From Thermotogota bacterium (GTDB lineage Bacteria; Hydrothermota; Hydrothermia; LBFQ01), in contig JAADDJ010000010.1 of the NCBI GenBank assembly GCA_013153965.1, forward strand, positions 17,443-81,442: a stretch of 64,000 nucleotides of DNA, in the 5' to 3' direction. The notes beneath the pieces are model-generated. The model saw only the letters and a program-made list of their open reading frames with translations, made no database searches and was not told where the DNA came from. This document shows positions 1 to 64,000 of the stretch, one piece after another. A program made the translations under genes and the position numbers. Position 1 is the stretch's first letter. Each line of letters starts with the position of its first letter.

Positions 1-1
1 C

Positions 2-547
2 GGAGGCCCGTGTCTGCCCAAGGACCTGCTGGCCCTTATACGTATGTCCGAGGAGCATGGCCACTTCCCATCCTTTCTGGAGGCCATACACCTGAAGAAT
101 GAGGCCCAGAAGAGGAGAGTGGTGTGGAAGGTGAAGGAGGCCCTCGGAGGGGTTCTGACGGGGAAGACGGTGGGTGTTCTGGGTCTCACATTCAAGCCGA
201 ATACGGACGACGTGCGGAACTCCATAGCCATACCGCTCCTGACGAGGATGGGACGGCAGGGGGCGAAGGTGAAGGCCTACGACCCCATGGGAGCCGAGAG
301 TGCCCGCCGTGTTCTACGGGACGAGAACATATCCATACACGATGACCCCTACGAGGCCCTTGAGGGGGCCGACGTGGTCCTTATTCTCACAGCTTGGAAG
401 GACTTCGCCGAGCTGGATTGGGAGCGCATCCGCAAAGCGGTGAGGAACCCCTACATAGTTGATAGCGTGGGGGTCTTCCGCGATTCGGTCCCCGCGGGAT
501 GGAGGGCTTGGGTGGTGGGAAAGGGTGAGGTTGCCGGCGTAGAATAG
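2..547 (+). CDS. ugd: UDP-glucose 6-dehydrogenase family, C-terminal fragment (5' end outside window)
   Basis: Motif GLTFKPNTDDVRNS, the signature of the UDPG/MGDP dehydrogenase C-terminal domain; ORF is open to window start in frame 2. Confidence 0.8.
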   Translation, partial: GGPCLPKDLLALIRMSEEHGHFPSFLEAIHLKNEAQKRRVVWKVKEALGGVLTGKTVGVLGLTFKPNTDDVRNSIAIPLLTRMGRQGAKVKAYDPMGAESARRVLRDENISIHDDPYEALEGADVVLILTAWKDFAELDWERIRKAVRNPYIVDSVGVFRDSVPAGWRAWVVGKGEVAGVE

Positions 548-553
548 GCCACT

Positions 554-1039
554 ATGCGCAAGCTCTGGGCACCGTGGAGAGCCAAGTTCATCCTGCATGT
601 GAAGAAGGACGAGTGCATATTCTGCACCAAACCCAAGGAGGGAGACGAGGAGGCCTACATCCTCTATCGCGGGAGGTACAACTTCATCATGCTCAACATC
701 TTCCCCTACAACTCCGGCCATCTGATGATAGCCCCCTACGCCCATAAGTCCTCCCCGGAGATGCTCAGCCGCGAGGAATACACCGAGATGTTTGAGCTGC
801 TGCAGTGGAGCATAGAGAATCTGCGACTTGCCCTCAAACCCGACGGTTTCAACGTGGGATTCAACATAGGGAGAGTTTCGGGAGCCGGGTACGAGGGCCA
901 CATACACATGCACGTGGTTCCCCGCTGGAACGGCGATACGAACTTCATGCCCGTTCTGGCCGATACGAAGGTGGTGTCGGTGGGAATTGAGGATACCTAT
1001 CGCACCTTAAAACCGCTCTTTGAGAGGGAAAGCCAATGA
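554..1039 (+). CDS. HIT family (histidine triad) nucleotide hydrolase/transferase
   Basis: Histidine triad HIHMHVVPR near C-terminus; 161 aa, typical HIT size; 6 bp after ugd stop. Confidence 0.8.
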   Translation: MRKLWAPWRAKFILHVKKDECIFCTKPKEGDEEAYILYRGRYNFIMLNIFPYNSGHLMIAPYAHKSSPEMLSREEYTEMFELLQWSIENLRLALKPDGFNVGFNIGRVSGAGYEGHIHMHVVPRWNGDTNFMPVLADTKVVSVGIEDTYRTLKPLFERESQ

Positions 1040-1060
1040 CAGCCTTAAAATGCGGGATAG

Positions 1061-1414
1061 ATGGACGAGGATAAGGTCAAAGAGTTGATGGGGATATTCC
1101 CCACGAAGGGGGATCTGGAGGATGCCATAGCCACGCTGCAGGGGGAGCTTGGCGGATTCAAGGCGGAGATATACAACCATCTCCACGCCCTGGAGAATCG
1201 GGTGGATACGTTGGAGAGTCTGTCCCGCAAGTGTCGCTCACTGGAGAGCTCGTTGGAGGAGATTCGCGGTCGGGTCTCCCGTCTGGAGCAGGGAATTGAT
1301 AGGCTCACATCAAGGCTGGAGCGTCTCCACACGAGTGTCATTGTGGTTTTGGGTATAAACGTGGCCCTCGTGCTTTTAACTTTGATAGTGCTCCTGCTCC
1401 ATCTTCGGACTTAG
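1061..1414 (+). CDS. Coiled-coil protein with C-terminal transmembrane anchor (DUF1640/XhlA-like)
   Basis: Heptad-like LExxLxxL periodicity over ~80 aa, then hydrophobic tail VIVVLGINVALVLLTLIVLLL; same architecture as the repeat protein at 57189..57881. Confidence 0.5.
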   Translation: MDEDKVKELMGIFPTKGDLEDAIATLQGELGGFKAEIYNHLHALENRVDTLESLSRKCRSLESSLEEIRGRVSRLEQGIDRLTSRLERLHTSVIVVLGINVALVLLTLIVLLLHLRT

Positions 1415-1426
1415 AATAGGGACGAT

Positions 1427-1765
1427 ATGACGCACGACGCGAAATTCTCCCAAGAGGATATTGAGAGGAACAAACTTCTGGCGGCCCTAAGCTACGTGTG
1501 GATCCTCTTCATCCTATACTGGATCGTTGATAGTCCCTTCGTCAAGTTCCACGCGAAGCAATCCCTCGTCATCTTCTTGGCCGAGATGGGTTTGTGGATT
1601 CTGGGGATATTCGCGGGGGGTATGATACCTATGTGGGGGATGATATCCTCCCTCCTGTTTCTGCTGCTCCTCGCCCTGCGGATAGTGGGATTCATAAATG
1701 CCCTGACGGGAAAGGCCGCCAAGTTGCCGGTCGTCGGGGATATGGCCGAGAGTCTGGGAGTTTGA
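1427..1765 (+). CDS. Small integral membrane protein (DUF4870-like)
   Basis: KLLAALSYVWILFILYWIV motif and two further TM helices; 112 aa. Confidence 0.5.
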   Translation: MTHDAKFSQEDIERNKLLAALSYVWILFILYWIVDSPFVKFHAKQSLVIFLAEMGLWILGIFAGGMIPMWGMISSLLFLLLLALRIVGFINALTGKAAKLPVVGDMAESLGV

Positions 1766-2350
1766 TCACACGGGAGGTATCCTGACGGGCCTACCGAATC
1801 CCAGAGGCCCGTGCGAGGTTATTATGAAGGTTTTACCCTTGCGGTTGAGGTACCTTATATGCTCCGTCAGACGCTCCCTGCTCTCCTCGTCCAGATGGGA
1901 GTAGGGCTCGTCCAAGGCTATTATGGGGGCGCTGGAGGACAACGCCCTGACCAGCTGCACCTTACGGTTCTGACCGGACGATAGGGCCTTAAGGGGTCTG
2001 TCCAGAAGCTCATCAACCCCGTATTCGGACGCCAACTCCCTCCAGAGGGAGTTCGGAGATAGGGTCAGGTACCTGCGCACGGTTATCTCCCCCCGCAGAA
2101 CCTCGGCGAAGAGGACGGAGACGTACCCCACCCTCTCAATAGGTTTCATCTCCAGAAGGTTCCGGGAGAATACCCTTATCTCCCCCCACACGCTGACCGC
2201 CCCCACGAAGGCCTTGAGGATCGTAGTCTTCCCCACCCCGTTCTCGCCGTAGAAATTGACTATCTCCCCCATCTCAACGGACAGGTTCAGGTCCCGCAGG
2301 ATGGGCGACGTGTATCCGACGCTACACCGTACGAATTCCACGGCCTTCAT
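1766..2350 (-). CDS. ABC transporter ATP-binding protein (short, 194 aa)
   Basis: Walker A GENGVGKTT, ABC signature LSSGQNRKVQL, Walker B IIALDEP; overlaps downstream GT gene by 29 nt. Confidence 0.8.
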   Translation of the reverse strand: MKAVEFVRCSVGYTSPILRDLNLSVEMGEIVNFYGENGVGKTTILKAFVGAVSVWGEIRVFSRNLLEMKPIERVGYVSVLFAEVLRGEITVRRYLTLSPNSLWRELASEYGVDELLDRPLKALSSGQNRKVQLVRALSSSAPIIALDEPYSHLDEESRERLTEHIRYLNRKGKTFIITSHGPLGFGRPVRIPPV

Positions 2351-3479
2351 GTTTTCCCTCCCGCTCCATCACATCCACGTAATAGCGTGCCACCTGCGAG
2401 GCTATGCGGTCCCAACCGTGGGCCCGGGCGGTCCTGAGGCCACCCTCTACGAGCCGTCTTCTCAGATCCTCATCCTTCAGGACCCTTACGACCTTGCGCG
2501 CCAGGTCCACCTCATCCTCCACGTTGCAGAGGAGACCATTCTCACCGTCCCTTATCACCAACGAGTATCCCTCGTTTCTGGCGGCGACCACGGGTGTGCC
2601 CGTAGCCATGGCCTCAAGGAGTACGAGGCCGAAGCTCTCGGACCCGGTGGCCGGAGATATGAAGACGTCGGCCGTCCGGTAATACCTCGGCAGAACCTGC
2701 GAGGACACTCTACCCTCAAACATCACCCTATCCTTTATGCTGTCGGGGACCATGTTTTTGTACCACCCCAGAAGGGGACCATCTCCTACGACGACCAATC
2801 GGGCGTCCGGTATCTCCCGCAGTATGTGCGGCATGGCGAGGATAGCGTACTTCAACCCCTTTCTGGGCTCCGGCCTGCCCACGAAGAGGATGTTCCTGTA
2901 GCCCTGAAGGTGGGGTAGGGGTTGGAGGTCGGGGCGGAACCTCTGCAGGTCCACGCCGTTGGGAATTATGCGGTACTCTATGTCCGGGAATATCTCCAGT
3001 ATGGGTTTGATGGCGGCCTCGGATACGGCTATGCGGCCGTGGAGCTTGTTGAAGTAGTCGCGGATGTAAGGTTTGAAGAGCTTGTAGAGGAAGTTCTTCT
3101 TGTGGGCGGCGTGGAATGTGATGAAGTTGTACCCGGTTGAGTACTTGAGGGATACCATGGGGAGTACTGGGGCCACCTGGCCGTGGATATGCACCACGTC
3201 AAATTGCATGCGGTTCATCAGGCGCTTCACGTAGGAGTTTATGCGAAGCGAGATGGTCACGGGGGCTATGGAGCCGTTGAAGAGTATCTTCACCGGGAAT
3301 CCCACCCGAAAGACGTACGGAGGATCCTTAAAATCAACTCCCCCCTTGTGGTTCGCCGTCAGGATGTAGGATTCCCACCCGAGCTTGCGCAGGTGTATCG
3401 CGAGCTGATGCACGTGCTCCGATACGCCTCCGGGGTAGGGATAGAAGACGTCCGAGACCAGCAGGACCTTCTTCCTCAT
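2322..3479 (-). CDS. Glycosyltransferase family 4 (GT1-fold)
   Basis: EPRKG and ESFGLVLLEAMATGTPVVAARNEGY motifs; start set at MRKKVLL (codon 3477-3479) rather than the low-complexity H/R/P-rich extension in the ORF track. Confidence 0.85.
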   Translation of the reverse strand: MRKKVLLVSDVFYPYPGGVSEHVHQLAIHLRKLGWESYILTANHKGGVDFKDPPYVFRVGFPVKILFNGSIAPVTISLRINSYVKRLMNRMQFDVVHIHGQVAPVLPMVSLKYSTGYNFITFHAAHKKNFLYKLFKPYIRDYFNKLHGRIAVSEAAIKPILEIFPDIEYRIIPNGVDLQRFRPDLQPLPHLQGYRNILFVGRPEPRKGLKYAILAMPHILREIPDARLVVVGDGPLLGWYKNMVPDSIKDRVMFEGRVSSQVLPRYYRTADVFISPATGSESFGLVLLEAMATGTPVVAARNEGYSLVIRDGENGLLCNVEDEVDLARKVVRVLKDEDLRRRLVEGGLRTARAHGWDRIASQVARYYVDVMEREGKHEGRGIRTV

Positions 3480-4549
3480 GGCAGCAGATCCCCCCTTATG
3501 GAGGTTATTATTCGGCCGAGCGTCGTGTCGCGCAGGTGGTCCGCGGCCACGAAGACCGTGAGCATGAGGGCGAGGGCGAACGTGAGGCCTATAACCATGG
3601 TTATGGCGGGTATCACCCGCTTGGGCCACACGCGCTTTTGGGGACCGGATGGGGAGGATACGGGCTGAAGCATGGGGTTGTTCTTGAGCTCCATAAGGCG
3701 CGCCTTCTCGTACTCCTCGTACAGGGTTGCGTAGGCTTTGCTCTTTATCTCCAGCTCCATCTTGTACCTCGCCGCCTTCTGGACGGCAGGGGGAAGGGTG
3801 GAGAACTTTCGGTCCACCTCCCGCCTAAGGACGCCCACCTCCCTCTTCAGCCGGGAGACCTCCGGGACATCCTCGGAGTAGAAGGACCTGAGGAGCATGT
3901 ACTCCGACTCCTTCATGGCCAAGGTCTCAAGGAGCTTCCCCAGAGAGGGTCCGAGGATCTCCTCCGTGGCCACGGTGAGGAATCGGTTCTTACTCTCCAA
4001 CGTCTTTAGGCTGTCCTGTAGGGCGGCTATCTCCTCGCGCAGGCTCTTGAGGCGGTTCTCCAAGAACCTCCGCAGCTCCCGGCCCTTGATATTCAGGGCG
4101 TAGTTGGCCTTCCTGTTGAGAAACTCCACGTACAGCTGCGCCAACCTCTTCGCCCTCTCCCTATCCGAGTCGTAGACCCGCAGGAGTATGCTGGCACTCG
4201 GCAAAACCTCAAGCTCCACCTTGGAGTCAAGGAGTTTGACCTGCTTATCGGGGTTGTCGGTCTGGAAGATGGTGTCAAGGTGGTAGGTCTCCACGAATTC
4301 ACGCTTGAAGGAGTAGGAGGATGCTATGTCTATGAAGATCTGGACGGGGGTGGCCATCAGTCCCCGGCTCAGCTGGAAGAACATGGCGCTCTGCGATTGG
4401 AGCTGGGAGGCCTCCTCCACCGAAGGTACGAGCATCACCTCGCTCACGAAGACCTTGCGCACCATGAAGGACATCACCAACATCCCCACGACCGAGGCGA
4501 ATACCACCCCATAGAAGATGCCCCGTACCTTCAGGTACTTCTCGTACAT
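3476..4549 (-). CDS. Polysaccharide chain-length determinant (Wzz/PCP-family)-like protein
   Basis: N-terminal TM, long periplasmic coiled-coil region, C-terminal TM (VIPAITMVIGLTFALALMLTVFVAA); ATGA overlap with the GT gene. Confidence 0.6.
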   Translation of the reverse strand: MYEKYLKVRGIFYGVVFASVVGMLVMSFMVRKVFVSEVMLVPSVEEASQLQSQSAMFFQLSRGLMATPVQIFIDIASSYSFKREFVETYHLDTIFQTDNPDKQVKLLDSKVELEVLPSASILLRVYDSDRERAKRLAQLYVEFLNRKANYALNIKGRELRRFLENRLKSLREEIAALQDSLKTLESKNRFLTVATEEILGPSLGKLLETLAMKESEYMLLRSFYSEDVPEVSRLKREVGVLRREVDRKFSTLPPAVQKAARYKMELEIKSKAYATLYEEYEKARLMELKNNPMLQPVSSPSGPQKRVWPKRVIPAITMVIGLTFALALMLTVFVAADHLRDTTLGRIITSIRGDLLP

Positions 4550-4554
4550 GGTCG

Positions 4555-5151
4555 TTAGATCTTGAAGTCGTCCTCTGTCAGTCCCACATTAACCTTCAGA
4601 TTCCTGTACTTCACCGTCCTGACCACGTTCCCCTCGGCATCGTAGTCGGTTATCATGACAGGGAGCATGCTCTGGGAATCTATCCAGTACTTGGCCTTCA
4701 CGGCCCCGTAGTTCTTGGTGGGATCAAGTTTCTGCTCAAGTATATAGACCTTCCGCCCGAATAGGGTTCCCTCCGAGACGAAGCGAGCATCATCGCTCAA
4801 ACGTTTGACGAACCACGGTATATGGCTCTCGTATATCCTATGGCCCACGGGGGAGCGCAGACGCCTATCGTCGGGCGACAACCAGAGCTTGAGGGGACCC
4901 TTCTTGACCCTGACCTTCCTCTTCTCGGGATGATATACGGCCACACCGCCCCTGTTGGCCCCCCTTATCACCTTCATGTATATGAAGCCGGGACGCATGT
5001 ACTTCTGGATGTACTCCTTGTATTCCAACTTGCCGTCCTTGTAGGTTTTGGACTCCATCGTGGCCGTGTAATCCTTCAGAGCCGCCTCCGCCTTCTTCAC
5101 GTCGGCCACCAACTCCTTACCACTCAAACTCAAGAGAGTGATCCACAGCAT
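4555..5151 (-). CDS. Secreted LolA-like / outer-membrane lipoprotein-sorting-fold protein
   Basis: N-terminal signal peptide MLWITLLSLSG; size and beta-rich composition consistent with the LolA-like family; weak. Confidence 0.4.
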   Translation of the reverse strand: MLWITLLSLSGKELVADVKKAEAALKDYTATMESKTYKDGKLEYKEYIQKYMRPGFIYMKVIRGANRGGVAVYHPEKRKVRVKKGPLKLWLSPDDRRLRSPVGHRIYESHIPWFVKRLSDDARFVSEGTLFGRKVYILEQKLDPTKNYGAVKAKYWIDSQSMLPVMITDYDAEGNVVRTVKYRNLKVNVGLTEDDFKI

Positions 5152-5180
5152 ACCGAAGATTTTAAGGCAGAAACCGCACG

Positions 5181-5759
5181 CTATTGCCTATCGTACTGCT
5201 GCCCCTCCCCCGGTACGGCCTTGAGGATCATGGGCTTTAGGGCCGTCTTAACGGCGTTGGATACGGCCTCCTCCAAGCTCCAACCCCCACCCAGAGCGGA
5301 GGCAACGTAGAGGATACGTCCGGTCTCCACGTCTATGAGCTTGGCGTTGACCCTAACGATGTAGCTGTCTATGTCCTCCTCAAAGCTTATGAAATCCAAG
5401 AAGAGGACGGCCTTCGCCCCGAGGAGTTTTCCCAACCTCACCGCCGTATTCTGATCCACCAGACCGGAGTACGAGAACTCCTGCTCCCGAAGGATCTCCT
5501 CCGTTCGGGCCCTATCAACCACGTCCATCTTCCCCGTCTTCAGAAGCTGGAGCGTTGCGGCGTCGTAGGCCACCTTGTCAAGGGAGGGTTTCGGAGCCCC
5601 CTCAAGGCGGGAGAATACGGCCACGGTCCCTATGCTGTCGGGCGAGAAGTAGGGGGAAAAGGTGTAATCCAGCACGTAGGGGTCGTTTTCAACCTTCCGC
5701 GCCAACGAGGTGCATCCCACGAAAGGCAGCAAAATCATCAGAGTTCCCAATGCGCGCAT
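5181..5759 (-). CDS. Lipoprotein, CsgG/LpoB-like (TolB-N-terminal-like fold)
   Basis: Lipobox LPFVGC after start MRALGTLMILL; VAVF...GxxKxxxDxATLQL...EEILREQEFSYSGLVD...LGKLLGAKAVLF pattern typical of CsgG/LpoB-type lipoproteins; start moved to the internal ATG. Confidence 0.45.
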   Translation of the reverse strand: MRALGTLMILLPFVGCTSLARKVENDPYVLDYTFSPYFSPDSIGTVAVFSRLEGAPKPSLDKVAYDAATLQLLKTGKMDVVDRARTEEILREQEFSYSGLVDQNTAVRLGKLLGAKAVLFLDFISFEEDIDSYIVRVNAKLIDVETGRILYVASALGGGWSLEEAVSNAVKTALKPMILKAVPGEGQQYDRQ

Positions 5760-5769
5760 AGAGAATATT

Positions 5770-6297
5770 CTAATTCCGCCGAATATGGGCGAGGAGCATC
5801 TCGGCCACCCTCCGGAACATCTCCTCACGATTCAGAGGAGTTAGCAGTATTGGGTCGTAAGTCTCCCTTATACGACGCACGAGAGGATGGACGTCCCTTA
5901 TGGGGATGGTGGCGACGATGTCCCTCTCTCCGCCGAAGACGATGTCCTCCACGAGACGGGCGAATCTCTCGCTCAGGAGCTCCATCTTCCCGATCTCATC
6001 TATCACCAGGATCTTGGAGCATTGGGGGAGGCAGGCCTCCAGCATGGGCACGACGAGGCGCTCAAACCCCTCCACATCCACGCCGTACCTGCCCACCCTC
6101 CACGGCGATGTTATATTCACGTGGGCGAGAAGTGCCTCCCGACCGTCGGTGGTGATTATCTTGAATCCCACCCTCCTCCCGCCCTCGCGCACCTCCTCCG
6201 TCCAGAAGCCGACGAACCGACCGGTGGCGAGATTGACGAGTCGCTTTACGAGGGTGGTCTTCCCCACACCCGGCTTTCCCGTAATGAAGACCTTCAT
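5770..6297 (-). CDS. Nucleoside-triphosphatase, THEP1/NTPase_1 family
   Basis: Walker A GKPGVGKTT at N-terminus, Walker B ILVIDEIGKME; ~175 aa, typical of THEP1-type NTPases. Confidence 0.7.
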   Translation of the reverse strand: MKVFITGKPGVGKTTLVKRLVNLATGRFVGFWTEEVREGGRRVGFKIITTDGREALLAHVNITSPWRVGRYGVDVEGFERLVVPMLEACLPQCSKILVIDEIGKMELLSERFARLVEDIVFGGERDIVATIPIRDVHPLVRRIRETYDPILLTPLNREEMFRRVAEMLLAHIRRN

Positions 6298-6351
6298 TCG
6301 GCCGAAAGTTTAAGCTGGAACCGACCCATCTGCGGGCGTATAATTTACGCT

Positions 6352-6939
6352 ATGGCCGAGTACAAGGTGGTGGAAAGTTTGACCCTGCCGGCCAAAGGTA
6401 CGGCCATAATCGTGGTGGATATGCAGAACGATTTCGTGGACCCGAAGGGGGCCCTCTTCGTACCCGACGCCCCCAAGACGATCCCGGCCATATCGGCCCT
6501 GATTGAGAGGGCGCGGGCGTCCGGTGTGCCCATCTTCTACACTCAAGATTGGCACGACGAGGAGGACCCGGAGTTTGAGATATGGGGGAGGCATGCCGTG
6601 GCGGGAACTTGGGGTGCCGAGATAGTGCCGCCCCTCGCCCCCAAAAAGGGTGATACCGTCGTGAGGAAGTTGAGGTACGATGGATTCTACGGTACCCCCT
6701 TGGACCATCTCCTGCGCCTCAAGGGCGCCCAGAACCTCGTTCTGGTGGGTACGGTCGCGAACATCTGCGTGTTGCACACGGCCGGATCGGCCGCCCTGAG
6801 GTGGTACAAGGTTGTCGTCCCCATGGACGGCGTTTCCGCCCTCAACGAGGGCGATTATCACTTTGCCCTTCGCCAGATAGACTTCCTCTACAGAGGGAGC
6901 GTGGTAAAGAGCGTTCAAGGTATAAGTTTCGTCCGGTAA
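6352..6939 (+). CDS. Isochorismatase-family cysteine hydrolase (nicotinamidase/PncA-like)
   Basis: IIVVDMQNDFVDPKGALFV and VLVGTVANICVLHTA (catalytic Cys) motifs; real start at ATG 6352; upstream part of track ORF is antisense to the NTPase. Confidence 0.8.
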   Translation: MAEYKVVESLTLPAKGTAIIVVDMQNDFVDPKGALFVPDAPKTIPAISALIERARASGVPIFYTQDWHDEEDPEFEIWGRHAVAGTWGAEIVPPLAPKKGDTVVRKLRYDGFYGTPLDHLLRLKGAQNLVLVGTVANICVLHTAGSAALRWYKVVVPMDGVSALNEGDYHFALRQIDFLYRGSVVKSVQGISFVR

Positions 6940-6940
6940 A

Positions 6941-9900
6941 GTGCTCTGGGTGCTTCTAAACTACGAGGACTACTTTACGAGGCGGTTGATGGAGGAGACC
7001 TTCTCGTACGGCTACACCTACGACTCCAACAACGTCTATGGACTCTACAACTACTACGGGACGGAGGACACCGTCAAGGTCTTCTCAATAGACGAATTCT
7101 TCGGCCTCAACCTCATGTCCTACCTTCGCAAGACGACGGTAAAGGCCTATGACACGTCGGCGACGGAGGCCCTATCCGGACTCGTCCCGGATATAGAGGT
7201 TCCCGTCCAGATACCCAAGAGATGGCGGTTTCTGGGCGAGGGTGTGAGCAAGATAACCCTAAGGGGTGAGCAGACCATATCCATAGGCGGCTCCAAGGAG
7301 GATCTCCTCAGCCCCGAGGGCCAGAACCTCAACAGCCAGTATCAGGTGAGCAACATCCCGAGCATAAACATGAAGCAGACCTTGAACGTGGTCATAACGG
7401 GCCAGATAACGGATCGCCTGAAGGTGGAGGTGCGCCACAACTCCGAAGCCCTGCAGACGGATCAGGACCGGATACTCCTCGCGTACACCGGGACGGATGA
7501 CGATATAGTCCAGAGTCTCCAAGCCGGAGATATAGACGTTTCGGACTTTCCGAGTACCACCTACTCCTCCTTAGGTGCTGGGGCGGGATTGCTCGGATTG
7601 AAGGGCAGGTTCGCTCTCGGCCCCGCCAAGATCGTGGCGGTGGCAACGAAGGAGAGGGGTCAGAGCCAGACCAAGATATTCCGGGCTCAGTCGCAGGTGA
7701 TAACGGATACCCTCTGGGGGAGCGACTACATACGGGAGACCTTCTTCATGCTTCCCATAGCCCCCTTCATACCCCCCGGCGAGGATCCCAACGACTATCG
7801 GATTGAGAATCTGCTCCTCTTCTACAAGCCCCTCGTCCCGACGGGGAACACCTTCGTCTATGGTAAGGCCTATCACCTGATGGACACTTTGGGACTTATA
7901 ACCGACGACACCACCCGCTGCTTCGCGTCGGGCAGATTCGTCCAGATGGACCCCTCATCCTACCGGTTCTACACGGGGAGTGTGGTCCAGATAACGGATC
8001 CCCCGAACGCGTCCCTCTGGTGGCTGGGGGCCGTGTATAGGCTCGTGAAGTCGGATGGGAGCGACACGATAAACGTCGGGTACATCCCCCCCGCTCCGGA
8101 CAGCACGGATCCCATACGGATGCTCCTTATCAAGCTGGACAAGATGCGCTCCTCCGACACATCCCTCACGTGCGCCCTGAACATCAATCTTCTGGAGCTG
8201 AAGAACATATACTCACTTCCCTACCAGTTGGATACGAGCGTCAAGGACCTGACCTTCAACATATACCGCGACAACCCCACGACGAACGATTCACTGGCGC
8301 AGGACGGCATCAAATTCACGACGCTCCTCGGCGTTGACCCCGAGGGCGACGGCAAGATAAACGACATAGTCCCCGTGATCATCAACGGGGATACGGTGAA
8401 TTTCCGAGTTCTTGAGATATTCCCCGAGGGAGGGGGATACCTGATATTCCCGAAGTTCTGGCCCTTCGCCGACACCGTCCTGAGGGATAGGGACAGCATC
8501 ATATATCTGATGGACAGGGAGTACTGGAGGGAGTACCACCGGGAGAAGTACTACATGGTCTTCACATTCCGGAAACCCCAGAAGTTCATAAATCTGGGTG
8601 GGACCTTGATAGACGGCTCGGTTGAGGTCTTCAGGAATGGCCAGAAGCTTCAGGAGGGTAAGGACTATCGGGTGGATTACTCAAACGGCATCGTCCATTT
8701 CCTAATCCCAATAAACGAGACGGACGAGATACGTATAAACTACCGCTCCCTCGGCGCCCCTCTCGCCGAGAGCAGGGCCATTCTGGGTTTGGCCACCACC
8801 ATGGACCTGTCCGAGAACTTCAAGGTCACCCTCAACTACCTGTCAAAGTCCAGAGCATCCGCGTATCCGAGACCTCAATTCGGAAGCGAGCCCAACAGCT
8901 ACTCGGTCTTGGACGCCGGATTGACCTTCAACCACACCTTGGACTATCTCAACCGCTTCCTGAACTCCCGCACCCCCCTCAGCTTGGAGAAGAAGAGCGA
9001 ATTCACCTTGAACGGGGAGGTTGCGAGGTCCTTCCCCAACCCCAGCACGGTGGGCGAGGCTTACATAGACGATTTTGATAGGTTTGACGATAATCTGGAC
9101 AATTTGATCTGGGAGTACAGGAACTGGATACACGGCTCCCTGCCGTACCTTCCCGACTCCGTGAGGGCCGACACCGCCGTCCTCGCCAACCGCCAATCTT
9201 GGTACTCGGACCGTATGGCCGTGAAGGGGGACATACTGGAGATAACGGACGAGCAGGAGCGCACGGACCCCGTGCGGGTCATGAGGCTGATAGCCGAGCC
9301 CCGCATAGAGGGGGTCCCGAACTTCATGACCATAATGATGGGCTACAAGGAGGAGCAGAACTACAAGGAGAAGGAGTACGTGGAGGTATTCGCCCGAGGG
9401 CACGGGATAATCATATTTGACGTGGGAACCAACATACCGGAGGATGCGTACGTGAGGGCCTGCGACGGCAACTTCTACGGCCTCGGCCAGCTCAACACCG
9501 AGGACTTGAATCTGGACAACCAATTCACCGAGACCCGTGAGGACGTCGGTTTGGATGGCGTTCCCGGGGAGGATGGGACCTGCAATCCCGGCTCCGGCGA
9601 CTGGGGGAACGACGACTACACCATATCGGACCCGGCGAACGCGGACCCCTTCCTGATAAACAGGTACGAGGGAAATCACCACGAGGACTCGGAGGACCTG
9701 AACGGCAACTTCCAGCTGGACATGGCGGAGAACTTCTACTCCTACGTGATAGACCTGGACACCATGACACCCATATCCGAGAAGAACGGTTGGAAGCTCT
9801 TCAGGATCCCCCTGCCCAAACCCACCCGGGTCTATGGCAAACCGGCGCTTGACAGGATAGCATACTTCCGCCTGACGTGGTACGGATTTACCCGGACGGA

Positions 9901-12490
9901 CACCCTCTTCATATACCGGCTGGGGATAGGTGGAAGCCCTTGGATAAACGAGGGAGTCAAGGGGGATACCACGGATACGACCCAGTATCTGGCCATAAAC
10001 TTCGTCAGCAAGAAGACCACACCGGGATACGAGTACCCGCCGGGCGTTCAGGATAAACTCACATACGAGGGCATATCCATGGCCCTTCAGGACGAGGGAG
10101 CCATGTCCCTGCTCTACTCCGTCAATCCCGGGGCCTACGCTCTGGCCCGCAAGAACGTCGGTACCAAGTACAACTTCATAAACTACCGGAGCATATCCCT
10201 GTGGGTACAGGACAGGTCCGGCAGCTCTCCCACCATAGTTGTGAGATTCGGGAAGGATTCGCTCAACTTCTACGAGTACAGGCAGAGGATAACGGGCGAA
10301 GGTTGGCAGGCGGTCAAATTCTTCTTGGACAGTTTAGTCCTCTTCAAGGGGGACGAAACGTCGCCGGATTACAGGAGCAACGGGAGGTACGGTGTCAGGG
10401 GGAATCCGAGCATATTTGAGGTTGAATTCTTCTGGGTAGGTGTCGCCAACGACTCCTCCGAGCGGATAAGCGGGGAGCTCTGGGTGAATGAGCTTCGCCT
10501 GACGGACCCCGTTAAGACATCCGCCTACGCCGGGAACGTCTCCATGAGGTTCAACATATCCGACCTGTTTCAGCTTACGGGCAACGGTACGTTTGAGCAG
10601 ATGAACTTCGCCAGGTCGGCCACGAATCTTAGCCAGTACCAGACCCTCCGCTTCAATCTGAACACCACCTTCAACATCCACAGGCTGTTCCCCTCCTCTT
10701 GGGGCCTAAGCATTCCCTTCAACTTTAGCCACAACCTGAGCCAGAGGGTTCCCAAATTCAAGCCCGGTCTGGACGTTCCCATAACCTCGCCGGAGGAGAG
10801 ACGGTCCCTCACGGCCTTCTCCCGCTCAACCGCCTACGGCATATCCTTCTCCAAGAGGGGCTCAACCGGATGGCTGGGTAAGTGGTTCTTGGACCCGTGG
10901 AAACTCTCCCACAGCATGAGATACGACCTATCCAACATACCCGGTCAGAGCTACGACTCCACCGTGTCCCAGAATTACGGCATCCGGTACTCCTACAGGC
11001 CCACGGGCGAGTTCATGTTGGGCAATCGCCGGTACCGCTACCTTCCCACCTCCTACTCAATCTCCTACAACTACAGCCTGACCACCTCCTTCTCCAGAAC
11101 CATGGGTGCCATAACGCGCAGGACGGACAAGTACGGCAACCTCTCCGCCAGCATAAACTACGATCCCATCCCCGGCATATTCGGATTCGGGTACAGCATA
11201 TCCCGAAAGGGGGACTATCGCTACGACGAGCTCTTGAAGAGCTACGCGGACTCCCTTCTCGGGTTTGAGAGCCAATTCAGGGAGAACTTCAACTCCTCCC
11301 TGAACTTGAGGCGCCTGTGGATATTCTCCCCGTCCCTTACGTACCGACACGGGTACGCCGAGGACCGAAAACCCGAGAACGCCCTCACGGGCTTTGACGT
11401 CAGGGATATAAACGAGGACCTCAGTGTGGGCTTCACCCTGAACGTGGAGCAGGGGAGGCTGCTGTCGCAGATAGGGAAATTGAGGGATGAGAGTAAGGAT
11501 ACATCCCTATCCACGGCTGGGGCACTCCACACCTTCCTCTACGGCTTGGACAAGCTGGCCAACATATGGAGGAATACCCGCTTCTCCTACAGCTTCTCCC
11601 GCACATCCAGCTTCTACGCCGCCATGGGAAGGGCCAGTTGGGCCTACCGCTTCGGTTTGGCCCTTGATCCCGGCGTGATAATAACCGACACCCAACGCTC
11701 CAACTGGAGGGAGACCCACTCCTACGACCTATCCACGGACCTGAACATCTCCGCGCGCCTGCGACTCTCTCCGAGATTCAACTACAGCCGGGACCTCACG
11801 GATAACCAGACCCAGCGGATACTTCGGGAGACTTGGAGATTCCCGGACTTCGTCCTGAGCGGACGACCGATACCCATCATCTCCCGCTGGAAGTTCATCT
11901 CATCGTCGGACTTCACCTTCAACTATTCGGACGAGAGGAGCACCACATCCTATCCCCTCTGGGTTCCCACGGGTACGGACACCGTGAGACCGAGGACAAC
12001 GCGCTTCACGAGGACCATAAACCTGTCTCCGAATTTCACCCTCAAGAACGGTACGGGTCTGAACCTCTCCTACACATACACCAACTCCCGAACTCACGAG
12101 ATATACTCCTCCATGAACATAGAGCGAATATCCGTTCAGAACACCTACGAGATAGGTCTGAGCCACACCTTTAGCGGATTCTCCGGCATCCGATTGCCGT
12201 GGAAGAAGGATAGGCTCCTCTCCCTAAAGAACCGTCTGACCCTCTCGGCCAAGTACTCCGCGAGCAGCGGCACGGACATAACCATAAACCACACCCTCGC
12301 GGACTTCGGGAACAGCGTGGATACCCTCTCAAGGCGGAAGAACAACAACCTGACGGTGAGTGCCACCTACCAGTTCAGCAACGCCGTGGATGCGACCTTC
12401 AGCTACATATACAACTTGAGCGGCGACTACGAGGGGGGAATATTCACCCGCAAGAATCAGTTGAGGGCGGACATCCGCATAAGGTTCTGA
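6941..12490 (+). CDS. Giant outer-membrane beta-barrel protein, SprA/Sov (T9SS translocon)-like
   Basis: 1849 aa; S/T/N/Y-rich alternating beta-strand composition throughout; C-terminal aromatic residue (..IRIRF) typical of OM beta-barrels; two T9SS-CTD cargo genes in the same window; GTG start 1 nt after preceding stop; no signal peptide. Confidence 0.55.
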   Translation: MLWVLLNYEDYFTRRLMEETFSYGYTYDSNNVYGLYNYYGTEDTVKVFSIDEFFGLNLMSYLRKTTVKAYDTSATEALSGLVPDIEVPVQIPKRWRFLGEGVSKITLRGEQTISIGGSKEDLLSPEGQNLNSQYQVSNIPSINMKQTLNVVITGQITDRLKVEVRHNSEALQTDQDRILLAYTGTDDDIVQSLQAGDIDVSDFPSTTYSSLGAGAGLLGLKGRFALGPAKIVAVATKERGQSQTKIFRAQSQVITDTLWGSDYIRETFFMLPIAPFIPPGEDPNDYRIENLLLFYKPLVPTGNTFVYGKAYHLMDTLGLITDDTTRCFASGRFVQMDPSSYRFYTGSVVQITDPPNASLWWLGAVYRLVKSDGSDTINVGYIPPAPDSTDPIRMLLIKLDKMRSSDTSLTCALNINLLELKNIYSLPYQLDTSVKDLTFNIYRDNPTTNDSLAQDGIKFTTLLGVDPEGDGKINDIVPVIINGDTVNFRVLEIFPEGGGYLIFPKFWPFADTVLRDRDSIIYLMDREYWREYHREKYYMVFTFRKPQKFINLGGTLIDGSVEVFRNGQKLQEGKDYRVDYSNGIVHFLIPINETDEIRINYRSLGAPLAESRAILGLATTMDLSENFKVTLNYLSKSRASAYPRPQFGSEPNSYSVLDAGLTFNHTLDYLNRFLNSRTPLSLEKKSEFTLNGEVARSFPNPSTVGEAYIDDFDRFDDNLDNLIWEYRNWIHGSLPYLPDSVRADTAVLANRQSWYSDRMAVKGDILEITDEQERTDPVRVMRLIAEPRIEGVPNFMTIMMGYKEEQNYKEKEYVEVFARGHGIIIFDVGTNIPEDAYVRACDGNFYGLGQLNTEDLNLDNQFTETREDVGLDGVPGEDGTCNPGSGDWGNDDYTISDPANADPFLINRYEGNHHEDSEDLNGNFQLDMAENFYSYVIDLDTMTPISEKNGWKLFRIPLPKPTRVYGKPALDRIAYFRLTWYGFTRTDTLFIYRLGIGGSPWINEGVKGDTTDTTQYLAINFVSKKTTPGYEYPPGVQDKLTYEGISMALQDEGAMSLLYSVNPGAYALARKNVGTKYNFINYRSISLWVQDRSGSSPTIVVRFGKDSLNFYEYRQRITGEGWQAVKFFLDSLVLFKGDETSPDYRSNGRYGVRGNPSIFEVEFFWVGVANDSSERISGELWVNELRLTDPVKTSAYAGNVSMRFNISDLFQLTGNGTFEQMNFARSATNLSQYQTLRFNLNTTFNIHRLFPSSWGLSIPFNFSHNLSQRVPKFKPGLDVPITSPEERRSLTAFSRSTAYGISFSKRGSTGWLGKWFLDPWKLSHSMRYDLSNIPGQSYDSTVSQNYGIRYSYRPTGEFMLGNRRYRYLPTSYSISYNYSLTTSFSRTMGAITRRTDKYGNLSASINYDPIPGIFGFGYSISRKGDYRYDELLKSYADSLLGFESQFRENFNSSLNLRRLWIFSPSLTYRHGYAEDRKPENALTGFDVRDINEDLSVGFTLNVEQGRLLSQIGKLRDESKDTSLSTAGALHTFLYGLDKLANIWRNTRFSYSFSRTSSFYAAMGRASWAYRFGLALDPGVIITDTQRSNWRETHSYDLSTDLNISARLRLSPRFNYSRDLTDNQTQRILRETWRFPDFVLSGRPIPIISRWKFISSSDFTFNYSDERSTTSYPLWVPTGTDTVRPRTTRFTRTINLSPNFTLKNGTGLNLSYTYTNSRTHEIYSSMNIERISVQNTYEIGLSHTFSGFSGIRLPWKKDRLLSLKNRLTLSAKYSASSGTDITINHTLADFGNSVDTLSRRKNNNLTVSATYQFSNAVDATFSYIYNLSGDYEGGIFTRKNQLRADIRIRF

Positions 12491-13351
12491 CTATCGCAGG
12501 ATCTCAGGTTTGACCCTATAGACCCTTCCCTGACCCTCCGCATCAACGACGACGAATCGGAAGCCCGCCTCCTCCCAATCCCCATCCATGATCCAGTGGA
12601 AGAGGGGCGTACCCTCGTATATGACGTTCTTCCGTACGTCGTACAGTCTCGGAATCTTATCCTTCCCCCCATAGATGACGAAGCGCCCATCCGGGGAGGC
12701 GGAGACGAATTCAACCCCGTAAGTTCCGTGGGAGATCATCCCCATCTCCCTCCAGCCGTCGGTTGAGTATATGTATATGCCGTCATCCGTGGCCACCAGA
12801 AGCCTCCTGCCATCCTTCGTCCAGTGGATATCCGCCACCGGGGAGTTGAACTTCAGGGTCCTGTAGGCTACCAGAGTGTCCAAGAACCAGACATCAACGA
12901 ATCCGTCGCACGTACCCGTAGCAAACCGCCTTCCGGAAGGGTCCAAGGCCACCGACGTTATGGGACATCCGCGCCGGTTGGGTACCTCCACGACGGTATC
13001 GGAGTGGGGCCTGAGAAGCAGAAGACCCTTATTCTGAACGGCCAAGATCCGTCCGTCGTTTAGCCACACCAGGTCGTTGGTCATGGACGTGTTGCGATAC
13101 ACGTAGAGCCTCCCGCCGGCTATGGAGTATATGCCCAGAGCGCTCCCACCGACGGCCAGACGGCTCCCCGATGGGGAGACCCTGACCACGTTCGGATGGA
13201 CCATCCCCAAGGGGAACTCCGCCTTCTTCTGCGCCCCCGTATCCGACCAGACGTATCCTCTCCCGCGCATATCCACCGTGGCTATGGCCCTAACGCCCCA
13301 ATCCACCGCCGAGAGAGGCGCCCCGTGGGAGAATACCCAGAGAAGCTCCAT
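12491..13351 (-). CDS. WD40/beta-propeller repeat protein
   Basis: Repeated ~40-aa units with GxxDGxxxxW/ D-x-W patterns (e.g. DGFVDVW, DGIYIYSTDGW); start overlaps upstream stop as TGATG. Confidence 0.55.
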   Translation of the reverse strand: MELLWVFSHGAPLSAVDWGVRAIATVDMRGRGYVWSDTGAQKKAEFPLGMVHPNVVRVSPSGSRLAVGGSALGIYSIAGGRLYVYRNTSMTNDLVWLNDGRILAVQNKGLLLLRPHSDTVVEVPNRRGCPITSVALDPSGRRFATGTCDGFVDVWFLDTLVAYRTLKFNSPVADIHWTKDGRRLLVATDDGIYIYSTDGWREMGMISHGTYGVEFVSASPDGRFVIYGGKDKIPRLYDVRKNVIYEGTPLFHWIMDGDWEEAGFRFVVVDAEGQGRVYRVKPEILR

Positions 13352-14325
13352 CAGCGGGAGGGTTTCTCTATTATGCGATAGCGCGTTATGACGACGGGGA
13401 CGAGGCGAAGGTTCAGGACCCTGACCACCACGTTCTTGGCATCCGCGGCGTTATTCTTGAGGATGAAGGCGTACTCGCCCGCCGGCATATGGACCCGGAA
13501 GCATCCCACCTCAACGCCGGGAAACTCCTCCACGGCTCGGAAGGGGTATCCGGCCCGGGCATTCTCATACTCCGAGTAGGGGACGATGGCAAGGTCCATA
13601 TGACCGTACCGGAAGTACTTACACACCCTATCCCGATGGAAGGGATTCTCCAAGAAGAACTCGCCGTACTTGTACCGCAGGGAATCGTCAATCTTCAACG
13701 GGGCGAGGAATATCAGGGCGCCGGCCGTAGGTCCCTCCAACCGGAAGACGGGCTCCCTCCCGTAGGTGTGGGCGAAGAATATGTCGCTCTTCGGCGGTAG
13801 GAAGACCTCCCATCTTCCGATCTGAACGTAGGTCGTATCCCACAGGGTATCCTTGTAGGGAACCTTTACCCGCACGACCTTCAGGGTGGTGTTGAAGTTC
13901 TCCCAACCGGGCGCGGGTTTACGCAGGATTCGGACCCTCACCCGGGCCTTTGATAGGAGGGCCCTGAATCTGACCTCCAGAGTGTAGGGACGCACGGTGT
14001 CGCTGACGTGTATCCACGTGATGCTGTCGGTGTATATCTCGGAGAGGAAGGGGGGCTCACCGAACTCTCCGAAATACACGGCCTCAAGCTCCCTGTCGGA
14101 GACGACCGTTATCACCAGCGTATCGCCGGGAGCCGCGTAGAAGGGATACCTCCAAGAGGCGGTTCTCCAGAGGAGGGAAGTCAGGACGATGGAGGTATCA
14201 AGTACCGGCAAGGTGATAGTAGTCCAACGGCTGATATATCGCGTGGGGTTTCGCCAGAGTACTTTTGAAGAGGACCACGCGCCTGACCTCAAACTCCAAA
14301 GGTCGCACGGAGAAGCTCTCAACAT
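13351..14325 (-). CDS. Hypothetical protein (start uncertain)
   Basis: 324-aa ORF with normal composition; translationally coupled to the WD40 gene; 5' end overlaps ligT by 128 nt so true start is probably internal (non-ATG). Confidence 0.4.
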   Translation of the reverse strand: MLRASPCDLWSLRSGAWSSSKVLWRNPTRYISRWTTITLPVLDTSIVLTSLLWRTASWRYPFYAAPGDTLVITVVSDRELEAVYFGEFGEPPFLSEIYTDSITWIHVSDTVRPYTLEVRFRALLSKARVRVRILRKPAPGWENFNTTLKVVRVKVPYKDTLWDTTYVQIGRWEVFLPPKSDIFFAHTYGREPVFRLEGPTAGALIFLAPLKIDDSLRYKYGEFFLENPFHRDRVCKYFRYGHMDLAIVPYSEYENARAGYPFRAVEEFPGVEVGCFRVHMPAGEYAFILKNNAADAKNVVVRVLNLRLVPVVITRYRIIEKPSR

Positions 14326-14746
14326 TCACGGGTCTTCTGGCCCTCGCAACGGTGATGTGGGCCTTGAAGGGTTTATCCCTCTCGGGAAGGGATGTGGCCG
14401 ATGAGAGCAGGGCGTCTATGCGGTCGCTCAACTTCCTTATGGCGGAGTCGTCCTGAAGCCCCACCCACACGACCCTCGCCCCGAACCTACTGGGGAATCC
14501 CCCCACCTTTCCGAGTTTGAGGACGAACCTCTCACCGAGGAACCTGCCCCGGAGGGCATCGTCAATCTCCCTGACCAGAGGCTCCTCCACCTCTCCGATG
14601 AATCTCAGGGTTATGTGGAGATTCTCGGGTGGGACCGTGCGCAGATGGGGGAGAGCCCACTTCAGACGCTTGCCCAACGCCGCCAACTCCCGCCTGACCT
14701 CATCCCCCACCTCAACGGCCAGAAAGACCCTCATCTCAATGCCCAA
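14198..14746 (-). CDS. thpR: RNA 2',3'-cyclic phosphodiesterase (LigT/ThpR, 2H family)
   Basis: Two H-x-T/S-x motifs (HITLRF and HITVAR) at the expected spacing. Confidence 0.8.
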   Translation of the reverse strand: MGIEMRVFLAVEVGDEVRRELAALGKRLKWALPHLRTVPPENLHITLRFIGEVEEPLVREIDDALRGRFLGERFVLKLGKVGGFPSRFGARVVWVGLQDDSAIRKLSDRIDALLSSATSLPERDKPFKAHITVARARRPVNVESFSVRPLEFEVRRVVLFKSTLAKPHAIYQPLDYYHLAGT

Positions 14747-15170
14747 AGAATCTCGGGCTGAAGGCGAAGATGCTCCAAACTATGAATACCGCGCTCAAGA
14801 CCATCACCGCCCAGCTGAGGATCCTCTGCCTGTCTATGGAGTTCTTGTAAGGGTATATGGGCTTGGAGGGCCTTCCGATGAACATCCCCAGCTCGGTCAG
14901 TATGAGTCTCATACCGTTGAGCCCGTGGAAGCCCACGGCCACGACCAGAAGCCACTCCCCGATGGCGGATACGGGGCTATGGGCCACCCTCTCCATCGTG
15001 GCCTTCCACGCCTCGGGTCCGAAGACCCTCATGCTCGTGACGAGGATGTGCATGGGAAGATACACGACCAAAGCCAACCCCGTTATCCGGTGGAGGAGAA
15101 AAAGGTACGCTTCCAAATTGTACTTTCCGGCAAAAGCCCACTTAAGAATACCCTTCCTGCGGTTATACAT
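14736..15170 (-). CDS. sdhC: Succinate dehydrogenase/fumarate reductase cytochrome b subunit (SdhC-family)
   Basis: LHRITG (HRxTG heme-ligand motif), SPE..W..A, and GFHGLNGMRLILTELG align with E. coli SdhC; 3 TM helices. Confidence 0.7.
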   Translation of the reverse strand: MYNRRKGILKWAFAGKYNLEAYLFLLHRITGLALVVYLPMHILVTSMRVFGPEAWKATMERVAHSPVSAIGEWLLVVAVGFHGLNGMRLILTELGMFIGRPSKPIYPYKNSIDRQRILSWAVMVLSAVFIVWSIFAFSPRFFGH

Positions 15171-15177
15171 AGAAGGT

Positions 15178-15183
15178 ATTATA
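15178..15183 (-). promoter_or_regulatory. Putative -10 box (TATAAT) ending 7 nt upstream of the sdhC-like ATG; would give a leaderless mRNA
   Basis: Minus-strand sequence GGGGGTATAATACCTTCT-ATG; no Shine-Dalgarno between. Confidence 0.3.
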
Positions 15184-15225
15184 CCCCCGGACGTACGGGA
15201 CGAAAATCCCGTAAGTACGAAGTTC

Positions 15226-15699
15226 CTACATCACACCCCACTGCCGGAGGATGCTCAAAACCTCCTCCTTGACCTTCGGCAGAGCTGCTCTCACCTCCTC
15301 CGATAGACCGACGCGCGCGCCGAACTCCCCCGGCACCACCCCCACGAGCCTGATGTCCCTCGGTCCGCCGCCTCCCATCTCCAGCAGCGCCAGAAGGTCC
15401 GGCAGGGCCACATCGTGGGCGGATATCTTCGGCACTATGGCCCCGTTCAGCTCCTCCCGCCCGAGGGTGATGACCGTACCCGGGGGCCTCCTCAGCCTCA
15501 CCACGTCCAAGATGATCAGATGGGTGACCCCCTCAAGGAAGGGATAGAGGTAGAGGCCACGGGTCCCGCCGTCTATCAGGGCGACGTCCGGCGGAATCTC
15601 ACCCTCCAGATACCGAAGCGCATGCACCCCGAATCCCTCATCCCCCAAGAGTAGGTTGCCCAATCCCAGTATGGCCACCCTCAATCCAAACTCTCCCAA
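15226..15699 (-). CDS. hybD: [NiFe]-hydrogenase maturation endopeptidase (HyaD/HybD/HycI family)
   Basis: VAILGLGNLLLGDEGFG, LIDGGTRGL, HLIILD motifs align well with E. coli HybD. Confidence 0.85.
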   Translation of the reverse strand: MGEFGLRVAILGLGNLLLGDEGFGVHALRYLEGEIPPDVALIDGGTRGLYLYPFLEGVTHLIILDVVRLRRPPGTVITLGREELNGAIVPKISAHDVALPDLLALLEMGGGGPRDIRLVGVVPGEFGARVGLSEEVRAALPKVKEEVLSILRQWGVM

Positions 15700-17045
15700 T
15701 CCCTCTTGATCTCCCCGAAGAGGTCTCCGAAGCCTCCGCTCTTTCTGACCTGAACCTTCACCTCCCTGACGCCGAAGGCTCTCCTTATAGCCTCCACCTC
15801 CCGCTCTATCTTCCGGGCGATCACGGAGCTGCTAACGATGATGTGGAGGGTATCCCCCTCCCGGGTGTAGGTGGCATCCGCCACGTATCCGGCCACGGTG
15901 GGTTTCTCCCTCCTTAGCCTCTCAATGGGATCCTCATCCGCACGGGCGGGAGGCGGGGATTGGGCCTCCCCCACGCCGGCAGGTCGCGACCCCTTCGGCG
16001 GCTCCCCCAGATACCTGCTTATCTCGTCCAGATTCACGACCCGTTTGAAGGCGCACATCCGGGCCACGTCGTAGGTTAGCCAAGCGTAGGGGTCCGAGGA
16101 TTGGCGTATATGCACCTCCATATCCAGAGCCATACGCAGGAGTACCACCCTCTCCTCAAAGGGTAGGGTGGAGTCGGACAGTAGGTGCCGCTCCAGATAC
16201 CTCACGAGGCCGGAGGCGAAATCCACCGGGGAGAATCTCTCGGTTATCTCCATGACCTTCTCGTAGGCCTCCTTGAAGCTCCCGGCGAGGATGCTCTCCA
16301 TGAGCTGAGCGTAGAGGTTGTCGGGCACGACCCCCAACATCTCGGCCACATCCCTTTCGGTTATGGTCCCGTCGGAGTATATGTGGGCTTGCTCAAGGAG
16401 GACGAGGGCATCCCTCAGGCTCCCCTCGGAGCGCTCGGCTATCATACGCAAAGCCTCATCCGTTATGGATATACCCTCCTGCGAGCTCACGTACTTCAGC
16501 CTCTCCACTATGTCGGAGATGCTGTGGGGCTTCAGGTGGAACTTCTGCAGGCGCGAGAGGACGGTCGCCGGTATCTTGTGGGGGTCGGTCGTGGCCAGAA
16601 CGAATACCACGTGAGGCGGAGGCTCCTCCAACGTCTTGAGGAGGGAGTTGAAGGCCTCCGTCGTCAGCATATGGACCTCGTCAATGATATATACCTTGTA
16701 GCGGGAGACGGGCATGTACCTGAGCTGCTCCTGTATCTCCCGAACGTTCTCAATTCCCCTGTTGGAGGCGGCGTCTATCTCCACCACATCAACGCTCCTC
16801 CCCTCGTCAATCTCCCGGCAGAATCTGCATGTGCCGCAGGGTTTGGATGTGGGACCCAGCTCGCAGTTCAACCCCTTGGCGAATATCCTCGCGAGGGTCG
16901 TCTTGCCTATACCTCTGGGTCCGGCGAGGAGGAGGGCGTGGGGTATGTCCTTGCGCTCAAGGGCACGCATCAGGACGCGCTTTACGAACTTCTGGCCTAC
17001 GACCTCGTCAAACGTTTTAGGTCTGTACCTATTCGCAAGGCTCAT
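15681..17045 (-). CDS. dnaX: DNA polymerase III subunit gamma/tau
   Basis: RYRPKTFDEVVGQ, AGPRGIGKTT, zinc module CGTCRFC, SRC motif region; 454 aa. Confidence 0.9.
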   Translation of the reverse strand: MSLANRYRPKTFDEVVGQKFVKRVLMRALERKDIPHALLLAGPRGIGKTTLARIFAKGLNCELGPTSKPCGTCRFCREIDEGRSVDVVEIDAASNRGIENVREIQEQLRYMPVSRYKVYIIDEVHMLTTEAFNSLLKTLEEPPPHVVFVLATTDPHKIPATVLSRLQKFHLKPHSISDIVERLKYVSSQEGISITDEALRMIAERSEGSLRDALVLLEQAHIYSDGTITERDVAEMLGVVPDNLYAQLMESILAGSFKEAYEKVMEITERFSPVDFASGLVRYLERHLLSDSTLPFEERVVLLRMALDMEVHIRQSSDPYAWLTYDVARMCAFKRVVNLDEISRYLGEPPKGSRPAGVGEAQSPPPARADEDPIERLRREKPTVAGYVADATYTREGDTLHIIVSSSVIARKIEREVEAIRRAFGVREVKVQVRKSGGFGDLFGEIKRDWESLD

Positions 17046-17214
17046 CTTCGTTCAGAGGTTTTGCCTCCTCAACGAGGAGGATGGGTATATCGTCCTCTAT
17101 GCGGTATGCGAGTTTGCAGCGGTAGCATCTGAGCTCGTTCCTCTTCGGACAATAGACCAGCTCGCCCTTGCATTTGGGGCAGGCTATAACCTTCAGAAGC
17201 TCCTCACTCAACAT
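17029..17214 (-). CDS. Trm112-family small zinc-ribbon protein (UPF0434)
   Basis: LLKVIACPKCKG...L.C..C..AYRIEDDIPILLVEEA, the family signature; 61 aa. Confidence 0.75.
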   Translation of the reverse strand: MLSEELLKVIACPKCKGELVYCPKRNELRCYRCKLAYRIEDDIPILLVEEAKPLNEDEPCE

Positions 17215-17732
17215 CCTCGCACCTCCCTAAGGTACATGAGCGTCCCAACCAACGTCTTCGCGTCCTTAAAGAGATTCTCCTTCAGGGCGCTCTCCATCTG
17301 CTCCAAGCTCATGGGAACGAGGGTAATGTCCTCATCCTCATCCCGGCTCTCGCCTACGAATTCAAGCTCCTCCGCCACGTACAGGTGCATGTACTCGGTT
17401 GAGTATCCGGGGGCGAGATAGAATTCGGCCAACTTCCTCCACCTGTTGGCCCGGTAGCCGGTCTCCTCCACCAACTCCCTCTGGGCCGCCCGGAGAGGCT
17501 CCTCACCCCTCTCCAAGGTCCCGGCCGGAAGCTCGTATATGTAATCTCCCACCGCGAATCTGTACTGCCTCTCGTATATGACGCGCCCATCGGGAAGCAC
17601 CGGGACTATGGCGACGGCTCCGGGATGCCTGACCATCTGCCGGACCTTCACCTTCCCGTTTATCTCATACTCCCTGACGACGAAGTCCATGAACTTCCCC
17701 CTATAGACCACCTCCTCCTTCAGGAGTTTCAT
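17208..17732 (-). CDS. NUDIX hydrolase (ADP-ribose pyrophosphatase-like)
   Basis: Nudix box GTLERGEEPLRAAQRELVEETG. Confidence 0.85.
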   Translation of the reverse strand: MKLLKEEVVYRGKFMDFVVREYEINGKVKVRQMVRHPGAVAIVPVLPDGRVIYERQYRFAVGDYIYELPAGTLERGEEPLRAAQRELVEETGYRANRWRKLAEFYLAPGYSTEYMHLYVAEELEFVGESRDEDEDITLVPMSLEQMESALKENLFKDAKTLVGTLMYLREVRGC

Positions 17733-17757
17733 CGCCCTATTCTAAGGACGAAGCCCC

Positions 17758-19881
17758 TTAACGCACCACCACCTTCAGGACCTCGTCATCCACCTTGACG
17801 AAATACACCCCACCGCTCAACCTGACGGGAACCTTCACCCATCCGACCACACCCTTTAGATCCCGTCGCAGGACGGAGCGACCATCAACCGAGAATATCT
17901 CCAACCTCACGTCCCGAACGAAGGGCACCTTCAGGAGGACGTACCCGTCGTCGTAGGATATGACAACTCCGCCCACATCCTCCGGTCGCTCGGCCTTGGC
18001 GGTGGTGGGACACGATATGGTGGTGTCCAGCTCGTACATGATGGCGTCGGCTATGACGACGGTTCCGTCGGGTGCGTCGTCGTACATGACCACGTGGAGG
18101 GTATCGGCGCAGACGCTGTCAAGGAATATCCAACCGGTGTCCGTGCTCTCACCGTACTGGCTAACATAGACGTCCCGAGGGCCGACATCGGCGTATATAC
18201 GATAATGGACGGATGTGCTGCGGTTCGTCCCCTTTCGTACCCAAGCCCAAACCTTATAGCCGGAGTAGCATCCGAGGGGAGAGTACCACACGGAGGAGTC
18301 GGCCGTCCCGCCTACGGTGGCGTACCTGTAATCCCCGTTGTATCCGCTGTAGGAGCTTAGGGTCCATGTTCCGAAGCCCGTCCATCCGGGATCCCCGTCA
18401 TCTACTATGAGGTCCCCGCAGACTGCTCCGCCTCTCCAAGACCATTTAACGGCATCAAAGGCTATGCGATCCCCGCTTATGTCCGAGGAGTCCAGAAGGA
18501 TGACGTAGCCGTAGGACCCCGCCGCGAAGTTGTACGTCCCCAAGGACACCCACTCACCGGAGTAGAGACCCTGATTCACCCATACCGTATCGGTTCCGTC
18601 CTCATGCACTATTATGTAGGGCACGTGGGCATCGTAATCGGCGCCCACGGGGATGTGCGCGAAGACCTCGTAGGGTCCGGCGTAGGGGAGGTTGGGCGTC
18701 CATCTGGCCCAGTTGGCCACGCCGTTCCAAGAGCCCGTGTGCCACATGTGGCCGTAGGCGCCGTAGCCGTTGGCCGAGTCGTAGTACCAGTACTGGCTGG
18801 GCCCGTACTTGCGGAATCCCTGCGAAAGCTCATCCACTATGGTGTCGGCCGGAGGCAGTCCCTCCACCAGAACGCTGTAGTAGGCCCAATCCCAGTAATC
18901 GCCGGGGTCGGTGTGGGTGGCCCCCGGAACCTCAACGTGCCCTATTATGTGGTCCCTGTCGGCCGGGAAGCCGAAGGTTATGGAGGCCATCCGACTGATG
19001 TACGCCGACTTCCTGTAGAGGGTATCGGTGTACCAGCCGTTCTCGCTGACGTACCCCTCGTGCTCCAAGCCGATTGACTGGGTGTTGTAGGTCCAGTTCC
19101 CCGCGTGCCAGGCTATGTCCTTGTGGCACACCATCTGGGTAGCCTCCCCAAGAGGGGCCCCGTCGGAGGAGTTGTACTCCGAATTTATCACGTAGTGGGC
19201 CGAGACGTTGGCGGCGGAATTCTGGAACCACGAGATGGCTCCGTAATAGGTACCTTCGGTCGTGTGAATTATGATGTAGTATATCGGGTAGTCGCTCGGG
19301 CGGTTGGCGGCGGTGTAGTTGGATGGGTCGGCCGGAACCCACTCTTCCACCTCGGGGAATTCCGGACCCGGAGGACACGCGTTGAGACCTTCGGAGGCTT
19401 CGGAGGCCAAATCCTTCGGAATCTCCACCTCCGGATGGGCGCGGGTTGAGAGGATGGGAAACTCAAGGCCTGAGCGGTAAAGGGCCAGAATATCGCGGGC
19501 GAATATCTCCCTCGCACCTTCCGGAGCGTACATCTTCAGAGCGCATACCAGCTCTCCGGAGCACAGGTCAAGGTAGTGTTTCAGAAGGAGGGCGCCGGCC
19601 AATATACCAGCCCTGTCATCCTCCAGTATCTTGCTCTCGGGAATTCCGGAGACGGCTACCGCCTCATCTATGTGGAAGATACCCATCACCCCGTACTGGG
19701 GTAGGGCTTCGGCCTTGGGACTCGGTCCAACGCGATGGAACCGTGTCAATCTGTAGGATATGACCTTCAGGAGGTCGGAATCAACGCCGGTGATGGCCTG
19801 AGCCTCACCGAAGGCCCTCTCCAGCTCCCTCAAACGGGCGAGGGATGAAGCATCCGGACCTGAAAGCAGAAGGAGAAGCAT
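17758..19881 (-). CDS. Secreted N-acetylmuramoyl-L-alanine amidase (Amidase_2/PGRP domain) with T9SS C-terminal sorting domain
   Basis: Central Amidase_2 motifs (IIIHTTEG..., AHYVI, CHKDIAWHAGNWTYNTQSIGLEHEG); C-terminal ~80 aa beta-sandwich ending VYFVKVDDEVLKVVVR, typical of the Por/T9SS CTD. Confidence 0.7.
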   Translation of the reverse strand: MLLLLLSGPDASSLARLRELERAFGEAQAITGVDSDLLKVISYRLTRFHRVGPSPKAEALPQYGVMGIFHIDEAVAVSGIPESKILEDDRAGILAGALLLKHYLDLCSGELVCALKMYAPEGAREIFARDILALYRSGLEFPILSTRAHPEVEIPKDLASEASEGLNACPPGPEFPEVEEWVPADPSNYTAANRPSDYPIYYIIIHTTEGTYYGAISWFQNSAANVSAHYVINSEYNSSDGAPLGEATQMVCHKDIAWHAGNWTYNTQSIGLEHEGYVSENGWYTDTLYRKSAYISRMASITFGFPADRDHIIGHVEVPGATHTDPGDYWDWAYYSVLVEGLPPADTIVDELSQGFRKYGPSQYWYYDSANGYGAYGHMWHTGSWNGVANWARWTPNLPYAGPYEVFAHIPVGADYDAHVPYIIVHEDGTDTVWVNQGLYSGEWVSLGTYNFAAGSYGYVILLDSSDISGDRIAFDAVKWSWRGGAVCGDLIVDDGDPGWTGFGTWTLSSYSGYNGDYRYATVGGTADSSVWYSPLGCYSGYKVWAWVRKGTNRSTSVHYRIYADVGPRDVYVSQYGESTDTGWIFLDSVCADTLHVVMYDDAPDGTVVIADAIMYELDTTISCPTTAKAERPEDVGGVVISYDDGYVLLKVPFVRDVRLEIFSVDGRSVLRRDLKGVVGWVKVPVRLSGGVYFVKVDDEVLKVVVR

Positions 19882-19928
19882 GGTTTTTTATTATAACCCC
19901 GAAATGCTCTCCAATCTACCGTCCCCCG

Positions 19929-19934
19929 TATAAT
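19929..19934 (+). promoter_or_regulatory. Putative -10 box (TATAAT) 12 nt upstream of tRNA-Glu
   Basis: Perfect TATAAT; no good -35 seen. Confidence 0.3.
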
Positions 19935-19946
19935 ACGCTCTCCGCC

Positions 19947-20018
19947 GGCCCCATCGTCTAAGGGCTAGGACGCCACTCTTTCAAGGTGGTAGTGCGGGTT
20001 CGAGTCCCGCTGGGGCCA
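19947..20018 (+). tRNA. tRNA-Glu (anticodon UUC)
   Basis: Cloverleaf drawn by hand: acceptor GGCCCCA/TGGGGCC, D-arm GTCT-AAGGGCTA-GGAC, anticodon stem CCACT/GGTGG with loop CTTTCAA, T-arm GCGGG-TTCGAGT-CCCGC; no encoded CCA; followed by T7 run. Confidence 0.85.
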
Positions 20019-20025
20019 TTTTTTT

Positions 20026-21345
20026 ATGCCCCTTCGCCGATACTCCCGTCCCGAGATGTGGAAACTGTGGTCGGAGGAGGAGAAATTCCGGACTTGGGCC
20101 AAGGTTGAGTGGGCCGTCGCCAAGGCACAGGAGGAGATGGGGATAATACCGAAGGTGGGACTATCGGACTCCCTGGCCGCCCTGCTGGAGGATGAGGATT
20201 TCTGGAGGGATGTACCCGAGAGGGTGGCGGAGAGGGAGCGTATATACGACCACGACGTGCTGGCCTTCCTGTCCGTCCTTGAGGAGAGCCTTGGGAGGGG
20301 AGGCAACTACCTGCACTTCGGCATGACGTCTTCGGATGTGGTTGATACGGCCAACGCTCTACGGATGCGCAAAGCTTTGCTCCTCGTGAGGGAAGAGTTG
20401 CTGCGTCTCGCGAAGGCCCTGTACGATAAGGCCCAAAGGTATAAGTACTCGCCCGTGATGGGTAGGACCCACGGGGTGTTCGCCCAACCCACCACATTCG
20501 GCCTCAAATTCCTCGGTTTCTACTCGGAGGCTCTGCGGGACCTGCGCCGTCTTGACGATGCGATTGAGAGCATCTCCTACGGGAAGATCTCCGGGGCCGT
20601 GGGAAACTACGCCCTGAACCCTCCGGAGGTTGAGGAGAGGGCGCTCGCCCTCCTCGGTCTGAAGGTTGAGCCTGTATCCACCCAGGTCGTACCCCGCGAC
20701 CGCTTCGCCCACGCCCTCAACGTCCTCATGCTCGTTGGAGAGCTCTTGGAGAGGTTGGCTTTGGAAATTAGACTGTCGGCCCGGACCGAGACGGGGGAGA
20801 TGGCCGAGCCGTTCCGCAGGGGACAGAGGGGCTCTTCGGCCATGCCCCACAAACGAAACCCCATAAGGAGCGAGAGGCTCACCGGGATAGCCCGACTGCT
20901 AAGGGGATGGGCCCTGGCGGAGAATGAGAGCGTGGCCCTGTGGCACGAGAGGGATATAAGCCACTCGTCGGTTGAGCGATTCACCCTTGCCGACGCCACC
21001 ACCACCCTCCACTATGCTTTGGGTCTGGCCACGTCCATCGTGGAAGGCCTGGTCGTAAATGAGGATAGGGCCCGGGAGAATATGGAGAGATTCGGGGACT
21101 TCTATCTGTCGTCGGTCCTACTCCTCCTTCTGGTGAGGAAGGGGGTCTCAAGGGATGTGGCATACGAGTGGGTGAAGGAGGTCTCCCAGAGGGCCCACGA
21201 CCGTGGAACGTCCATATACGAGGAGGCGATGAGGCACTCCGAGATCCGCAACTTCCTGACGGAGGAGGAGCTTCGCCGGGGACTGTCGGTGGATTTCAAC
21301 CGCTACGTGGATGTGATCTTCTCCCGATTCGGACCGCCATCCTAA
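20026..21345 (+). CDS. purB: Adenylosuccinate lyase
   Basis: Fumarate-lyase signature GSSAMPHKRNP, YLHFGMTSSDV; 439 aa. Confidence 0.95.
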   Translation: MPLRRYSRPEMWKLWSEEEKFRTWAKVEWAVAKAQEEMGIIPKVGLSDSLAALLEDEDFWRDVPERVAERERIYDHDVLAFLSVLEESLGRGGNYLHFGMTSSDVVDTANALRMRKALLLVREELLRLAKALYDKAQRYKYSPVMGRTHGVFAQPTTFGLKFLGFYSEALRDLRRLDDAIESISYGKISGAVGNYALNPPEVEERALALLGLKVEPVSTQVVPRDRFAHALNVLMLVGELLERLALEIRLSARTETGEMAEPFRRGQRGSSAMPHKRNPIRSERLTGIARLLRGWALAENESVALWHERDISHSSVERFTLADATTTLHYALGLATSIVEGLVVNEDRARENMERFGDFYLSSVLLLLLVRKGVSRDVAYEWVKEVSQRAHDRGTSIYEEAMRHSEIRNFLTEEELRRGLSVDFNRYVDVIFSRFGPPS

Positions 21346-24300
21346 GAGTCGCCGTACCTGTCGGGCGACAGTATGGCGTAGGCGACGGGAACCACCAGAA
21401 GGGTGGTGACCAGCGAGAAGAGCAAACCTCCGGATAGGGAAACTCCCAACCCCTCCCAGAATTCCGAGCCCTCAAGTCTCAAGATGGCCAAGGGCAGCAC
21501 GCCCAAGGCTGTGGTCAGGGCCGACATGAGGACGGGGCGCAACCTTCTCCTTGAGGCTTCAACTATGGCCCCGTACTTGTCCATTCCCCTACGCCGAAGC
21601 AGGTTCGCGTAATCCACGAGAACTATGGCGTTATTCACGACCAATCCCACCAGCGCCACCAGACCGACGAATGCCGTCATCGTGAAGGGTCTTCCCAGAA
21701 GGAGGAATCCCAAGGATGCCCCGGCGAGGCCGAAGGGAACGCTCGTTAAGAAGATTATGAGCGACTGCCGGAAGCTCTCAAACTGGGCGGCCACCGTCAG
21801 GAATATTATGAGAATGGCCAGAACGAGCAGAACGCCCATCTGCCTGAAGCTCTGGGCCATGCGCCTGAATGTGCCGCCGAATTCGTAATGGTACCCGGTC
21901 GGGAACTCCACTTCCTCCAACTTGCGGGATAACTCCTTACGAATCTCTCCCAAGGGTCTTCCAGATGGCTCGGCCGACACCTCAACGTATCTGATCCTGT
22001 TCCGCCTGTCTATCCTGACGGAGGCCAAACGCTCCTCAAGGGAGAGGACGTTTCCAAGGGGTACCCTGCCGAGGCTCAACGCTAGCACGTCCTCCGCCCC
22101 ATCAACGTACTTGGGGTCCATGCGGGCTACCACGTCTAGATTCTTCCCCCCGGTCTTTAGGGTGAATACGGTCCTTCCATGCACGGCGTAGCGAAGGAAG
22201 TTGGCCACCTGAAATGGCGTTATCCCGTACATGTACATCACCTCACGGTCCAACCTCGCCACCATCTCCGGGGCCGGCTTTCCCCTTGATATGCTCACGC
22301 TCCTGACACCTTCAACCGTGCGCATCACGTGCGCCACGACTTGGGCCAAACTGTCCAAGACTTTGAAGTCGTCGCCGTATATCTCAACGGATACCCCCTT
22401 TCCGCCCCCGAAGAGGAGCTGGGAACCGTGCCCCGTCGTGGAGACGCTGTACTCCTCCACTCCGGGGACCTCCGCCGCGAGACGCTCTATATCGCCGGCT
22501 ACACTTTCTATGCTTCTCCTCTGGCCTCGGGGCTTGAGTCTGACGGTTATCTCCCCCGTGTATGGGGCCTCGGTCGTCCCGAATAGGGCGGAGAAACCGG
22601 TCTCCGATTGACCGACACGGAGGACGGCCATCTCAACGTCCGGCAACTCGCGGATCCTATCGTAAAGCTCCTTGAGGACGGCGTAGGTCTTCTCCAGGGA
22701 GGTTCCCCGCTCAAGCTGGATGTTTAGGACTATCCTACCCTCGTCCAATTTGGGGAAGAAGTCGGTCTTCACGAAACGCCACGCCGAGCCGACGATGACG
22801 AGGAGTAGGGCGAAGACCGCGGCCCACTTCCACCTGTGCCTCACCAGTATCCCCACCAGTCTGTGGTAAGCCCTCTCCAGAGGGATGAACCACCTCGGCT
22901 CTCCCTTGGGACGCAGGCGGAGATGGTTCGCGGCGAGGGAGGGTACCACGGTCAGGGCCAAGAAGAGGCTGGTGGCATACACGATTATCGTGATTATGGC
23001 CAGCTCCTTGAACATCACGCCGACGAATCCGGGGACGAAGAGAAGCGGGAAGAGGACGACGAAGTTCGTTATCGTGGCGGCGGTTATGGCACCGGCAACC
23101 TCCTTGGTGGCGAATATAGCCCCCTCGCGCGGTGGCTCCCCCTTGAGCCTGTGGAAGAAGATGTTCTCAACCACAACTATGGCCGCATCCACCACGCTTC
23201 CGACGGCTATGGCCATGGCGGACAGGGATATCATGTTTATGGAGCTTCCCGTCAGGTAGAGGTAGAGGAACGAGAGGGTGAGAGAGGTGGGAATGGTCAG
23301 GGCTATGATGAGAGCCGAGCGTATGTCTATGAGGAAGAGGAAGGCCACGATTATCACGATGAAGGAGGCCAAGAGGAGGGTGCGGGTCAGGTTGGCCACG
23401 GAGTTCCTTATGAAGGTTGAGCCGTCGGAATATATGGTAAATTGCACCGGATAGTACCTCTCCAACTCCTTAAACTTCCTCTTGACGGCGTCGGCCACCT
23501 TGACGGCGTTGGCGTCCGCCTGCTTCTGGACGGAGAAGAAGACCGCCTCCCTGTTGCCACTCAGAACGTAGGTCCTCCTCTCGGCGTAGCCGTCCTCAAC
23601 CTCGGCCACCTCCTCAAGTCTCACGGGCCTTCCACCCACGTATCCGACCACCGCCCTCTTCAGGTCCTCAACGCTCCTTATGGTGCTGGGCACCCGGAGG
23701 ACCATCTGCCTGTCGCCCAGCTTGAGGTCCCCGACGGGTACATCCATACTCTGGGCCTCCAGAAGACGCACCATATCCTCAAAGGTCAGACCGTATCCCT
23801 CCAGACGCTTCCTATCAACGAGGACGTTTATCTGCCGCTTTCTCCCGCCCCCGAAGAGGAGAACCGATCCCACGCCATCCACCCTCTGAAGCTCATCCTC
23901 CATCACCTCCTCCGCCCAGTAGCGGGTGTCAAAACCCTCGTCGGTTGAGACTACCCCCGCGACTATTATGGGGAACTGGCCCACGTCAAACTTGAAGACC
24001 AGAGGCTCCAGTATGTCCTTCGGCAGGCGTGGCCGGGCGAAGTTTATCCTATCCCTAACCTCAACGGCCGCCTGGTCCATGTCGGTGCCGTACTTGAAGG
24101 TTATGGTTATGGCCCCCACGCCCTGCTGGCTGGTGCTCTTTATCTCATCAACGTTCTCAAGGACGGAGAACTCCTTCTCTAAAACCTCCACCACGTTCCT
24201 CTCCACGTCCTCGGGTGAGGCGCCCGGATACTGAACTATGACAGAGACGGAGGGGAGGGAGAAGTTGGGGAAGAGGTCTATTCCCAGATTGGAGAGCCCG

Positions 24301-24374
24301 AAGGCGCCGCCTATAAGCATCAGGAGGAGTACGACCAGCGAGAAGACGGGCCGCCTCACGAAGAAGGAGGTCAT
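21342..24374 (-). CDS. RND-family efflux transporter permease (AcrB/CzcA-like)
   Basis: 12-TM, two large periplasmic loops, N-terminus MTSFFVRRPVFSLVVLLLML matching the AcrB start; start set at the internal ATG (M14). Confidence 0.9.
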   Translation of the reverse strand: MTSFFVRRPVFSLVVLLLMLIGGAFGLSNLGIDLFPNFSLPSVSVIVQYPGASPEDVERNVVEVLEKEFSVLENVDEIKSTSQQGVGAITITFKYGTDMDQAAVEVRDRINFARPRLPKDILEPLVFKFDVGQFPIIVAGVVSTDEGFDTRYWAEEVMEDELQRVDGVGSVLLFGGGRKRQINVLVDRKRLEGYGLTFEDMVRLLEAQSMDVPVGDLKLGDRQMVLRVPSTIRSVEDLKRAVVGYVGGRPVRLEEVAEVEDGYAERRTYVLSGNREAVFFSVQKQADANAVKVADAVKRKFKELERYYPVQFTIYSDGSTFIRNSVANLTRTLLLASFIVIIVAFLFLIDIRSALIIALTIPTSLTLSFLYLYLTGSSINMISLSAMAIAVGSVVDAAIVVVENIFFHRLKGEPPREGAIFATKEVAGAITAATITNFVVLFPLLFVPGFVGVMFKELAIITIIVYATSLFLALTVVPSLAANHLRLRPKGEPRWFIPLERAYHRLVGILVRHRWKWAAVFALLLVIVGSAWRFVKTDFFPKLDEGRIVLNIQLERGTSLEKTYAVLKELYDRIRELPDVEMAVLRVGQSETGFSALFGTTEAPYTGEITVRLKPRGQRRSIESVAGDIERLAAEVPGVEEYSVSTTGHGSQLLFGGGKGVSVEIYGDDFKVLDSLAQVVAHVMRTVEGVRSVSISRGKPAPEMVARLDREVMYMYGITPFQVANFLRYAVHGRTVFTLKTGGKNLDVVARMDPKYVDGAEDVLALSLGRVPLGNVLSLEERLASVRIDRRNRIRYVEVSAEPSGRPLGEIRKELSRKLEEVEFPTGYHYEFGGTFRRMAQSFRQMGVLLVLAILIIFLTVAAQFESFRQSLIIFLTSVPFGLAGASLGFLLLGRPFTMTAFVGLVALVGLVVNNAIVLVDYANLLRRRGMDKYGAIVEASRRRLRPVLMSALTTALGVLPLAILRLEGSEFWEGLGVSLSGGLLFSLVTTLLVVPVAYAILSPDRYGDS

Positions 24375-24431
24375 CGGCCGGATATTATACGGGCGATTTG
24401 AACGATCGTTCAAAAGAGATGATTCCCTCGG

Positions 24432-25916
24432 CTACAGGGAGCCTTTGAATTTTAGTATCCTGAATCCCTCGTCGTCAAAATATTCGCCGTGGGAGATAAC
24501 GATGAGCGTCTTACCCTGAGTCTTGGATAAAATTTTATTTTTAAAGAACTCTCGTTCATCGGACGAGATGTTGGCGAGAGGCTCGTCAAATATATAGACG
24601 TCCGCATCCTTTGAAAGGGCGAGCGCTATCGCTAACTTTTGCTTCTGCCCCGCAGATAAGGTACCCGCCGCATTACTTTTGAGCTCTTCAATGTTGAACT
24701 CCCTTAGCGTTCCTTCATCTACGATCTCCCCAACCTTAACATTTGGGAACTCAAAAGGTTGAGTGATTGAAGAGATGGTTTTAGGCAGAATTACCTTCCC
24801 ACTCTCAGGACTCAAAATTCCCGATATTACGTTGGCAAAGGTCGTCTTGCCCGTCCCATTCCTCCCTTTTATGAGTACCCTTTCCCCTTTATTTATCAGC
24901 ACCGTGATGTCCGTCAGTATGGTTTTATCGCCGTACGATACCTTTAAATTCTCAACGTATATGTTGGGGCCAAGCGTGTAATAATCGGTCTCTCTAAGCC
25001 CGACAAATTCATAGAACCTTTCTATATACCTCCAAGAGCTCACCATCTCGGGGAGTAAGGATAAACTGGTCCCTATGTACCTTGATACTAAACCTATAGC
25101 ACCTATAAAGGTTATAAATTCCCCAAGGGTTATTTTATTGCTTAAAACCTCAAAACTTACCAAACATATAAATACAAACATAATGGCGTAATTTAACGTA
25201 TTGCCTATATGGGAAATGGCGAAGCTCCTTGATTTGAGCGTGAGGATCCCACTGAAGGTCTCGTTTATATAATCAGTCAAATAGTCCCTCACGATACCGG
25301 GAAAACCGAGCAAATTTCTAATTATTTGGTAAGATTTTATAAAATCCAGTATCACCCCCTTGATGAAGGCTTCCGACTCGCCCACGTTCTCCGCCAACTT
25401 TCGGAGAGATCCGTGCATCCTCACCATAAGAATATTTATCATGGCGGCACTTATGATGAATGCAATTGCCAGCGAAAGATGTATTTTTAATGCGGTGATC
25501 ATTCCATTAACGATGACCCCGATTATATAAAACAACCCCATCGTGGAGACGATGAGACCCTCCAAGCCCGTATCTATATCGTCATATATTCTTGATGCGA
25601 CGTACCCCGCATTCTCTAAGGTTCTAATGTCCTTGTGGTATATGAAGTTTAAATTATCGTATATCTCGTCTCTCACAATCCACATCTTGATGAAATAACC
25701 CAAGAAATCGGCAAATATGTAAATTAGAGGGTAAGCTACGAGCAATATCAGGAAAATGGCCGAGTATTTCAAGAAACCCGCCTCATCATGTTTGTATAAA
25801 GTATCCGTGATATGGCCCTCAAGAATTGGGAAATAAACTTCCAGTACTCCCATCGCGAGGTTTATCAGCAGCAGAGGAAGTATCGTTATCAAGGATTTTC
25901 TCAATACTCTAAGCAA
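24432..25916 (-). CDS. ABC exporter half-transporter (6-TM permease fused to NBD)
   Basis: Walker A GRNGTGKTT, signature LSAGQKQKLAIALAL, Walker B VYIFDEPLAN; markedly lower GC than the surroundings. Confidence 0.85.
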   Translation of the reverse strand: MLRVLRKSLITILPLLLINLAMGVLEVYFPILEGHITDTLYKHDEAGFLKYSAIFLILLVAYPLIYIFADFLGYFIKMWIVRDEIYDNLNFIYHKDIRTLENAGYVASRIYDDIDTGLEGLIVSTMGLFYIIGVIVNGMITALKIHLSLAIAFIISAAMINILMVRMHGSLRKLAENVGESEAFIKGVILDFIKSYQIIRNLLGFPGIVRDYLTDYINETFSGILTLKSRSFAISHIGNTLNYAIMFVFICLVSFEVLSNKITLGEFITFIGAIGLVSRYIGTSLSLLPEMVSSWRYIERFYEFVGLRETDYYTLGPNIYVENLKVSYGDKTILTDITVLINKGERVLIKGRNGTGKTTFANVISGILSPESGKVILPKTISSITQPFEFPNVKVGEIVDEGTLREFNIEELKSNAAGTLSAGQKQKLAIALALSKDADVYIFDEPLANISSDEREFFKNKILSKTQGKTLIVISHGEYFDDEGFRILKFKGSL

Positions 25917-27399
25917 TTCTTACCTCCCTGAAGTTCCCGAAATTTCCACGCTTCATGTGCTGAATAATTATCAGTATCCCGTTGGATGTTCTTGATAGTA
26001 TAAGCGCCGATATTTCTCTGCTCATAATTTCATCCAAACTCTCCAAAGGTTCATCAAAAATGTATGCATCGGCCTTCTTAGAAAGTGCCAGTAAAATTCC
26101 AACAACCCGCTTTTGCCCTATAGAAAGCTCCGTACAGAGATTTTCCTTTACGCTGTCCAGTCCGTACCGTTTCAAAGTTTCCGGATCAACCATATCCTTA
26201 ACCCTCGCAGGGGGAAGATGTACAGGTAAAATAAGGGAAGACAAGTTGCGCGGCGTAATAACCTTCCCCTTCAAAGGTTCCAAGTTTCCGGATATTATGT
26301 GGGCCAATGTGGTTTTCCCCGAACCGTTGGGGCCAGTTATGAGTACTCTATCCGAATTTTTGGCCACGAAGTGCAAATTTTTTAATACTTCTTTTTCTCC
26401 ATAGGAGGCGTATATACCCTCGCATTCTATGTAATCCTTAAATATGCGGTATTCCCGCAGAGGCGATAGGCCTTCTCGCAATTTATTCCTATATACTTGG
26501 ATCTCCCTATATACAGGTATGAGCGAAGTTATATCCGAGAAAATATCACCGTACTTCCTTACAAGATAAACCATCGCTAAAAGGGAGCTTATAGATAGGC
26601 CACCTCTTAGAACCATATATCCACCGATAAGAATGATGACCACATACACACCCTGATACAGGAACCACGAAATGTTGGAAATTATTGAGAGTGCCGCTTC
26701 AAATTTCAAATATTTTGTTTTAAATTTTTCAAACGGCTTAATGATATAGGACCTTTGCAGCCCTATGATTCTCCACAATTTGAAGGATTTCAATACATCA
26801 ATCAGACGATTTTTAAATCTTAGCCTCTCATCCATCTCCCTCTTTTTCGTCTCACCTATATACCTTGACAGGTAATTGACGACCGAAAATGCCGATAGAA
26901 AGATTATTATGCTTAAGATAAACATCCTGTGAGATAGATACATTCCTACCGCTACCATGAATATTCCACCGAATAGAGCGTTCAACAGTTTGTGGAAGAA
27001 CTCCACCTCCTTGGAGGCCATATTCATTGAGGTGTTGAAGATGAGATTTAAATATCTGCCTTCCTCTCTCGCTCTCTTAACATCTAAGCGATAAAATTCC
27101 TCCATACTTCGGATTATATTTTTCTCTGCCATCTCAAGGTGTAATTTTGCCCTAAGGTAATTGCCAAGATGCTCAAAGGTGGATGAGCCTACAGCGGCGA
27201 GCATGATACCACCCGCGAACAAGAGCGCTTTTATGAAAATTTTGTCATATATGATGATATCTATCAATCTTTTATAAAATATCGGTATCACTAACAGCGA
27301 AAGTAAATGCAACAATATCGCCGTCGCGAACATGAGCCTCCATTTCATCACGCTCCGCAAAATACTGGGACATTTTCTGAATTTGTCAAGTATCCCCAT
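25909..27399 (-). CDS. ABC exporter half-transporter (6-TM permease fused to NBD), partner of 24432..25916
   Basis: Walker A GPNGSGKTT, signature LSIGQKRVVGILLAL, Walker B AYIFDEPLESLD; 8-nt overlap with the downstream ABC gene; low GC. Confidence 0.85.
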   Translation of the reverse strand: MGILDKFRKCPSILRSVMKWRLMFATAILLHLLSLLVIPIFYKRLIDIIIYDKIFIKALLFAGGIMLAAVGSSTFEHLGNYLRAKLHLEMAEKNIIRSMEEFYRLDVKRAREEGRYLNLIFNTSMNMASKEVEFFHKLLNALFGGIFMVAVGMYLSHRMFILSIIIFLSAFSVVNYLSRYIGETKKREMDERLRFKNRLIDVLKSFKLWRIIGLQRSYIIKPFEKFKTKYLKFEAALSIISNISWFLYQGVYVVIILIGGYMVLRGGLSISSLLAMVYLVRKYGDIFSDITSLIPVYREIQVYRNKLREGLSPLREYRIFKDYIECEGIYASYGEKEVLKNLHFVAKNSDRVLITGPNGSGKTTLAHIISGNLEPLKGKVITPRNLSSLILPVHLPPARVKDMVDPETLKRYGLDSVKENLCTELSIGQKRVVGILLALSKKADAYIFDEPLESLDEIMSREISALILSRTSNGILIIIQHMKRGNFGNFREVRIA

Positions 27400-27585
27400 T
27401 TTGCACGTTAGTTTTTCACGTTTTCAAGCGTGAATTTTCAACGGAAGACAGAACGAAGGACCTTTGTAATATACACCTCCGAGTATGATGCGTCCCCTCA
27501 CAATGAGAGCATGTTTCCGCGGTTCAACGAATTACTAACACCTACCACCACAGATCCGCCGGTGCAGGGGTAGAATACCGACCCC

Positions 27586-28980
27586 ATGAGCAAGATAAAG
27601 GAAGTTATAGCGAAAGTTAGGGAAACCTACGGGAACACCGAGAAGGAGTTTGTGCAGGCGGTGGAGGAGGTTTTGACGAGCCTGGAGCCCGTAGAGAAGA
27701 AGCATGAGGAGTTCACCCGCTGGAACATCTACGAGCGCATCGTAGAGCCCGACCGCGTCATAACCTTCAAGGTCACGTGGCAGGACGACCGGGGCCAGAT
27801 CCACGTCAATCGTGGATACAGGGTGGAGTTCAACGGGGCCATAGGTCCCTATAAAGGGGGACTGCGCTTCCGCAAGAGCGTGAATCTCGGCATCATCAAG
27901 TTCCTCGGCTTTGAGCAGATCTTCAAGAACGCTCTAACGGGCCTTCCCATGGGAGGCGGAAAGGGCGGCTCCGACTTTGATCCCCACGGAAAGAGCGACG
28001 AGGAGGTCATGAGGTTCTGCTACGCCTTCATGTCCGAGCTCTTCCGCCACATAGGCCCCTACACGGACGTCCCCGCCGGAGATATAGGTGTGGGCTCCCG
28101 CGAGGTGGGATACCTCTACGGCGCCTACAAGAAGCTCAAGAACGAGCACACCGGCGCTATAACCGGTAAGGACTACGAGTACGGTGGAAGCCTCATGAGG
28201 CCCGAGGCAACCGGGTACGGACTCCTGTACTTCACCGCCCATATGCTCAACGACCTCGGTCCGAAGGTGGGCATAAACGTTGAGGATCCCGACAGGCCCC
28301 TCAAGGGGCTCATCGTCGCCGTCAGCGGCGCCGGGAACGTGGCCCTGCACGCCATAGAGAAGGCGAACGAGATGGGCGGCAAGGTGGTCTTCGCCTCCGA
28401 CGCCTCCGGTGCCATATACGACGAGGCCGGAATCTCCGGCGAAAAGTTCCGCTTCCTCAAGGAGCTCAAGGAGATAAGGAGGGGTCGGATAAAAGAGTAC
28501 GCCGAGAAGTTCAACGTACCCTACTTTGAGGGTAAGTCCGTGTGGGACGTCATAGCCGAGAAGGGTATAAAGGTGCAGGTGGCTCTCCCCTCGGCGACCC
28601 AGAACGAGATAACCGGCAGGCACGCCGAGGCTCTGGTGAAGGTGGGGGTCAAGGTGGTGGCGGAGGGGGCCAACATGCCCTCAACTCCCGAGGCCATAAA
28701 GATATACAAGGATGCCGGTATCCTCTACGGCCCCGCCAAGGCCGCCAACGCCGGTGGCGTCGCCGTCTCCGGTCTGGAGATGTCGCAGAACGCCCAGCTT
28801 CTCCAATGGACGCGCGAGGAGGTGGATAACCGTCTGCGGGCCATAATGAGGCACATATACGAGGAGTCCAAGAACGCGGCCGAGGCCTACGGCCATCCCG
28901 GCGACCTCATGATGGGGGCCAACATAGCCGGATTCCTGAAGGTGGCCAAGGCCATGGTCGCCCTCGGCCTCTTCTACTGA
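27586..28980 (+). CDS. gdhA: NADP-specific glutamate dehydrogenase
   Basis: GDH active-site region GGGKGGSDFDP with catalytic Lys; Rossmann GAGNVA; 464 aa. Confidence 0.95.
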   Translation: MSKIKEVIAKVRETYGNTEKEFVQAVEEVLTSLEPVEKKHEEFTRWNIYERIVEPDRVITFKVTWQDDRGQIHVNRGYRVEFNGAIGPYKGGLRFRKSVNLGIIKFLGFEQIFKNALTGLPMGGGKGGSDFDPHGKSDEEVMRFCYAFMSELFRHIGPYTDVPAGDIGVGSREVGYLYGAYKKLKNEHTGAITGKDYEYGGSLMRPEATGYGLLYFTAHMLNDLGPKVGINVEDPDRPLKGLIVAVSGAGNVALHAIEKANEMGGKVVFASDASGAIYDEAGISGEKFRFLKELKEIRRGRIKEYAEKFNVPYFEGKSVWDVIAEKGIKVQVALPSATQNEITGRHAEALVKVGVKVVAEGANMPSTPEAIKIYKDAGILYGPAKAANAGGVAVSGLEMSQNAQLLQWTREEVDNRLRAIMRHIYEESKNAAEAYGHPGDLMMGANIAGFLKVAKAMVALGLFY

Positions 28981-29003
28981 AAGAGATAGCAAGGTCAAAA
29001 AAG

Positions 29004-29030
29004 GAGGGGGGCCTGCGGCCCCCCTCTTTT
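29004..29030. terminator. Bidirectional intrinsic terminator between gdhA (+) and nuoC-like (-)
   Basis: A6-GAGGGGGGCC-TGC-GGCCCCCCTC-TTTT: 10-bp GC stem flanked by A-tract and T-tract. Confidence 0.6.
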
Positions 29031-29046
29031 AAGTTCGGAGAATACT

Positions 29047-29535
29047 TCACTTGTTCGGTGGTAGGTCGGGCCACCTGCGCAGCTGGTAGTCCTTGCGCAG
29101 AGGGTGCCCATCAAACCCCTCCCAGAGGAGGATGCGCTCCAGATTGGGATGGCCGGCGAACTTTATACCGAACATATCATAGACCTCCCTCTCGTGCCAG
29201 TTCGCCCCCTTGTATATATGGGCGACCGATGGGACGCTCTCACCGTCATCCACGGCCACCTTGAACCGCACCCTGTCCCTGTGGTGTATGGAGTAGAGGT
29301 GATATACCACCTCAAACCTCTTGTCGTGGGGGAGGGAAGGCCCCCTCCATCCGAGATAATCAACGGCCGTTATATAGACGAAGAGATCATAACCCAAAAC
29401 CTCCTTGGCGAACTTCAGGACGTCGGTTATGGCCTCCCTCGCCACGTATATGGTGGGGAAGTCCTTCGTCTCCACCTCCGGCCCGACCTTGTCGCCGAAG
29501 TGGGCCTTGAGCGTGGGAAGTATGTTCCTACTCAT
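29047..29535 (-). CDS. nuoC: NADH-quinone oxidoreductase subunit C (30-kDa subunit family)
   Basis: Conserved core (e.g. ERE.YDMFGI.F.GHP.LRRIL) aligning with the complex I 30-kDa subunit; 162 aa. Confidence 0.8.
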
Positions 29536-30877
29536 AGTCGTTTCCCTCCGCTTGGTCGTAATCTCCCGCCTTTATATCCTCACCCTTGAAGACGCGGTTG
29601 ATGAAGGTGAAGGCCTTTCCGAGACGGATGTACAGCCAGTTGCTGTGGAGTCCGGGGAACATATCCGCCGGATACCCCACCGCCCCATCAAACTCCACAT
29701 ACACCAGATTCTCCCTGGCGAGACCCTTGTCAAGCAGAGTCTGCTTGAATCCCCTGTTGTGGGCCAGAAGGGTAAGCTCGTCCCTCTTACCCACATCTAT
29801 ATAGACCTTCGTGCTTTGGAATCCGGCCGCGTCCCTGCTTAGGGCGGTGTCTATGAGCGTTTGGGGATCGTGGAATGCCTTCCACGTACAGTAAGTCTCG
29901 GTGAGCGCCCTCTTCGTGAAGTTATCCGGGAGAGCCGGGTCAATACACGATGCCAGAGGCTTGCCAGCGGTGTCATAGGTGAAGGGGAATCGTACGCCGA
30001 CGCACAGCTTCATCCCGCGTATGGTGATGGTGTCAAGGAGAACCTCGCCGTTTATGGAATCCAGACCGTTGGGAGAGTAGAAGCAGTTCTCAATCACCCG
30101 CCAGTCGCTCGGATCCCTATAGGCCACCACGCGTGGGCTGAAGGCGGCGGAGAGACCGTTTCCGAGCGTGGCCCATCTCCTCTCGTAGCCGAGATAGTCC
30201 TTTATCCAGAGGGGAAGCCGCCCGTCGTCAAAATCCGAGAGCATGCTGTCTATGATATCCACGTTTATGAGGGAGTCAAAGGCCAGAGGACCCGAGTGCA
30301 GAGCGACGGCAACGAATTTACCGGGGTACTTTAGCCACAGCTTGGAAGAGCCGTAGGAGCCCATGGACAGTCCCATTATGGCCCTCCTGGTGGTATCCAC
30401 CGGGTAGGTGCGCTCCACCTGGGCCATCAGGCTATCCATTATGAAGGTCTCGTACTTTCCGAAGACCGTCGGTATGAGGGTGGAGTCGTAGGAGTTGGTG
30501 GAGGGTATGTACAGGTGGCTGTTGGTGTAGAAGGAGCCGCCCACGAGGTTGCGCCCGTCGGGCATCACGACTATGACCGGGTCCATCTGACCCGTTGATA
30601 TCATATAGTCAAGTATCTCATGGACGCCGTTGAAATACACGTAAGTCTTGTAGTCCCCTCCGAAACCGTGAAGAAGGTATATCACGGGATACTTGCCGTT
30701 CGGGTCGTAATTGGGGGGTAGGTATATCAAGGCCTTGGGGGTGATTATCCCCATCGTGGGGTCCACGGCCACGGAGAATTCCTCAACCGTCCCACTCTGG
30801 ATGGTTATCTCCTCGGTTTTCTTACACCCTTGGAGTAGGAGGAACCCTACGAACAGAGCCAAAACCACTTTCCGCAT
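29528..30877 (-). CDS. Lipoprotein esterase (alpha/beta-hydrolase, putative esterase family)
   Basis: Lipobox LLLQGC; nucleophile elbow GLSMGSYGS; YLLHGFGGD oxyanion region; 8-nt overlap with nuoC. Confidence 0.7.
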
Positions 30878-30932
30878 AGGCCGGAATTATAGCCGTGAAA
30901 TTGGGTCTGCTATGCACCGTTAGAATCTTCCC

Positions 30933-32273
30933 TTGGCGAAGATATACGAGGCTACCCTTTCGGGATGGGGAAACTACCCCAAAGCCAAGGGGAAGGTCGT
31001 CGTACCCTTCGGCATCAGCGACCTGAGAGGCTCCATCCTCCCCACGATAATTCCGCGGGGCCTCGGACGCTCCTACGCGGACCAGTCCATCAACGAGGGG
31101 GGGTACGTTCTGGATATGAGGCCCCTCGGTCGCTTCCTATCCTTCAACGGGGAGCGGGGACTCCTGCGGGCGGAGGCGGGCGTATCCTTGGATGAGGTCT
31201 TAAAGGTCTTCATCCCCAGAGGGTGGTTCCCCTACATCACGCCGGGGACGAAGTACGTCACCTTGGGAGGGATGGTCGCGAGCGACGTGCATGGTAAGAA
31301 TCACCACCGGGAGGGCTCCATATCGGAGCATATAGCCTCCCTGACCCTGCTGACTCCCTCGGGAGAGAGGCTCAATCTCACGCCGAACGACGAGGAGTTC
31401 TGGGCCACCGTGGGCGGTATGGGATTGACGGGTATCATCCTTGAGGTGGAGATGAGGATGCGACCTATAGAGACCTCCTACATCACCTACCGTTCCGTGC
31501 GCGTCAGGAACATAGATGAGATGCTCGCCGTCTTTGATGATAACGACCCCTATTACACGTACTCCGTGGCATGGATAGACTGCCTATCCTCGGGGAAGAA
31601 TCTGGGGCGGGGTGTGGTCATGTTCGGGGAGCACGCTCGGCTCTCCGAACTTCCGAAATCGCTGGCCCGGAAGCCCCTCTTCTACAGGCGGAAGCTGAAG
31701 GTGCGCTTTCCCATATGGGCTCCATCCTTCCTCCTCAACGACCTGACCATGGCCGTATTCAACTGGCTCTACTACACCACCCATCCCCCGTACGAGGGCT
31801 TCGTGGATTATGAGCGATTCTTCTACCCCTTGGATGCCATAGACGACTGGAATAGGGCCTACGGGAGGAGGGGTTTCATCCAGTTCCAGTTCGTCGTACC
31901 GGAGTCCGACACGATGGTGCGTGTTCTGGAGAGGATAGTGAAGCACGGGGGTGGGTCCTTCCTGGCGGTCCTCAAGAGGATGGGGAAGCAGCGGGGATAC
32001 CTGCCCTTCGGGATGCCGGGTTGGACTTTGGCCCTTGACTTCCCGATAAAGCCCGGCCTCTTTGATTTCCTAAAGCCCTTAATGAGGGATATAGTGGCAC
32101 AGGGGGGAAGGTTCTACCTGACCAAGGATGCCCTCATGGACGGGGAGATATTCCGGGCCTCTTACCCCGACTTCCCCAAGTGGTACGAGATCCGCCGCCG
32201 CTTGGATCCCGAGGGGGTTCTATCGTCCAACTTGGCCCGGCGGTTGGGTATGGACTCCCCATCGGGGATATAA
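30933..32273 (+). CDS. FAD-linked oxidoreductase (PCMH-type FAD-binding domain; DprE1/ALO-like)
   Basis: RGLGRSYADQS and VTLGGMVASDVHGKNHHREG FAD-binding motifs. Confidence 0.75.
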   Translation: MAKIYEATLSGWGNYPKAKGKVVVPFGISDLRGSILPTIIPRGLGRSYADQSINEGGYVLDMRPLGRFLSFNGERGLLRAEAGVSLDEVLKVFIPRGWFPYITPGTKYVTLGGMVASDVHGKNHHREGSISEHIASLTLLTPSGERLNLTPNDEEFWATVGGMGLTGIILEVEMRMRPIETSYITYRSVRVRNIDEMLAVFDDNDPYYTYSVAWIDCLSSGKNLGRGVVMFGEHARLSELPKSLARKPLFYRRKLKVRFPIWAPSFLLNDLTMAVFNWLYYTTHPPYEGFVDYERFFYPLDAIDDWNRAYGRRGFIQFQFVVPESDTMVRVLERIVKHGGGSFLAVLKRMGKQRGYLPFGMPGWTLALDFPIKPGLFDFLKPLMRDIVAQGGRFYLTKDALMDGEIFRASYPDFPKWYEIRRRLDPEGVLSSNLARRLGMDSPSGI

Positions 32274-32386
32274 TCTCCCCCTTATGAGCCTTGATGCTCT
32301 GCTCATGATGCTCTTCGCATGGTCGGTGGTGACGGCCATGTTCGTCTGGAGCATGTACATGATTCTCTTCAAAGGAGAGGGATGGG

Positions 32387-34096
32387 ATGGCGAAGAGGAA
32401 GAGTAAGAAAGGCGAAGGTAAGGAGAAGGAGACGAAGGCCAAGGGAAAACCGCTGCTTCTGGTTGAGTCCCCCACCAAGGCCCGCACCCTCGCCCAGTAC
32501 CTGCGGGGCAAGTTCGTGGTCTTAGCCAGCAAGGGCCACGTGAAGGACCTCCCTCCCAAGGAGTTGGGGGTGGATCTGGAGACATTCCAACCCAAGTATC
32601 AGGTCATAAAGGGCAAGGGAAAGACTCTGGCCTTCATAAAGAAGGTGGCCAAGGAGAGTGATTACATCCTCATAGGTAGCGACCCCGACCGGGAGGGAGA
32701 GGCCATAGCGCACCATCTGGCAGAGGAGCTCAAAAAGCTCAAGAAACCCATAAAGCGGGTCCTCTTCTACGAGATAACTCCGGAGGCCGTCCGTGAGGCC
32801 GTTGAGAATCCGACCGATATAGACCCCAAGAAGGTGGAAGCCCAGAAGGCCCGTCGCGTCCTTGACCGGCTGGTAGGATACCTGATAAGCCCTATCCTAT
32901 GGAAGAAGATAAAAGGCTGGGGGCTGTCGGCCGGCAGGGTTCAGACGGCCGCCCTCCGCCTGATAGTTGAGAGAGAGAGGGAGATAAGGGAGTTCGTACC
33001 CGAGCCCTTCTGGCACATATACGCCCACTTCAAGGAGCCGGGCGAGTTCGTCGCCAAGACGGCCAAGTACGAGGATAAGGAGAGGGCGCAGGAGGATTTC
33101 TCCAAGGTGAAAGATGCCCCCTTCGTCGTAGTAGAGTTTTCAAAGGAGGAGGGTAAGGCCAACCCTCCCCCGCCGCTCAAGACATCCACCCTCCAGCAGG
33201 AAGCCCACAGGCACCTCGGCTTCTCGGCCGAGAGGACCATGCAGTTGGCTCAGAAACTCTTTGAAGGTGTGGAGATTGACGGGAAGAGGGTGGGTCTGAT
33301 AACCTACCACCGCACCGACTCAACCCGACTATCGCGCAAGGGTGTAAATCTCCTGCGCAAGTACATCAGGGAGAACTTCCCCAAGGAGTACCTACCCGCC
33401 AGAGGGAGGACCTACGGACGCGACAGGGGGAACGTTCAAGGCGCCCACGAGGCCATCCGGCCCACCTATCCGAGCATTACCCCCGAATCCCTTCGGGGCA
33501 AGATTGACGAGGATATGCTCAAGCTGTACGACCTCATATGGCGTCGGGCTTTGGCCAGCCAGATGGCACCGGTGAGATACGAGAAGCGTAGGGCGGTCCT
33601 TTCGGCCGAAGGCGTGGAGTTCGTCGCCGAGGGCCTGAGGATCCTCTTCCCCGGATGGTCGGAGGTTTGGCCCTACAACGTCAAGGAGGGGGAGCTGCCG
33701 GACCTACGCGAGGGTCAGATTCTCAAACCGGAGAAGGTGGAGCTGGTTGAGGATGAGACGAAACCGCCCGCCCGCTACACCCAAGCCAGCCTCATAAAGG
33801 AGCTGGAGAGGAGGGGAATAGGACGACCATCCACCTACGCCACCATCATCTCCACCCTCTTCAAGCGCCGGTACATTTACCGACGCGGCAAAGCTCTGGC
33901 CCCCACGGAGAGGGGAGAGAAGGTTCTGGACGAGCTGCTCAAGTACTTCAAGGACCTATTTGATTACGGATTCACGGCCAAGATGGAGGAAGATTTGGAC
34001 CGTATAGAGGAGGGCAAGGAGACCTACGACCACCTGATAAGGGAGTTCTACACGGAGCTGGAGCCGAAGCTGAAGGAGGCCGAGGGTGAATCCTGA
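32387..34096 (+). CDS. topA: DNA topoisomerase I (type IA), compact 569-aa form
   Basis: TOPRIM LLLVESPTKARTL...GSDPDREGEAIA; active-site tyrosine context ITYHRTDSTRLS. Confidence 0.9.
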   Translation: MAKRKSKKGEGKEKETKAKGKPLLLVESPTKARTLAQYLRGKFVVLASKGHVKDLPPKELGVDLETFQPKYQVIKGKGKTLAFIKKVAKESDYILIGSDPDREGEAIAHHLAEELKKLKKPIKRVLFYEITPEAVREAVENPTDIDPKKVEAQKARRVLDRLVGYLISPILWKKIKGWGLSAGRVQTAALRLIVEREREIREFVPEPFWHIYAHFKEPGEFVAKTAKYEDKERAQEDFSKVKDAPFVVVEFSKEEGKANPPPPLKTSTLQQEAHRHLGFSAERTMQLAQKLFEGVEIDGKRVGLITYHRTDSTRLSRKGVNLLRKYIRENFPKEYLPARGRTYGRDRGNVQGAHEAIRPTYPSITPESLRGKIDEDMLKLYDLIWRRALASQMAPVRYEKRRAVLSAEGVEFVAEGLRILFPGWSEVWPYNVKEGELPDLREGQILKPEKVELVEDETKPPARYTQASLIKELERRGIGRPSTYATIISTLFKRRYIYRRGKALAPTERGEKVLDELLKYFKDLFDYGFTAKMEEDLDRIEEGKETYDHLIREFYTELEPKLKEAEGES

Positions 34097-34315
34097 TCAC
34101 CCCACGGACACAATCTTACTTCTACTCCTCATCCCCCGCACTATACGCAGGGAAGACTTGGGGACATTGAGATAATCCGCCAGAACATCCAAAAGCTCGT
34201 CGTTGGCCCTTCCCTCACGGGCGGGAGCCTTGACCCACACGACCAGTGTGTCCCCCTCCTCCACCACCTTTGAGCGCTTGGAGTTGGGTTTCACCTTAAC
34301 CTTCAGGAGCCTCAA
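34097..34315 (-). CDS. DUF167 (YggU-family) small protein
   Basis: LRLLKVKVKPNS...VWVKAPAREGRANDELLDVLADYLNVPKSSLRIVRGMRSRSKIV aligns with E. coli YggU; start set at TTG overlapping the upstream stop (GATTGA) with GGAGGG 8 nt upstream. Confidence 0.6.
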   Translation of the reverse strand: MRLLKVKVKPNSKRSKVVEEGDTLVVWVKAPAREGRANDELLDVLADYLNVPKSSLRIVRGMRSRSKIVSVG

Positions 34316-35133
34316 TCCTTCATCCCTCCGCGGGCATAGACTTCGGTTATCTGCCTCTGGAATATGGCGAACACCACGAGCGCCGGCAGAGCGCTCAGGA
34401 AGGAGGCGGCCATGAGGGCCGGATAGTTGGATACCTCCCCCTGCGAGAAGTAAGCCACGGCCAGCTGGATGGGGCGGAGATTCTTGTCCGAGACCACCAG
34501 AAGCGGCCACAGAAAGGAGTTCCACGTATATACGGCGCTAAAGACTATTACGGTTATCAGAACGGGTTTCACCACCGGTATGGCCACCTTCAGGAGGAAC
34601 GTCAAGTCGTTGCCCCCATCCACGTATATGGCATCCCTCAACTCTCTGGGGATGCTGCGGAAGGCCTGCCGCAGAAGGAAGATGGAGTATATGTTTGCCA
34701 TCCACGGCACGACGAGACCGGCGAAGGTATCTACCATGCCCAACTTCTGGACCACGATGAAGAGCTGGAGGATGAATACGGGCATGGGGATGGAGGCCAG
34801 AACGAGGAGGATTGAGAACAGGACCTCGCGACCCTTGAAGTCAATCCAAGAGAAGGCGTACGCCGCCAACGTGGAGGTGATAACCTCCCCGCTGACGATA
34901 AAGAGGATCATGCCCAGCGTCACGAGGACGCTCATGCCGAGATTGAGCTTGGTGAAGACGAGTCGGTAAGCCTCAAAGGTTATCTCCTTGGGCCAGAGGG
35001 TGGGTGGGAAGAGTATGGCCTCTGCCTGCGTCTTGAGGGACGTGATGAACATCCAGTAGAAGGGGAAGAATGTAAATATGAGGAGCAGTAAGGCCCCACC
35101 GCCCACTATAAGGAATTTGAAGTGCCTACCCAC
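34312..35133 (-). CDS. Carbohydrate ABC transporter permease (MalG/UgpE-type)
   Basis: 6 TM; WPKEITFEAY and EAA-loop region IYVDGGNDLTFLLKVAIP typical of CUT1 second permeases. Confidence 0.8.
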   Translation of the reverse strand: MGRHFKFLIVGGGALLLLIFTFFPFYWMFITSLKTQAEAILFPPTLWPKEITFEAYRLVFTKLNLGMSVLVTLGMILFIVSGEVITSTLAAYAFSWIDFKGREVLFSILLVLASIPMPVFILQLFIVVQKLGMVDTFAGLVVPWMANIYSIFLLRQAFRSIPRELRDAIYVDGGNDLTFLLKVAIPVVKPVLITVIVFSAVYTWNSFLWPLLVVSDKNLRPIQLAVAYFSQGEVSNYPALMAASFLSALPALVVFAIFQRQITEVYARGGMKD

Positions 35134-35824
35134 CGAAGACCTCCCTGTACATATCCTTCAGCGTTTCCCTCCGGGACGTTCCCAAGGTGATCCTACCGTC
35201 CTTGAGGAAGACGAAGCGGGTGGCGAAGTTGGCCAGCTCGTCTATCTGGTGGGATGTGAATAGGAAGGTCCTATCCCTACGCCTCTCCAACATCCGCAGA
35301 ACCTTCTCCCTGAGGACGAAGTCCAGCGCCGACAGGGGCTCATCTACGAGGTACATGGGCACGTCCTTGGCCATCCCCAGAGCCACACGCACCAGCATCC
35401 TCTGGCCCTTTGAGAGCTCCCCGTACTTCCGCGTCCTCGGTATCCCCGATATGCCGAGGAACTCCCACAGGTACTCCATGTCCATCCTCCAGAAGCGGGA
35501 GGAGAAGGATGCTATGTATCCCACACTGAAACCCTCGTAGAGATTGTCGTTCTCGCTCACGTAGGATATGACGGACCTGCTCGCGGCCGATGGGACCCTG
35601 CGTCCCATCACCGATATCTCGCCCGCTTGGAACGGCTCAACGTTCGCTATCACCTTCAGGAGCGTACTCTTACCGTACCCGTTGGGAGCCAGAAGGAAGA
35701 CCCTCTCCCCCTCCTCCACGTCCATATCCAAACCCCTCAGGACGGGCTTACGACCGTAAGTCTTGTAAAGGCCCCGAATCTTTAGCACCGGTACGCTATT
35801 ATACCGGCGACGCGCACCCTCCAC
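35126..35824 (-). CDS. ABC transporter ATP-binding protein
   Basis: Walker A APNGYGKST, signature LSKGQRMLVRVAL, Walker B MYLVDEPLSALD; 8-nt overlap with the permease. Confidence 0.85.
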   Translation of the reverse strand: MEGARRRYNSVPVLKIRGLYKTYGRKPVLRGLDMDVEEGERVFLLAPNGYGKSTLLKVIANVEPFQAGEISVMGRRVPSAASRSVISYVSENDNLYEGFSVGYIASFSSRFWRMDMEYLWEFLGISGIPRTRKYGELSKGQRMLVRVALGMAKDVPMYLVDEPLSALDFVLREKVLRMLERRRDRTFLFTSHQIDELANFATRFVFLKDGRITLGTSRRETLKDMYREVFGG

Positions 35825-35835
35825 CGATAAAAAAA

Positions 35836-35854
35836 GGGGGGCCGGAGGCCCCCC
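35836..35854 (-). terminator. Intrinsic terminator after the lipoprotein gene (minus strand)
   Basis: GGGGGGCC-GGA-GGCCCCCC hairpin followed on the minus strand by T8. Confidence 0.5.
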
Positions 35855-35873
35855 TCGGTTGTATGCGACGCGA

Positions 35874-36653
35874 TTACATCTTCAGCCAGCGGAGACCCTT
35901 GACGTTGTGCTGGATGTAGATGGTGAAGTCGGCGGTGTAGCCCGTGCCGGAGGAGGAGAGGTTGGAGACCTTCACGCCACCGAAGTAGTCGTTCTCGTCC
36001 ATCTCGCCGTAGCCGGTGGCGGTGTTGTCGGCCCAGAAGAAGTAGAAGCCACCGTCAGCCACGGCACGGCCGGTGGCGTAGTTTCCGGGATCGGGGGCGA
36101 GGTCGCCGGTCATGTTGTCGGAGAAGGCCAGCTCCATCTTGGCCTGGCCGACGGAGGTGGCGGAGGCATCACGGATCTCGGGAGTGCCGCTGTTGTTGTA
36201 GAGGACGAAGTAGCCGGTGTTGGCCTCGGCCACATCAACGTCGCTCTGCTGGATGGCGTTGAGGGTGGGATTATCGCCGAAGGTGATCTTAACCCAAGAG
36301 TTGCCGGTGAGGTCGTGGGAGACTATGTCCGTGACGGAGCCCTCCCAAGGGGTGAGGTCAAAGGGCGTCTTGGTGCCTCCGGCGTCTATGTATATCATGG
36401 AATAGACACCATCGGCGCCGGCGAGGGTGTAGGTGGTGTCGTTGGTCGTGGCTATAACGTTCTGATTCTCGTCCAAGATCTTGTACTCGCTCACCCCCTC
36501 AACGGACGTCCAGGTGAGCTTGAGGTCAGCGCCGTTGTTCACGGCCTCAGCCGTGATATCAACGTTGCCGCTTCCGCCGCCATTACAACCGCCGATAACC
36601 AGAGCACCGACGGCTATGGGTAAAAGCAGATAGAACCTTTTCATGACTTTCAC
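35874..36653 (-). CDS. Hypothetical secreted lipoprotein
   Basis: Signal + lipobox MKRFYLLLPIAVGALVIGGC; G/T/N/D-rich beta-type composition; no recognised family. Confidence 0.5.
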   Translation of the reverse strand: MKVMKRFYLLLPIAVGALVIGGCNGGGSGNVDITAEAVNNGADLKLTWTSVEGVSEYKILDENQNVIATTNDTTYTLAGADGVYSMIYIDAGGTKTPFDLTPWEGSVTDIVSHDLTGNSWVKITFGDNPTLNAIQQSDVDVAEANTGYFVLYNNSGTPEIRDASATSVGQAKMELAFSDNMTGDLAPDPGNYATGRAVADGGFYFFWADNTATGYGEMDENDYFGGVKVSNLSSSGTGYTADFTIYIQHNVKGLRWLKM

Positions 36654-36660
36654 CTCCTTT

Positions 36661-36951
36661 TTACTTTACCTTTATAGGCTTGGGCGAGGTCGTGGGCTTC
36701 GTCGTGCTCCCGCCCGTCGTCTTGGTAGTGGTCTTCTCGTGCTCCTCCGCCTCCTCGTTCATCAGCTCATTGACCTTCGCCTGCAGGTCGTTCAGCTTGG
36801 CCTCAAAGGAATCCACCTTGGCGCGCAGGTCCTCAACGAGAGCGAGCTTCTGATCTATCTCATCCAGCTTCTGCTGGATGTTCGCCTGATTACATCCCGC
36901 GAAGGCTATGACCGTGCCCGTCATTGCGAGGAATGCTATCTTCCTTATCAT
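36661..36951 (-). CDS. Small coiled-coil lipoprotein with T/K-rich tail
   Basis: Lipobox AFAGC; heptad coiled-coil KLDEIDQKLALVEDLRAKVDSFEAKLNDLQAKVNEL; 8 nt upstream of the preceding lipoprotein gene. Confidence 0.5.
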   Translation of the reverse strand: MIRKIAFLAMTGTVIAFAGCNQANIQQKLDEIDQKLALVEDLRAKVDSFEAKLNDLQAKVNELMNEEAEEHEKTTTKTTGGSTTKPTTSPKPIKVK

Positions 36952-36998
36952 GAGGCGGTATTTTATAGGTGAATCTGGGGGCCGTGTGTGAAAAGTTT

Positions 36999-37442
36999 TT
37001 AACCTGTAATTTTAAGTATCAGATTCACCGGCCCATCGTTGATACTGAAAATCCGCATATGACTTCCGAACTCTCCCCGTTTCGTCTTCACCATCTCCGC
37101 CAAGAGCCCGTAAAGATTTAGAAACATCCTCCGGGCCACGTCCGGGGACTCCGCGCCTCCGAAGCTCGGACGATTCCCCTTTCGCGTGTCGCCCGCTAAG
37201 GTGAAGTTCGGTATGAGGAGGACCTCCCCCCCAACGTCCCTGACCGATAGGTTCATCTTACCGTCGGCGTCCTCAAATACCCTCAGATGTGCAACCTTCC
37301 GTGCTATCTTCTCCGGCACGTGCTCCGGATCCCCCCTCTGGAAGCCGACGAATACCAGAAGGCCCCTACCTATTGATCTCCTCTCGCCGTCGGGGAGGAT
37401 GACGGCGGCTTCCGACACCCTCTGAACCAACACCACGGCCAT
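36999..37442 (-). CDS. dtd: D-aminoacyl-tRNA deacylase
   Basis: NFTLAGDTRKGNRPSF (SQFTLxxDxxKGxRPSF signature) and C-terminal GPV motif. Confidence 0.9.
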   Translation of the reverse strand: MAVVLVQRVSEAAVILPDGERRSIGRGLLVFVGFQRGDPEHVPEKIARKVAHLRVFEDADGKMNLSVRDVGGEVLLIPNFTLAGDTRKGNRPSFGGAESPDVARRMFLNLYGLLAEMVKTKRGEFGSHMRIFSINDGPVNLILKITG

Positions 37443-37985
37443 TTACTTCTTCCTCGGTTTTAAGATGAAATGGACGAAGCGGCCTTCCTGCTTCGGCTCC
37501 ACATCCACGGCGGCAACGTCGTCCAACATGGCTATCACCTTCTCGGCGAGGTTATGGGTTATATCCACGTGGAGCATCTGCCGGCCCCTCATCCGTATCT
37601 CTATCTTCACCTTGTGCCCCTTCTCAAGGAACTCGCGTGCCTTTTTAAGCTTGACCTGCAGGTCGTGGTCGCCTATGGTGGGAGTTAGCTCTATCTCCTT
37701 CATCTCCGGCGTCTTGTCCTTCTTCTTCTGCTTCTTCTTGAGCTCGTACATGTACTTGCCGTAGTCCATTATCCGAACTACGGGCGGATTCGCGTTGGGG
37801 GAGACCTCCACGACGTCCAGCCCGTGCTCCTCGGCGATACCCATGGCTTCGCGCACGCTCATCACTCCGAGATTCTTACCGTCGGGTCCTATGACCAGAA
37901 CCCGAGGTGCCCTTATCTGCTCGTTCGCCCTGACCTTGGGCAACCTGTTCCTGTTGCGGTTATTCTTCTTCCTGCGCCTTCCCAC
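37443..37985 (-). CDS. infC: Translation initiation factor IF-3
   Basis: IRAPRVLVIGPDGKNLGVMSVREAMGIAEEHGLDVVEVSPNANPPVVRIMDYGK aligns with IF-3 N-domain; C-domain IEIRMRGRQM; K/R-rich N-terminal extension. Confidence 0.9.
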   Translation of the reverse strand: MGRRRKKNNRNRNRLPKVRANEQIRAPRVLVIGPDGKNLGVMSVREAMGIAEEHGLDVVEVSPNANPPVVRIMDYGKYMYELKKKQKKKDKTPEMKEIELTPTIGDHDLQVKLKKAREFLEKGHKVKIEIRMRGRQMLHVDITHNLAEKVIAMLDDVAAVDVEPKQEGRFVHFILKPRKK

Positions 37986-37986
37986 G

Positions 37987-39243
37987 CTATTTACCTCCTT
38001 GCTGTTTCCTTATGTACTTTTCTATTCCCAGCGCGATCGCTTTGGCCAACCTATCCTGATACTTCCCGTTGGCCAGCTTCTTGGCCTCCCTCCGATTCGT
38101 TATGAATCCGAGCTCCACCAGAACGGAGGGCATCATCACCCACTTGAGGACGTAGAAGCCCGCCTGCTTGACCCCCCTATCCTTGGCCAGAGCCATCTCA
38201 AGGGCGGTGCCGTGTATGCTCATGGCCAACCTGTAGGACTGCTCCAAGAGGAGGTTCTGGAGCAGATCCCCGAGGATGGCTCCCACCGGCTCCTTGGGCT
38301 CCACGAATCCGATGTCGTACCTTATGGCCGAGTTCTCAAGTATAGCCACGGCTCTCTCCTGCGAGGTCCTTGATTCGGAGAGGAAGTAGGTCTCCATCCC
38401 ACTCGCGTTGGGATCCCTACTGGCGTTGCAGTGGATGCTGACGAAGAGATGGGCTCCACTACGGTTGGCCAGGCGCGCCCGCGAGTACAGGGATACGTAC
38501 CTGTCCTTACTTCTTGTGAGGATCACCCTGTATCCCTTCTCCCGCAGGAGGGCGGCCACCTTCAGGGCGACGGATAGGTTTATGTCCTTCTCCCTGTAGC
38601 CGTTCCCCACGGCCCCCGCATCCTTCCCGCCGTGGCCCGGATCTATCACGACGGTTATCCTCTCGGCCCTCTTGGGTTGCAGCTTGGAGATGTTTATCCT
38701 TAGGGTACCCCTACGCTCGGCCACCGTGTATCCGTTGGCCCTCGCCCCGAGATGTATCACGAACCTCGTACTGTCCCGGTACTGGATGACCTTCACCACG
38801 GAGACGAAGTTCCCATCCCCCACTATCCTCCAGAATTTCCCGTAGAGCCCCCTAACGACGACGGCTATGCTGTCCTCCCCCTCACTCACCCGATACTTCC
38901 CACTCTTGGACGTTATGGTTATACGGTAGCCATCGCCCACCTTCCCCATGAGGAATCTGATGTTGGGTTTCCCCCTGAAGAACCTCTTGGCCGCGGCATC
39001 CCACATCCAACTCCCCCCCATATGGATGAGGAGGGGGGCCAGTTGATCCGCCCTCACGTACAGCTTCTTACCCTTCCAGCGCTTCTGCAGCGGAAAGACC
39101 TTTCCTCCGTAGGACACCACATCGTCGTACTCGTAGCGGGCGACTTTTCCTCTGTATATGACCTTATCCTCATAGACCTTCGCCCCGGTTATCCGGCGAA
39201 TCTGGGACGTCGTGAGCCACTGCGATAGGACCAGAGCCAACAT
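37987..39243 (-). CDS. N-acetylmuramoyl-L-alanine amidase (Amidase_3, AmiC-type) with N-terminal AMIN-like domain
   Basis: VVIDPGHGGKDAGAVG, HLFVSIHCNA, LVELGFITN motifs. Confidence 0.85.
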   Translation of the reverse strand: MLALVLSQWLTTSQIRRITGAKVYEDKVIYRGKVARYEYDDVVSYGGKVFPLQKRWKGKKLYVRADQLAPLLIHMGGSWMWDAAAKRFFRGKPNIRFLMGKVGDGYRITITSKSGKYRVSEGEDSIAVVVRGLYGKFWRIVGDGNFVSVVKVIQYRDSTRFVIHLGARANGYTVAERRGTLRINISKLQPKRAERITVVIDPGHGGKDAGAVGNGYREKDINLSVALKVAALLREKGYRVILTRSKDRYVSLYSRARLANRSGAHLFVSIHCNASRDPNASGMETYFLSESRTSQERAVAILENSAIRYDIGFVEPKEPVGAILGDLLQNLLLEQSYRLAMSIHGTALEMALAKDRGVKQAGFYVLKWVMMPSVLVELGFITNRREAKKLANGKYQDRLAKAIALGIEKYIRKQQGGK

Positions 39244-40160
39244 CAGACTTCGTAGTGTATCCTACGCTCTATGAAGACCTTCTGCAGGACCGTGAGCAGT
39301 CCTACCACCGTTAGGAGGGCGATGGCGACGGCCGAGGCGTATCCGACGTTGAAGTCCTCCACACCCTTCTGGTACAGATAATAGACCAGAACGTTCGTGG
39401 TACCCATCGGACCACCGGGGGGAGGGCCGGTCATTATCCATATGGGAGCGAAGACCTGAAAGGAGATGATGAAGCTCGTCAGATACACGTAGAAGAGCGA
39501 GGGGGCGAGGAGCGGGAGGGTTATCTTCCAAAACACCGTCCATGGGCCAGCCCCGTCTATGGCGGCCGCCTCATACACGCTGCGATTTATGGACTTGAGA
39601 CCCGCGTAGAGTATTATGGTGTTGTAGCCGAAGCTCTTCCAGACGGACATTATGACCACGGAGAGGAGGGCCAGCGATGGCCCATGGCCGAAGAAGATGC
39701 CGGTGGGCTCCTCCAACCACCTGAGGGTCGGCAGATGCAGAAGGGATAGGACGAAGTTGAAGAAGCCGGCGGAGGGGTTATAAAGCCACTTCCAGACAAC
39801 GGAAGCCGGAACCAGGGATATGACCACGGGGGTGAATACGGCGAATTTGAGCAGAGACGACAGGGGCTCACGGGTGGCGTTTATCAGGAGGGCCGCAAGG
39901 AGGGCCACGGTTATGCCTATGCCTATTGAGAGGAAGGAGTACCAGAAGGTGTTGCCGAGGGCCTGCCAGAAGAAGGGATCACGCAGGAGTAAGGAGAAGT
40001 TCCTCAATCCGACCCACTCTTGGAAGCCCACCAACCCCCACTTCTGAAAGGAGTTGATGAAGACCATAAAGGAGGGTAGGAATTTGAAGATGGCCAAAAT
40101 CGTCAAAGCCGGCGCTAAGAACCCTGCCGCTAGAAGTGCCTTCCTCCCCTCCGAAAACAA
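39243..40160 (-). CDS. Carbohydrate ABC transporter permease (MalF/UgpA-type)
   Basis: 6 TM; EAA loop YEAAAIDGAGPWTVFWKITLP. Confidence 0.8.
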   Translation of the reverse strand: MFSEGRKALLAAGFLAPALTILAIFKFLPSFMVFINSFQKWGLVGFQEWVGLRNFSLLLRDPFFWQALGNTFWYSFLSIGIGITVALLAALLINATREPLSSLLKFAVFTPVVISLVPASVVWKWLYNPSAGFFNFVLSLLHLPTLRWLEEPTGIFFGHGPSLALLSVVIMSVWKSFGYNTIILYAGLKSINRSVYEAAAIDGAGPWTVFWKITLPLLAPSLFYVYLTSFIISFQVFAPIWIMTGPPPGGPMGTTNVLVYYLYQKGVEDFNVGYASAVAIALLTVVGLLTVLQKVFIERRIHYEV

Positions 40161-40187
40161 GATGCTATTATAGAGCGGAGGGGTGCA

Positions 40188-40853
40188 TCAACCGTACATT
40201 TTGCGATACTCCTCAACGAGAGCGTTGGCCCATTCCTCAACCCCCTCCCCGGTCTTGGCGGACGTCCTGAAGACCCTGATGTCGGGACGCAGTCTCTTGG
40301 CCTCGGACACGGCCCTCTCGGGGGAGAAGTCAAAGAAGGGCAGGAGATCCATCTTCGTAAGAACCATCCAACGGGCCGTTCGGAAGGCCTTGGGGTACTT
40401 GGCGGGTTTATCGTCGCCCTCCGGGACCGACAGGAGGACCACCCGAAGATGCTCACCGAGGTCAAAGCCGGCCGGACATATGAGATTCCCCACGTTCTCT
40501 ATGAAGAGGATGTCCCAATCCCTGTCGGATATCCTCTCCCAAGCCTTGGCCACCATGTTGGCCTCCAGATGGCACGTGCCCCCCGTGGTTATCTGAACGG
40601 CCTCAACCCCCTTGGCCCTTATCCTCTCGGCATCCCTGTCGGTCTCTATATCCCCCTCCAGAACGGCCACCCTCATGCGTCCCTTGAGGATCTCCAGAGT
40701 GCGCTCCAGAAGGGCGGTCTTCCCGGAGCCGGGGGATGAGAGGAGATTTACGACCAACATTGAGCGCGATGCCCACTCTCTACGCAGCGCCTCGGCCAAC
40801 ATATCGTTGGCCCGTAGAACTTCCCTCTTAACATCAACCGTTATCTTGCCCAT
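40188..40853 (-). CDS. hypB: Hydrogenase nickel incorporation GTPase HypB
   Basis: GSGKT Walker A, GTCHLEA, ENVGNLICPA metal/GTP motifs; start at MGKITVD (internal ATG) overlapping hypA by 20 nt. Confidence 0.85.
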   Translation of the reverse strand: MGKITVDVKREVLRANDMLAEALRREWASRSMLVVNLLSSPGSGKTALLERTLEILKGRMRVAVLEGDIETDRDAERIRAKGVEAVQITTGGTCHLEANMVAKAWERISDRDWDILFIENVGNLICPAGFDLGEHLRVVLLSVPEGDDKPAKYPKAFRTARWMVLTKMDLLPFFDFSPERAVSEAKRLRPDIRVFRTSAKTGEGVEEWANALVEEYRKMYG

Positions 40854-41211
40854 AGTTCTCCTCGGGTATGTCAAGCTCAACGTCCCGCAGGTACAGGTCC
40901 TCCCCATCCACAACATCAACCGTCGCACTGCCACACTCCGGACACCTGACCGTTCGCTCCCTCCACGGGCCGTAGTACCCGCACTCGGGACACCGCAACG
41001 TCAGGGGTACTATACTGTACTCCATAACGGCGTCGGCTATCAGGGGCTCGGCCGCCTTTAGGACGGCGAAAGCCTCCTCCAAGAGCTCGGGGACCACGTT
41101 GGCCAACTCCCCCACCTCAAGGCGGAAGCGGAGGACCCTGCGGGCCCCATATCGCCGGGCTATCTCGCGCAGCGACAGGTATATGGCCTGAAGTATTGAA
41201 AGCTCATGCAT
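40834..41211 (-). CDS. hypA: Hydrogenase nickel insertion protein HypA
   Basis: MHELSI N-terminus; zinc site CPECG...CPECG. Confidence 0.85.
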   Translation of the reverse strand: MHELSILQAIYLSLREIARRYGARRVLRFRLEVGELANVVPELLEEAFAVLKAAEPLIADAVMEYSIVPLTLRCPECGYYGPWRERTVRCPECGSATVDVVDGEDLYLRDVELDIPEENYGQDNG

Positions 41212-42251
41212 CAGCAGATCCTCGGTAGCTGCTCACCCGAGAGCATATCCACGACCCGGCTCCCTCCGAAGGCCGTCCGTAGGACCACGGTCCCCGGATG
41301 CTCCTCAACCACCTCCCCAACTATCCGTGCCTCCTCACCGCCGGGAATAGCGCGCACGGCCTGCAGGAGCTCCTCCGCCCTATCGGGGGAAACGAAGGCC
41401 AGAAAGCGACCCTCGTTGGCCACGTAGAGAGGATCCAGACCCAATATCTCGCACGCCCCCCGCACCTCCTCCTTCAGGGGTATCCTCTCCTCGTATATGA
41501 CCATGCCGAGACCGGAGGAGCGGGCCATCTCGTTGAGGGCGGAGGCTACCCCTCCCCTCGTGGCATCCCTCAGGGCATGGACATCCTCCCTTGAGACATC
41601 CAGCATGGCCTTCACCAGAGGCCACAGGTTCATCGTATCGCTCCTTAGGGGAGTCTCAAACTCCAATCCCTCCCGCACCGACATTATGGCTATCCCGTGC
41701 TCGGCTATGGGACCCGAGAGTATTATCAGGTCCCCCGGTCGGATCCTCTCCGGCCCCACATGGACGCCTTCGGCGACCGAGCCTATACCCGTGGTGTTGA
41801 TGAATATCCCGTCCCCCTTTCCCCTCTCCACCACCTTCGTGTCGCCGGTGATGATGAGAACGCCCGCCTCGTCGGCCCTCCTCTTTACGGTCGCGAGAAT
41901 CTCCCATAGGTCCTTCAGCAGCAGACCCTCCTCAAGGATGAGGCTCAACGTCAGATACTTGGGCTCCGCTCCGCACATGGCGAGGTCATTTACCGTGCCA
42001 TTGACTGCAAGGTCCCCGATGTTGCCACCGGGGAAGAAGTAGGGCGACACGACGAAGCTGTCGGTGGATACCGCCATACGCCCGTCGGACGGTATAACCG
42101 CGCCGTCGTGAAGACGTTGGAGATACTCGTTGGAAAAGAGAGGCAGGAAGAGCTTGGTTATGAGGCGGTGGGTGAGACGCCCTCCACCCCCGTGAGCCAA
42201 GGTTATGCGGTCATAGTCGCTTATGGGTATGGGGCATTCAAAGGAGGCCAC
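41211..42251 (-). CDS. hypE: Hydrogenase maturation carbamoyl dehydratase HypE
   Basis: Aligns along its length with E. coli HypE, including FFPGGNIGDLAV, ITGDTKVV, ALRDATRGG and C-terminal PRIC; the 100-aa R/P-rich N-terminal extension in the track ORF is rejected; start tentatively GTG at 42249-42251. Confidence 0.8.
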   Translation of the reverse strand: MASFECPIPISDYDRITLAHGGGGRLTHRLITKLFLPLFSNEYLQRLHDGAVIPSDGRMAVSTDSFVVSPYFFPGGNIGDLAVNGTVNDLAMCGAEPKYLTLSLILEEGLLLKDLWEILATVKRRADEAGVLIITGDTKVVERGKGDGIFINTTGIGSVAEGVHVGPERIRPGDLIILSGPIAEHGIAIMSVREGLEFETPLRSDTMNLWPLVKAMLDVSREDVHALRDATRGGVASALNEMARSSGLGMVIYEERIPLKEEVRGACEILGLDPLYVANEGRFLAFVSPDRAEELLQAVRAIPGGEEARIVGEVVEEHPGTVVLRTAFGGSRVVDMLSGEQLPRIC

Positions 42252-42310
42252 GATGGGATATTTTAAGGGAGCCCCAAACGCCGAAAAATTGACGATAGAA
42301 TATCCTCTCC

Positions 42311-42874
42311 ATGAAGGATTTCGTGGAAAAACTCGTTGAAGCAAACTCTTGGGCCACGTCCTACGCCATGGAACCCTACGACTCCTATAAACGGCGGAAG
42401 GGCTACATGGACAAACTGCTGCGGGCCTTGGCCGAAGCCATGGGGAAGGCACCGGATGGACGATTCGTTCCACTCCTCCAGTACATGGCGAACGTCGTAG
42501 CCAACCAGATGGGCCTCGGGAAGACCGAGCCCGAGAGGGAGGCTGCCTTCTCAACGATGTCCCGCCTACTCAACTCCCTCATAGACCTCATAACCCGCAT
42601 GGAGGAGGGTAAGGATCTGCCGGGCCATTCGGACCTGAGCGAGAGGGTGATGGATATTCTGGAGATGATGGAGTACCGTCCGAGCGTGCGCACTCTCGGG
42701 AAAGTTCAAAGGCTCGTTGAGGAGATGTACCGGCTGATTGACAGGGTATTGGGGGAGGGGAGGGTGTCCGAGAGGGTACTCTCCGCCTTAGACGAGGTGG
42801 TCTTCGTCCTGAGCCGCGGCGAAGAGGAAGCCTTGGACGAGGCGAGGAGCCTCCTTCGGGGAGTACGCCCGTAA
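42311..42874 (+). CDS. Hypothetical alpha-helical protein
   Basis: 187-aa ORF with normal composition; no recognisable motif. Confidence 0.4.
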   Translation: MKDFVEKLVEANSWATSYAMEPYDSYKRRKGYMDKLLRALAEAMGKAPDGRFVPLLQYMANVVANQMGLGKTEPEREAAFSTMSRLLNSLIDLITRMEEGKDLPGHSDLSERVMDILEMMEYRPSVRTLGKVQRLVEEMYRLIDRVLGEGRVSERVLSALDEVVFVLSRGEEEALDEARSLLRGVRP

Positions 42875-42884
42875 AATCCCGCCT

Positions 42885-43481
42885 ATGCTCTGGATGCTCT
42901 CTTTTATGGACGTCTCCTTTGGGGTGGCCACGCGCATCCCCTTGGAGGATTACGCCAAATTCGTAGGGTACGGCGTTGGGGGAGAGGTGGGATTCCGCTA
43001 CTTCTTTACGGACCTCTTCGGCGTGGGACTGAAGGCGGGTGGATACTACCACTTCCAGAGGCTCGCGAAGGATTCGGTGGGCGGCGTATGGTACAAGCAG
43101 AACACTCAAGCCAACGTCTTCCCAGCGAGCCTAAATCTGGTGATGAACTTCTATCTGGCCGAGGGGGTGTCGCTGATGGTCTCTGTAGGAGGGGGTGGGA
43201 ACTTCTCCCTCTACACCTACGACCGCAGGGTGGGAGTCTATGACAGTGCCTCCGCCTCTTGGAATGTCAGGGAGGAGGAGGGAAACTACAAGGTGGGAGG
43301 CTACCTGATAAACTTTGAGGCCGCCTTCCGCATGACCGACTTTGACATATTCATGGGGGTCAATATCCTCCAGACCGAGATAAACCGGGTTGATATGCTG
43401 GAGGGTAAGGAGACGATTGATAAGGGAGCCTACCCGGCGTTGTACATCGGGACCAGGTACTTCATAAAGTTCGGCGTATGA
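42885..43481 (+). CDS. Small outer-membrane beta-barrel protein (OmpA-N/porin-like)
   Basis: Alternating hydrophobic beta-strand pattern with G/Y-rich turns; C-terminal aromatic (..FIKFGV). Confidence 0.5.
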   Translation: MLWMLSFMDVSFGVATRIPLEDYAKFVGYGVGGEVGFRYFFTDLFGVGLKAGGYYHFQRLAKDSVGGVWYKQNTQANVFPASLNLVMNFYLAEGVSLMVSVGGGGNFSLYTYDRRVGVYDSASASWNVREEEGNYKVGGYLINFEAAFRMTDFDIFMGVNILQTEINRVDMLEGKETIDKGAYPALYIGTRYFIKFGV

Positions 43482-45535
43482 TCCTGCTCCTCGCCGAGGT
43501 AATCTTCAGGGGAGGTTTCCTTGAGTACTTTCCTGACAGCGGCCTGGTGATCCTATACGACAGCGCGTACGTGAGGACCGACGACGGCACCGAGCTCTGG
43601 GCCGACACCATAAAGTTCTGGCGCAAGGTTCAGGTGGTGGAGGCCTCGGGCAACTTTACCCTCAAGACGGCGGAGACCAAAATCACGGGCAAATACCTGA
43701 AGTACAACCTCCTGCGTCAGACCGGAATAGCCAGCAAGAGCCGCACCTACGTTGAGAAGGGTTGGATAGTGGGGGATACGGTATATAAGGTCTCCGAAAA
43801 CAGCATATACACCACCAACGGATACTTCACGACCTGCGAGCTGCCCCGCCCCCACTATCGTTTCGCCTCCAAGAGGATGAGGGTGCTCAAGGGGGACCTG
43901 GCCGTGGTGAAACCTCTCGTCCTCTACCTCAGGGATATACCCGTCCTGTACGCCCCCTTCTGGTTCATGCCGGCGGGAAAGGAGCGCTCCTCCGGCTTTC
44001 TCCCCCCCTCGGTGGGCAGCAGTACCCGGGATGGGCTCTACATCCGCAACTTGGCCTTCTATCTGGCCATTGACAACTTTCAGGACCTCACTCTCTTTGC
44101 GGACATAATTGAGCGTAGGGGCGTGCGCTTCGGAGCCGACTACAGGTACAACATATACAAGAGTCTGCAGGGAGGATTTACGGGCACCTACGCGTACGAC
44201 CTCGCCGAGGGTGGGAACGTTAGACGGTGGAGTTTGAAGGGGAACCACTCCCAAACCCTTCTGGGGTTTGATATGAACGCCCACGCGGACTTCGTGTCGG
44301 ACTCCAGATACTTCCAAGACTACGCGGAGGTACCCGACCAGTGGATTCAGAACGAGCTCGTCTCCTACCTGACCCTCCGGAGGACCACGCGTCTCGGTCT
44401 CCTATCTCTAAACCTCTACAACCGCTACGACCCCATCCGCGATATCACCCGCAGGACCCTCCCCGAGGTTTCCTTCAGCATGCTCCCTTTAAACGCCCTC
44501 GGCCTATCCCTGTCCAACTCCTTCAACCTCCGGAGGGAGAGGACGGATTCGGCATCCTCCAGCATGGAGCACCGCTTCGCGGCCACCTCCCACGTGCTGA
44601 ACACCACCTACAGCCTCCTCTACCTGACCACCTCCCCCTCGGTCCACCTCAACACATCCTTCAAGGACTCGGTATTCTCCAAGAGGTACGGTCTAACCCT
44701 GCCTCTCTCTACCACCCTATACGGCGTATCCCTCTTCGGGCTGGGACCCGTGAGGAAGTTCCGCCACATCCTAAAGCCCACAGTCTCCTACTACTACGAG
44801 AGGGACGACCTCACCGGCGAGAGGAAGGGGATAACACTATCGTTGGACAACACCCACGAGGGTAAAATTCGCCGAGATACGACGTCGGAGGTCAAGACAC
44901 TCCTCCAGTGGTCCGCCTCCACCAGCTATATCTTCTCGGACACGCTGGAGGGGAAACCCCTACGCTACCACTTCACCCCCATCACCATAACGGCGCGCAC
45001 CTCCCCATACCGTTGGGTGTCGGTGGTGGCATTCGGCTCCTACGACCACGTTGAGGGACGACCCGCATCCGCCCAGCTCATCGTCAATCTCGGCCGTTTC
45101 AACCTGAATCGGATTTTGGGCGGAGAGGCGACACGGGAGGATACTGCCGAGATGGATACGACCAAGGACACGGTGATGACGGAGGAGGAGCTGGTTGAGG
45201 CCAACCGCCCTAAGCCCAAACCTTGGACCTTCGGCCTCTCCTACTCGTACTCCTTAAGCGCCTACGGGCAGCCTCCCCAGAACGTCTTCCGATTCGGAAT
45301 ATCCGGCAGTCCGACGCCCAAGTGGTTCATAGATTACTCATTCACGTACGATATGACGAACCGCAGGTATCTGGACCAGACCCTCCGGGTCTCCCGGGAC
45401 CTACACTGCTGGCAGCTGGAGGCCCGCTGGTCTTGGTTCGGGGGGTACTCAACCTACGACGTGCGCATATACGTCAAAGCCATTCCGGAGATAGCAATAA
45501 AGCGGGGAGTCTTGGACATCTTTCTACCCCGATAG
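43478..45535 (+). CDS. lptD: LPS-assembly outer-membrane protein LptD (OstA family)
   Basis: OstA N-domain then barrel; conserved TTCELPRPHYRFASKRMRV region; ATGA overlap with the preceding OMP gene. Confidence 0.8.
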   Translation: MILLLAEVIFRGGFLEYFPDSGLVILYDSAYVRTDDGTELWADTIKFWRKVQVVEASGNFTLKTAETKITGKYLKYNLLRQTGIASKSRTYVEKGWIVGDTVYKVSENSIYTTNGYFTTCELPRPHYRFASKRMRVLKGDLAVVKPLVLYLRDIPVLYAPFWFMPAGKERSSGFLPPSVGSSTRDGLYIRNLAFYLAIDNFQDLTLFADIIERRGVRFGADYRYNIYKSLQGGFTGTYAYDLAEGGNVRRWSLKGNHSQTLLGFDMNAHADFVSDSRYFQDYAEVPDQWIQNELVSYLTLRRTTRLGLLSLNLYNRYDPIRDITRRTLPEVSFSMLPLNALGLSLSNSFNLRRERTDSASSSMEHRFAATSHVLNTTYSLLYLTTSPSVHLNTSFKDSVFSKRYGLTLPLSTTLYGVSLFGLGPVRKFRHILKPTVSYYYERDDLTGERKGITLSLDNTHEGKIRRDTTSEVKTLLQWSASTSYIFSDTLEGKPLRYHFTPITITARTSPYRWVSVVAFGSYDHVEGRPASAQLIVNLGRFNLNRILGGEATREDTAEMDTTKDTVMTEEELVEANRPKPKPWTFGLSYSYSLSAYGQPPQNVFRFGISGSPTPKWFIDYSFTYDMTNRRYLDQTLRVSRDLHCWQLEARWSWFGGYSTYDVRIYVKAIPEIAIKRGVLDIFLPR

Positions 45536-46273
45536 CTACAGGTTGAGCCTCTTGAATATAAACTCCGGCACTAACCTGATGGCGAGCATTATCCATCTCC
45601 AATACCAGGGGGTATAGAGCACATCCTTACCCTTCTCCATGGCCGCCACTATATCCTTGGCGACCCTCCTCGGGGATGATACGAGCCGTTTGGGCAGCTC
45701 CAGATGGGCCGTCATGGGTGTATCTACGAATCCGGGCTTTATATCAAGAACCTTTACCCCCCTGCGAAAGAGCCTGTTGCGGAGACCGGAGAGATATATG
45801 GACAGTCCCCCCTTGGCGCTACCGTACGGGAAGTTGCTGCCCCTGCCCCTGTCCCCCGCCACCGACGTGATGGCTGCTATGAGCCCCTCCCCCCGCTCCT
45901 CCATGTACGGGGCCACGTGGGTCAGTACGGATACCGCTCCCAAGAAGTTCGTCTCAGCTATCCTTCTGAATTCGCCGAAATCCCTGTAAGCCTTATCCTG
46001 CTCCCCCAGATATCCGAAGGCCAAAAGTACCCAATCCACATCCCCCATCCTCTCCAAGACCCTCCTCCAGAAGGCCGGGTGGGTATCGTAGGCCACCGCG
46101 TCAAATCCATCCCAGTGGGTTTTCACACCGTACTTTATGGAGAGATGGCGAGCGAGCCGCTCCGTCTCCTCAACGTTCCTACTCGCGAGGTAGAGCTCGT
46201 GGCCCTTGGAGGCCAGAATATCGGCCACCTCCCTCGCTATGGCGGAGTTGGCGCCCAATATCAGGACCCTCAT
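45536..46273 (-). CDS. Short-chain dehydrogenase/reductase (SDR)
   Basis: N-terminal Rossmann ILGANSAIAREVA; catalytic YGSAKGG (YxxxK). Confidence 0.85.
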   Translation of the reverse strand: MRVLILGANSAIAREVADILASKGHELYLASRNVEETERLARHLSIKYGVKTHWDGFDAVAYDTHPAFWRRVLERMGDVDWVLLAFGYLGEQDKAYRDFGEFRRIAETNFLGAVSVLTHVAPYMEERGEGLIAAITSVAGDRGRGSNFPYGSAKGGLSIYLSGLRNRLFRRGVKVLDIKPGFVDTPMTAHLELPKRLVSSPRRVAKDIVAAMEKGKDVLYTPWYWRWIMLAIRLVPEFIFKRLNL

Positions 46274-46283
46274 CGCGGTATAT

Positions 46284-46302
46284 TAAGGTGGATTCCACCT
46301 TA
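46284..46302. promoter_or_regulatory. 19-bp perfect palindrome TAAGGTGGA-T-TCCACCTTA in the divergent SDR / cysK-like promoter region
   Basis: Read directly; 9-bp arms, 1-nt spacer, 11 nt upstream of the SDR start codon. Confidence 0.3.
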
Positions 46303-46358
46303 CAATAGATGCACCATGAGAAGTTTCACGAAGCCCGGAGGTTGGGTTTGCCGACCTG

Positions 46359-47231
46359 GTGGGCAACACTCCCGTGGTTGATATAACGCACGTGGTCGCG
46401 GGGCATATACCCCGCGGTATCACCGTCCTCGCCAAGCTGGAGAAGTTCAATCCCGGAGGCTCCTCCAAGGACAGGGCCGTCCTGATGATGCTGCGCGATG
46501 CTCTGAGAAGGGGGCTGCTGGAGGGGCGCACGGTGGTGGAGGCCTCATCGGGGAATACGGGTGTGGCATTGGCAATGATGGGAGCCGCCCTATCTCTAAA
46601 TGTCCTCCTTCTGATACCCGACACGCCCCAAGCCTCGGCGAAGGTGAGGCTGGCCAGAGAATTCGGAGCGAGGGTCCTCCTCACGCCGGAGCGGGAGGGG
46701 ACGGAAGGAGCCCGCCGACGGGCGGAAAGGTTGGCCTCGGAGTTCCCCGAGAGGTACTACCACCTGAACCAGTACGACAATCCGGCCAATCTGGAGGCCC
46801 ACTATCTGACGACCGGGCCGGAGATATGGGAGCAGACTGGTGGGGAGATAACCCACTTCGTCGCCGGCGTGGGTACGGGCGGGACGGTGAGCGGCACGTC
46901 CAAGTTCCTGAAGGAGAGGAATCCACGGATACGCACCTTCGGAGTTCAACCGGCTACCCCCGAGACGCGCATACCCGGCCTAAAGCACATACCCACATCC
47001 TCAAAACCCGCCAACTACCGCCCGGAGCTCCTTGATGGGGTCTTGGGCGTTGGAGAGGAGGAGGCCCACATATGGAGGGAGAGGCTCTCAAGGGTAGGGC
47101 TCCTCGTCGGACCATCGTCGGGAGCGGTTCTGGCGGCCGTCGTATCCTTGGCGCGCACCCTCGCATCCGAAGCGGTCATCGTCGCCCTCCTTCCGGACGG
47201 TGGGGAGAGGTACCTACAGGAGGAGAGTTAG
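46359..47231 (+). CDS. cysK: Cysteine synthase / PLP-dependent CysK-CysM family
   Basis: GNTPVV, PLP-lysine motif NPGGSSKDR, SSGNTG, GVGTGGT; GTG start with GGAGG upstream. Confidence 0.85.
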   Translation: MGNTPVVDITHVVAGHIPRGITVLAKLEKFNPGGSSKDRAVLMMLRDALRRGLLEGRTVVEASSGNTGVALAMMGAALSLNVLLLIPDTPQASAKVRLAREFGARVLLTPEREGTEGARRRAERLASEFPERYYHLNQYDNPANLEAHYLTTGPEIWEQTGGEITHFVAGVGTGGTVSGTSKFLKERNPRIRTFGVQPATPETRIPGLKHIPTSSKPANYRPELLDGVLGVGEEEAHIWRERLSRVGLLVGPSSGAVLAAVVSLARTLASEAVIVALLPDGGERYLQEES

Positions 47232-47657
47232 AAGTTTGAGGGTTAGCCACGTGTAGCCACCGGCGACGAGGTCGTCGGCCACGATACCCCACCCGCCGGG
47301 AAGCGACTCAAGGCGTCGGGCGGGGAAGGGCTTAACGATATCGTAGGCCCTGAAGAGCAGGAATCCTCCCAGAAGCACCTTCCAGTCCGTGGGAAAGTGC
47401 GCGTAGGCCAGATACAGGGCCACCACCTCGTCTATCACCACCTCCTTAGGATCCTCCCTCCCCGAAGCCTTGGCCACCTTCCCCGATGAGACGACAGACA
47501 GGAGAAGGAGGATTACCCCCAGCGCCCAGTACATCCACCCCGACGTCCCCACGATGAGAACCAGAGCGATGGCCCACAGGCTGCCGAATGTGGCCGGAGC
47601 GACGGGCACGTATCCGACGAACAGGCCCGTCGCTACTATTCGCGCCGCCGTTATCAA
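47214..47657 (-). CDS. pgpA: Phosphatidylglycerophosphatase A
   Basis: GLFVGYVPVAPATFGS and VIDEVVA motifs of the PgpA family. Confidence 0.8.
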   Translation of the reverse strand: MITAARIVATGLFVGYVPVAPATFGSLWAIALVLIVGTSGWMYWALGVILLLLSVVSSGKVAKASGREDPKEVVIDEVVALYLAYAHFPTDWKVLLGGFLLFRAYDIVKPFPARRLESLPGGWGIVADDLVAGGYTWLTLKLLTLLL

Positions 47658-48490
47658 TCGTAGCTCTCCTCGGGCGATGGGAAGTTCCCGTTGAGCACGT
47701 CTTCCCTGAACCTCTCCAAAGCCTCCTTCATGATCTCGTATCCGTTCAGGTATCTCCTGACGAATTTGAAGTTGAGACCCGGAATGAGGCCGAGGACGTC
47801 GTGGAAGACCAATATCTGTCCGTCCGTGTAGGGTCCGGCCCCTATACCTATCGTGGGTACCCTCAACCTCTCACTCACGTACTTGGCGCTCTCCGTGGGA
47901 ACCTTCTCAAGGACTATGGAGAATGCCCCCGCGTCCTGCAGGGCCAGGGCATCCTTTAAAAGCTCCTCCTTATCCCTACCCTGAAGGCGGAAACCCCCGT
48001 AGATGTTGAACTTCTGCGGGTTCATGCCTATGTGGCCCATCACGGGGATCCCGTAGGCGACCATCTTGGCCACCAGGGGGGCCACCTCCCTACCTCCCTC
48101 AACCTTCACGGCCGAGGCGCCGAGCTTCATGAACCTGCCGGCATTCTTGAGGGCCTCACTCTCCGAAGCCTGGTAGCTCATGAAGGGCATATCGGCGACG
48201 ACCAGAGCTCTCTTGACCACCCGAGCCACGACCCGCACGTGCATGGACATCTCCTCCATGCCTATGGGGAGGGTGCTGTCGTATCCGTGGATGACCATGG
48301 CGGCCGAATCGCCGACCAGAACCACGTCAAAACCGGCCGCATCGGCGAGGAGGGCGGAGGTGTAATCGTAAGCCGTTATGGCGGTTATCCTCCGCTCCCC
48401 CTTCATCTCAACGATGCTCTTGACCGTTATCCTCTTCATCTTCACTCCCATCTGTACCTTACGACCGGTAGAGCCGTCTCCCTGCTCCAC
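47654..48490 (-). CDS. panB: 3-methyl-2-oxobutanoate hydroxymethyltransferase
   Basis: ITAYDYTSA, LVGDS, GASAVKVEGG, MGHIGMNPQ motifs. Confidence 0.9.
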   Translation of the reverse strand: MEQGDGSTGRKVQMGVKMKRITVKSIVEMKGERRITAITAYDYTSALLADAAGFDVVLVGDSAAMVIHGYDSTLPIGMEEMSMHVRVVARVVKRALVVADMPFMSYQASESEALKNAGRFMKLGASAVKVEGGREVAPLVAKMVAYGIPVMGHIGMNPQKFNIYGGFRLQGRDKEELLKDALALQDAGAFSIVLEKVPTESAKYVSERLRVPTIGIGAGPYTDGQILVFHDVLGLIPGLNFKFVRRYLNGYEIMKEALERFREDVLNGNFPSPEESYD

Positions 48491-49317
48491 TGGGCGAAAC
48501 CACCCAGATACAGCCGGAACTTCTCACGGGGGTACCTCATGTGATCAAGCAGGAGCAGTCCGAAGGCAGCCTCACGGGGAGTATTCCCGTAGAGTACGTT
48601 TATCCTCGCGAAGTCAAAGTTCAGCTTGATTATGCTGTCAATCCTCGCGCTGTCGGCGAGGACGTAGTACATTCCGGACTTTCCCTTAACCCTCTTCAGG
48701 AAGAAGGTGAAGGGCAAATTGGTGGCCCCGGGAATGTGGCCCGTGCGACGATAGAAGGGGGGCGCTATGACACCGAAGTAGTACGCGGGCACTCTAAGGT
48801 CTATGAGTCGGAAGGAGGATTTCACGGACACGCCGGCGCTATCCTTGGATATCAGAGAGTCCAAGGGGATGAGGAAGCTGCTGTCGGGCCGAGCCTTGAG
48901 CCTTATCCGTCCCCGCAGGCCCCTCTTGTCGCTCGTTGGCTTCTGCGCGTCCAACCAAGCCTCGTAGCCACCGTTGAGGACGAATACCCTCTTGAAACCC
49001 AGGTGCTTCAGGACCATATACAGGGCGGCGACGTTGAGATAGTGGTAGGGAAGCTTGGCGGAGGAGTATATCAGAACGCCGTCCCCCTGCCTTATACCCA
49101 GCGATGAGATGCGCTCCACGAGGGTATCAAATGGAGGCATGTGGAACGGAATGCTATCCACGGCTATAAGGAAGGAATTCACCGGGAAATTCACCGCTCC
49201 GGGTATATGCCCCTCCTGATAGCTCTTGGGATCCCTAAGGTCTACCACGACCTTCGGCCTGACCTTGGAAAAATCGTTTGGGGATACGAAAACCGTACCG
49301 AGCAAACCGACGAGCAT
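48442..49317 (-). CDS. Tandem rhodanese-like domain protein, apparently catalytically inactive
   Basis: Two rhodanese folds (DLRDPKSYQEGHIPGAVNFP and IDLRVPAYY...GHIPGATNLP), but the active-site loop positions read IYSSAK and YGNTPRE with no cysteine. Confidence 0.6.
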   Translation of the reverse strand: MLVGLLGTVFVSPNDFSKVRPKVVVDLRDPKSYQEGHIPGAVNFPVNSFLIAVDSIPFHMPPFDTLVERISSLGIRQGDGVLIYSSAKLPYHYLNVAALYMVLKHLGFKRVFVLNGGYEAWLDAQKPTSDKRGLRGRIRLKARPDSSFLIPLDSLISKDSAGVSVKSSFRLIDLRVPAYYFGVIAPPFYRRTGHIPGATNLPFTFFLKRVKGKSGMYYVLADSARIDSIIKLNFDFARINVLYGNTPREAAFGLLLLDHMRYPREKFRLYLGGFAQWSRETALPVVRYRWE

Positions 49318-49341
49318 ACCGCTATTCTACGGGGGAGGGAG

Positions 49342-50865
49342 TCATCTAACCATCACGCGCACATACCCTCCGTCCATCTCAATCAGGTACATCCCTGATC
49401 TCAACGGAATGAACCCCTCGCCCACCTTCAGGAGCCTGCCATCTACGGTGAATATCCTGACCCTCCGGTCCACCTCCACGCCGCCATCCATCACCCTCAA
49501 GCGGGAAGGGACCTCCCTCCGCTCCGATACGGCCGTAAGGAGATACCCGTCAAACCAAACGCGATCCTCCGCGTACTCCCTGTAGGCGACGCATCCTCCG
49601 CCCAGGTTGTAGCAGTAATCCACCCGCGCCCCGAATTGGGTGGTTCCGTTGTGGTCGTTTATCGTTATCAGGCTGTCCCAGCCGGTGGCGGATGCGGAGT
49701 GCGCGTACATAACGCTGTCCCACGATGCCCCCACGAAGGTGGCCACGAATCTGAAGGATGAGATGTGCCTATCCCTATGAACGTACGGATAGGCCATGTA
49801 GTTCCCCGAGGGATAGGCGAAGTTGGTGGGAGGGAAAGGCGAGGGGGATCCCCACGTGGCCCCGCCGTCGGAGGATGTGATGTAATGCACGTCCCACACG
49901 TTGGTACTCACGTGTCTGTTGGCCCACAGGGCCACCACCTCCTGCGAAGAGGAGGCACCGGTACCGGCCGTTATTGAGACCTGACGGGCCGTATCGGGAA
50001 GGGCCACAACGGATATGTTGGAGGCGGAGATGCTCGGGAGGTCAAAGGTTATCAGCCACAGGCTCGTATCCCCCCTAACGTACGCCTGATAGCCCCTACC
50101 GCTGTCGGAGAGATATACCGACGTCCAGAGGGTGCTGTCGTTGGCCAACAGCATGCTCCAAGTCAGACCCGAATCGGTTGATATCCCCCTGACGACTGCC
50201 CCGGCGTCGGTGATGTAAGTCATGGCCACATGACCATCGTTATTGACCGACAGAGCCGGGAGAGATGCGGTATCGGCGGAGGTAATCTCCACCCAATCCC
50301 AGGTGCTGAGATCCCGCCTTATCCTGCGCAGGTATATACCCTCTCCGACCGTCCAAGCCGACGAGGAGTCCCAATCCACGACCACGTATATCCAAGGATT
50401 GCTCCCGGGACCCACGGCTATATCCACCCCCCTCGGATCAAAGCGCCCGATCACGTCCATCTCGGGGATGCGCACCCAAGTTCTTCCGTCCGTGCTACTC
50501 CACATCTCCACAGTATCTTGACCGCTCGTATTTCCAGTCATGAGGACGGCTACGAAGATCTCGCCATCGTCGGCCACATCCATGGCGATACCTACGGGGA
50601 ACCCCGGGTAAGGCTCCCCTCTTACCAGAGCATCGCTGCCCCACAGCGGGGTAAATGGAGCGTAGGCCCCCTCTCTCTCCTCCGGAATCTCTCCCGAGGG
50701 GGGTAGGGGATGATACCCCATATCGCTCACGGGGTCGGGGAGGGCGCGTATGACGTTGGCTCTCCTATGGTCGTCCCCGATGAAGGATATGCTCTTGGCA
50801 CCTTGACGTGCCACATCGCCGGCATCGGCGATTCCGTTCGCGTTTATATAGAAGACTATCCACAT
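49342..50865 (-). CDS. S/T/W/D-rich beta-propeller-like protein with T9SS C-terminal sorting domain
   Basis: C-terminal ~80 aa ending LIEMDGGYVRVMVR, matching the CTD pattern of the amidase at 17758; body has repeated SxDGGxTW-type blades (BNR/sialidase-like); no clear signal peptide. Confidence 0.55.
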   Translation of the reverse strand: MWIVFYINANGIADAGDVARQGAKSISFIGDDHRRANVIRALPDPVSDMGYHPLPPSGEIPEEREGAYAPFTPLWGSDALVRGEPYPGFPVGIAMDVADDGEIFVAVLMTGNTSGQDTVEMWSSTDGRTWVRIPEMDVIGRFDPRGVDIAVGPGSNPWIYVVVDWDSSSAWTVGEGIYLRRIRRDLSTWDWVEITSADTASLPALSVNNDGHVAMTYITDAGAVVRGISTDSGLTWSMLLANDSTLWTSVYLSDSGRGYQAYVRGDTSLWLITFDLPSISASNISVVALPDTARQVSITAGTGASSSQEVVALWANRHVSTNVWDVHYITSSDGGATWGSPSPFPPTNFAYPSGNYMAYPYVHRDRHISSFRFVATFVGASWDSVMYAHSASATGWDSLITINDHNGTTQFGARVDYCYNLGGGCVAYREYAEDRVWFDGYLLTAVSERREVPSRLRVMDGGVEVDRRVRIFTVDGRLLKVGEGFIPLRSGMYLIEMDGGYVRVMVR

Positions 50866-50945
50866 AACCGTCCGATTTTAACGCCCCACGTTCGCAGGCG
50901 CCGATGCAGGAGCCGTCGCAGAGAGCGGAATTTAACGTCCAGATT

Positions 50946-52325
50946 TCAGGAGATTTTTACCGCCGAGATCAGAGCGTTGAAGCGGTGGAGATCAAATACC
51001 ATTCGGCCCTTTTCAGCCTTCTCACGAGCCTTGGCCATTCTCCCCTCCATGCAGAGGCGCAGCAGGTGCTCCACATTGAATGGAAGGAGAATTCCGACAT
51101 CCCACAGGAGGAGAGCCTTGGATATCCTTCCCTGCACGCCCATCCCACCGCTCAACCTCACCACCTCGGCGAGGAATCTGCGGGTCCCCGGAGTGTCGCT
51201 TCCGGTGGCGTGGTAAAAGGCCATGAAGTAGTTGTAAGCTATGTCGGCGGCTGCTATCCCCCGGAGGCTCGCGTAGGCCTCGTGTATGCCGCTCAAGGCG
51301 TTTCGTCTGTAGCCGAGTATAATCCGGGCCGCCCCCCTGTATATGGCAGTGAAGAGTCGGCCCATGGGAGAGCCGAGCATTCCCACCTCCATCCGCAAGA
51401 CCTCCCGGAAGGCTCCGGTGTGAAGTTTCAGGAGCATGGAGAATAGGCTCGCCCCATCGCCCCTGAGGTCGGAGAGGGAGTACTTTGAAGCCTCCGAGTA
51501 TCGCCCCTGGGCCATGAGGAGCTCCAGAATGACCCTCTTGCGAAGACCCCTGTACCGTCTCATGCTCTCGGCTTTGTGGCGCAATCGGACGAGGATTCCC
51601 TTTAGATCATCGGGCTCCCCGAAGATCAGGGCCAGCATCCCGGCGAGGGCCGAATACTTTAGAAATAGCGGCGTGGGGAGGTCCAAATACTTGCCTCGTA
51701 GGGAGTTCAGAAGGGAGCGAGCCTCACGCCATCGGGCGTTGAGCATCAGAAAGCGTATGTACATCTGCGCAGCGTGATAGTACGCCAGCAGATCCCCCTG
51801 CGAGAGGGCGGATTTCATCACATCCCCGTACATGGCGTCCAGACGATGACGGTATGACGGGTCGTAGGTGCGACTTCCGAGGTCGTATATGCGCAGCATC
51901 GGCGTTATCATCTCGGTGGGTAGGGAGTCTATCACACCCAAAGCCTCATCCGAGAGGGGCAATATCTCCAGAAGGGCCACGGCGGAACGGTAGTCCCCCT
52001 CCCTTATCAGGCCCCGTACTATCCGGTACCCCTCATGCACCTCCTCCGGCTCCCCCTCGTGAAACATCATCCCCAATATCTGGGACACGTATCCCCGGCT
52101 CAATCCGCAGGCCTCGGCGCACTCCTTGCCCGTGGCGAAGGGATTCCTACGAATGTACTCCCGAACCTTCAGATACCCCTCCGGGAATGGGGTGGGCCGC
52201 CGCAGGATGCGGGAGACGGCCCCGAGGCTCCTGCCCGTCGCTTCGGCTATCTCTCCGACCGACATTCCCCTACGATGCAGGAGTATTATCCTGTAGCGCT
52301 CTATCACCTTACCCCGGTTGATCAC
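50946..52325 (-). CDS. Putative transcriptional regulator: two N-terminal HTH motifs followed by TPR-like helical repeats
   Basis: MSVGEIAEATGRSLGAVSRIL and ATGKECAEACGLSRGYVSQIL helix-turn-helix signatures; ~350-aa helical repeat region. Confidence 0.5.
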   Translation of the reverse strand: MINRGKVIERYRIILLHRRGMSVGEIAEATGRSLGAVSRILRRPTPFPEGYLKVREYIRRNPFATGKECAEACGLSRGYVSQILGMMFHEGEPEEVHEGYRIVRGLIREGDYRSAVALLEILPLSDEALGVIDSLPTEMITPMLRIYDLGSRTYDPSYRHRLDAMYGDVMKSALSQGDLLAYYHAAQMYIRFLMLNARWREARSLLNSLRGKYLDLPTPLFLKYSALAGMLALIFGEPDDLKGILVRLRHKAESMRRYRGLRKRVILELLMAQGRYSEASKYSLSDLRGDGASLFSMLLKLHTGAFREVLRMEVGMLGSPMGRLFTAIYRGAARIILGYRRNALSGIHEAYASLRGIAAADIAYNYFMAFYHATGSDTPGTRRFLAEVVRLSGGMGVQGRISKALLLWDVGILLPFNVEHLLRLCMEGRMAKAREKAEKGRMVFDLHRFNALISAVKIS

Positions 52326-52376
52326 CTTTCCGATTCTACGGGGGTTGGAGGCGGGCCATCCTTAAAATCCCGAATC

Positions 52377-53087
52377 ATGGACCGATTCTTCGGTCGCATA
52401 GACGCAGGAGTTGCTGAGATTTCGGGGGAGGAGTTTCACCACCTCTTCAAAGTCATGAGAAAGCGGGTGGGCGATAGGGTCGGGGTGTTTGACGGTCGCA
52501 GGGAGTTCGTGGGCGAGATAGCGGAAATCTCCCCCCGGGAGGGTAGGGCGGTGGTGCGACTCAATCGGGAGCTTCCACCGATGCTTCCGCCGGTCCATAT
52601 CACCGTGGCCGTATCTCCACCGAAGGGGGGCCGGCTGGACGAGCTCATATCAAGGCTGGTTGAGATAGGGGTCTCGGCCATAGTGCCCATGCTGTGCGAG
52701 AGGACGGTGCGTCGCCCGAAGAAGCGGAAGGATAGATGGGGAAGGATCGTGCTTTCGGCCGTGAAGCAGTCCCGCAGGACGGACATACCGGAGGTCCTTC
52801 CGCCCATGAGCCTTCCGGATGTCCTTGAGGCTTTCGGCGATTACGAGGGGAAATTCGCCGGATTGATAGGGAGCGAAACTCCCCTGGTGAGGTTGGAGCC
52901 GCGCCCTCGCAACGTAATCCTCATAGGACCCGAGGGGGACTTCACTCCACGCGAGAGGGAGATGATCCTGAAGGCCGGATTCGTGGGCTTCTCAATGGGG
53001 AAGATAATACTGCGCGTTGAGACCGCCGCGATGGTGTCCGCCGCTTGCCTGCTTCAGAAGGCTTGGGCTAACGCACCTTCTTCTTAG
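52377..53087 (+). CDS. rsmE: 16S rRNA (uracil1498-N3)-methyltransferase RsmE
   Basis: MDRFF start, PUA-like N-domain, SPOUT motifs VILIGPEGDFTPRE and GFVGFSMGKIILRVETAAMVSAA; start set at the internal ATG. Confidence 0.8.
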   Translation: MDRFFGRIDAGVAEISGEEFHHLFKVMRKRVGDRVGVFDGRREFVGEIAEISPREGRAVVRLNRELPPMLPPVHITVAVSPPKGGRLDELISRLVEIGVSAIVPMLCERTVRRPKKRKDRWGRIVLSAVKQSRRTDIPEVLPPMSLPDVLEAFGDYEGKFAGLIGSETPLVRLEPRPRNVILIGPEGDFTPREREMILKAGFVGFSMGKIILRVETAAMVSAACLLQKAWANAPSS

Positions 53088-53877
53088 CCCTTGGATGGTC
53101 CGGGGCTATGCGAAGTATCTGCTGCCATATCCTCTTCGCCCCTTCGGGATCCCCCTGCGCCTCAAGGGCGAGGGCCTGTCGCTCCAACTTTATCAGGTGA
53201 AGGTACTTCTTGGCCAAGGTGCTCTTGGGATTCCGCTTGAGCTCCTTGCGGAGCATTCTCTCCGCCTTCGCGATGTTGCCCTCCTGAAAATAGACCTTCT
53301 TTATCTCGTCTTCGCTTAGAGCGTCTATGCTGAAGGAGGGGGGAGGCTTCCTCTCAACGTTGGGTTTTACCGTCGGGACCTTGGGGGTGGAGCGGGTGTT
53401 TGGAGTGGTGAGGTCTATGGTGGAGCTGAGGTCTATGGTGGGTACGGTAATCTGGCTCCCCGTGGAGGGGGTGGAGGGTGCCGCCACCTGCTGGGATGTG
53501 AGGTTTGGCTCAAGTGTCGTTCCACTTTTCTCCTGCGGAGTCGTCTGTGCTTGGGTCTGTACCACGCTCTCCTCTCCCTCCCCAACCTCCGCCACCTTCG
53601 CCGTGTCTTCCCGCGTCTTCGCCGTAATCTCCCGTCCTCCGCTCTCCGAGGGTTTGGGAGCCTCGCTCCCCTGCGTTGGGGAGGCTTCCTCCTGTGAGAT
53701 CAGCATCTTGGCAAGTTGGGCGGACTCTGGGATAGCCGCGGTGTCGGGGGGAGATTCCTCAACCGTCTCAAACTGCCTTTGCCTCTGAAGGAAGTAGAGG
53801 GCCGCTCCCACACCCAATCCCCCACCCACGACTGCTCCCAAAATTACCAGAAGAATCAAGATAAGGATCCGCCTCAC
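53068..53877 (-). CDS. Membrane-anchored protein with disordered S/T/P/E linker and C-terminal TPR-like domain
   Basis: N-terminal TM ILILILLVILGAVVGGGLGVGAAL; low-complexity middle; C-terminal helical repeats (...KKYLHLIKLERQALALEAQGDPEGAKRIWQQIL). Confidence 0.45.
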   Translation of the reverse strand: MRRILILILLVILGAVVGGGLGVGAALYFLQRQRQFETVEESPPDTAAIPESAQLAKMLISQEEASPTQGSEAPKPSESGGREITAKTREDTAKVAEVGEGEESVVQTQAQTTPQEKSGTTLEPNLTSQQVAAPSTPSTGSQITVPTIDLSSTIDLTTPNTRSTPKVPTVKPNVERKPPPSFSIDALSEDEIKKVYFQEGNIAKAERMLRKELKRNPKSTLAKKYLHLIKLERQALALEAQGDPEGAKRIWQQILRIAPDHPRAKKKVR

Positions 53878-53898
53878 CGTACGTATTCTAAGGCCGGT

Positions 53899-54759
53899 TC
53901 AGAAGTTCGCCCTCGGAATCATCCAATCCTCAAGTTTCTCCGAGATTACGGAGGTGCCCTCCATAAGCTGCTTCCAGATGTTCCTCTTCTCCTTGCGCTT
54001 GATGAAACGGATCTTCTTCACACCCGCCTCCCTCTTGAGAATCTCAAGGGCATCGTACTTAGTTCCCAACGTATCCACCAGTCCCCACCTAAGGGCCTGC
54101 TCCGCCGTCAGGATCCTGCCGTCGGCTATGGGCATGAGCTCCTCGGGAGACTTCCCGCGGCTCTCGGCCACGCGATTTAGAAAGACCTTCCAAATCTCCT
54201 TCGCCAACTCCGTGAGCAGGAGACTATCCTCCTCCGTGCGCTTTCTGAAGGGCTGGGTCAGGTCCTTATTCTTACCCGACTTGTAAATATCCCAAGAGAC
54301 GCCCACCTTCTTGGACAGCTCGGTGATCTCGGGGATGATGATTATGGCCCCTATGGAGCCCGTGAGCGCCGCGGGGTTGGCCACTATCTTATCGGCGGCG
54401 GATGCGATGTAGTATCCCCCCGACGCCCCTATGGAGTGTATGTATGCTATCACCTTTTTGCCCTTACTCCGGGCGAGCTTCAGCACCTGATACATGGCTT
54501 CGCTTGAGGCCGCGCTCCCTCCCGGGCTGTTTATATAGACGAAGACGGCCTTTATGCGATTCCTCTTATCCTTGCGAAGTTTCTCATACACCCAATCGGT
54601 TAGATCCGGAATCTTCTTGTCGTCAATATTCTCGTCTATCGGGACGTAGAGGACATTCCCCAAGGTTATCACGTTCGTTCTTACGACTATCCGAAGTATC
54701 AGGAGAATTCCACTAAGGAGCGCCACGAACACCAACAGCCAAAACCAGACGTTCTTCAT
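53899..54759 (-). CDS. sppA: Signal peptide peptidase SppA (S49 family, 36K type)
   Basis: INSPGGSAASSEAM, GASGGYYIA (catalytic Ser context), N-terminal TM. Confidence 0.85.
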   Translation of the reverse strand: MKNVWFWLLVFVALLSGILLILRIVVRTNVITLGNVLYVPIDENIDDKKIPDLTDWVYEKLRKDKRNRIKAVFVYINSPGGSAASSEAMYQVLKLARSKGKKVIAYIHSIGASGGYYIASAADKIVANPAALTGSIGAIIIIPEITELSKKVGVSWDIYKSGKNKDLTQPFRKRTEEDSLLLTELAKEIWKVFLNRVAESRGKSPEELMPIADGRILTAEQALRWGLVDTLGTKYDALEILKREAGVKKIRFIKRKEKRNIWKQLMEGTSVISEKLEDWMIPRANF

Positions 54760-54769
54760 GACGGGTATT

Positions 54770-55837
54770 TTAATCCTGTAAGGTGCGTCCCGCCTCTACA
54801 TCACTCAAAATTCTCCTGAATTTGGCGTATATCGCATCACGACCGTAGGGGACGACGAGCCTTCGGAGGGATGGGTCCTTGCCCGCATCCAAGGCCTCCG
54901 ATATCCGACGGACGGCACCGTTGGGATCGTCGTAGAAGAGGACCTGTGGGAAACTCCTCTCAAAACTCCTCCAGCGGATGGATACCACGGGAAGACCCAC
55001 GGCGAAGTACTCCAAGACTTTGTTGGGGAAATCCATGGCCTCTATCAGGGGTGAGAGCTTGAAGGGAATTATGGCCGCGTCGCTGTGGCGCATGTACAGA
55101 TGCACCCGGGAGTGGGGTTTTCCCCCCAGCAGGAAGATGTTCTCGGGCAGGGAGGCCGGGACGGAGCGCGGAGGCCCGACTACGACGAAGGATACGCCGT
55201 TGAGGCGCCGGGCCGCGTAAATGAGCGTATCCCAATCAAACCACTCGGATATGGCCCCCACGTATATGACCCTCGGATGGGGTATCCCTCTAAGCTCCTC
55301 CGGCTCGGGGAAATTCCCGTCGGCTGGGAAGAGCTCCAGATCTATGGGGTTGGGAAGATAGACCGCCTTCCGATGCGGGAGACCTTCAAGCAGGCTCCTG
55401 TGGGCCACGAGGATGACGTCGCTCCTCTCCACGAATCTCCTCTCCTCCTCCAAGATGACCTTAGGGACGCCGAAGCCCGAGAGTAGGTCGTTCAGGCGGT
55501 ATATCTTCACCTTCGCCTTGACCCTGTTGGCGAAGTAGAGGAGAGGACTGGCATCCGTCATTAGAACGTCCCACTCTCGCCTCAACCCCCCGTAAGGTTG
55601 GAGACGGTAGGTCATATCCCAGAGCCATCGCCATCTCATCCAACGGTTCGGAAGGGGACGTATCATCCGGTGGGTTATTCCGGGGGCTCCCCGCAGATAG
55701 GTTAGAGGATTCTCCAGATTGGCATGCTCAACCCGGTACCCCATATCCATCAGAAAACGGGCGAACTTGAATATCCCCACATCCAGCACACCGTTCCACC
55801 GGTTGGGAGATAGAACCAATGCCTCCTTGGACCTCAA
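54770..55837 (-). CDS. Glycosyltransferase (GT4-like)
   Basis: C-terminal GT-B half (VIYVGAISEWFDWDTL...FVVVG...FKLSPLIEAMDFPNKVLEYFAVGLPVVS). Confidence 0.65.
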   Translation of the reverse strand: MRSKEALVLSPNRWNGVLDVGIFKFARFLMDMGYRVEHANLENPLTYLRGAPGITHRMIRPLPNRWMRWRWLWDMTYRLQPYGGLRREWDVLMTDASPLLYFANRVKAKVKIYRLNDLLSGFGVPKVILEEERRFVERSDVILVAHRSLLEGLPHRKAVYLPNPIDLELFPADGNFPEPEELRGIPHPRVIYVGAISEWFDWDTLIYAARRLNGVSFVVVGPPRSVPASLPENIFLLGGKPHSRVHLYMRHSDAAIIPFKLSPLIEAMDFPNKVLEYFAVGLPVVSIRWRSFERSFPQVLFYDDPNGAVRRISEALDAGKDPSLRRLVVPYGRDAIYAKFRRILSDVEAGRTLQD

Positions 55838-55847
55838 GGTTGTGATT

Positions 55848-56816
55848 TTACCGCGGGGCGCTCGCCTTACGGAGACGATTCATTATGGCCCTACCCAATC
55901 CCACTTCGGGAACGGGCATGACGGCTATCACCTCGTACCCCTCGCGGTCCGCCTCGTAGAGTGCGCCGAATAGATTGGCTGCCACCTCGCCCATATCCCC
56001 CCTCTCCGAGAGGAATCTAACATCCCCCTCCACGCCGTGGAGAGGTCGGGGAAGCAGGAGTAGGACCCTCCCATACATCGCCCGGAGCCGATAGTACTCC
56101 TCCCACGAATTGACGATGATAACCCTCGTCCTCGGCGCGTAGTGGCGTTTGAGCATCCCGGGGGCCATGACGTCGGACTCAGAGGGTAATTTCAGGGGAC
56201 GGCCCAAGACCCGCTCCACCTCCTCGGCGGGGAGACCTCCGGGCCGAAGGAGAAACGCGTCATCACCCCGAAGGGCCACGATTGTGGATTCCACCCCTAT
56301 GGACGTTCTTCCCGCGTCCAGTATCACATCAACCCTGTCGCCCAAAGTTTCGGCCACCTGACGGGCGGAGGTGGGACTGACGTATCCGAAGGGGTTGGCG
56401 CTCGGTGCGGCTACGGGTACGCCGGCTAAGGATATGAGTCTGAGGGCTACTGGATGGGAGGGCATGCGAACGGCGACCGTCGGAAGCCCCGCGGTGGTTA
56501 TGGGAGGGACCGCGTCGCTCTTGGGGAGCACCAGGGTGAGGGGTCCGGGCCAGAACTCCGACATGAGGGCTTCGGCCTCGGGAGGCAGGCTCTCAACCAA
56601 ACGATGAACGTCCTCGCGCGAGGCCACATGCACTATGAGGGGATCAAAGGAGGGACGTCCCTTAACCTCGTATATCCGGGCTACCGCCCGAGGATCAAGG
56701 GCGTTGGCTCCAAGGCCATAAACCGTCTCCGTGGGGAAGGCTACCAACCCTCCCCTTCGCAGAATCTCGGCAGCCCGCCTTACGTTCTCCTCGGTAGCGG
56801 GGAGTAGATTCCTCAC
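55848..56816 (-). CDS. tsaC: L-threonylcarbamoyladenylate synthase (Sua5/YrdC family, long form)
   Basis: VAFPTETVYGLGANA, KGRPSFDPLIVHV motifs plus Sua5 C-terminal domain. Confidence 0.9.
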   Translation of the reverse strand: MRNLLPATEENVRRAAEILRRGGLVAFPTETVYGLGANALDPRAVARIYEVKGRPSFDPLIVHVASREDVHRLVESLPPEAEALMSEFWPGPLTLVLPKSDAVPPITTAGLPTVAVRMPSHPVALRLISLAGVPVAAPSANPFGYVSPTSARQVAETLGDRVDVILDAGRTSIGVESTIVALRGDDAFLLRPGGLPAEEVERVLGRPLKLPSESDVMAPGMLKRHYAPRTRVIIVNSWEEYYRLRAMYGRVLLLLPRPLHGVEGDVRFLSERGDMGEVAANLFGALYEADREGYEVIAVMPVPEVGLGRAIMNRLRKASAPR

Positions 56817-56819
56817 CTC

Positions 56820-57149
56820 CTACTCGGGTATCTCGTCCCTCACGTCCTCGTGGTCCTTGTACTCCTCACTCTGGAGTACGGAGGTTATGAAGTCGTCAAT
56901 CTCCCTCTTGGTCAGGAAGACGCCGGCGAGGAGTTTGCCCGTGTAGTGATTGTTCTTGATCTCCCAGAACATGTAGAACTGGGGGAAACGCTCCTTCAGC
57001 TGCTTGTAGGCTATACCGTACTTGCTCGGCTTCTTGTAATTCTGCTCTATGAAGAAGTGCTTCTCATCCACCTCTATCAGGTGGAGGATGGCTCCCGTCT
57101 TCGTCTCTACCAGCTTCCACTTTAAGGGACGCTCTTCCAGTACTTTCAT
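56820..57149 (-). CDS. Hypothetical protein
   Basis: 109-aa ORF 3 nt upstream of tsaC; no recognised motif. Confidence 0.4.
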   Translation of the reverse strand: MKVLEERPLKWKLVETKTGAILHLIEVDEKHFFIEQNYKKPSKYGIAYKQLKERFPQFYMFWEIKNNHYTGKLLAGVFLTKREIDDFITSVLQSEEYKDHEDVRDEIPE

Positions 57150-57188
57150 GGTGAGACTATTATAGACCCGAAAGGGAGGGGGGAAGGT

Positions 57189-57881
57189 CTATCCGAAAAG
57201 TCTAAAGAGAGCCACCATCAAGCCGGCCAGGGCGACCATCTGACCCACCCAGAAGACGAACATCCATCTGATTATGTCGGCCCTCAACCTTCCCATCTCC
57301 CCGTACAGATTTGAGCGTAGGCTCTCAACATCGCCCTTGAACTCCGTACGTAGGCCTTCAATCCTCTCCGCCATCTCCGTCCGCAGACTCTCAATATCAC
57401 CCTTCAACTCCGCACGTAGGCCTTCAATCCTCTCCGCCATCTCCGTTCGCAGGCTCTCAACATCGCCCTTCAACTCCACACGTAGGCCCTCAATCCTTTC
57501 CGCCATCTCCGTCCGCAGACTCTCAACATCACCCTTCAACTCCGCACGCAAACTCTCAATATCACCCTTCAACTCCGTACGTAGGCCTTCAATCCTCTCC
57601 GCCATCTCCGTTCGCAGACTCTCAACATCGCCCTTCAACTCCGCACGTAAACTCTCAATATCACCTTTTAACTCCGCACGTAAGCCTTCAATCCTCTCCG
57701 CCATCTCCACCCTCAGTTTCCCCATCTCCTCCGCCAGGCGTCGTGCGAACCTCTCCTCCAATATCTCAAGCAACTGTGCCTTCGTATCCTCCTGAATCTG
57801 CCGCAGCACATCAACGAGAGCCTCACTACCGTCATCCCCCAGTTTCTCCCTCAGAACCTTTGGGACGGTTATCAGAGGCAT
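57189..57881 (-). CDS. Tail-anchored coiled-coil protein with 12 hendecad repeats (DUF1640-like)
   Basis: Repeats xEMAERIEGLR / xELKGD(I/V)ESLR x12; C-terminal TM RWMFVFWVGQMVALAGLMVALFRLFG. Confidence 0.55.
   Translation of the reverse strand: MPLITVPKVLREKLGDDGSEALVDVLRQIQEDTKAQLLEILEERFARRLAEEMGKLRVEMAERIEGLRAELKGDIESLRAELKGDVESLRTEMAERIEGLRTELKGDIESLRAELKGDVESLRTEMAERIEGLRVELKGDVESLRTEMAERIEGLRAELKGDIESLRTEMAERIEGLRTEFKGDVESLRSNLYGEMGRLRADIIRWMFVFWVGQMVALAGLMVALFRLFG
57312..57710. repeat. Tandem array of ~12 near-identical 33-bp repeats (coding; hendecad protein repeats)
   Basis: Read directly: units such as ctcaacatcgcccttcaactccgcacgtaggcc / ttcaatcctctccgccatctccgtccgcagact recur with few substitutions. 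Confidence 0.8.
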
Positions 57882-57901
57882 CGTCTTATTTTAAGGGGGA
57901 A

Positions 57902-58972
57902 TCAAGCCTTTCTAAAGCAGATGAAGACCACCGTGCGATAGTACGGGGCACTCTCTCCAACCCCAACCTCACCTCCGTGTATCTGCGCTATCTTCTTGAC
58001 CAAAGTTAGGCCTACACCCCATCCCCTCTGCTTGGTTGAGAAGGAACGCTTGAATGCCTTCTTGAAGCCTTCCCTATCAAACCCTTTTCCGTTGTCCTCA
58101 ACCTCCACGCAGACCTTCCGTCCCTTAACCTTGAACCTCACCACGACCTTGGTGGCACCCGCCTCGGCCGAGTTCTTGACGAAGTTCTCTATGGCCCACC
58201 CTATGAGCTCCGGATCCCCCAGAACCTTCACATCTTCGCATTCGCATAGGATCTCCAGATTTTTGTACTTCCTCCGCATCTCCTCCAGAACATCCATCAC
58301 CACCTCCCGCAGGTTAGTCTCAACGAGCTGGGGCTCACCTCCGAGCTTGGAGAATCGGCGAAGTATGGACGTCAGTCTGTTCAGGTCCCGTTTCATACCC
58401 TCAACGGCCTCCGGTGGCAGCCTGTCCTTGACCACCTCATACCACCCGTGGAGGGAGGATATGGGCGTGGCCAGCTGGTGAGCCAACCCCTTGGCGAACC
58501 CCGCCCAGAACTCAGAATATTCATACCTCTCCGACATGTAGGCCGCGTAGAAGAAGAGAAGGGAGATGGTGAGGATCCCCAGAAACAGGAAGACGTTTAT
58601 CCAGCGCAGCCAACGGGTGTAGTGGGGATAGTCGTACAGGAGCTCTCCCATCTTCCGACCGTGGTAGGTTATATCCTCCTTGAAGCGGAGCCGCCCTATC
58701 TCCGATTCGGATATGTTCTTCACCACCCGAACCTTCCCGGAGTTGTCCAGCAGGGCTATGGGGAAGTCTATATCCCGCGTAACGGAGCGGAGTTTGTTGT
58801 ATATCTCTCTGTCGGAGAGGGAGCTGATCAGGAGGGTTGAAACCAGAACCGACAGCGCCCTTGAGCTGCTCTTGGCATTCTGCTCCAGCTTATTTACGAC
58901 CCAGAAGGAGAGGGCCATACCGGAGAGTGTCAGGACCCAGAGGAGGAATAGGAATACGAAGCGGGGTTTCAA
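57902..58972 (-). CDS. Transmembrane sensor histidine kinase (HisKA + HATPase_c)
   Basis: Two TM helices flanking a ~100-aa extracytoplasmic loop; H-box GLAHQLATPISSL; G-boxes DNGKGF and GWGVGLTLV; start set at TTG overlapping the upstream stop (TTGA) with GGAGGG 9 nt upstream. Confidence 0.8.
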   Translation of the reverse strand: MKPRFVFLFLLWVLTLSGMALSFWVVNKLEQNAKSSSRALSVLVSTLLISSLSDREIYNKLRSVTRDIDFPIALLDNSGKVRVVKNISESEIGRLRFKEDITYHGRKMGELLYDYPHYTRWLRWINVFLFLGILTISLLFFYAAYMSERYEYSEFWAGFAKGLAHQLATPISSLHGWYEVVKDRLPPEAVEGMKRDLNRLTSILRRFSKLGGEPQLVETNLREVVMDVLEEMRRKYKNLEILCECEDVKVLGDPELIGWAIENFVKNSAEAGATKVVVRFKVKGRKVCVEVEDNGKGFDREGFKKAFKRSFSTKQRGWGVGLTLVKKIAQIHGGEVGVGESAPYYRTVVFICFRKA

Positions 58973-60570
58973 AGGATGCCCTCCAGAACCTCCTCCAAGG
59001 ACCTGCCGAGGCGCAGCCGCAGGAGGGGCGCGATGAAGTACCGGAGTTTCATCCTGAGATCCTGCGGAGAGTCGGCGAATAGATACGCGTGGCCCACACT
59101 CCCCTTCAGCACCTCGTTGAGGCGGCGGAAGATGGCCACAGCCCATCCTATCTCATCTCGCGACCATCCCTTCCCCTCAAGATACCTCACGAGGGCATCC
59201 TCATCCGGCTCAAAGAATATGACGGGAAACCTGCGAAGGATGGCCTGATCCATCTGCAGGGTGCTAACATCCCTCTCGTTGAGGGTCCCGATGAAGAACA
59301 GGTTCTCCGGGAGCACAAGAGGGGATCCAGAGTAAGGGAGCAGGACGGGCTTCCCCCTATACTCAAGAGCGTAGAGTAAATTCCCGAGGATGGCGGGGAG
59401 ATTCCCCCGGTTCATCTCATCCAGAATCACGACGAACCTGTCCTCCGGGTTGGATTGGGCCTTCCGGACCATCCTCAAGAAAGGCCCCTCAACTACCTCA
59501 AAGGCCACACCGCCCTCCCCTCTGACCGGCCGAAGTCCCTCAACGAACTCCTCGTACCGCAGTGAGGGAGAAGCTTGGATAAGGATCCAATTCCTTCCCT
59601 CCCGTCCGGCCATCCTCTCGGCCACCCTGCGTGCCACGTGGGTCTTGCCCGTCCCCGGGGGGCCCATGAGAACGGCGCTCCCGTACCTGTAAAGCACGTC
59701 CATAACCTCCTCCTCCTCCGGCGACAGGTCGTCGGGTACGGTTATGACCGCCGTACCCTCATCCAACGATTCCAGCGTCTTTCTTATACGTCCGATGTCG
59801 GAGGCGTACCCCAAGAAGACGTAATCTCCGGCGTAGTCGGGCACCGTGCCCGAGACGAAGGGAGCGTTGGCCATCCGTCTATCCGTCCTGAACCGTGGGA
59901 GTCTTCCGGTGTAATCGGGCTTCAGCAGGAATATCCCGTAGCTCTCCCCGCCCACCTCTCTGGCGGCCAGGAGTTTTCCCCATCGGGTGTCCATCACCTG
60001 CCACTCCCCTTCAAGTCGCTCGTATCCACCCGCATCCATCTCGGCGATCAGATGCCTCAAAAATCCTTCCCTCCTCGGATATACCTTCGCGTAGGCCTTA
60101 CGCATATCCACCATCACCCTCACGAGATCCGCCGGCTCCGACGTGGTCCCTATCACCTCCAGATAGGCGAATCTATCCGGCTCAAGGGCCGGGTGCTTTA
60201 TCCGTCCTATGAGGGTATCCACATCACCGACGCGCTCGCCCTCATCGGAGAAACGTACGATGTAGCCGGAGCCGAGGAGCGATGAGAATGTGGTACGTAG
60301 CCAATCGTCCCCCATCTCCTTCAGGATGGGTTTGTGGGGGACGGCCGCCCCATCGGGAGAGTAGAATCGCAAGATCCAAACGGCCTCCCTCCCCCTTCTC
60401 ATGAACAGGATGTGGGGAAGTACGCCCGGGAATAGGGCACTCCGGATCACCACCCCATCCTCCGTGGGAAACAGGTCAAAAAGTCCCACCGAGACTTTCC
60501 TATCCTCATACACCGCCCCCTCGCCGGTGATCCCGGTGAGGAATCTTACGACCTCCCTTATGTCTTCCAC
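58969..60570 (-). CDS. McrB-family AAA+ (AAA_5) NTPase with ~300-aa uncharacterised N-terminal domain
   Basis: LMGPPGTGKTHVARRVAE (cf. E. coli McrB GPPGCGKTFVARRLA), VVILDEMNRGNLPAILGNLLYALE (cf. ILDEINRANLSKVFGEVMMLME), FFIGTLNERDVS...AILRRF (cf. IIGLMNTADRS...ALRRRF). Confidence 0.7.
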   Translation of the reverse strand: MEDIREVVRFLTGITGEGAVYEDRKVSVGLFDLFPTEDGVVIRSALFPGVLPHILFMRRGREAVWILRFYSPDGAAVPHKPILKEMGDDWLRTTFSSLLGSGYIVRFSDEGERVGDVDTLIGRIKHPALEPDRFAYLEVIGTTSEPADLVRVMVDMRKAYAKVYPRREGFLRHLIAEMDAGGYERLEGEWQVMDTRWGKLLAAREVGGESYGIFLLKPDYTGRLPRFRTDRRMANAPFVSGTVPDYAGDYVFLGYASDIGRIRKTLESLDEGTAVITVPDDLSPEEEEVMDVLYRYGSAVLMGPPGTGKTHVARRVAERMAGREGRNWILIQASPSLRYEEFVEGLRPVRGEGGVAFEVVEGPFLRMVRKAQSNPEDRFVVILDEMNRGNLPAILGNLLYALEYRGKPVLLPYSGSPLVLPENLFFIGTLNERDVSTLQMDQAILRRFPVIFFEPDEDALVRYLEGKGWSRDEIGWAVAIFRRLNEVLKGSVGHAYLFADSPQDLRMKLRYFIAPLLRLRLGRSLEEVLEGIL

Positions 60571-62402
60571 TATCTGACCGTAACCGATTTGGCCAAGTTG
60601 CGTGGCTTGTCGGGGTCAACGCCCCTCAAGACGGCGGCGTAATATGCCAAGAGTTGCAGCGGGACTATGGTGATTATGGGGGTTAGGAATTCGGGAACTT
60701 CGGGGACGTAGATGGTGTGGGTGGAGAGCTCGGCCATCCTCCTATCCCCCTCGGTAATGACGCTTATCACCTTACCCCCACGGGATACGACCTCGTGGGT
60801 TGAGCTTACGGTCAGCTCGTAGGCGGAGGACCTCGGATTTATGACCACAACCGGTAGGGCGTTATCAACTAAGGCCAGCGGCCCGTGCTTCATCTCGCCC
60901 GCCGCGTAGCCTATGGCGTGTATGTAGCTGACCTCCTTGAGCTTCAACGCCCCCTCAAGAGCCGTGGGATAGTTTATCCCTCTACCGAGGAACATGACGT
61001 TCGTCGTCTTGTATATGCGCTCGGCTATGTGCCCTATGTGGGCATCCAGCGCCAGAACCCTCTCCACCTTCTTGGGGAGCGCCTCCATGTGCCTCATCAT
61101 CCCCTCAAGCTCATCCTCCGTCAGGAACCCCTTCACGTGGGCCAGCTCCAAGGCGAGCAACGTCAGAACCTGCACCTGCGCCACGTAGGCTTTGGTGGAG
61201 GCCACTCCCACCTCTATCCCCGCGTTGGTATATATGACGTAATCGCTCTCCCTCGCTATGGTACTCTCGGGCCTATTGACTATGGCCAGAACCTCCAGTC
61301 CATGCTTCTTCGCGTACCGTAGGCCGTCTATGGTATCCGCCGTCTCACCCGACTGGCTTATGGCCACGACCAACGTCCTTGAATCCGTAGCCAACTTCCG
61401 ATAGGAGAATTCGGAGGAGTACTCAACCTCCGTCGGTATCTCCGCGTAGGTCTCCAGCAGATATTTCCCCACGAGGCCGGCGTGGTAGGAGGTTCCGGCC
61501 GCCTCAATTATTATGCGGGTCTTATTCAGCAGGAGCTTTCGCAGGTTCAGGTCCCGCAGGAGCACGGGTTTGAGGGAGCGCACGTACCTCTCTATGTTCG
61601 TGGAGAGGACCTTTGGTTGCTCGTATATCTCCTTGAGCATGAAGTGGGGGTACGGCCCCTTCTCCGCATCCTCCTCCGTGTAGTCCAGAATCTTCGCCTC
61701 CTTCTCTATCGGTTTCCCTTGGAAATCGTAGAATTCAACGGAGTTCTGTCTGACGAAGGCTATCTCACCGTCATCAAGATAGACCACCCTCTTGGTGTGG
61801 GGGAGGATGGCGACGGGGTCGGAGGCGAGGATGTTCTCCTCCTCTCCTAACCCCACGACCAGGGGGCTATCCTTCCGCACGCCGATTATCAAGTCCGGAT
61901 CATCCCTGAATAGTATGGCCAGAGCGAAGGAGCCTTCAAGTTGCTTCACGGTCTTGACCAGCGCCTCTATCAGCTCCCCCTCCCGTAGATAGTTGTACTC
62001 CAGAAGGTTTGCTATGACCTCCGTGTCCGTCTCGGAGCTGAAGGAATAGCCCTGCTGCCTCAACATCTCCCTAAGGTAGGAGTAGTTGTCTATTATCCCG
62101 TTATGCACCACGGCGAATATGCCCCTCTGCGAGAGGTGAGGGTGGGCGTTCGTATCGCAGACGCCTCCGTGGGTGGCCCAGCGGGTGTGAGCTATGCCTA
62201 TGGTTGATTTGGGGAGAGGGCTCTCCGCGAGGCTGTTTATGAGCTCGTGTATCTTGCCGGCTCTCTTGCGCACTATGATGTTATTCTTCACCAGCAGGGC
62301 TATGCCGGCCGAGTCGTATCCCCTATACTCCAGCTTCTGCAGCCCCACCGTGAGAACGGACTCCGCGTCCTTGCGTCCGACGTATCCTACTATCCCGCAC
62401 AC
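60570..62402 (-). CDS. glmS: Glutamine--fructose-6-phosphate aminotransferase
   Basis: MCGIVGYVG N-terminal nucleophile; two SIS domains; C-terminal ...TVR; 610 aa. Confidence 0.95.
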   Translation of the reverse strand: MCGIVGYVGRKDAESVLTVGLQKLEYRGYDSAGIALLVKNNIIVRKRAGKIHELINSLAESPLPKSTIGIAHTRWATHGGVCDTNAHPHLSQRGIFAVVHNGIIDNYSYLREMLRQQGYSFSSETDTEVIANLLEYNYLREGELIEALVKTVKQLEGSFALAILFRDDPDLIIGVRKDSPLVVGLGEEENILASDPVAILPHTKRVVYLDDGEIAFVRQNSVEFYDFQGKPIEKEAKILDYTEEDAEKGPYPHFMLKEIYEQPKVLSTNIERYVRSLKPVLLRDLNLRKLLLNKTRIIIEAAGTSYHAGLVGKYLLETYAEIPTEVEYSSEFSYRKLATDSRTLVVAISQSGETADTIDGLRYAKKHGLEVLAIVNRPESTIARESDYVIYTNAGIEVGVASTKAYVAQVQVLTLLALELAHVKGFLTEDELEGMMRHMEALPKKVERVLALDAHIGHIAERIYKTTNVMFLGRGINYPTALEGALKLKEVSYIHAIGYAAGEMKHGPLALVDNALPVVVINPRSSAYELTVSSTHEVVSRGGKVISVITEGDRRMAELSTHTIYVPEVPEFLTPIITIVPLQLLAYYAAVLRGVDPDKPRNLAKSVTVR

Positions 62403-62469
62403 CCCGCTATTTTAAACCCGATGCCCTTAGTAGCAAAAGCCCCCCAATCGGGTGTAGAATATTAATGCG

Positions 62470-62865
62470 ATGAGAATGGAGCTGCAGCGCATCGTTGAGA
62501 AGATAATGGATGAGATAGACGACGCCGAGGCCGTCCTGTTCGCCACGACGGATGGACTGCCGGTGGTATTTGAGAGCCGCTTCAACCCGGACATCGTTGA
62601 GCGGTTGGCGGCCCTCTCCGCCATGTTGTACTCCGTGTCCAACCGAGCGGCCAATCTGGCCGAGGTGGGGGAGTTTGAGAGCCTTGAGCTGACGACGACC
62701 TACGGGAAGATGTTCATATACCACACCGCGCAGGACCTGTTCCTGACGATACTGACCAGCAAGGAGACGAACATCGGTCTGGTCCATGTGGTCGTTAAGG
62801 ATATATGTCGCAGGTACAGGGAGGTGCTGCGCCATGAGATTGGAGAGGATAATGGAGCTTCTTAA
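62470..62865 (+). CDS. Roadblock/LC7 (MglB-like) domain protein
   Basis: AVLFATTDGLPVV...YGKMFIYHTAQDLFLTILT pattern typical of Roadblock/LC7. Confidence 0.7.
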   Translation: MRMELQRIVEKIMDEIDDAEAVLFATTDGLPVVFESRFNPDIVERLAALSAMLYSVSNRAANLAEVGEFESLELTTTYGKMFIYHTAQDLFLTILTSKETNIGLVHVVVKDICRRYREVLRHEIGEDNGAS

Positions 62866-63343
62866 AAACTCCCTCCACATAGATGAGCCTCTGCCTCCGG
62901 CCCTCGTGAAGCACCGGGAGACCATAATGGGTTGGTTTCCCGAGCTGATGGAGGCCATAGCACGGAGGGTTGAGGGCACCGATGAGTACGTGAAGGAGGC
63001 TCTCCCCAAATTCGTCAAGGCGATGGTGATGGGGCAGACGGCCGACCTGTGGGAGAAGCTCTACAAAGAGAGCCAGAAGACCGCCTCCCACGGAATAACC
63101 CCCGAAAAGATAACCGTGGCTGGGACCGTCCTTCTGGAAGAGCTGGCCAAGAGGGCCATCCGCTCCTTCCCTCCCGACGAGGCCGAGCAGATAGTCACCT
63201 ACTTCATACGGATGATAGCCGGAGGCGTCGCGGTTAGGGTCAGCGGCTACAGGGCCCTGAGCAAGGAGTTCCTCGGCGTATCCGACAGCCTCTTTGAGAG
63301 GATAGAGCGCCTTCAGGCGAAGGGGTTGCGTAAGGAGGAGTAG
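62831..63343 (+). CDS. Hypothetical alpha-helical protein (possibly globin-like)
   Basis: 170-aa ORF; start placed at ATG with AGGGAGGTG RBS, overlapping the Roadblock gene by 35 nt. Confidence 0.4.
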   Translation, partial: AMRLERIMELLKNSLHIDEPLPPALVKHRETIMGWFPELMEAIARRVEGTDEYVKEALPKFVKAMVMGQTADLWEKLYKESQKTASHGITPEKITVAGTVLLEELAKRAIRSFPPDEAEQIVTYFIRMIAGGVAVRVSGYRALSKEFLGVSDSLFERIERLQAKGLRKEE

Positions 63344-63374
63344 GGCGCTCCCCTTCACCCGTAGAATCGTTTCT

Positions 63375-63746
63375 ATGAAAGGTGGCAAGCTTTGGGCCCT
63401 TCACTTCTTCGCGGGTTTCGTCCTCTTCTTCCTCCTCTTCGCCCATATCTCCCTGATGCACTTCTCCGCCGGGGCCGTCGCCCCGTTGAGCGATCCATCC
63501 AACCCACTAAGCTGGCAGAGCGTCCTCGCCCGCTCTAAGGACCTTATGATGACCGTGATATATACCCTCTTCGCCGGTTTCGGCCTCTACCATGGCTTCT
63601 ACGGACTCTTCGGAATCCTTACCGAGGTCAATGCCCTAAAGCCTTACCGTAAGGCCATCGGGGTTCTACTGACGCTCCTTGGGGTCCTTCTATTCGCCTA
63701 CGGGGCCTTCGCGGCATGGTATGGGTACTTTACGCTTCGTGGGTAG
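63375..63746 (+). CDS. sdhD: Succinate dehydrogenase hydrophobic membrane anchor (SdhD-family)-like
   Basis: 3 TM; YHGFYGLFGILTEVNALKPYRKA aligns with E. coli SdhD [20 protein letters not shown]. Confidence 0.5.
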   Translation: MKGGKLWALHFFAGFVLFFLLFAHISLMHFSAGAVAPLSDPSNPLSWQSVLARSKDLMMTVIYTLFAGFGLYHGFYGLFGILTEVNALKPYRKAIGVLLTLLGVLLFAYGAFAAWYGYFTLRG

Positions 63747-64000
63747 CCCGGCCCATAACCGAAGACAGTCTTAAGAGTCTGAAGGGCAAGGTCCTGCTCA
63801 TAGACGTGCGCTCCCCATCGTTCGTCAAGAGGGCTCCGATGGGAACCACCTACAACCTACCTCTGACGGATATCATCGCGGGGTATCGCCCTCCAGATGG
63901 CTACGACTACTATATAACGCTCTCCTCCTGCCCCAAGGGAGGGATAGCCAAGCGGGCGGCCGAGATCCTCGCCCGCAGGGGGCTAAAGGCGTTCTATCTG
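63716..64000 (+). CDS. Single-domain rhodanese-like sulfurtransferase (3' end outside window)
   Basis: LLIDVRSPSFVKRAPMGTTYNLPL and active-site loop SSCPKGGIAKRAA; frame 2 open to window end; ATG at 63716 overlaps previous gene by 31 nt. Confidence 0.5.
   Translation, partial: MVWVLYASWVARPITEDSLKSLKGKVLLIDVRSPSFVKRAPMGTTYNLPLTDIIAGYRPPDGYDYYITLSSCPKGGIAKRAAEILARRGLKAFYL

Follow-up and report, generated by a model that had tools for sequence, protein, structure and literature searches.

A compact SprA/Sov translocon homolog with a minimal hydrophobic leader in a thermophilic WOR-3 lineage

How does a giant SprA-like protein reach the outer membrane if its gene begins one nucleotide after the stop codon of an unrelated gene and its N-terminus resembles no canonical signal peptide? 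This question is raised by an open reading frame (ORF) in a 64-kb stretch of DNA (hereafter the window, meaning the whole stretch analysed) from a thermophilic WOR-3 bacterium of hot springs or vents, related to 'Pyropristinus'/Caldipriscus. A preliminary description of the locus had suggested that the N-terminal region was encoded elsewhere after gene fission, lost or frameshifted, and had offered as alternatives a deep-branching lineage's reduced form of SprA or a distinct giant barrel family. The explanation that we favor, with a probability of about 0.75 for the whole of it, is that the locus holds an intact and functional SprA/Sov translocon gene of compact size, with a real GTG start that is reached by reinitiation and a minimal leader at the N-terminus of its product. 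The features on which the argument draws are collected in Table 1.

Table 1. Features of the sprA locus and comparator genes, in window coordinates.
Feature	Coordinates	Strand	Description
TATAAT -10-like box	6339..6344	+	7 nt upstream of isochorismatase-family ATG
Isochorismatase-family (PncA-like) gene	6352..6939	+	195 aa; PF00857 150.6 bits; no export leader
Gene junction TAA-A-GTG	6937..6943	+	1 nt between upstream stop and sprA start
sprA/sov homolog	6941..12490 (stop codon included)	+	GTG start; 1849 aa; TIGR04189 327.7 bits, PF14349 83.2 bits
Minimal hydrophobic leader	6941..6961	+	residues 1-7, (M)LWVLLN; aligns with C-terminal end of outgroup signal peptides
Conserved mature N-terminal region	6962..7363	+	residues 8-141, including D10, F12 and YTYDS (25-29); invariant alignment columns
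First strong SprA homology block	7364..7753	+	residues 142-271 = F. johnsoniae SprA 169-294 (phmmer domain 1)
SprA homology block	8606..9151	+	residues 556-737 = F. johnsoniae SprA 697-884 (phmmer domain 2)
C-terminal 750 aa	10238..12487	+	~25 long beta-strands; AF2 pLDDT 84.2, pTM 0.62
Pfam SprA_N match	10379..10765	+	residues 1147-1275; conserved GNPS...WVNELRL motif (phmmer domain 5)
C-terminal beta-signal-like end	12458..12487	+	QLRADIRIRF, terminal Phe; F1849 invariant in clade
Amidase_2 + Golvesin_C protein, comparator and putative cargo	17758..19881	-	707 aa; leader MLLLLLSG; CTD-like tail
LptD, comparator	43478..45535	+	685 aa; PF19838 111.9 bits; leader MILLLAEVIFRGG
BNR-like protein, comparator and putative cargo	49342..50865	-	507 aa; leader MWIVFYINANG; CTD-like tail

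The ORF belongs to the SprA/Sov family, as first described, because it scores above the cutoffs of both family models (200 bits for TIGR04189, matched in four stretches at E 1.3e-97, and 27 bits for PF14349), aligns collinearly with the structure of Flavobacterium johnsoniae SprA, matches the Bacteroidota family at the profile level, and is recovered by Foldseek from both fragments of its AF2 model. The phmmer match to PDB 6H3I (6H3I_A; E 4.5e-25) comprises five ordered collinear blocks, from residues 142-271 (169-294 in F. johnsoniae SprA) to residues 1149-1450 (1471-1762), and hhalign of a clade profile against a Bacteroidota SprA profile returned a probability of 100% (E 6e-86) over 1395 columns (query 19-1477, target 82-1828), with 22% identity at the profile level. 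The hhalign alignment also pairs ETFSYGYTYDS of the window protein with SIVSKYTYDP of Bacteroidota, placing the YTYD motif at residue ~25 here and at ~70 there. The N-terminal periplasmic segment of F. johnsoniae SprA binds SkpA (PMC10994853), and residues 8-141 of the window protein, which are highly conserved within the clade, are, from the alignment, probably the counterpart of that segment.

Structure prediction, which had been proposed as a check, agrees with the profile searches. The top Foldseek PDB match for the C-terminal 750-residue model was F. johnsoniae SprA (8gl8_A/6h3i_A; E 4.5e-21, TMq 0.63), with MtrB as the next family (E 3e-6, TMq 0.29), and the N-terminal 1135-residue model (pLDDT 68.8) matched 8gl8_A at E 3.9e-44; over both fragments F. 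johnsoniae SprA is the only strong match, and the next families have E values of at least 3e-6. The C-terminal sheet of ~25 strands is predicted to make up most of the barrel wall, and the ~35-40 long strands summed over the two fragments, a sum of fragments rather than a count, are compatible with a 36-strand barrel. With TIGR04189 above its cutoff and both AF2 parts matching F. johnsoniae SprA, the alternative of a distinct giant barrel family is not supported.

The next question is whether this SprA is complete. The ORF listing and translation confirm an 1849-residue product that begins VLWVLLNYEDYFTRRLMEE and ends ...LRADIRIRF*, and the sequence confirms the GTG at 6941, with the upstream stop TAA at 6937-6939 and a single A at 6940 before it. 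A truncated or split remnant, left by fission, frameshift or assembly error and with its signal peptide and N-terminus lost or encoded elsewhere, would fit the missing canonical signal peptide and a start that abuts the preceding gene. Two further observations point the same way: sprA is disrupted at its 5' end in an old Caldipriscus assembly (L011), and the window SprA has no entry of at least 90% identity in the protein collection, whereas LptD and an amidase from the same contig have one. The comparison of 14 clade loci (WOR-3, including Ca. Caldipriscus), 13 with an intact sprA 5' end and L011 as the disrupted one, nevertheless speaks strongly against this. The same start, length and junction recur in 13 orthologous loci from independent assemblies at 45-74% identity; in 13 of the 14, the sprA frame is closed by a stop 1-13 codons upstream, and an isochorismatase-family gene ends at the sprA start codon. 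The 11 orthologs in the database (1807-1852 aa, 45-74% identity) have the same N-terminus as the window SprA. The YTYD motif is retained, as is every block downstream of it, in the order seen in F. johnsoniae SprA (collinear from residue 142, equivalent to 169 in that protein), and mean column identity is 69% along the full length of the clade alignment.

Measured against the outgroup SprA proteins of WOR-3, TA06 and Zixibacteria, which are 1835-1967 aa long and have canonical signal peptides, the window protein lacks no more than the signal-peptide n-region and some of the h-region. A separate ORF encoding the SprA N-terminus was considered and is not needed, since only ~20-40 leader/linker residues are absent in the alignment. 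Finally, the frame offset between the isochorismatase-family gene and sprA differs between subclades, which argues against a programmed frameshift fusion; this candidate was rejected on that ground and because the upstream protein has no leader. The truncated or split remnant is thus extremely improbable and already largely refuted, and with it the fission, loss or frameshift originally suggested for the N-terminus. The idea of a reduced variant of a deep-branching lineage, by contrast, is supported. In WOR-3, TA06 and Zixibacteria 1.85-1.97 kaa is the normal size of SprA, and the ~25% shortening relative to Bacteroidota SprA consists of internal, distributed reductions, with shorter insertions all along the protein. 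No compositional signal of horizontal transfer was found for sprA, whose GC content is native.

Returning to the start of this intact gene, the sprA frame contains a TAA at 6923-6925 followed by only five non-start codons (GTT TCG TCC GGT AAA) before the GTG, and two more in-frame stops precede the GTG by 12 and 21 codons. An upstream alternative start was rejected because the window and the 13 loci with an intact 5' end all have in-frame stops 1-13 codons before the start. A downstream start at Met17, given in one public annotation (P0004), was likewise rejected, since the Caldipriscus subclade has no Met17 and the residues D10 and F12, which lie before it, are invariant. Stop-codon reassignment or readthrough was also rejected, as all three stop codons end genes and mixed stops are found upstream of short-leader genes. 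The junction takes the form TAA-N-GTG in the subclade of the window and that of an ATGA/GTGA overlap in the Caldipriscus subclade, and no Shine-Dalgarno sequence was found at the isochorismatase-sprA junction. Because the gap to the upstream stop is 1 nt and a Shine-Dalgarno sequence is absent at the sprA start, the geometry of the junction implies, on sequence grounds, that sprA would be translated by termination-reinitiation coupling.

The upstream gene is part of this arrangement. Its true start is the ATG at 6352, not the 5887 given by the longest ORF, and it lies immediately 5' of sprA in 14 of 14 clade loci and in no outgroup locus. The TATAAT box in front of it probably drives a leaderless isochorismatase-sprA transcript that covers both genes; in a custom scan restricted to the -10 element, 24 of the 48 genes of the window had a TAnWAT box beginning at -12 to -15, where ~0.16 would be expected. 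A strict sigma-70 scan near the junction detected no full -35/-10 pair and no terminator. In the mechanism that we propose, sprA would have neither a promoter nor a ribosome-binding site of its own and would be translated by reinitiation after the stop codon of the isochorismatase-family gene, inside a leaderless two-gene transcript, in an arrangement that appears fixed throughout the clade. The pair may illustrate how leaderless transcription and termination-reinitiation coupling freeze unrelated genes together.

With the GTG as the real start, the N-terminus reads (M)LWVLLNYEDYF, in which five consecutive hydrophobic residues follow the initiator and no K or R occurs before residue 14, and AF2 pLDDT falls below 50 at residues 1-13. 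Five hydrophobic residues are fewer than the usual minimum for a working Sec h-region. The leader lacks the combination of charged n-region, h-region and small residues at -3/-1 that defines a canonical Sec signal peptide; the initial observation that there is none, with five hydrophobic residues, no K/R before 14 and no possible upstream extension, therefore stands. The preliminary description had also considered that relatives might share the length and start and have a recognisable signal peptide: the length and start are indeed shared, but the signal peptide is not there. The leaders of the orthologs are hydrophobic and variable in sequence (VIWIFIN, VVWLLLS, MIILLAY, MIFLFAY), and outgroup SprA signal peptides align across residues 1-11 of the window protein, so that residues 1-7 appear to be the remnant of a signal-peptide h-region. 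Within the SprA clade the first D/E stands at position 9 with no K/R before it and the strict hydrophobic run has a median of 6, versus a first D/E at position 30 preceded by three K/R in SprA of other lineages.

The short leader is also found on other proteins. It occurs on 7 of 7 exported non-lipoproteins versus 1 of 45 other proteins of the window (p = 6e-8), and the carriers besides SprA include LptD, an Amidase_3 protein, a LolA-like protein and the two proteins with T9SS-CTD-like tails. The LptD leader is kept in orthologs of 52-100% identity, including that of Ca. Caldipriscus, which has a different upstream gene (QueF), and the short leader is likewise kept in Amidase_3 orthologs, while a Caldipriscus locus (L038) has short leaders on further envelope proteins. 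For several short-leader genes a -10 box at -12 to -15 fixes the start independently, an example being the TATAAT box starting at -14 of the gene for the 707-aa protein. The first acidic residue is found at position 8-14 in the clade, with no K/R before it, and at 18-30 elsewhere, after two or three K/R. The preliminary description overlooked that LptD, the amidases and the LolA-like protein have this leader in common. Since the same type of leader is present on all of these and is conserved in orthologs, it appears to reflect a lineage-wide minimisation of export leaders rather than a defect of SprA.

Wider WOR-3 relatives carry intermediate, uncharged h-regions of 10-13 residues, which suggests that a working signal was shortened gradually. 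LptD of a second WOR-3 group also has a short leader, whereas SprA of similarly low-GC WOR-3 genomes keeps a canonical signal peptide, so leader shortening is not uniform across families. We propose that the ancestral SprA signal peptide was cut to the initiator and 5-8 hydrophobic residues without positive charge, and that this stub would still act as a Sec export signal of minimal size, or that export would rely mainly on the mature domain; the occurrence of the same leader on LptD, two amidases, the LolA-like protein and other envelope proteins makes either of these the most likely role.

A different possibility is that the N-terminus of SprA is no export signal at all, but a neutral leftover in a protein that takes a signal-peptide-independent route (mature-domain targeting, a prl-like SecYEG or another). 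The SprA h-region is only five residues long and is followed by acidic residues, and n-region charge is found nowhere in the clade, LptD being alike (for example, MILLLAE). In E. coli, prlA mutants export proteins with defective signal sequences and mature-domain targeting signals are established, which provides a precedent by analogy. Yet residues 2-7 are conserved in hydrophobicity and variable in sequence, as for a selected h-region, exported proteins show a strong enrichment of short leaders, which cytoplasmic proteins lack, and the intermediate h-regions of wider WOR-3 point to stepwise reduction; we regard a neutral leftover as quite improbable. More speculative than the minimal leader of SprA itself is the broader proposal, which we find possible at somewhat less than even odds, that in Ca. 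Caldipriscus and the hydrothermal relatives of the window organism the export signals of non-lipoprotein envelope proteins, including the essential LptD and the 1849-aa SprA, have been cut to uncharged stubs of ~6-12 residues. This would entail Sec targeting and proof-reading that are naturally relaxed or altered (prl-like or mature-domain-dominated), and most of the phylum's secretome would escape standard predictors. In the literature searched, no account of exceptionally short signal peptides applied to the WOR-3 lineage.

As for function, SprA would work as it does in Flavobacterium, as a giant outer-membrane barrel that offers proteins with C-terminal sorting domains an exit from the periplasm; by analogy with its family, a T9SS-type mechanism is most likely. 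Two T9SS-CTD cargo proteins had been reported in the window, and they correspond to the 707-aa and 507-aa proteins. Their tails are similar to one another and to the type A CTD motif, but the 707-aa protein alone has an HMM match, which is below threshold (TIGR04183, 18.8 bits against a cutoff of 23, E 1.2e-3), and the tail of the 507-aa BNR-like protein has none. A profile of the CTD-like tails gave no significant match in the PDB (the best, at E 0.56, being to the C-terminal end of lipase 7PZJ), and phmmer of the tail against 1.84 billion (1.84e9) representatives retrieved only an ortholog and spurious beta-repeat proteins.

These sub-threshold results would also fit a SprA-family barrel that no longer takes part in type 9 secretion and acts, for example, as a general outer-membrane pore or a structural protein that was kept when the other T9SS components disappeared. 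Consistent with such a change of role, neither the 64-kb window nor the regions flanking the orthologs yielded any other T9SS gene (gldK/L/M/N, porV, sprE/porW, porU, porT), and our literature search found no paper linking T9SS to WOR-3 or related candidate phyla. As T9SS genes usually lie dispersed over the genome, however, a 64-kb stretch without them is not informative. Conservation of SprA also extends over its full length, including the regions homologous to the cap and cavity blocks of F. johnsoniae SprA and the N-terminal motif, and two exported proteins of the window share a type A CTD-like tail, one of them near threshold for TIGR04183. A cultured WOR-3 strain is non-motile (PMC12285271), which would again suit a role outside type 9 secretion. 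Weighing both sides, we consider such a role unlikely and retain that of a T9SS translocon.

The locus places a SprA/Sov translocon in a thermophilic lineage outside Bacteroidota. A compact and presumably thermostable SprA delimits which parts of the translocon may be dispensable and is attractive for structural work. Its missing signal peptide belongs to a lineage-wide pattern that includes LptD and is not an annotation problem, and the presence of the short leader on SprA and other exported proteins prompts the question by what route these proteins traverse the inner membrane. If uncharged leaders of 7-12 residues do function, they explore the minimum that Sec needs, and signal-peptide predictors would be under-calling exported proteins in metagenome studies of WOR-3.

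Among known systems, the closest are F. johnsoniae SprA (PDB 6H3I/6H3J, 8GL6/8GL8) and Porphyromonas gingivalis Sov, the outer-membrane translocons of the T9SS (TIGR04189, PF14349). The window SprA is collinear with these from the N-terminal YTYD to the C-terminal strands, has an aromatic C-terminus and shares its window with two proteins that have CTD-like tails. It differs in the partners PorV, Plug, PPI, SprE, SkpA and GldKLMN, which are not seen in the 64-kb window, in its host, which belongs not to Bacteroidota but to a thermophilic WOR-3 lineage, in lacking a canonical signal peptide, in its coupling to an isochorismatase-family gene, in its 22% identity, and in being ~550 aa shorter than F. 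johnsoniae SprA, a reduction distributed as ~43 aa at the N-terminus, 75 near residues 309-391, 170 in 737-1149 and 240 past 1450. SprA proteins from metagenome-assembled genomes of other WOR-3, TA06 and Zixibacteria (L015-L026, P0012) are 25-27% identical to it, fall in the same size class with 1835-1967 aa and are built of the same blocks overall, but have canonical signal peptides (e.g., MKQKIILLVNIVLIKFAVGYTA and ...LVLSFVLVTLSLVSSAGAYSL) and no upstream isochorismatase-family gene. WOR-3, TA06 and Zixibacteria are FCB-related candidate phyla. Compared with a canonical Sec (type I) signal peptide, the clade leader has no charged n-region and an h-region of 5-8 rather than ~7-15 residues, and that of SprA shows no evident AXA-like c-region and meets acidic residues from position 9; like a canonical signal peptide, it is N-terminal, hydrophobic and variable in sequence with a conserved character, and it is found on homologs of exported proteins and absent from cytoplasmic ones.

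By every comparison we made, the predicted product of sprA is a member of the SprA/Sov family, as the preliminary description had proposed for this giant barrel. The SprA models (TIGR04189/PF14349) match, with 327.7 bits (cutoff 200) for NCBIfam TIGR04189 'T9SS outer membrane translocon Sov/SprA' and 83.2 bits for Pfam SprA_N, and the sole phmmer match in the PDB is SprA of Flavobacterium johnsoniae (Fj; 6H3I/6H3J; E 4.5e-25), in five collinear blocks. Comparing profiles of ten members of the clade (14 orthologous WOR-3 loci, including Ca. Caldipriscus) and of twelve Bacteroidota SprA proteins, hhalign gave a probability of 100% and E 6e-86 over 1395 aligned columns, beginning at query residue 19, where ETFSYGYTYDS corresponds to the conserved Bacteroidota SIVSKYTYDP. 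We also compared AF2 models of two overlapping fragments with PDB structures. For the C-terminal 750 aa (pLDDT 84.2, ~25 long strands) the top match is Fj SprA 8gl8_A (E 4.5e-21, TMq 0.63), with MtrB as the next family at only E 3e-6 and TMq 0.29; the N-terminal 1135 aa (pLDDT 68.8) match 8gl8_A with E 3.9e-44. Together, these matches exclude a distinct barrel family. The orthologs are publicly named 'hypothetical protein'.

The ORF lies exactly as first described, one nucleotide after the preceding gene: TAA at 6937-6939 is followed by a single A (6940) and the GTG, and the product runs from (M)LWVLLNYEDYFTRRLMEE to ...RADIRIRF. The nearest in-frame stop (TAA, 6923-6925) leaves only five upstream codons, all non-start, and is backed by two further stops at 12 and 21 codons upstream. 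At 13 loci of the clade, whose labels are WOR-3, Ca. Caldipriscus and, once, 'Thermotogota', the same isochorismatase-family gene ends directly before the sprA start codon or overlaps it, as TAA-N-GTG in the window subclade and ATGA/GTGA in the Caldipriscus subclade, with in-frame stops 1-13 codons upstream. The short N-terminus is common to eleven database proteins (1807-1852 aa, 45-74% identity) except P0004, whose annotated start is the downstream Met17; D10 and F12, upstream of this alternative, are invariant, and Met17 is absent from the Caldipriscus subclade. Mean column identity is 69% over the whole length of the clade alignment, and the GC content is native. On these sequence comparisons the start at GTG 6941 is real, and the shared start and junction, upstream stops, invariant residues, identity and GC content therefore lend no support to the gene fission or frameshift raised earlier, nor to pseudogenisation. 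A programmed frameshift fusion with the isochorismatase-family gene is excluded by differing frame offsets between the subclades. At the fourteenth locus (L011:3334-8514, Ca. Caldipriscus sp. T1.2, older assembly), the upstream gene is the same and the sprA 5' end is disrupted, its ORF beginning only near the counterpart of residue ~105 and leaving a gap behind the isochorismatase-family gene; the cause is probably a frameshift in the assembly and not biology, since every other member of the clade is intact.

Features of the window, with the N-termini of proteins that carry a short leader
Feature	Position	Strand	Details
Gene	4555..5151	-	TAnWAT box upstream
P-loop NTPase gene	5770..6297	-	divergent, upstream of isochorismatase-family gene
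TAnWAT box	6339-6344		TATAAT at -13 of isochorismatase-family gene
Isochorismatase-family gene	ATG 6352		195 aa; PF00857, 150.6 bits; upstream of sprA
SprA	6941..12490	+	short leader; GTG start, 1849 aa
Antisense ORF	8843..9682	-	279 aa, inside sprA
WD40/beta-propeller gene	12491..13351	-	convergent with sprA
Amidase_2+Golvesin_C	17758..19881	-	short leader, MLLLLLSG; 707 aa; TAnWAT box upstream
tRNA-Glu(TTC)	19947-20018	+	
Gene	42885..43481	+	TAnWAT box upstream
LptD	43478..45535	+	short leader, MILLLAEVIF
BNR-like	49342..50865	-	short leader, MWIVFYINANG; 507 aa; TAnWAT box upstream
LolA_like/DUF1571			short leader, MLWITLLSLSG
Amidase_3			short leader, MLALVLSQWL
Small OMP-like protein			short leader, MLWMLSFMDVSFG

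The sprA stop (12488-12490) directly abuts that of the convergent gene, with an intergenic distance of zero and no terminator-like hairpin (12488-12493); genes are packed extremely tightly across the whole window, and many overlap by 4 nt. Codon bias in a 57% GC gene most likely accounts for the antisense ORF, and a 350-aa ORF listed mechanically from 5887 extends the isochorismatase-family gene beyond its true start. ARAGORN and Rfam detected no RNA genes in the window except the single tRNA.

SprA proteins of the outgroups (other WOR-3, TA06 and Zixibacteria) carry canonical signal peptides ahead of a mature N-terminus that reads YSL(Y/V)(D/E)PP...DYSLG. In a MAFFT alignment these peptides fall over window SprA residues 1-11, so that the clade retains only the tail of the h-region, Met plus 5-8 hydrophobic residues. 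These leaders (LWVLL, IWIFI, IILLAY, IFLFAY...) vary in sequence, conserve hydrophobic character, lack K/R and are followed by an acidic residue; AF2 pLDDT is <50 for residues 1-13.

The main new point is that the short leader is not specific to SprA. All seven expected-exported non-lipoproteins of the window begin with Met and 3-5 hydrophobic residues without charge, a leader type found in 1 of 45 other window proteins (Fisher p = 6e-8); their genes are all maximal ORFs with mixed stop codons upstream, and -10 boxes fix several of the start codons independently. The N-termini of lipoproteins and membrane anchors are still of the ordinary, charged kind. The essential outer-membrane barrel LptD begins MILLLAEVIFRGG without a canonical signal peptide; its orthologs (P0094-P0103; L038:10001-12031), at identities between 100% and 52% (the latter in Ca. 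Caldipriscus), retain MI(L/P/N)LL(L)AE..F(R/K)GG, and its start is independent of the upstream gene, which is omp198 in the window and QueF in Caldipriscus. Amidase_3 orthologs behave likewise, with intermediate, uncharged h-regions of 10-13 residues in wider WOR-3/Hydrothermia relatives and canonical peptides in other phyla. Within the clade the first acidic residue stands at position 9 in SprA, 8 in LptD and 14 in Amidase_3, with zero K/R before it, versus positions 30, 22 and 18 outside, with 2-3 K/R before. Other probable periplasmic proteins at a Caldipriscus locus fit the pattern (MVLLFVGQ, MLSILIFS, MFWFLIST). The feature of real interest is thus a clade-wide minimisation of export leaders, reaching beyond the ORF first singled out, and SprA is its most extreme case.

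In a second, low-GC WOR-3 group, LptD homologs (P0104-P0118, 34% identity) also have very short leaders (MILFIVLQVD...), with gene callers disagreeing on the start, but in WOR-3 MAGs of comparably low GC content SprA homologs still carry canonical signal peptides; the shortening of leaders within the phylum therefore depends on family and lineage.

We expect that SprA would cross the inner membrane via its leader acting as a minimal Sec signal. Conserved hydrophobicity, the enrichment of such leaders on exported proteins and the intermediate forms in relatives make this the most likely reading; a leader-independent export route is conceivable, and inner-membrane export is the weakest step of the proposed mechanism.

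Shine-Dalgarno sequences are mostly absent from the window, and 24 of 48 genes have a -10-like TAnWAT box that begins 12-15 nt before the start codon (~0.16 expected by chance), which indicates that predicted leaderless mRNAs are pervasive, covering about half of the genes, the operon-first ones. Neither element was found at the sprA start, so translation would require reinitiation after the isochorismatase-family stop, and this reliance would explain why an unrelated gene pair is frozen across the clade while its flanking genes differ. The gene that comes before the pair in the Caldipriscus subclade encodes an Rrf2-family regulator (L001:8956-15424, L003:8941-15490, L039:8960-15439).

The relatives are MAGs of hot-spring and hydrothermal origin that belong to WOR-3 (Pyropristinus/Caldipriscota). 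The habitat of Ca. Caldipriscus is at 75-84 °C and its genome measures ~1.5 Mb (PMC11696919), and the WOR-3 strain that was first brought into culture is a non-motile diderm (PMC12285271); our literature search found no paper tying WOR-3 to T9SS or to unusual signal peptides. LptD and Amidase_3 of the window have 100%-identical public entries labelled 'MAG: Thermotogae bacterium' at NCBI, probably a taxonomic mislabel for WOR-3, whereas SprA has no entry above 74% identity in the protein collection and so seems unannotated as a protein in the source record.

By family membership, SprA would be the outer-membrane translocon of the type 9 secretion system. In the two proteins described earlier as cargo with a C-terminal sorting domain (CTD), Amidase_2+Golvesin_C and BNR-like, the ~70-aa C-terminal tails are mutually similar and resemble a type A CTD (...IFSVDGR...GVYFVKV...KVVVR). 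TIGR04183 is sub-threshold for one (18.8 bits, cutoff 23, E 1.2e-3) and gives no match for the other; a tail profile search of the PDB gave at best the C-terminus of lipase 7PZJ (non-significant E 0.56), with no informative matches among 1.84e9 representatives. The tails may form a divergent WOR-3 CTD subfamily. No other T9SS genes were found within the 64-kb window or ortholog flanks.

Compared with Fj SprA, the protein is ~550 aa shorter, yet the deficit is spread along its length (by phmmer and hhalign anchor points, ~43 aa at the N-terminus, 75 around residues 309-391, 170 between 737 and 1149, and 240 after 1450), and at the start of the first phmmer block query 142 lies opposite Fj 169, so that the two are offset by only ~27 residues at the N-terminus. 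The truncation reading was wrong, and that of a reduced variant of a deep-branching lineage was right. A scan of one genome per species brought up 34 distinct loci that encode relatives; in MAGs of other WOR-3, TA06 and Zixibacteria the homologs measure 1835-1967 aa, and the compact format is thus usual outside Bacteroidota and nothing peculiar to this gene. According to the Fj model, the CTDs of cargo proteins bind within the capped barrel with PorV loops and exit through a lateral opening, and the N-terminal periplasmic segment is held by a SkpA trimer (PMC10994853); the conserved residues 8-141 with their YTYD motif may correspond to that segment.

Follow-up and report, generated by a model that had tools for sequence, protein, structure and literature searches.

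The locus described here raises the question of how two AT-rich ABC transporter genes came to lie directly upstream of an AcrB-type RND permease gene in a WOR-3-lineage organism of high GC content that carries the NCBI label "Thermotogae bacterium", and of whether the two transport systems belong together. Within the window, that is, the whole stretch of 64,000 nucleotides that was analysed, a sequence-only reading had pointed out the ABC pair upstream of and co-oriented with the RND gene, and this layout is as described.

Subunit A, a half-transporter of 480 aa with six transmembrane (TM) helices and a compact nucleotide-binding domain (NBD), is encoded on the minus strand at 25909..27351, and its paralog subunit B (494 aa, TTG start) on the same strand at 24432..25916. 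The earlier description of two overlapping minus-strand half-transporters was borne out by these two ORFs, each with an N-terminal six-helix ABC_membrane domain and a C-terminal ABC_tran NBD. Subunit A matched ABC_membrane (PF00664) with 37 bits and ABC_tran (PF00005) with 59 bits; subunit B also matched PF00005, and its PF00664 score of 24 bits lies under the cut-off of 28. A search of 5.8 billion proteins detected the two-gene cassette in just four other assemblies, which represent three distinct loci (L001, L003 and L004). Subunit A is 100% identical to P0001, 70% to P0002 and 68% to P0003. Its homologous start is the ATG at 27351 (MKWRLMF), which agrees with the NCBI model and with both approximately 70%-identical relatives and has a GGAG 4 nt to its 5' side. 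An upstream alternative, the ATG at 27399, is unconserved in the relatives and was rejected as the start of subunit A. At the predicted translational-coupling junction (25909..25929, minus strand), the Shine-Dalgarno (SD) sequence AGGGAGGT (25929-25922) precedes the TTG of subunit B (25916-25914), and the start of B overlaps the TAG stop of A (25911-25909) by 8 nt. The layout of this junction (AGGAGGT, 5 nt, TTGCTTA[AG]), including the TTG start, is kept in L001 and L003; pairing is seen in all four distinct cassettes and the 8-nt overlap in three of them. Subunits A and B, which share 31% identity, are expected to assemble as a heterodimer, a type IV ABC exporter, both the heterodimer and the direction of export being predictions from sequence. 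The paralogy of the subunits, the overlap junction kept in three loci and the type IV exporter fold all favor the heterodimeric exporter proposed by the sequence-only reading.

An AlphaFold2 model of subunit A (pLDDT 87.6) displays six long helices and an NBD. Foldseek analysis of this model returned PCAT1, TmrAB, TAP, IrtAB, CydDC and McjD as top matches with TM-scores of 0.6-0.7, at a probability of 1.0 for PCAT1, TmrAB, TAP and CydDC, and MsbA and BmrCD were also among the equally good fold matches. Walker A, LSxGQ, the D-E of Walker B and the H-loop histidine are invariant in both subunits across the four cassettes. The Q-loop glutamine is missing from subunit A and the D-loop aspartate from subunit B, each in three of the four members. 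Judged by these motifs, both ATP sites should be catalytically competent. The NBD is unusually compact: the distance from the Walker A lysine to the signature serine is 63 aa versus 83, and the tail past the H-loop is 15-18 aa versus 45. This shortness is a family-wide trait of these half-transporters, which make up a minimal-NBD family of approximately 600 clusters; the best-scoring matches of the NBDs in this family are ABC-F and ABCE1. PADLOC returned generic ABC/AAA ATPase matches only and no defence system.

The composition of the pair differs markedly from that of its surroundings. GC content is 0.414 in 24432-27399 versus 0.580 in the remaining window, and 250-nt windows range from 0.35 to 0.46 within the patch versus 0.56 to 0.64 in the flanks, making this the single low-GC patch in the whole 64 kb. 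The GC3 values of the two ABC genes (0.476 and 0.523) contrast with 0.74-0.82 for the RND, gdhA, purB, amidase and esterase genes. Against a reference of 31 host ORFs (CAI 0.678 +/- 0.058), the ABC genes have CAI values of 0.42 and 0.47 (z = -4.4 and -3.6), both under the host-ORF minimum of 0.495. The sliding GC and CAI calculations thus confirm the low-GC island of the sequence-only reading, with GC, GC3 and CAI all strongly off host values. The composition-corrected tetranucleotide signature of the cassette correlates with that of its host at r = 0.67, compared with r = 0.88 for native segments and r <= 0.33 for unrelated DNA. Tetranucleotide signatures served here as a stand-in for host relatedness; the compared loci had no orthologs in common. 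This intermediate, partly host-like signature suggests that the source may be a relative rather than a distant low-GC organism.

The limits of the patch were provided by a related locus, L024, where the RND gene and gdhA stand divergently with approximately 100 bp between them and the ABC pair is absent. The same RND-gdhA layout in L024 thus supplies what the earlier reading had proposed looking for, a related genome with the RND gene and without the pair. In blastn alignments, L024 5860-8941 corresponds to window 21349-24415 and L024 8972-10358 to window 27557-28976. The homology breaks define an AT-rich inserted segment of 3,141 bp at 24416..27556 (no strand assigned), which replaces approximately 30 nt of the L024 RND-gdhA spacer and leaves the core elements of both the RND and gdhA promoters in place around it. 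The pair is likewise absent beside the RND gene in L006-L009 and beside gdhA in L022, L023 and L025; the empty site was reached through the gdhA relatives alone, and the RND relatives L006-L009 have no neighbours in common with the window. The deviant composition and the empty site together identify the 3,141-bp AT-rich segment as a horizontal insertion into the approximately 100-bp divergent RND-gdhA promoter spacer. The earlier island bounds of 24432-27585 therefore hold for the core and give way to 24416-27556 at the limits. Similarly, horizontal acquisition as such stands on the L024 empty site and the deviant composition and codon usage, whereas its recency and an unrelated low-GC donor were not established. 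No integrase was found within the window, the flanks of the insert display no convincing direct or inverted repeats and no target-site duplication, a tRNA/tmRNA search found none, and Rfam gave no match at E <= 1.

Upstream of subunit A, the non-coding 5' part of the insert (27352..27556, minus strand) holds a candidate promoter/operator region assigned from consensus, with a -35 element TTGAAA at 27427-27422 and a -10 element CAAAAT at 27403-27398. The leader, previously given as 185 bp (27400..27585), was corrected to 234 nt (27352-27585), of which 27352-27556 belongs to the insert. Short repeats in 27404-27441 exceed mononucleotide shuffles in a post hoc test (k=5, P approximately 0.001; k=6, P approximately 0.008). 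The relatives conserve none of the upstream sequence; the 5' region of the window cassette has no homology to the DNA that precedes the genes in the other cassettes, and no Rfam match. The window holds a single copy of the inverted repeat TTCACG-N8-CGTGAA (27415-27434). A 29-aa ORF that had been singled out in the leader straddles the insert/host junction, has no SD sequence and no homolog at any compared locus, and 51% of leader shuffles hold an ATG-initiated ORF of at least 29 aa. On the basis of its chance length and the lack of an SD sequence and a homolog, it was rejected as a precursor peptide.

Both neighbors of the insert are host genes outside it. The orphan AcrB-type RND permease gene (21342..24374, minus strand; Pfam ACR_tran, 800 bits) has a predicted promoter in the host DNA of the left junction (24375..24415, minus strand), based on consensus and conservation, with -35 TTGAAC at 24413-24408 and -10 TATAAT at 24389-24384, 9 nt from the ATG. 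A perfect palindrome within it, TTGAACGATCGTTCAA (24398-24413), is a putative operator, and promoter and palindrome are nearly base-identical upstream of the orthologs in five relatives (L006-L009 and L024). These RND orthologs share 68-80% identity, and no adaptor, outer-membrane or ABC gene adjoins the RND gene in any of the five; the adaptor-less state is lineage-typical. On the other side, the NADP-glutamate dehydrogenase gene gdhA (27586..28980, plus strand) uses the same start codon as L024 gdhA, with which it shares 82.5% aa identity. Its conserved proximal promoter occupies the host DNA of the right junction (27557..27585, plus strand), which aligns with L024 8972-9000 and includes TAGAAT (27571-27576), 9 nt from the ATG.

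The other copies of the cassette inform on its mobility. The locus differs in every one of the four distinct hosts, all of which are WOR-3-like lineages, and the L001, L003 and L004 cassettes are all AT-rich with flanks of 54-58% GC. DNA homology among the cassettes is confined to the two coding regions. The L003 copy is the only one abutted by an IS1 InsA zinc-ribbon remnant (Pfam); a 145-aa ORF after InsA had no Pfam match that would identify an IS1 transposase body. A check for prophage context at L001 found eight unknown ORFs upstream of the cassette with no meaningful PHROG matches. Between copies dS is saturated (1.5-1.9), and the dN/dS of 0.10-0.13, compared with 0.12-0.14 for the host RND and gdhA genes, demonstrates purifying selection on the cassette. 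Because dS is saturated and all copies are nevertheless still AT-rich, most of the cassette divergence is placed outside the present hosts. Neither a viral_contigs scan nor two metagenome_contigs scans (TMD-only alignments, one per subunit) revealed a further copy or donor, and tblastn searches of PLSDB plasmids and INPHARED phages yielded distant matches only (<= 31% identity) and no donor.

The likely function of the pair was approached through its relatives. Its closest relatives over the full length (23-35% identity, profile scores of 150-300 bits) are linked to class III lanthipeptide synthetases (LanKC). In six of the seven wider relatives examined, the ABC gene is immediately preceded by LanKC or a remnant of it, frequently with gene overlap; one relative, P0150, has a defence/toxin-antitoxin-like context instead. 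One locus, L015, encodes a tandem array of four precursors, with LxLQ in the leader and SxxSxxC in the core; these motifs follow the description in PMC7268733. ABC transporters, named "MdlB-like ABC transporters", colocalise with approximately 70% of Firmicutes lanKC loci and have putative export/immunity roles (PMC8169954). A sequence-only guess at peptide or RiPP export thus gains support, and its remark that no biosynthetic genes accompany the pair also holds. Tblastn with three LanKC proteins, one LanC and four precursors as queries returned no significant match in the 64-kb window, L001, L003 or L004, and the sole LxLQ-type motif match in the window falls inside a long ORF at 60933. Because no LanKC, LanC or precursor genes lie by the close cassettes, the substrate assignment rests on relatives at approximately 25-35% identity. 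Most likely, the pair expels a small, probably lanthipeptide-like peptide in an ATP-driven manner, and by analogy its role would most likely be acquired immunity/resistance or export of a product whose genes lie elsewhere in the genome.

These results bear on two other readings of how the pair came to its place. It is tempting to join the ABC pair with the RND pump downstream of it in a single efflux operon or a common functional unit, since the genes are co-oriented with 57 nt from the ABC stop to the RND ATG, and no intrinsic terminator in that direction is present in the gap, so read-through into the RND gene is possible. Nevertheless, we give such a unit hardly any credence: the RND gene has its own promoter and putative operator, near base-identical in five relatives that do not have the pair, its orthologs stand alone everywhere examined, no RND gene lies near the other cassettes (L001, L003 and L004), and the conserved ABC/RND/membrane-fusion/outer-membrane adjacency of a tripartite RND efflux operon was not found. 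The functional link read from the adjacency therefore falls away, and the ABC-RND adjacency is incidental, an accident of the insertion point. Alternatively, the pair might be ancestral here and L024 might have lost it by precise deletion, with AT-richness inherent in the genes and maintained by selection. Consistent with this, cassette dN between hosts (0.18-0.21) is about that of the host RND gene between the window and L024 (0.18), every cassette host is WOR-3-like, the tetranucleotide signature is partly host-like, and GC3 is also depressed in the nearest outgroup from a WOR-3-like genome. We regard ancestry with loss as quite improbable, however, given that no two of the four distinct hosts carry the cassette at the same locus, the absence of the pair by the RND gene (L006-L009) and by gdhA (L022, L023, L025), its extreme rarity among 5.8 billion proteins, and the need for a deletion to spare both promoters; moreover, genes resident for as long as a saturated dS implies would be expected to have drifted to host GC3.

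Insertion being the preferred reading of the origin, two further alternatives concern the substrate. A dedicated exporter for the host's own RiPP or other product, made by a cluster elsewhere, would fit with relatives that are cluster exporters, and the inspected portion of the genome is 64 kb. We nonetheless consider such a dedicated exporter unlikely compared with an orphan immunity/resistance pump: the ABC gene directly follows LanKC in six of seven relatives but the pair stands alone in four independent contexts, and a cassette that moves apart from any biosynthetic genes would hardly come upon its matching cluster time after time. The other alternative keeps the fold and assumes a substrate other than a peptide, as in a thiol/heme exporter like CydDC, a siderophore importer like IrtAB or a general multidrug exporter; CydDC, IrtAB, MsbA and BmrCD are among the equally good fold matches, and CydC is a top NCBIfam match by E-value. 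The CydDC-like identity floated by the sequence-only reading gains no support, with scores far under the cut-offs (CydC 86.5 bits against 329; CydD 72 against 435). Neither cydAB (cytochrome bd) nor siderophore genes adjoin the pair, its nearest full-length relatives are LanKC-linked, and PCAT1 is its best TMD-containing PDB sequence match, so that a non-peptide substrate seems decidedly unlikely.

Taken as a whole, the account of an inserted orphan heterodimeric ABC exporter with a probable role in peptide export or immunity, lying beside the RND gene incidentally, appears to us probable. Horizontal transfer would have put the 3,141-bp AT-rich segment between a stand-alone RND gene and gdhA; the segment would bring its own promoter region and a translationally coupled two-gene operon, whose paralogous products would pair as a heterodimeric exporter with two competent ATP sites. 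A heterodimeric offshoot of the LanKC-linked compact half-transporters would thereby move without synthetase or precursor genes. More speculatively, and with considerable doubt on our part, the cassette could be a cargo-only mobile module with no recognisable recombinase, spreading from an unsampled AT-rich reservoir among thermophilic WOR-3-lineage bacteria and resisting the lanthipeptides of neighbours, and the minimal-NBD family could be a distinct, unstudied ABC exporter subfamily. The pair is a well-documented, fairly ordinary horizontal gene acquisition. The main effect of the analysis is to do away with the mistaken, if tempting, idea that the ABC pair and the RND pump are partners, and current understanding is unchanged. 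The case resolves to the base how genes were gained in WOR-3, a barely cultured phylum, with a cargo that is a rare two-subunit form of compact ABC exporters usually accompanying class III lanthipeptide synthetases. If the orphan immunity pump is real, it would suggest that lanthipeptides mediate antagonism within communities of hydrothermal sites and hot springs, and that resistance cargo can spread apart from its biosynthetic cluster. The minimal NBD may also be of interest for the structural biology of ABC transporters.

Comparison with known systems serves to highlight what is shared and what is particular in this pair. LanKC-adjacent ABC exporters include RamAB of the SapB ramCSAB cluster and LabT1/LabT2 of the labyrinthopeptin cluster, and two-subunit LanKC-linked exporters are known from actinomycete clusters. 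The pair resembles LanKC-linked exporters in full-length homology and in the same compact half-transporter build with a short NBD. It differs from them in that its four contexts hold no synthetase, precursor or LanKC remnant, in being a presumed heterodimer from an old duplication where the examined relatives are single genes, and in forming an isolated clade with <= 35% identity to all else. PCAT1/AMS exporters (PDB 4ry2, 6v9z) provide the best TMD-containing PDB sequence match (E = 1e-14), and PCAT1 is a top structural match (TMq 0.63-0.70, 21% identity). Unlike the homodimeric PCAT1, however, the pair is predicted to be heterodimeric and has no N-terminal C39 peptidase domain (no Peptidase_C39 match, both subunits starting at TM1), and its protein is approximately 90 residues shorter than the PCAT1 core. 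With TM287/288, TmrAB and BmrCD the pair shares adjacent or overlapping genes for paralogous halves of six TM helices plus NBD, and the same fold. Those exporters have one degenerate ATP site (catalytic Glu or His lost), whereas the pair keeps D-E, His and LSxGQ in both subunits, its asymmetry is confined to the Q-loop of A and the D-loop of B, and its NBDs are approximately 50 residues shorter. As in classical genomic islands, atypical GC, GC3 and codon usage accompany an empty site and a patchy distribution. The insert departs from such islands in measuring 3.1 kb, in carrying cargo alone, with no integrase, tRNA, direct repeats or target duplication, and in occupying a promoter spacer where the core elements of both host promoters are unharmed.

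A sliding-window GC profile revealed a single AT-rich patch within the 64-kb window, with GC values of 0.35-0.46 at about 24.4-27.45 kb versus 0.56-0.64 in the flanks. The segment 24432-27399 has a GC of 0.414 while the remainder of the window averages 0.580. The patch contains two overlapping minus-strand ORFs, subunit A (25909..27351) and subunit B (24432..25916), each carrying an ABC_membrane and an ABC_tran domain. Analysis of codon usage demonstrated that five neighbouring host genes, the RND membrane protein (21342..24374, minus strand) included, have GC3 values of 0.74-0.82, whereas the two ORFs reach only 0.476 and 0.523; the compositional shift is mainly at synonymous sites. When 31 long host ORFs were used as the reference set, the CAI of the ABC ORFs was 0.42 and 0.47 as compared to 0.678 +/- 0.058 for the host (z = -4.4 and -3.6), and the lowest host CAI still exceeded both. 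The sliding-window GC, GC3, CAI and domain matches confirmed the sequence-only reading of a low-GC island with two ABC genes. Elsewhere, the 1-kb profile dips locally at 57001-58000, where GC is 0.531 and the GC skew is strongly negative (-0.352).

The start of subunit A was placed at ATG 27351 (minus strand; MKWRLMF, 480 aa), which has a GGAG 4 nt upstream and matches the NCBI model and two 70%-identical relatives. These begin at the equivalent position, and a start at 27399 is probably an artefact; DNA homology to the two relatives starts only at 27289. Subunit B starts at TTG 25916 (minus strand), preceded by AGGGAGGT and overlapping the subunit A stop codon by 8 nt. Because this arrangement of SD, TTG and overlap recurs in L001 and L003, two relatives' loci, the conserved junction indicates translational coupling of the subunits. 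The subunits are paralogs sharing 31% identity. The more distant cassette of L004 contains both paralog types (35% and 40% identity), and the A/B duplication is therefore older than that split. Over roughly their last 45 residues the two L004 subunits do not differ (EPLANLDAGAKEYFLNKILERTEGKSLILISHEKVEGLKEVGMD; 11470-11620 and 12930-13076), which implies likely recent gene conversion between the paralogs. The corrected start codon is preceded, at a distance of 50-90 nt, by a promoter-like site and short repeats with an inverted repeat (27398-27441); they are a plausible candidate promoter/operator, with no counterpart upstream of the relatives' cassettes. The 29-aa ORF of the sequence-only reading is a chance occurrence.

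To the right of the pair lies gdhA (27586..28980, plus strand), and a search with this gene returned relatives at 77-82% identity. One related genome, GCA_027003075.1 (L024), has orthologous RND (77% aa) and gdhA (82.5% aa) genes that are divergent and 100 bp apart, with the ABC genes absent. Blastn aligned window 21349-24415 with L024 5860-8941 and window 27557-28976 with L024 8972-10358. The spacing between these blocks is 3,141 nt in the window versus 30 nt in L024, which places the insert at 24416-27556. The left junction falls directly after the RND operator (ending in TTGAACGATCGTTCAAAA); on the right, 14 nt separate the junction from the TAGAAT box of gdhA. Neither a target duplication nor terminal repeats were found at the insertion, nor was a tRNA or an integrase. 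The gdhA promoter (27571-27588, plus strand) consists of TAGAAT, 9 nt and the ATG, the same geometry as that of the RND gene, and is kept in L024. The insertion swapped out everything upstream of about -25 of gdhA, so foreign DNA must now supply whatever -35 element or upstream regulation the gene has. The gdhA proteins have the same N-termini and lengths of 464 aa in the window and 452 aa in L024; the former contains 11 extra residues inserted internally after residue 228 (about 28270-28302, plus strand).

The position of the pair beside the RND gene could suggest an ABC-RND partnership, and the RND orthologs argue against it. The four MAGs L006-L009 (WOR-3 or 'Thermotogota') carry orthologs of 68-80% identity, with unrelated neighbours (SDH-type protease, BNR-repeat protein, OsmC and GNAT acetyltransferase among them) and no membrane-fusion, outer-membrane or ABC gene nearby. 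About 45 nt upstream of every ortholog form a near-invariant TTTGAACGATCGTTCAAATCGCCCGTATAATATCCGGCC-ATG element, almost unchanged although the coding regions are only 68-80% identical, and homology ends immediately beyond it. In the window's promoter (24375-24415, minus strand) the -35 element falls within a perfect 16-bp palindrome, TTGAACGATCGTTCAA, and a TATAAT ends exactly 9 nt before the ATG; the element recurs, almost invariant, at L006 9962, L007 3541, L008 228, L009 9963 and L024 about 8925. The TATAAT spacing and palindrome suggest a leaderless or near-leaderless mRNA and a putative repressor. The RND gene is an autonomous unit, and the lack of an adaptor is usual in its clade; the ABC pair landed beside it incidentally and is not its partner.

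Relatives of the cassette are few. A search of 5.8 billion protein clusters returned for each subunit only the self-match and two relatives at about 70%, plus one further relative of subunit A at 35%, and one fragment was added when 1.84 billion representatives were searched exhaustively with HMMER. The relatives are invariably the same overlapping pair (L001/L002, L003, L004/L005), in neighbourhoods that differ completely among themselves and from the window, and cassette DNA similarity (about 72%) is limited to coding regions. Their cassettes are likewise AT-rich against their flanks (GC 0.388 vs 0.540, 0.343 vs 0.580 and 0.482 vs 0.549; GC3 0.33-0.58 vs 0.70-0.79). By composition-corrected tetranucleotides, the flanks of all four hosts group with WOR-3-like contigs (r = 0.82-0.95 vs 0-0.3 for unrelated contigs). 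One cluster member, on a 3.5-kb contig, is labelled 'Crenarchaeota', probably a binning error. Directly upstream of the L003 cassette (9401-9997) is a remnant of an IS1-type InsA zinc-ribbon ORF (PF03811; 27.1 bits vs a cut-off of 26.1), the sole mobile-element trace adjoining any copy, together with a 145-aa ORF with no Pfam match. L001 has a second AT-rich gene 2.7 kb from its cassette (11840-13300; 486 aa, FG-GAP repeats, GC 0.446, GC3 0.39), and this region may contain more than one acquired segment.

The origin of the cassette was considered from its composition and divergence. Its composition-corrected tetranucleotide profile correlates with its own host at r = 0.67, between native 3-kb segments (0.88 +/- 0.04) and unrelated DNA (at most 0.33). 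This intermediate value fits partial amelioration, or a source that belongs to this broad lineage or is adapted to it; the WOR-3-like lineage does include relatives of lower GC (L008, GC 0.50; L025, GC 0.47). Synonymous divergence between the three close copies is saturated (dS 1.5-1.9), with all copies nonetheless far below host GC3. Most divergence therefore probably arose while the genes resided in AT-rich DNA, and the copies would have been acquired separately from a diversified pool of such DNA. Their unequal GC3 (0.33, 0.42 and 0.50) may reflect unequal residence times. A donor was sought in viral, metagenome, plasmid and phage collections and none was found. The dN/dS of 0.10-0.13 among these copies is near that of the host RND and gdhA genes (0.12-0.14, window vs L024), which argues that the cassette genes are functional. 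Taken together, the region is very probably a cargo-only cassette that was inserted by horizontal transfer and whose genes specify a functional, heterodimeric ABC exporter of type IV.

AF2 modelled subunit A (pLDDT 87.6) as six long TM helices plus a nucleotide-binding domain (NBD), and the best Foldseek matches of the model were PCAT1, IrtAB, TAP, TmrAB, TM287/288, CydDC and McjD (TM-scores 0.6-0.7); the predicted fold is that of a type IV exporter. Both subunits keep Walker A, LSxGQ, the Walker B D-E and the H-loop His without variation. The Q-loop Gln is absent from subunit A and the D-loop Asp from subunit B, each in three of four members. Comparison of the motifs across these four members revealed no classical degenerate ATP site in either subunit. 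The NBDs are compact relative to a standard exporter of the L003 host, with 63 rather than 83 residues from the Walker A Lys to the signature Ser and 15-18 rather than 45 after the H-loop, a feature also common to the wider family. In sequence, the NBDs (encoded by 24432-25000 and 25909-26420) best match ABC-F proteins (e.g. ExpZ) and ABCE1/RLI, scoring better against these soluble translation-factor ABCs than against the NBDs of other exporters. This is possibly due to compact size; the likeness may stem from ancestry or just from shared compactness and composition.

At E <= 1e-30 the wider family comprises about 600 representatives, all compact half-transporters of 500-550 aa, and gene neighbourhoods were analyzed for seven. 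P0008 (L013/L014) has directly upstream a complete lanthipeptide synthetase of class III/IV (RamC_N + Pkinase + LANC_like), as P0152 (L015/L016) and P0016 (L019) have synthetases of this type. In the same position, the best plasmid match (Streptomyces sp. N50; L026) has a full-length class III synthetase, LanKC (E = 1e-156), P0263 (L027) a LanKC 3' end at the contig edge (E = 4e-36), and P0262, the nearest outgroup, from a WOR-3-like genome, a decayed C-terminal LanKC remnant (L020 321-737 and L021 42-221; E = 1e-13 to 1e-16). The P0262 gene, too, has a depressed GC3 (0.54 vs 0.69-0.73); the next gene downstream is TonB-dependent-receptor-like. P0150 (L017/L018) lacks an upstream LanKC and lies in a defence/toxin-antitoxin-like context. 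Upstream of the L015 LanKC-ABC pair, four tandem genes (2820-3287) encode class III precursors of 35-36 aa with an I-L-[ED]-L-Q leader and STVSNxC core (MN[TS]IL[ED]LQKVET…DWSTVSNxCNN…); LxLQ and SxxSxxxC motifs have been described (PMC7268733). This cluster, on a metagenome contig, is apparently undescribed.

In the literature, too, most lanKC loci are accompanied by ABC transporters, with putative roles in export or immunity (PMC8169954). No LanKC, LanC or precursor homologs were found in the 64-kb window or beside any close cassette. We tentatively consider, as a possibility that falls short of likely, that the pair transports a lanthipeptide-like peptide and, as an orphan, serves in acquired immunity or resistance. 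The value of the locus lies in its exact empty site, the corrected ABC-RND inference and the connection with exporters of class III lanthipeptides. It is a documented gene gain, and the kind of system gained is already known.

Follow-up and report, generated by a model that had tools for sequence, protein, structure and literature searches.

Three overlapping genes at the glmS locus

The analysed stretch of DNA, called the window hereafter, is 64 kb long, and all coordinates are given on its numbering. On its minus strand, the following genes and junctions are tightly packed:

60570-62402, minus strand: glmS, encoding glutamine-fructose-6-phosphate aminotransferase (610 aa; Pfam GATase_6/7 and two SIS domains), first gene of a conserved trio
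60568-60572, minus strand: junction between glmS and the AAA+ gene, TAGTG, from direct reading of the sequence
58969-60570, minus strand: gene for an AAA+ NTPase of 533 aa with a GTG start, assigned to the McrB clade by sequence and lacking an McrC partner
58969-58984, minus strand: junction between the AAA+ gene and the kinase gene, with a GGAGGG Shine-Dalgarno sequence (58984-58979) and a TTGA stop/start overlap (58972-58969)
57902-58972, minus strand: two-transmembrane (two-TM) sensor histidine kinase, 356 aa, TTG start (Pfam HisKA and HATPase_c)

Stop and start codons overlap at both junctions of the trio. A preliminary description, made from the sequence alone, had correctly reported the 533-aa open reading frame with its C-terminal AAA_5 module (Pfam, 1.2e-16), but had misread the glmS junction as ATGA. 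The sequence there is TAGTG, in which the glmS stop codon TAG (60572-60570) and the GTG start of the ATPase gene (60570-60568) share one base, a 1-nt overlap. The shared-base junction recurs in four related loci (L006, L007, L008 and L094), and homologues of the 533-aa ATPase begin at the same site (MxDIREVVPFLE). At the second junction, the TTGA overlap and the GGAGGG ribosome-binding site were both read as described, the latter lying 6 nt upstream of the kinase TTG start, and the 4-nt overlap is common to L006, L007, L008, L094 and L095. The upstream gene of L001, L006, L007 and L008 shares 83-88% identity with the window glmS.

That the three genes form one transcription unit, as proposed, is plausible; the same-strand string, however, takes in at least a further six genes beyond the kinase, separated by 3-39 nt, and a promoter and terminator scan of the locus gave nothing above chance and is hence silent on operon boundaries. 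Rfam searches detected no glmS ribozyme and no other RNA near the locus, and the GC content of the window shows no anomaly there. In the window and in the relatives' loci examined, the ATPase gene is surrounded by housekeeping genes, without defence genes.

The third gene was confirmed as a two-TM sensor histidine kinase by its hydrophobic segments (aa 3-27 and 121-147) and its domains (HATPase_c at 2.9e-16; HisKA at 1.5e-4, below its cutoff). A predicted extracytoplasmic domain of about 95 aa and an H-box at H165 are present, a HAMP domain is not, and H165, N267, DNGKGF and GWGVGL are invariant across 12 orthologues. The mechanical list of open reading frames gives a 414-aa version from an ATG at 59146, but the N-termini of the orthologues favour the TTG at 58972. 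With its two TM segments, H-box, N, G1 and G2 boxes, the protein resembles orthodox two-component kinases (HisKA/HATPase_c, AtoS/CreC-like by NCBIfam) and, judged by these motifs, is an ordinary sensor kinase that should be catalytically intact. Unlike those kinases, it has no adjacent response regulator: the orphan regulator that the preliminary description suggested looking for did not turn up, as a phmmer search with CheY detected no REC domain in any open reading frame of at least 60 aa across the 64 kb.

An McrB-type ATPase with intact catalytic motifs

The 533-aa protein is made up of the following parts, with invariance judged over 16 family sequences:

59716-60570, minus strand: family-specific N-terminal domain, aa 1-285
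58972-59715, minus strand: McrB-type AAA+ module with a helical lid, aa 286-533, as assigned by Foldseek and phmmer
59641-59664, minus strand: Walker A motif GPPGTGKT, aa 303-310; G303, P304, G306, T307, G308, K309 and T310 invariant
59401-59421, minus strand: Walker B and following residues, DEMNRGN, aa 384-390; D384, E385, N387, R388, G389 and N390 invariant
59269-59280, minus strand: NxxD consensus loop, here N-E-R-D, aa 431-434; N431 and D434 invariant
59227-59235, minus strand: tandem arginines RRF, aa 446-448; R446, R447 and F448 invariant, aligned to RRRF of E. coli McrB (EcMcrB)

The family forms a monophyletic group in a neighbour-joining tree of the AAA domain alone. Within it, clade A, to which the window belongs, and clade B are sisters and clades C/D are basal, a structure paralleled by the graded identities of the adjacent kinase.

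Sequence and structure searches agreed in placing the ATPase in the McrB clade rather than with MoxR or NorQ, thereby upholding the preliminary assignment; McrB is the best match of the AAA+ core in both (references: E. coli 6hz4/6ut6; T. gammatolerans 6ut3-6ut7). In phmmer searches against the PDB, EcMcrB scored 1.8e-25 and T. gammatolerans McrB (TgMcrB) 8.8e-25, the next AAA+ protein was ClpC at 5.6e-05, and MoxR, NorQ and CbbQ were all missing from the 60 best matches listed (E<=1). The sole significant NCBIfam match was McrB (PRK11331, 1.9e-23), at 82.9 bits far under the equivalog cutoff of 637, with none to MoxR, NorQ, CbbQ or GvpN. Foldseek matched the full model to EcMcrB (6hz4_A) at 3.9e-18 with a TM-target of 0.72-0.75, aligning 268-281 columns to EcMcrB AAA+ chains of about 290 residues, as compared to 1.7e-11 for NorQ. 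The AlphaFold model contains a C-terminal helical bundle (H457-521); the Pfam domain McrB_lid (PF28529) is missing from the precomputed hits of clade A and B members, and clade C gives a weak match.

These searches also bear on the alternative, raised in the preliminary description, of an AAA_5 chaperone-like protein of the NorQ/CbbQ kind. A MoxR/NorQ/CbbQ/GvpN-type chaperone would share the Pfam AAA_5 assignment, which is common to both groups, and would account for a faint bpMoxR match (18.8 bits) and for NorQ and CbbQ appearing as secondary structural matches (about 1e-11 to 1e-10 by Foldseek). However, the bpMoxR score falls below its cutoff of 27, Pfam AAA_3 is absent, the annotated neighbours in the window and the relatives' loci examined include no VWA-domain partner (NorD/CbbO/BatA-like), and three features, the NxxD loop, the RRF arginines and Asn387, are characteristic of McrB. 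Taken with the McrB matches at 1e-25, this leaves the chaperone reading effectively refuted and extremely improbable.

The McrB-like motifs quoted in the preliminary description were all located, namely GPPGTGKTH (aa 303-311), ILDEMNRGN (aa 382-390), FIGTLNERD (aa 426-434) and AILRRF (aa 443-448), so that the family shares with McrB a Walker A motif followed by an aromatic residue or His, a DExNR Walker B, the NxxD loop and tandem RR(F). The residue after Walker A, H311 in the window protein and H, Y or F family-wide, corresponds to the aromatic of McrB with a described base-stacking role (10.1101/2020.01.30.927467). DEMNRGN aligns to DEINRAN of EcMcrB, making N387 equivalent to N282 there. 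An NxxD loop (MNxxDR) in place of sensor 1 is an McrB signature (PMC11090510); the loop reads LNERD in the window protein versus MNTADRS in EcMcrB, to which it aligns, and MNTTDRS or MNTADRS in clade C/D members. The tandem arginines correspond to the trans-acting arginine finger pair whose role has been described in McrB (10.1101/2020.01.30.927467).

Walker A, D384/E385/N387, N431/D434 and R446/R447 are thus invariant in all 16 members, and equivalents of the conserved family residues have been shown to be catalytic in McrB (10.1101/2020.01.30.927467). Because the complete McrB catalytic machinery is kept, the protein has most likely remained a hexameric ring that hydrolyses nucleotide. Its nucleotide is probably GTP, to which the H, Y or F after GKT is the sole, indirect pointer. 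N387, N431 and D434, which comprise every residue through which McrC stimulates McrB, are retained as well, and this would also fit an activator that is unlinked or unrecognisable.

Missing McrC, the N-terminal domain and family distribution

The preliminary description had noted no McrC partner on either side of the ATPase gene, and a dedicated search bore this out. An HMM built from five McrCs matched all five untrained control loci, yet neither the 64-kb window, translated in six frames, nor any of 14 family loci gave a match at E<=10. Among the nearest ordinary McrBs tested, five of six have a PF10117 McrC immediately downstream.

The N-terminal domain was equally distinctive. McrB has the same domain order, N-domain then motor, but the N-domain of the present family shows no relationship to the McrB reader domains met in our searches. 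It is predicted to be an alpha/beta domain of about 285 aa that folds confidently, and it carries the invariant motifs VPxKPxL (aa 77-83), RE (aa 204-205, within a largely conserved S-R-E-V-G stretch) and NxPxxxGxxxD (aa 235-245). The earlier impression of an unrecognisable domain was supported by Pfam (no match), hhalign, Foldseek (no match) and a profile search of 1.84 billion protein representatives, which returned seven matches, none outside the family. In this profile search the domain occurred only fused to the McrB-type ATPase of the WOR-3 family.

A comparable layout, with an uncharacterised alpha/beta domain directly N-terminal of an McrB-type motor, is seen in DUF2461-McrB fusions (for example, Gemmata P0045), but the two N-domains have no sequence relationship (hhalign probability 0.3%). 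Against YktB/DUF1054 and PF0168-like structures (2a8e, 1yb3 and 3mqz), which we take to belong to one fold family with DUF2461, only 135 of the 285 residues align. A search of the literature for DUF2461, DUF1054 and YktB yielded nothing on their function. In a Gemmata locus from a strain other than that of P0045 (L017), the open reading frame after the McrB match has no Pfam McrBC hit, and an McrC-like one lies just beyond it.

The family is very small and, judged by the members with an assignable origin, confined to the WOR-3 phylum. The full-length members found in genome records all come from metagenome-assembled genomes labelled WOR-3 or Caldipriscus, except for two labelled only 'uncultured bacterium' and one labelled 'Thermotogae bacterium'. 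Set among housekeeping genes and with a clade structure that parallels the kinase identities, the ATPase gene has the behaviour of a chromosomal gene passed on vertically, not of a mobile defence gene.

This behaviour has to be weighed against the reading that the protein has kept a part in restriction or anti-phage defence, with a nuclease or effector that is encoded elsewhere, has diverged too far to be recognised or resides in the novel N-domain. In its favour, the McrB catalytic set, including the McrC-contacted residues, is complete and invariant, the nearest relatives are canonical McrBC systems, and PADLOC reported weak, AAA-only matches to restriction-type ATPases (best 1.3e-10). Nevertheless, we consider a defence role quite unlikely, given that the HMM detected McrC neither in the window nor in the 14 loci, that the neighbourhoods are of the housekeeping type and that the distribution is vertical and phylum-restricted, with no sign of mobility. 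Defence-type gene pairs do occur near the L007 locus (from the listing of open reading frames only), but are not common to the other clade A loci and so do not strengthen this reading.

Gene order across clades and candidate function

The preliminary description had proposed an McrB-type motor coupled to a kinase and had asked whether the pair is conserved after glmS. For close relatives this held true: the glmS-ATPase-kinase order with overlapping junctions is kept in at least five distinct clade A relatives (L001, L006, L007, L008 and L094; in L095 only the ATPase-kinase part was seen), and the trio persists although the flanking genes differ between relatives. It did not hold in general. 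In clade B, where the ATPase is 44-47% identical, its gene never lies beside the kinase and is followed by a gene for a 640-aa protein and then PBP2. The clade B kinase orthologue (50-55% identity, all catalytic motifs invariant) is instead translationally coupled to a REC+CheB_methylest response regulator immediately upstream; the ATPase and kinase genes reside on one 340-kb contig, unlinked and each with another conserved partner. In clade C, the ATPase gene sits between rsmI and an enoyl-CoA hydratase gene, and a PBP2-like gene lies at a distance of 5.5 kb. Whatever gene stands beside it, the kinase is conserved in sequence across clades, sensor domain included.

Because clades B and C place the ATPase elsewhere, the motor-kinase link is restricted to the window's own sub-lineage. 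The packing of the trio in clade A would bring about co-expression and translational coupling, but cannot be taken as evidence of 'motor-kinase' machinery in general; the link may be no more than co-expression, and it argues only weakly for a dedicated module. A protein database search found no orthologue of the clade B REC-CheB regulator in clade A, its orthologues being recovered from clade-B-type sequences only. In L093, which carries a distant kinase homologue, the 240-aa gene upstream of it resembles neither the N-domain nor REC-CheB.

A genuine signalling pair in clade A, in which the ring modulates the kinase or vice versa and the ATPase takes the operon position of REC-CheB, would fit several of these observations. 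The 4-nt overlap and the strong Shine-Dalgarno sequence are kept in every clade A contig examined, the trio outlasts rearrangements of its flanks, the window has no REC domain, REC-CheB appears limited to clade B, and two-component genes accompany some McrBC operons of the NxD branch (PMC11090510). Set against this are the unlinked genes on the 340-kb clade B contig, the conservation of the kinase and its sensor domain irrespective of neighbour, and the same-strand string that extends well past the kinase. Moreover, the synteny is weak evidence, because clade A spans only closely related genomes, as judged by the 83-88% identity of glmS. We therefore regard such a pair as unlikely.

By the current view, McrB is a GTPase motor dedicated to restriction nucleases. 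The reading we lean towards, with modest confidence, is that the present ATPase is an NTPase of McrB descent, passed on vertically and recruited to a task other than restriction, broadly comparable to PcdA and possibly related to the cell envelope. The family would derive from the AAA+ GTPase motor of McrBC restriction enzymes by two changes, the loss of the McrC nuclease/activator partner and the replacement of the usual DNA-reader N-domain by the family-specific alpha/beta domain of about 285 aa. In this reading, the former restriction motor would now serve as an NTP-driven switch or remodeller, with the N-domain binding a cellular target on which the ATPase acts.

As to the process involved, the neighbouring genes give a weak hint of cell-envelope or peptidoglycan physiology, with glmS in clade A, a linked PBP2 in clade B and the more distant PBP2-like gene in clade C. 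A more elaborate scenario appears doubtful as a whole: an McrB motor domesticated at the base of WOR-3, or part of it, would act as an McrC-independent GTPase in envelope or peptidoglycan growth and, in the window's lineage, would have displaced the CheB-type regulator beside the kinase, creating a receiver-less kinase-AAA+ signalling unit. The envelope link consists of three different neighbours in three clades, and compact genomes pack unrelated genes together.

PcdA of Staphylococcus aureus belongs to the McrB family and has been recruited to the selection of the division plane (PMC10602043). Like the WOR-3 family, it is an AAA+ protein nested among restriction McrBs, without McrC, chromosomal and limited to one lineage (PMC10602043). 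A cell-wall or division role, by contrast, has been shown for PcdA and is only suggested for the WOR-3 family. PcdA further differs in its tandem EVE N-domains (the WOR-3 N-domain is new, with no EVE hit in Pfam), in its degraded Walker A, lost Walker B glutamate and one lost arginine (the WOR-3 motifs are intact) and in lacking the C-terminal helical bundle (the WOR-3 model has a helical lid; PMC10602043). By this comparison, the WOR-3 family would be an analogue of PcdA in kind; it is neither its orthologue nor a member of the PcdA family. PcdA, from staphylococci and with a decayed catalytic site, is the bacterial case that we came across in which an McrB has been recruited to a cellular function.

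If our favoured reading of a domesticated McrB is correct, the WOR-3 family would represent a second, independent McrC-less lineage, here with a fully intact catalytic site. It would show that McrC is not needed for an McrB ring to work or to be activated, and that defence motors are repeatedly recruited into core physiology. The idea of a motor coupled to a kinase is of lower value, as the coupling is limited to one shallow clade. The family also draws attention to the uncharacterised 285-aa domain, with its confidently predicted fold, and to a function that may be tied to the envelope, in a phylum that is uncultivated, rich in thermophiles and almost unexplored in its cell biology.

A McrB-type ATPase with its own N-terminal domain

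The feature reported in the preliminary description is real, and the observations made there proved largely correct, while the interpretation was supported only in part. Judged by its sequence, the ATPase encoded next to glmS is an AAA+ protein derived from McrB, whose catalytic residues are intact and whose N-domain is unique. The genes concerned are the following:

62402→60570, minus strand: glmS, with GATase and two SIS domains
60570→58969, minus strand: ATPase ORF, 533 aa
58972→57902, minus strand: histidine kinase
Downstream of the kinase, same strand: coiled-coil membrane protein, DUF7132, Sua5/TsaC, GT1 glycosyltransferase, SppA, TPR protein

Pfam AAA_5 matched residues 300-448 of the ATPase (1.2e-16). 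In a search of the whole PDB, the top-ranking sequences were McrB of E. coli and T. gammatolerans (1.8e-25 to 1.1e-24), followed among AAA+ proteins by ClpC at 5.6e-05, and no MoxR, NorQ or CbbQ chain was among the best 60 PDB matches listed. McrB PRK11331 (1.9e-23) was the sole significant NCBIfam match, with a score so far under the equivalog cutoff that the ATPase is not an ortholog of E. coli McrB. Similarly, the best Foldseek matches of its AlphaFold model (pLDDT 79) were McrB chains (3.9e-18, TM-target 0.72-0.75), with NorQ and CbbQ lower, at about 1e-11 to 1e-10. Together, these rankings rule out a NorQ/CbbQ/MoxR placement and bear out the McrB-type AAA_5 module proposed initially.

Across a family alignment of 16 sequences, the Walker A motif GPPGTGKT is invariant, as are D384, E385, N387 and R388, N431 and D434 of the NxxD consensus loop (LNERD in the window protein), and R446, R447 and F448. 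In McrB, the same residues were found by experiment to make up the catalytic site and the McrC-responsive hydrogen-bond network (10.1101/2020.01.30.927467; PMC11090510). The position after GKT, site of the guanine-stacking aromatic of McrB (10.1101/2020.01.30.927467), is H, Y or F across the family.

The N-domain (residues 1-285), previously described as unrecognizable, indeed had no match in Pfam, NCBIfam or PADLOC. Within the family it is conserved: VPxKPxL and NxPxxxGxxxD are invariant, and so is RE (residues 204-205), inside a largely conserved S-R-E-V-G stretch. Modeled alone, it folded with confidence into a compact alpha/beta structure (pLDDT 86.6, pTM 0.83), for which Foldseek returned nothing from the PDB at E<0.2. 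As DUF2461 occurs fused to other McrBs and is presumably of the same fold family as YktB/PF0168, its profile was compared with the N-domain; the hhalign probability was 0.3%. When 1.84 billion representative proteins were searched with a HMMER profile of the domain, 7 matched in total, all of them 520-560-aa proteins of the window ATPase's architecture or fragments thereof. Since database, structure and profile searches found no outside relative, the N-domain is family-specific.

Absence of linked McrC and descent of the family

McrC is the usual nuclease/activator partner of McrB. An HMM built from five McrC proteins, each encoded directly after one of the nearest ordinary McrB homologs (Pfam McrBC 1e-33 to 3e-52) recovered McrC in 5/5 loci outside the training set. 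Applied to six-frame translations of the 64-kb window and 14 family-member loci, it gave no match at E<=10. Throughout these sequences the family is without linked McrC, in agreement with the missing partner gene noted at the outset.

Full-length ATPase homologs fall into about 20 clusters, and those in genome records come almost entirely from MAGs labeled candidate division WOR-3 or Candidatus Caldipriscus (exceptions among located homologs: two 'uncultured bacterium', one 'Thermotogae bacterium'). In a neighbor-joining tree of the AAA domain alone, covering 120 McrB-like sequences, the family forms a clean clade of 19 sequences.

Clades of the ATPase family, with identity to the window ATPase
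Clade A (the window's own): 61-65%; sister to B
Clade B: 42-47%; sister to A
Clade C/D: 31-33% or lower; basal, still with MNTxDRS and a weak McrB_lid match

Kinase identity is graded alike (68-79% in clade A, 50-55% in clade B), and these parallel gradients fit vertical inheritance of both proteins. The ATPase is vertically inherited, in housekeeping contexts, within one phylum. Within clade A it diverges faster (61-64% identity) than its operon neighbors glmS (83-88%) and kinase (74-79%), mostly in the N-domain (49-57% identity).

Coupling to glmS and the sensor kinase

The glmS TAG stop (60572-60570) and the ATPase GTG start (60570-60568) have one G in common, so that the junction reads TAGTG and not ATGA, as had been stated. 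The TTGA overlap of ATPase stop and kinase start was confirmed (TGA 58971-58969, TTG 58972-58970), with the GGAGGG ribosome-binding site six bases 5' of the TTG. Ortholog N-termini agree with both starts; they favor the shorter kinase, identifying a 414-aa form in the mechanical ORF list as an ORF-extension artefact. The kinase carries the two expected transmembrane segments (hydrophobic residues 3-27 and 121-147, flanking a ~95-aa outside domain), and the ATPase has no hydrophobic segment. GC content at the locus is unremarkable, no glmS ribozyme was found, and promoter and terminator scans of the locus were uninformative. On the 3' side of the kinase, same-strand genes continue with gaps of 3-39 nt, so the proposed single transcription unit, plausible in itself, could far exceed three genes.

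The glmS-ATPase-kinase trio recurs at four clade-A loci (L006, L007, L008, L094), where its junctions again overlap by one base and by four. A fifth (L001) has the same order, and L095 has the overlapping ATPase-kinase pair, its upstream ORF being truncated by the contig end. Flanking genes vary: MlaE, Uma2/PurH or a small membrane protein upstream of glmS, and RtcB, CutA/MazG or the window's coiled-coil gene downstream of the kinase. At seven clade-B loci, the ATPase is instead followed by a ~640-aa protein, PBP2 (PBP_dimer+Transpeptidase) and a lipoprotein-like protein of 334 aa that matches SBP_bac_8 faintly, whatever the gene upstream (L002:7001-13064; same order in L005, L009, L010 and L011; L090 and L091 end within PBP2). 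The 640-aa protein, which could be the real partner of the ATPase, has no Pfam match and, by hydropathy, no signal peptide, transmembrane or hydrophobic segment. It looks propeller-like, and its 'VYPNPA' tail recalls T9SS sorting domains.

The orthologous clade-B kinase, with all catalytic boxes and the sensor domain conserved between clades A and B, lies apart from the ATPase, in one case on the same 340-kb contig. It overlaps an upstream Response_reg+CheB_methylest gene by four bases, and fur and rpmE come after it (L086:6108-8074; also L087, L088, L089); a 315-aa protein without Pfam match precedes the regulator. Outside chemotaxis clusters, such coupling of a non-CheA kinase to a regulator with CheB-methylesterase output is unusual. 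In clade C, the ATPase gene sits between rsmI and enoyl-CoA hydratase, and 5.5 kb upstream of it there is a PBP2-like gene.

The adjacency is therefore a clade-A feature: synteny after glmS, and with it the ATPase-kinase gene order described earlier, holds in clade A despite differing flanks and is absent in clades B and C. Translational coupling of the ATPase to glmS and the sensor kinase is confined to this one sub-lineage. No REC domain was found in the 64-kb window, and a database search with the REC-CheB protein returned only clade-B-type orthologs, which keeps a clade-A-specific ATPase-kinase relationship alive. Some NxD-branch McrBC operons also carry two-component genes (PMC11090510), but those systems keep McrC.

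Possible role and minor observations

The ATPase would form a hexameric ring, probably GTP-hydrolyzing, and may act as a switch or remodeler on a cellular target held by the N-domain. A restriction function would then have given way to this role, in broad analogy to PcdA: that relative of McrB likewise lacks McrC, and in S. aureus it positions the division plane (PMC10602043). PcdA motifs are degraded, unlike those of the window family. The neighbors glmS, clade-B PBP2 and the nearby clade-C PBP2-like gene weakly suggest envelope or peptidoglycan physiology, by guilt-by-association in compact genomes. The family thus represents the known McrB family in a McrC-less architecture with a new N-domain.

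Directly after the kinase, the window encodes a coiled-coil protein of 230 aa with a transmembrane segment at its C-terminus (57189-57881, minus strand). Units of 33 nt (11 aa), arranged as higher-order tandem repeats of 66 and 99 nt (MAERIEGLRxELKGDxESLR), make up its gene. Matches of the protein were to the LA_3696 N-terminal family (1.3e-16) and to Pfam CCDC90-like (3.5e-12); it is not kept beside the trio in relatives. The DUF7132 gene (4.6e-46; 56820-57149, minus strand) lies between the coiled-coil gene and Sua5/TsaC. Divergent from glmS are a Roadblock/LC7 (MglB-like) gene (1.6e-06; 62470-62865, plus strand) and, after it, a gene for a 185-aa protein without Pfam match (62786-63343, plus strand); as called, the two overlap by 80 nt, so one start is probably wrong. 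A very large ORF of 1849 aa occupies 6941-12490 (plus strand). Finally, in one clade-A MAG a two-gene pair (~121-140 and ~126-131 aa) occurs on the downstream side of the trio (L007:10758-12961) in three tandem copies with near-identical N-termini, resembling nucleotidyltransferase/HEPN-type toxin-antitoxin systems as judged from the ORF listing alone.
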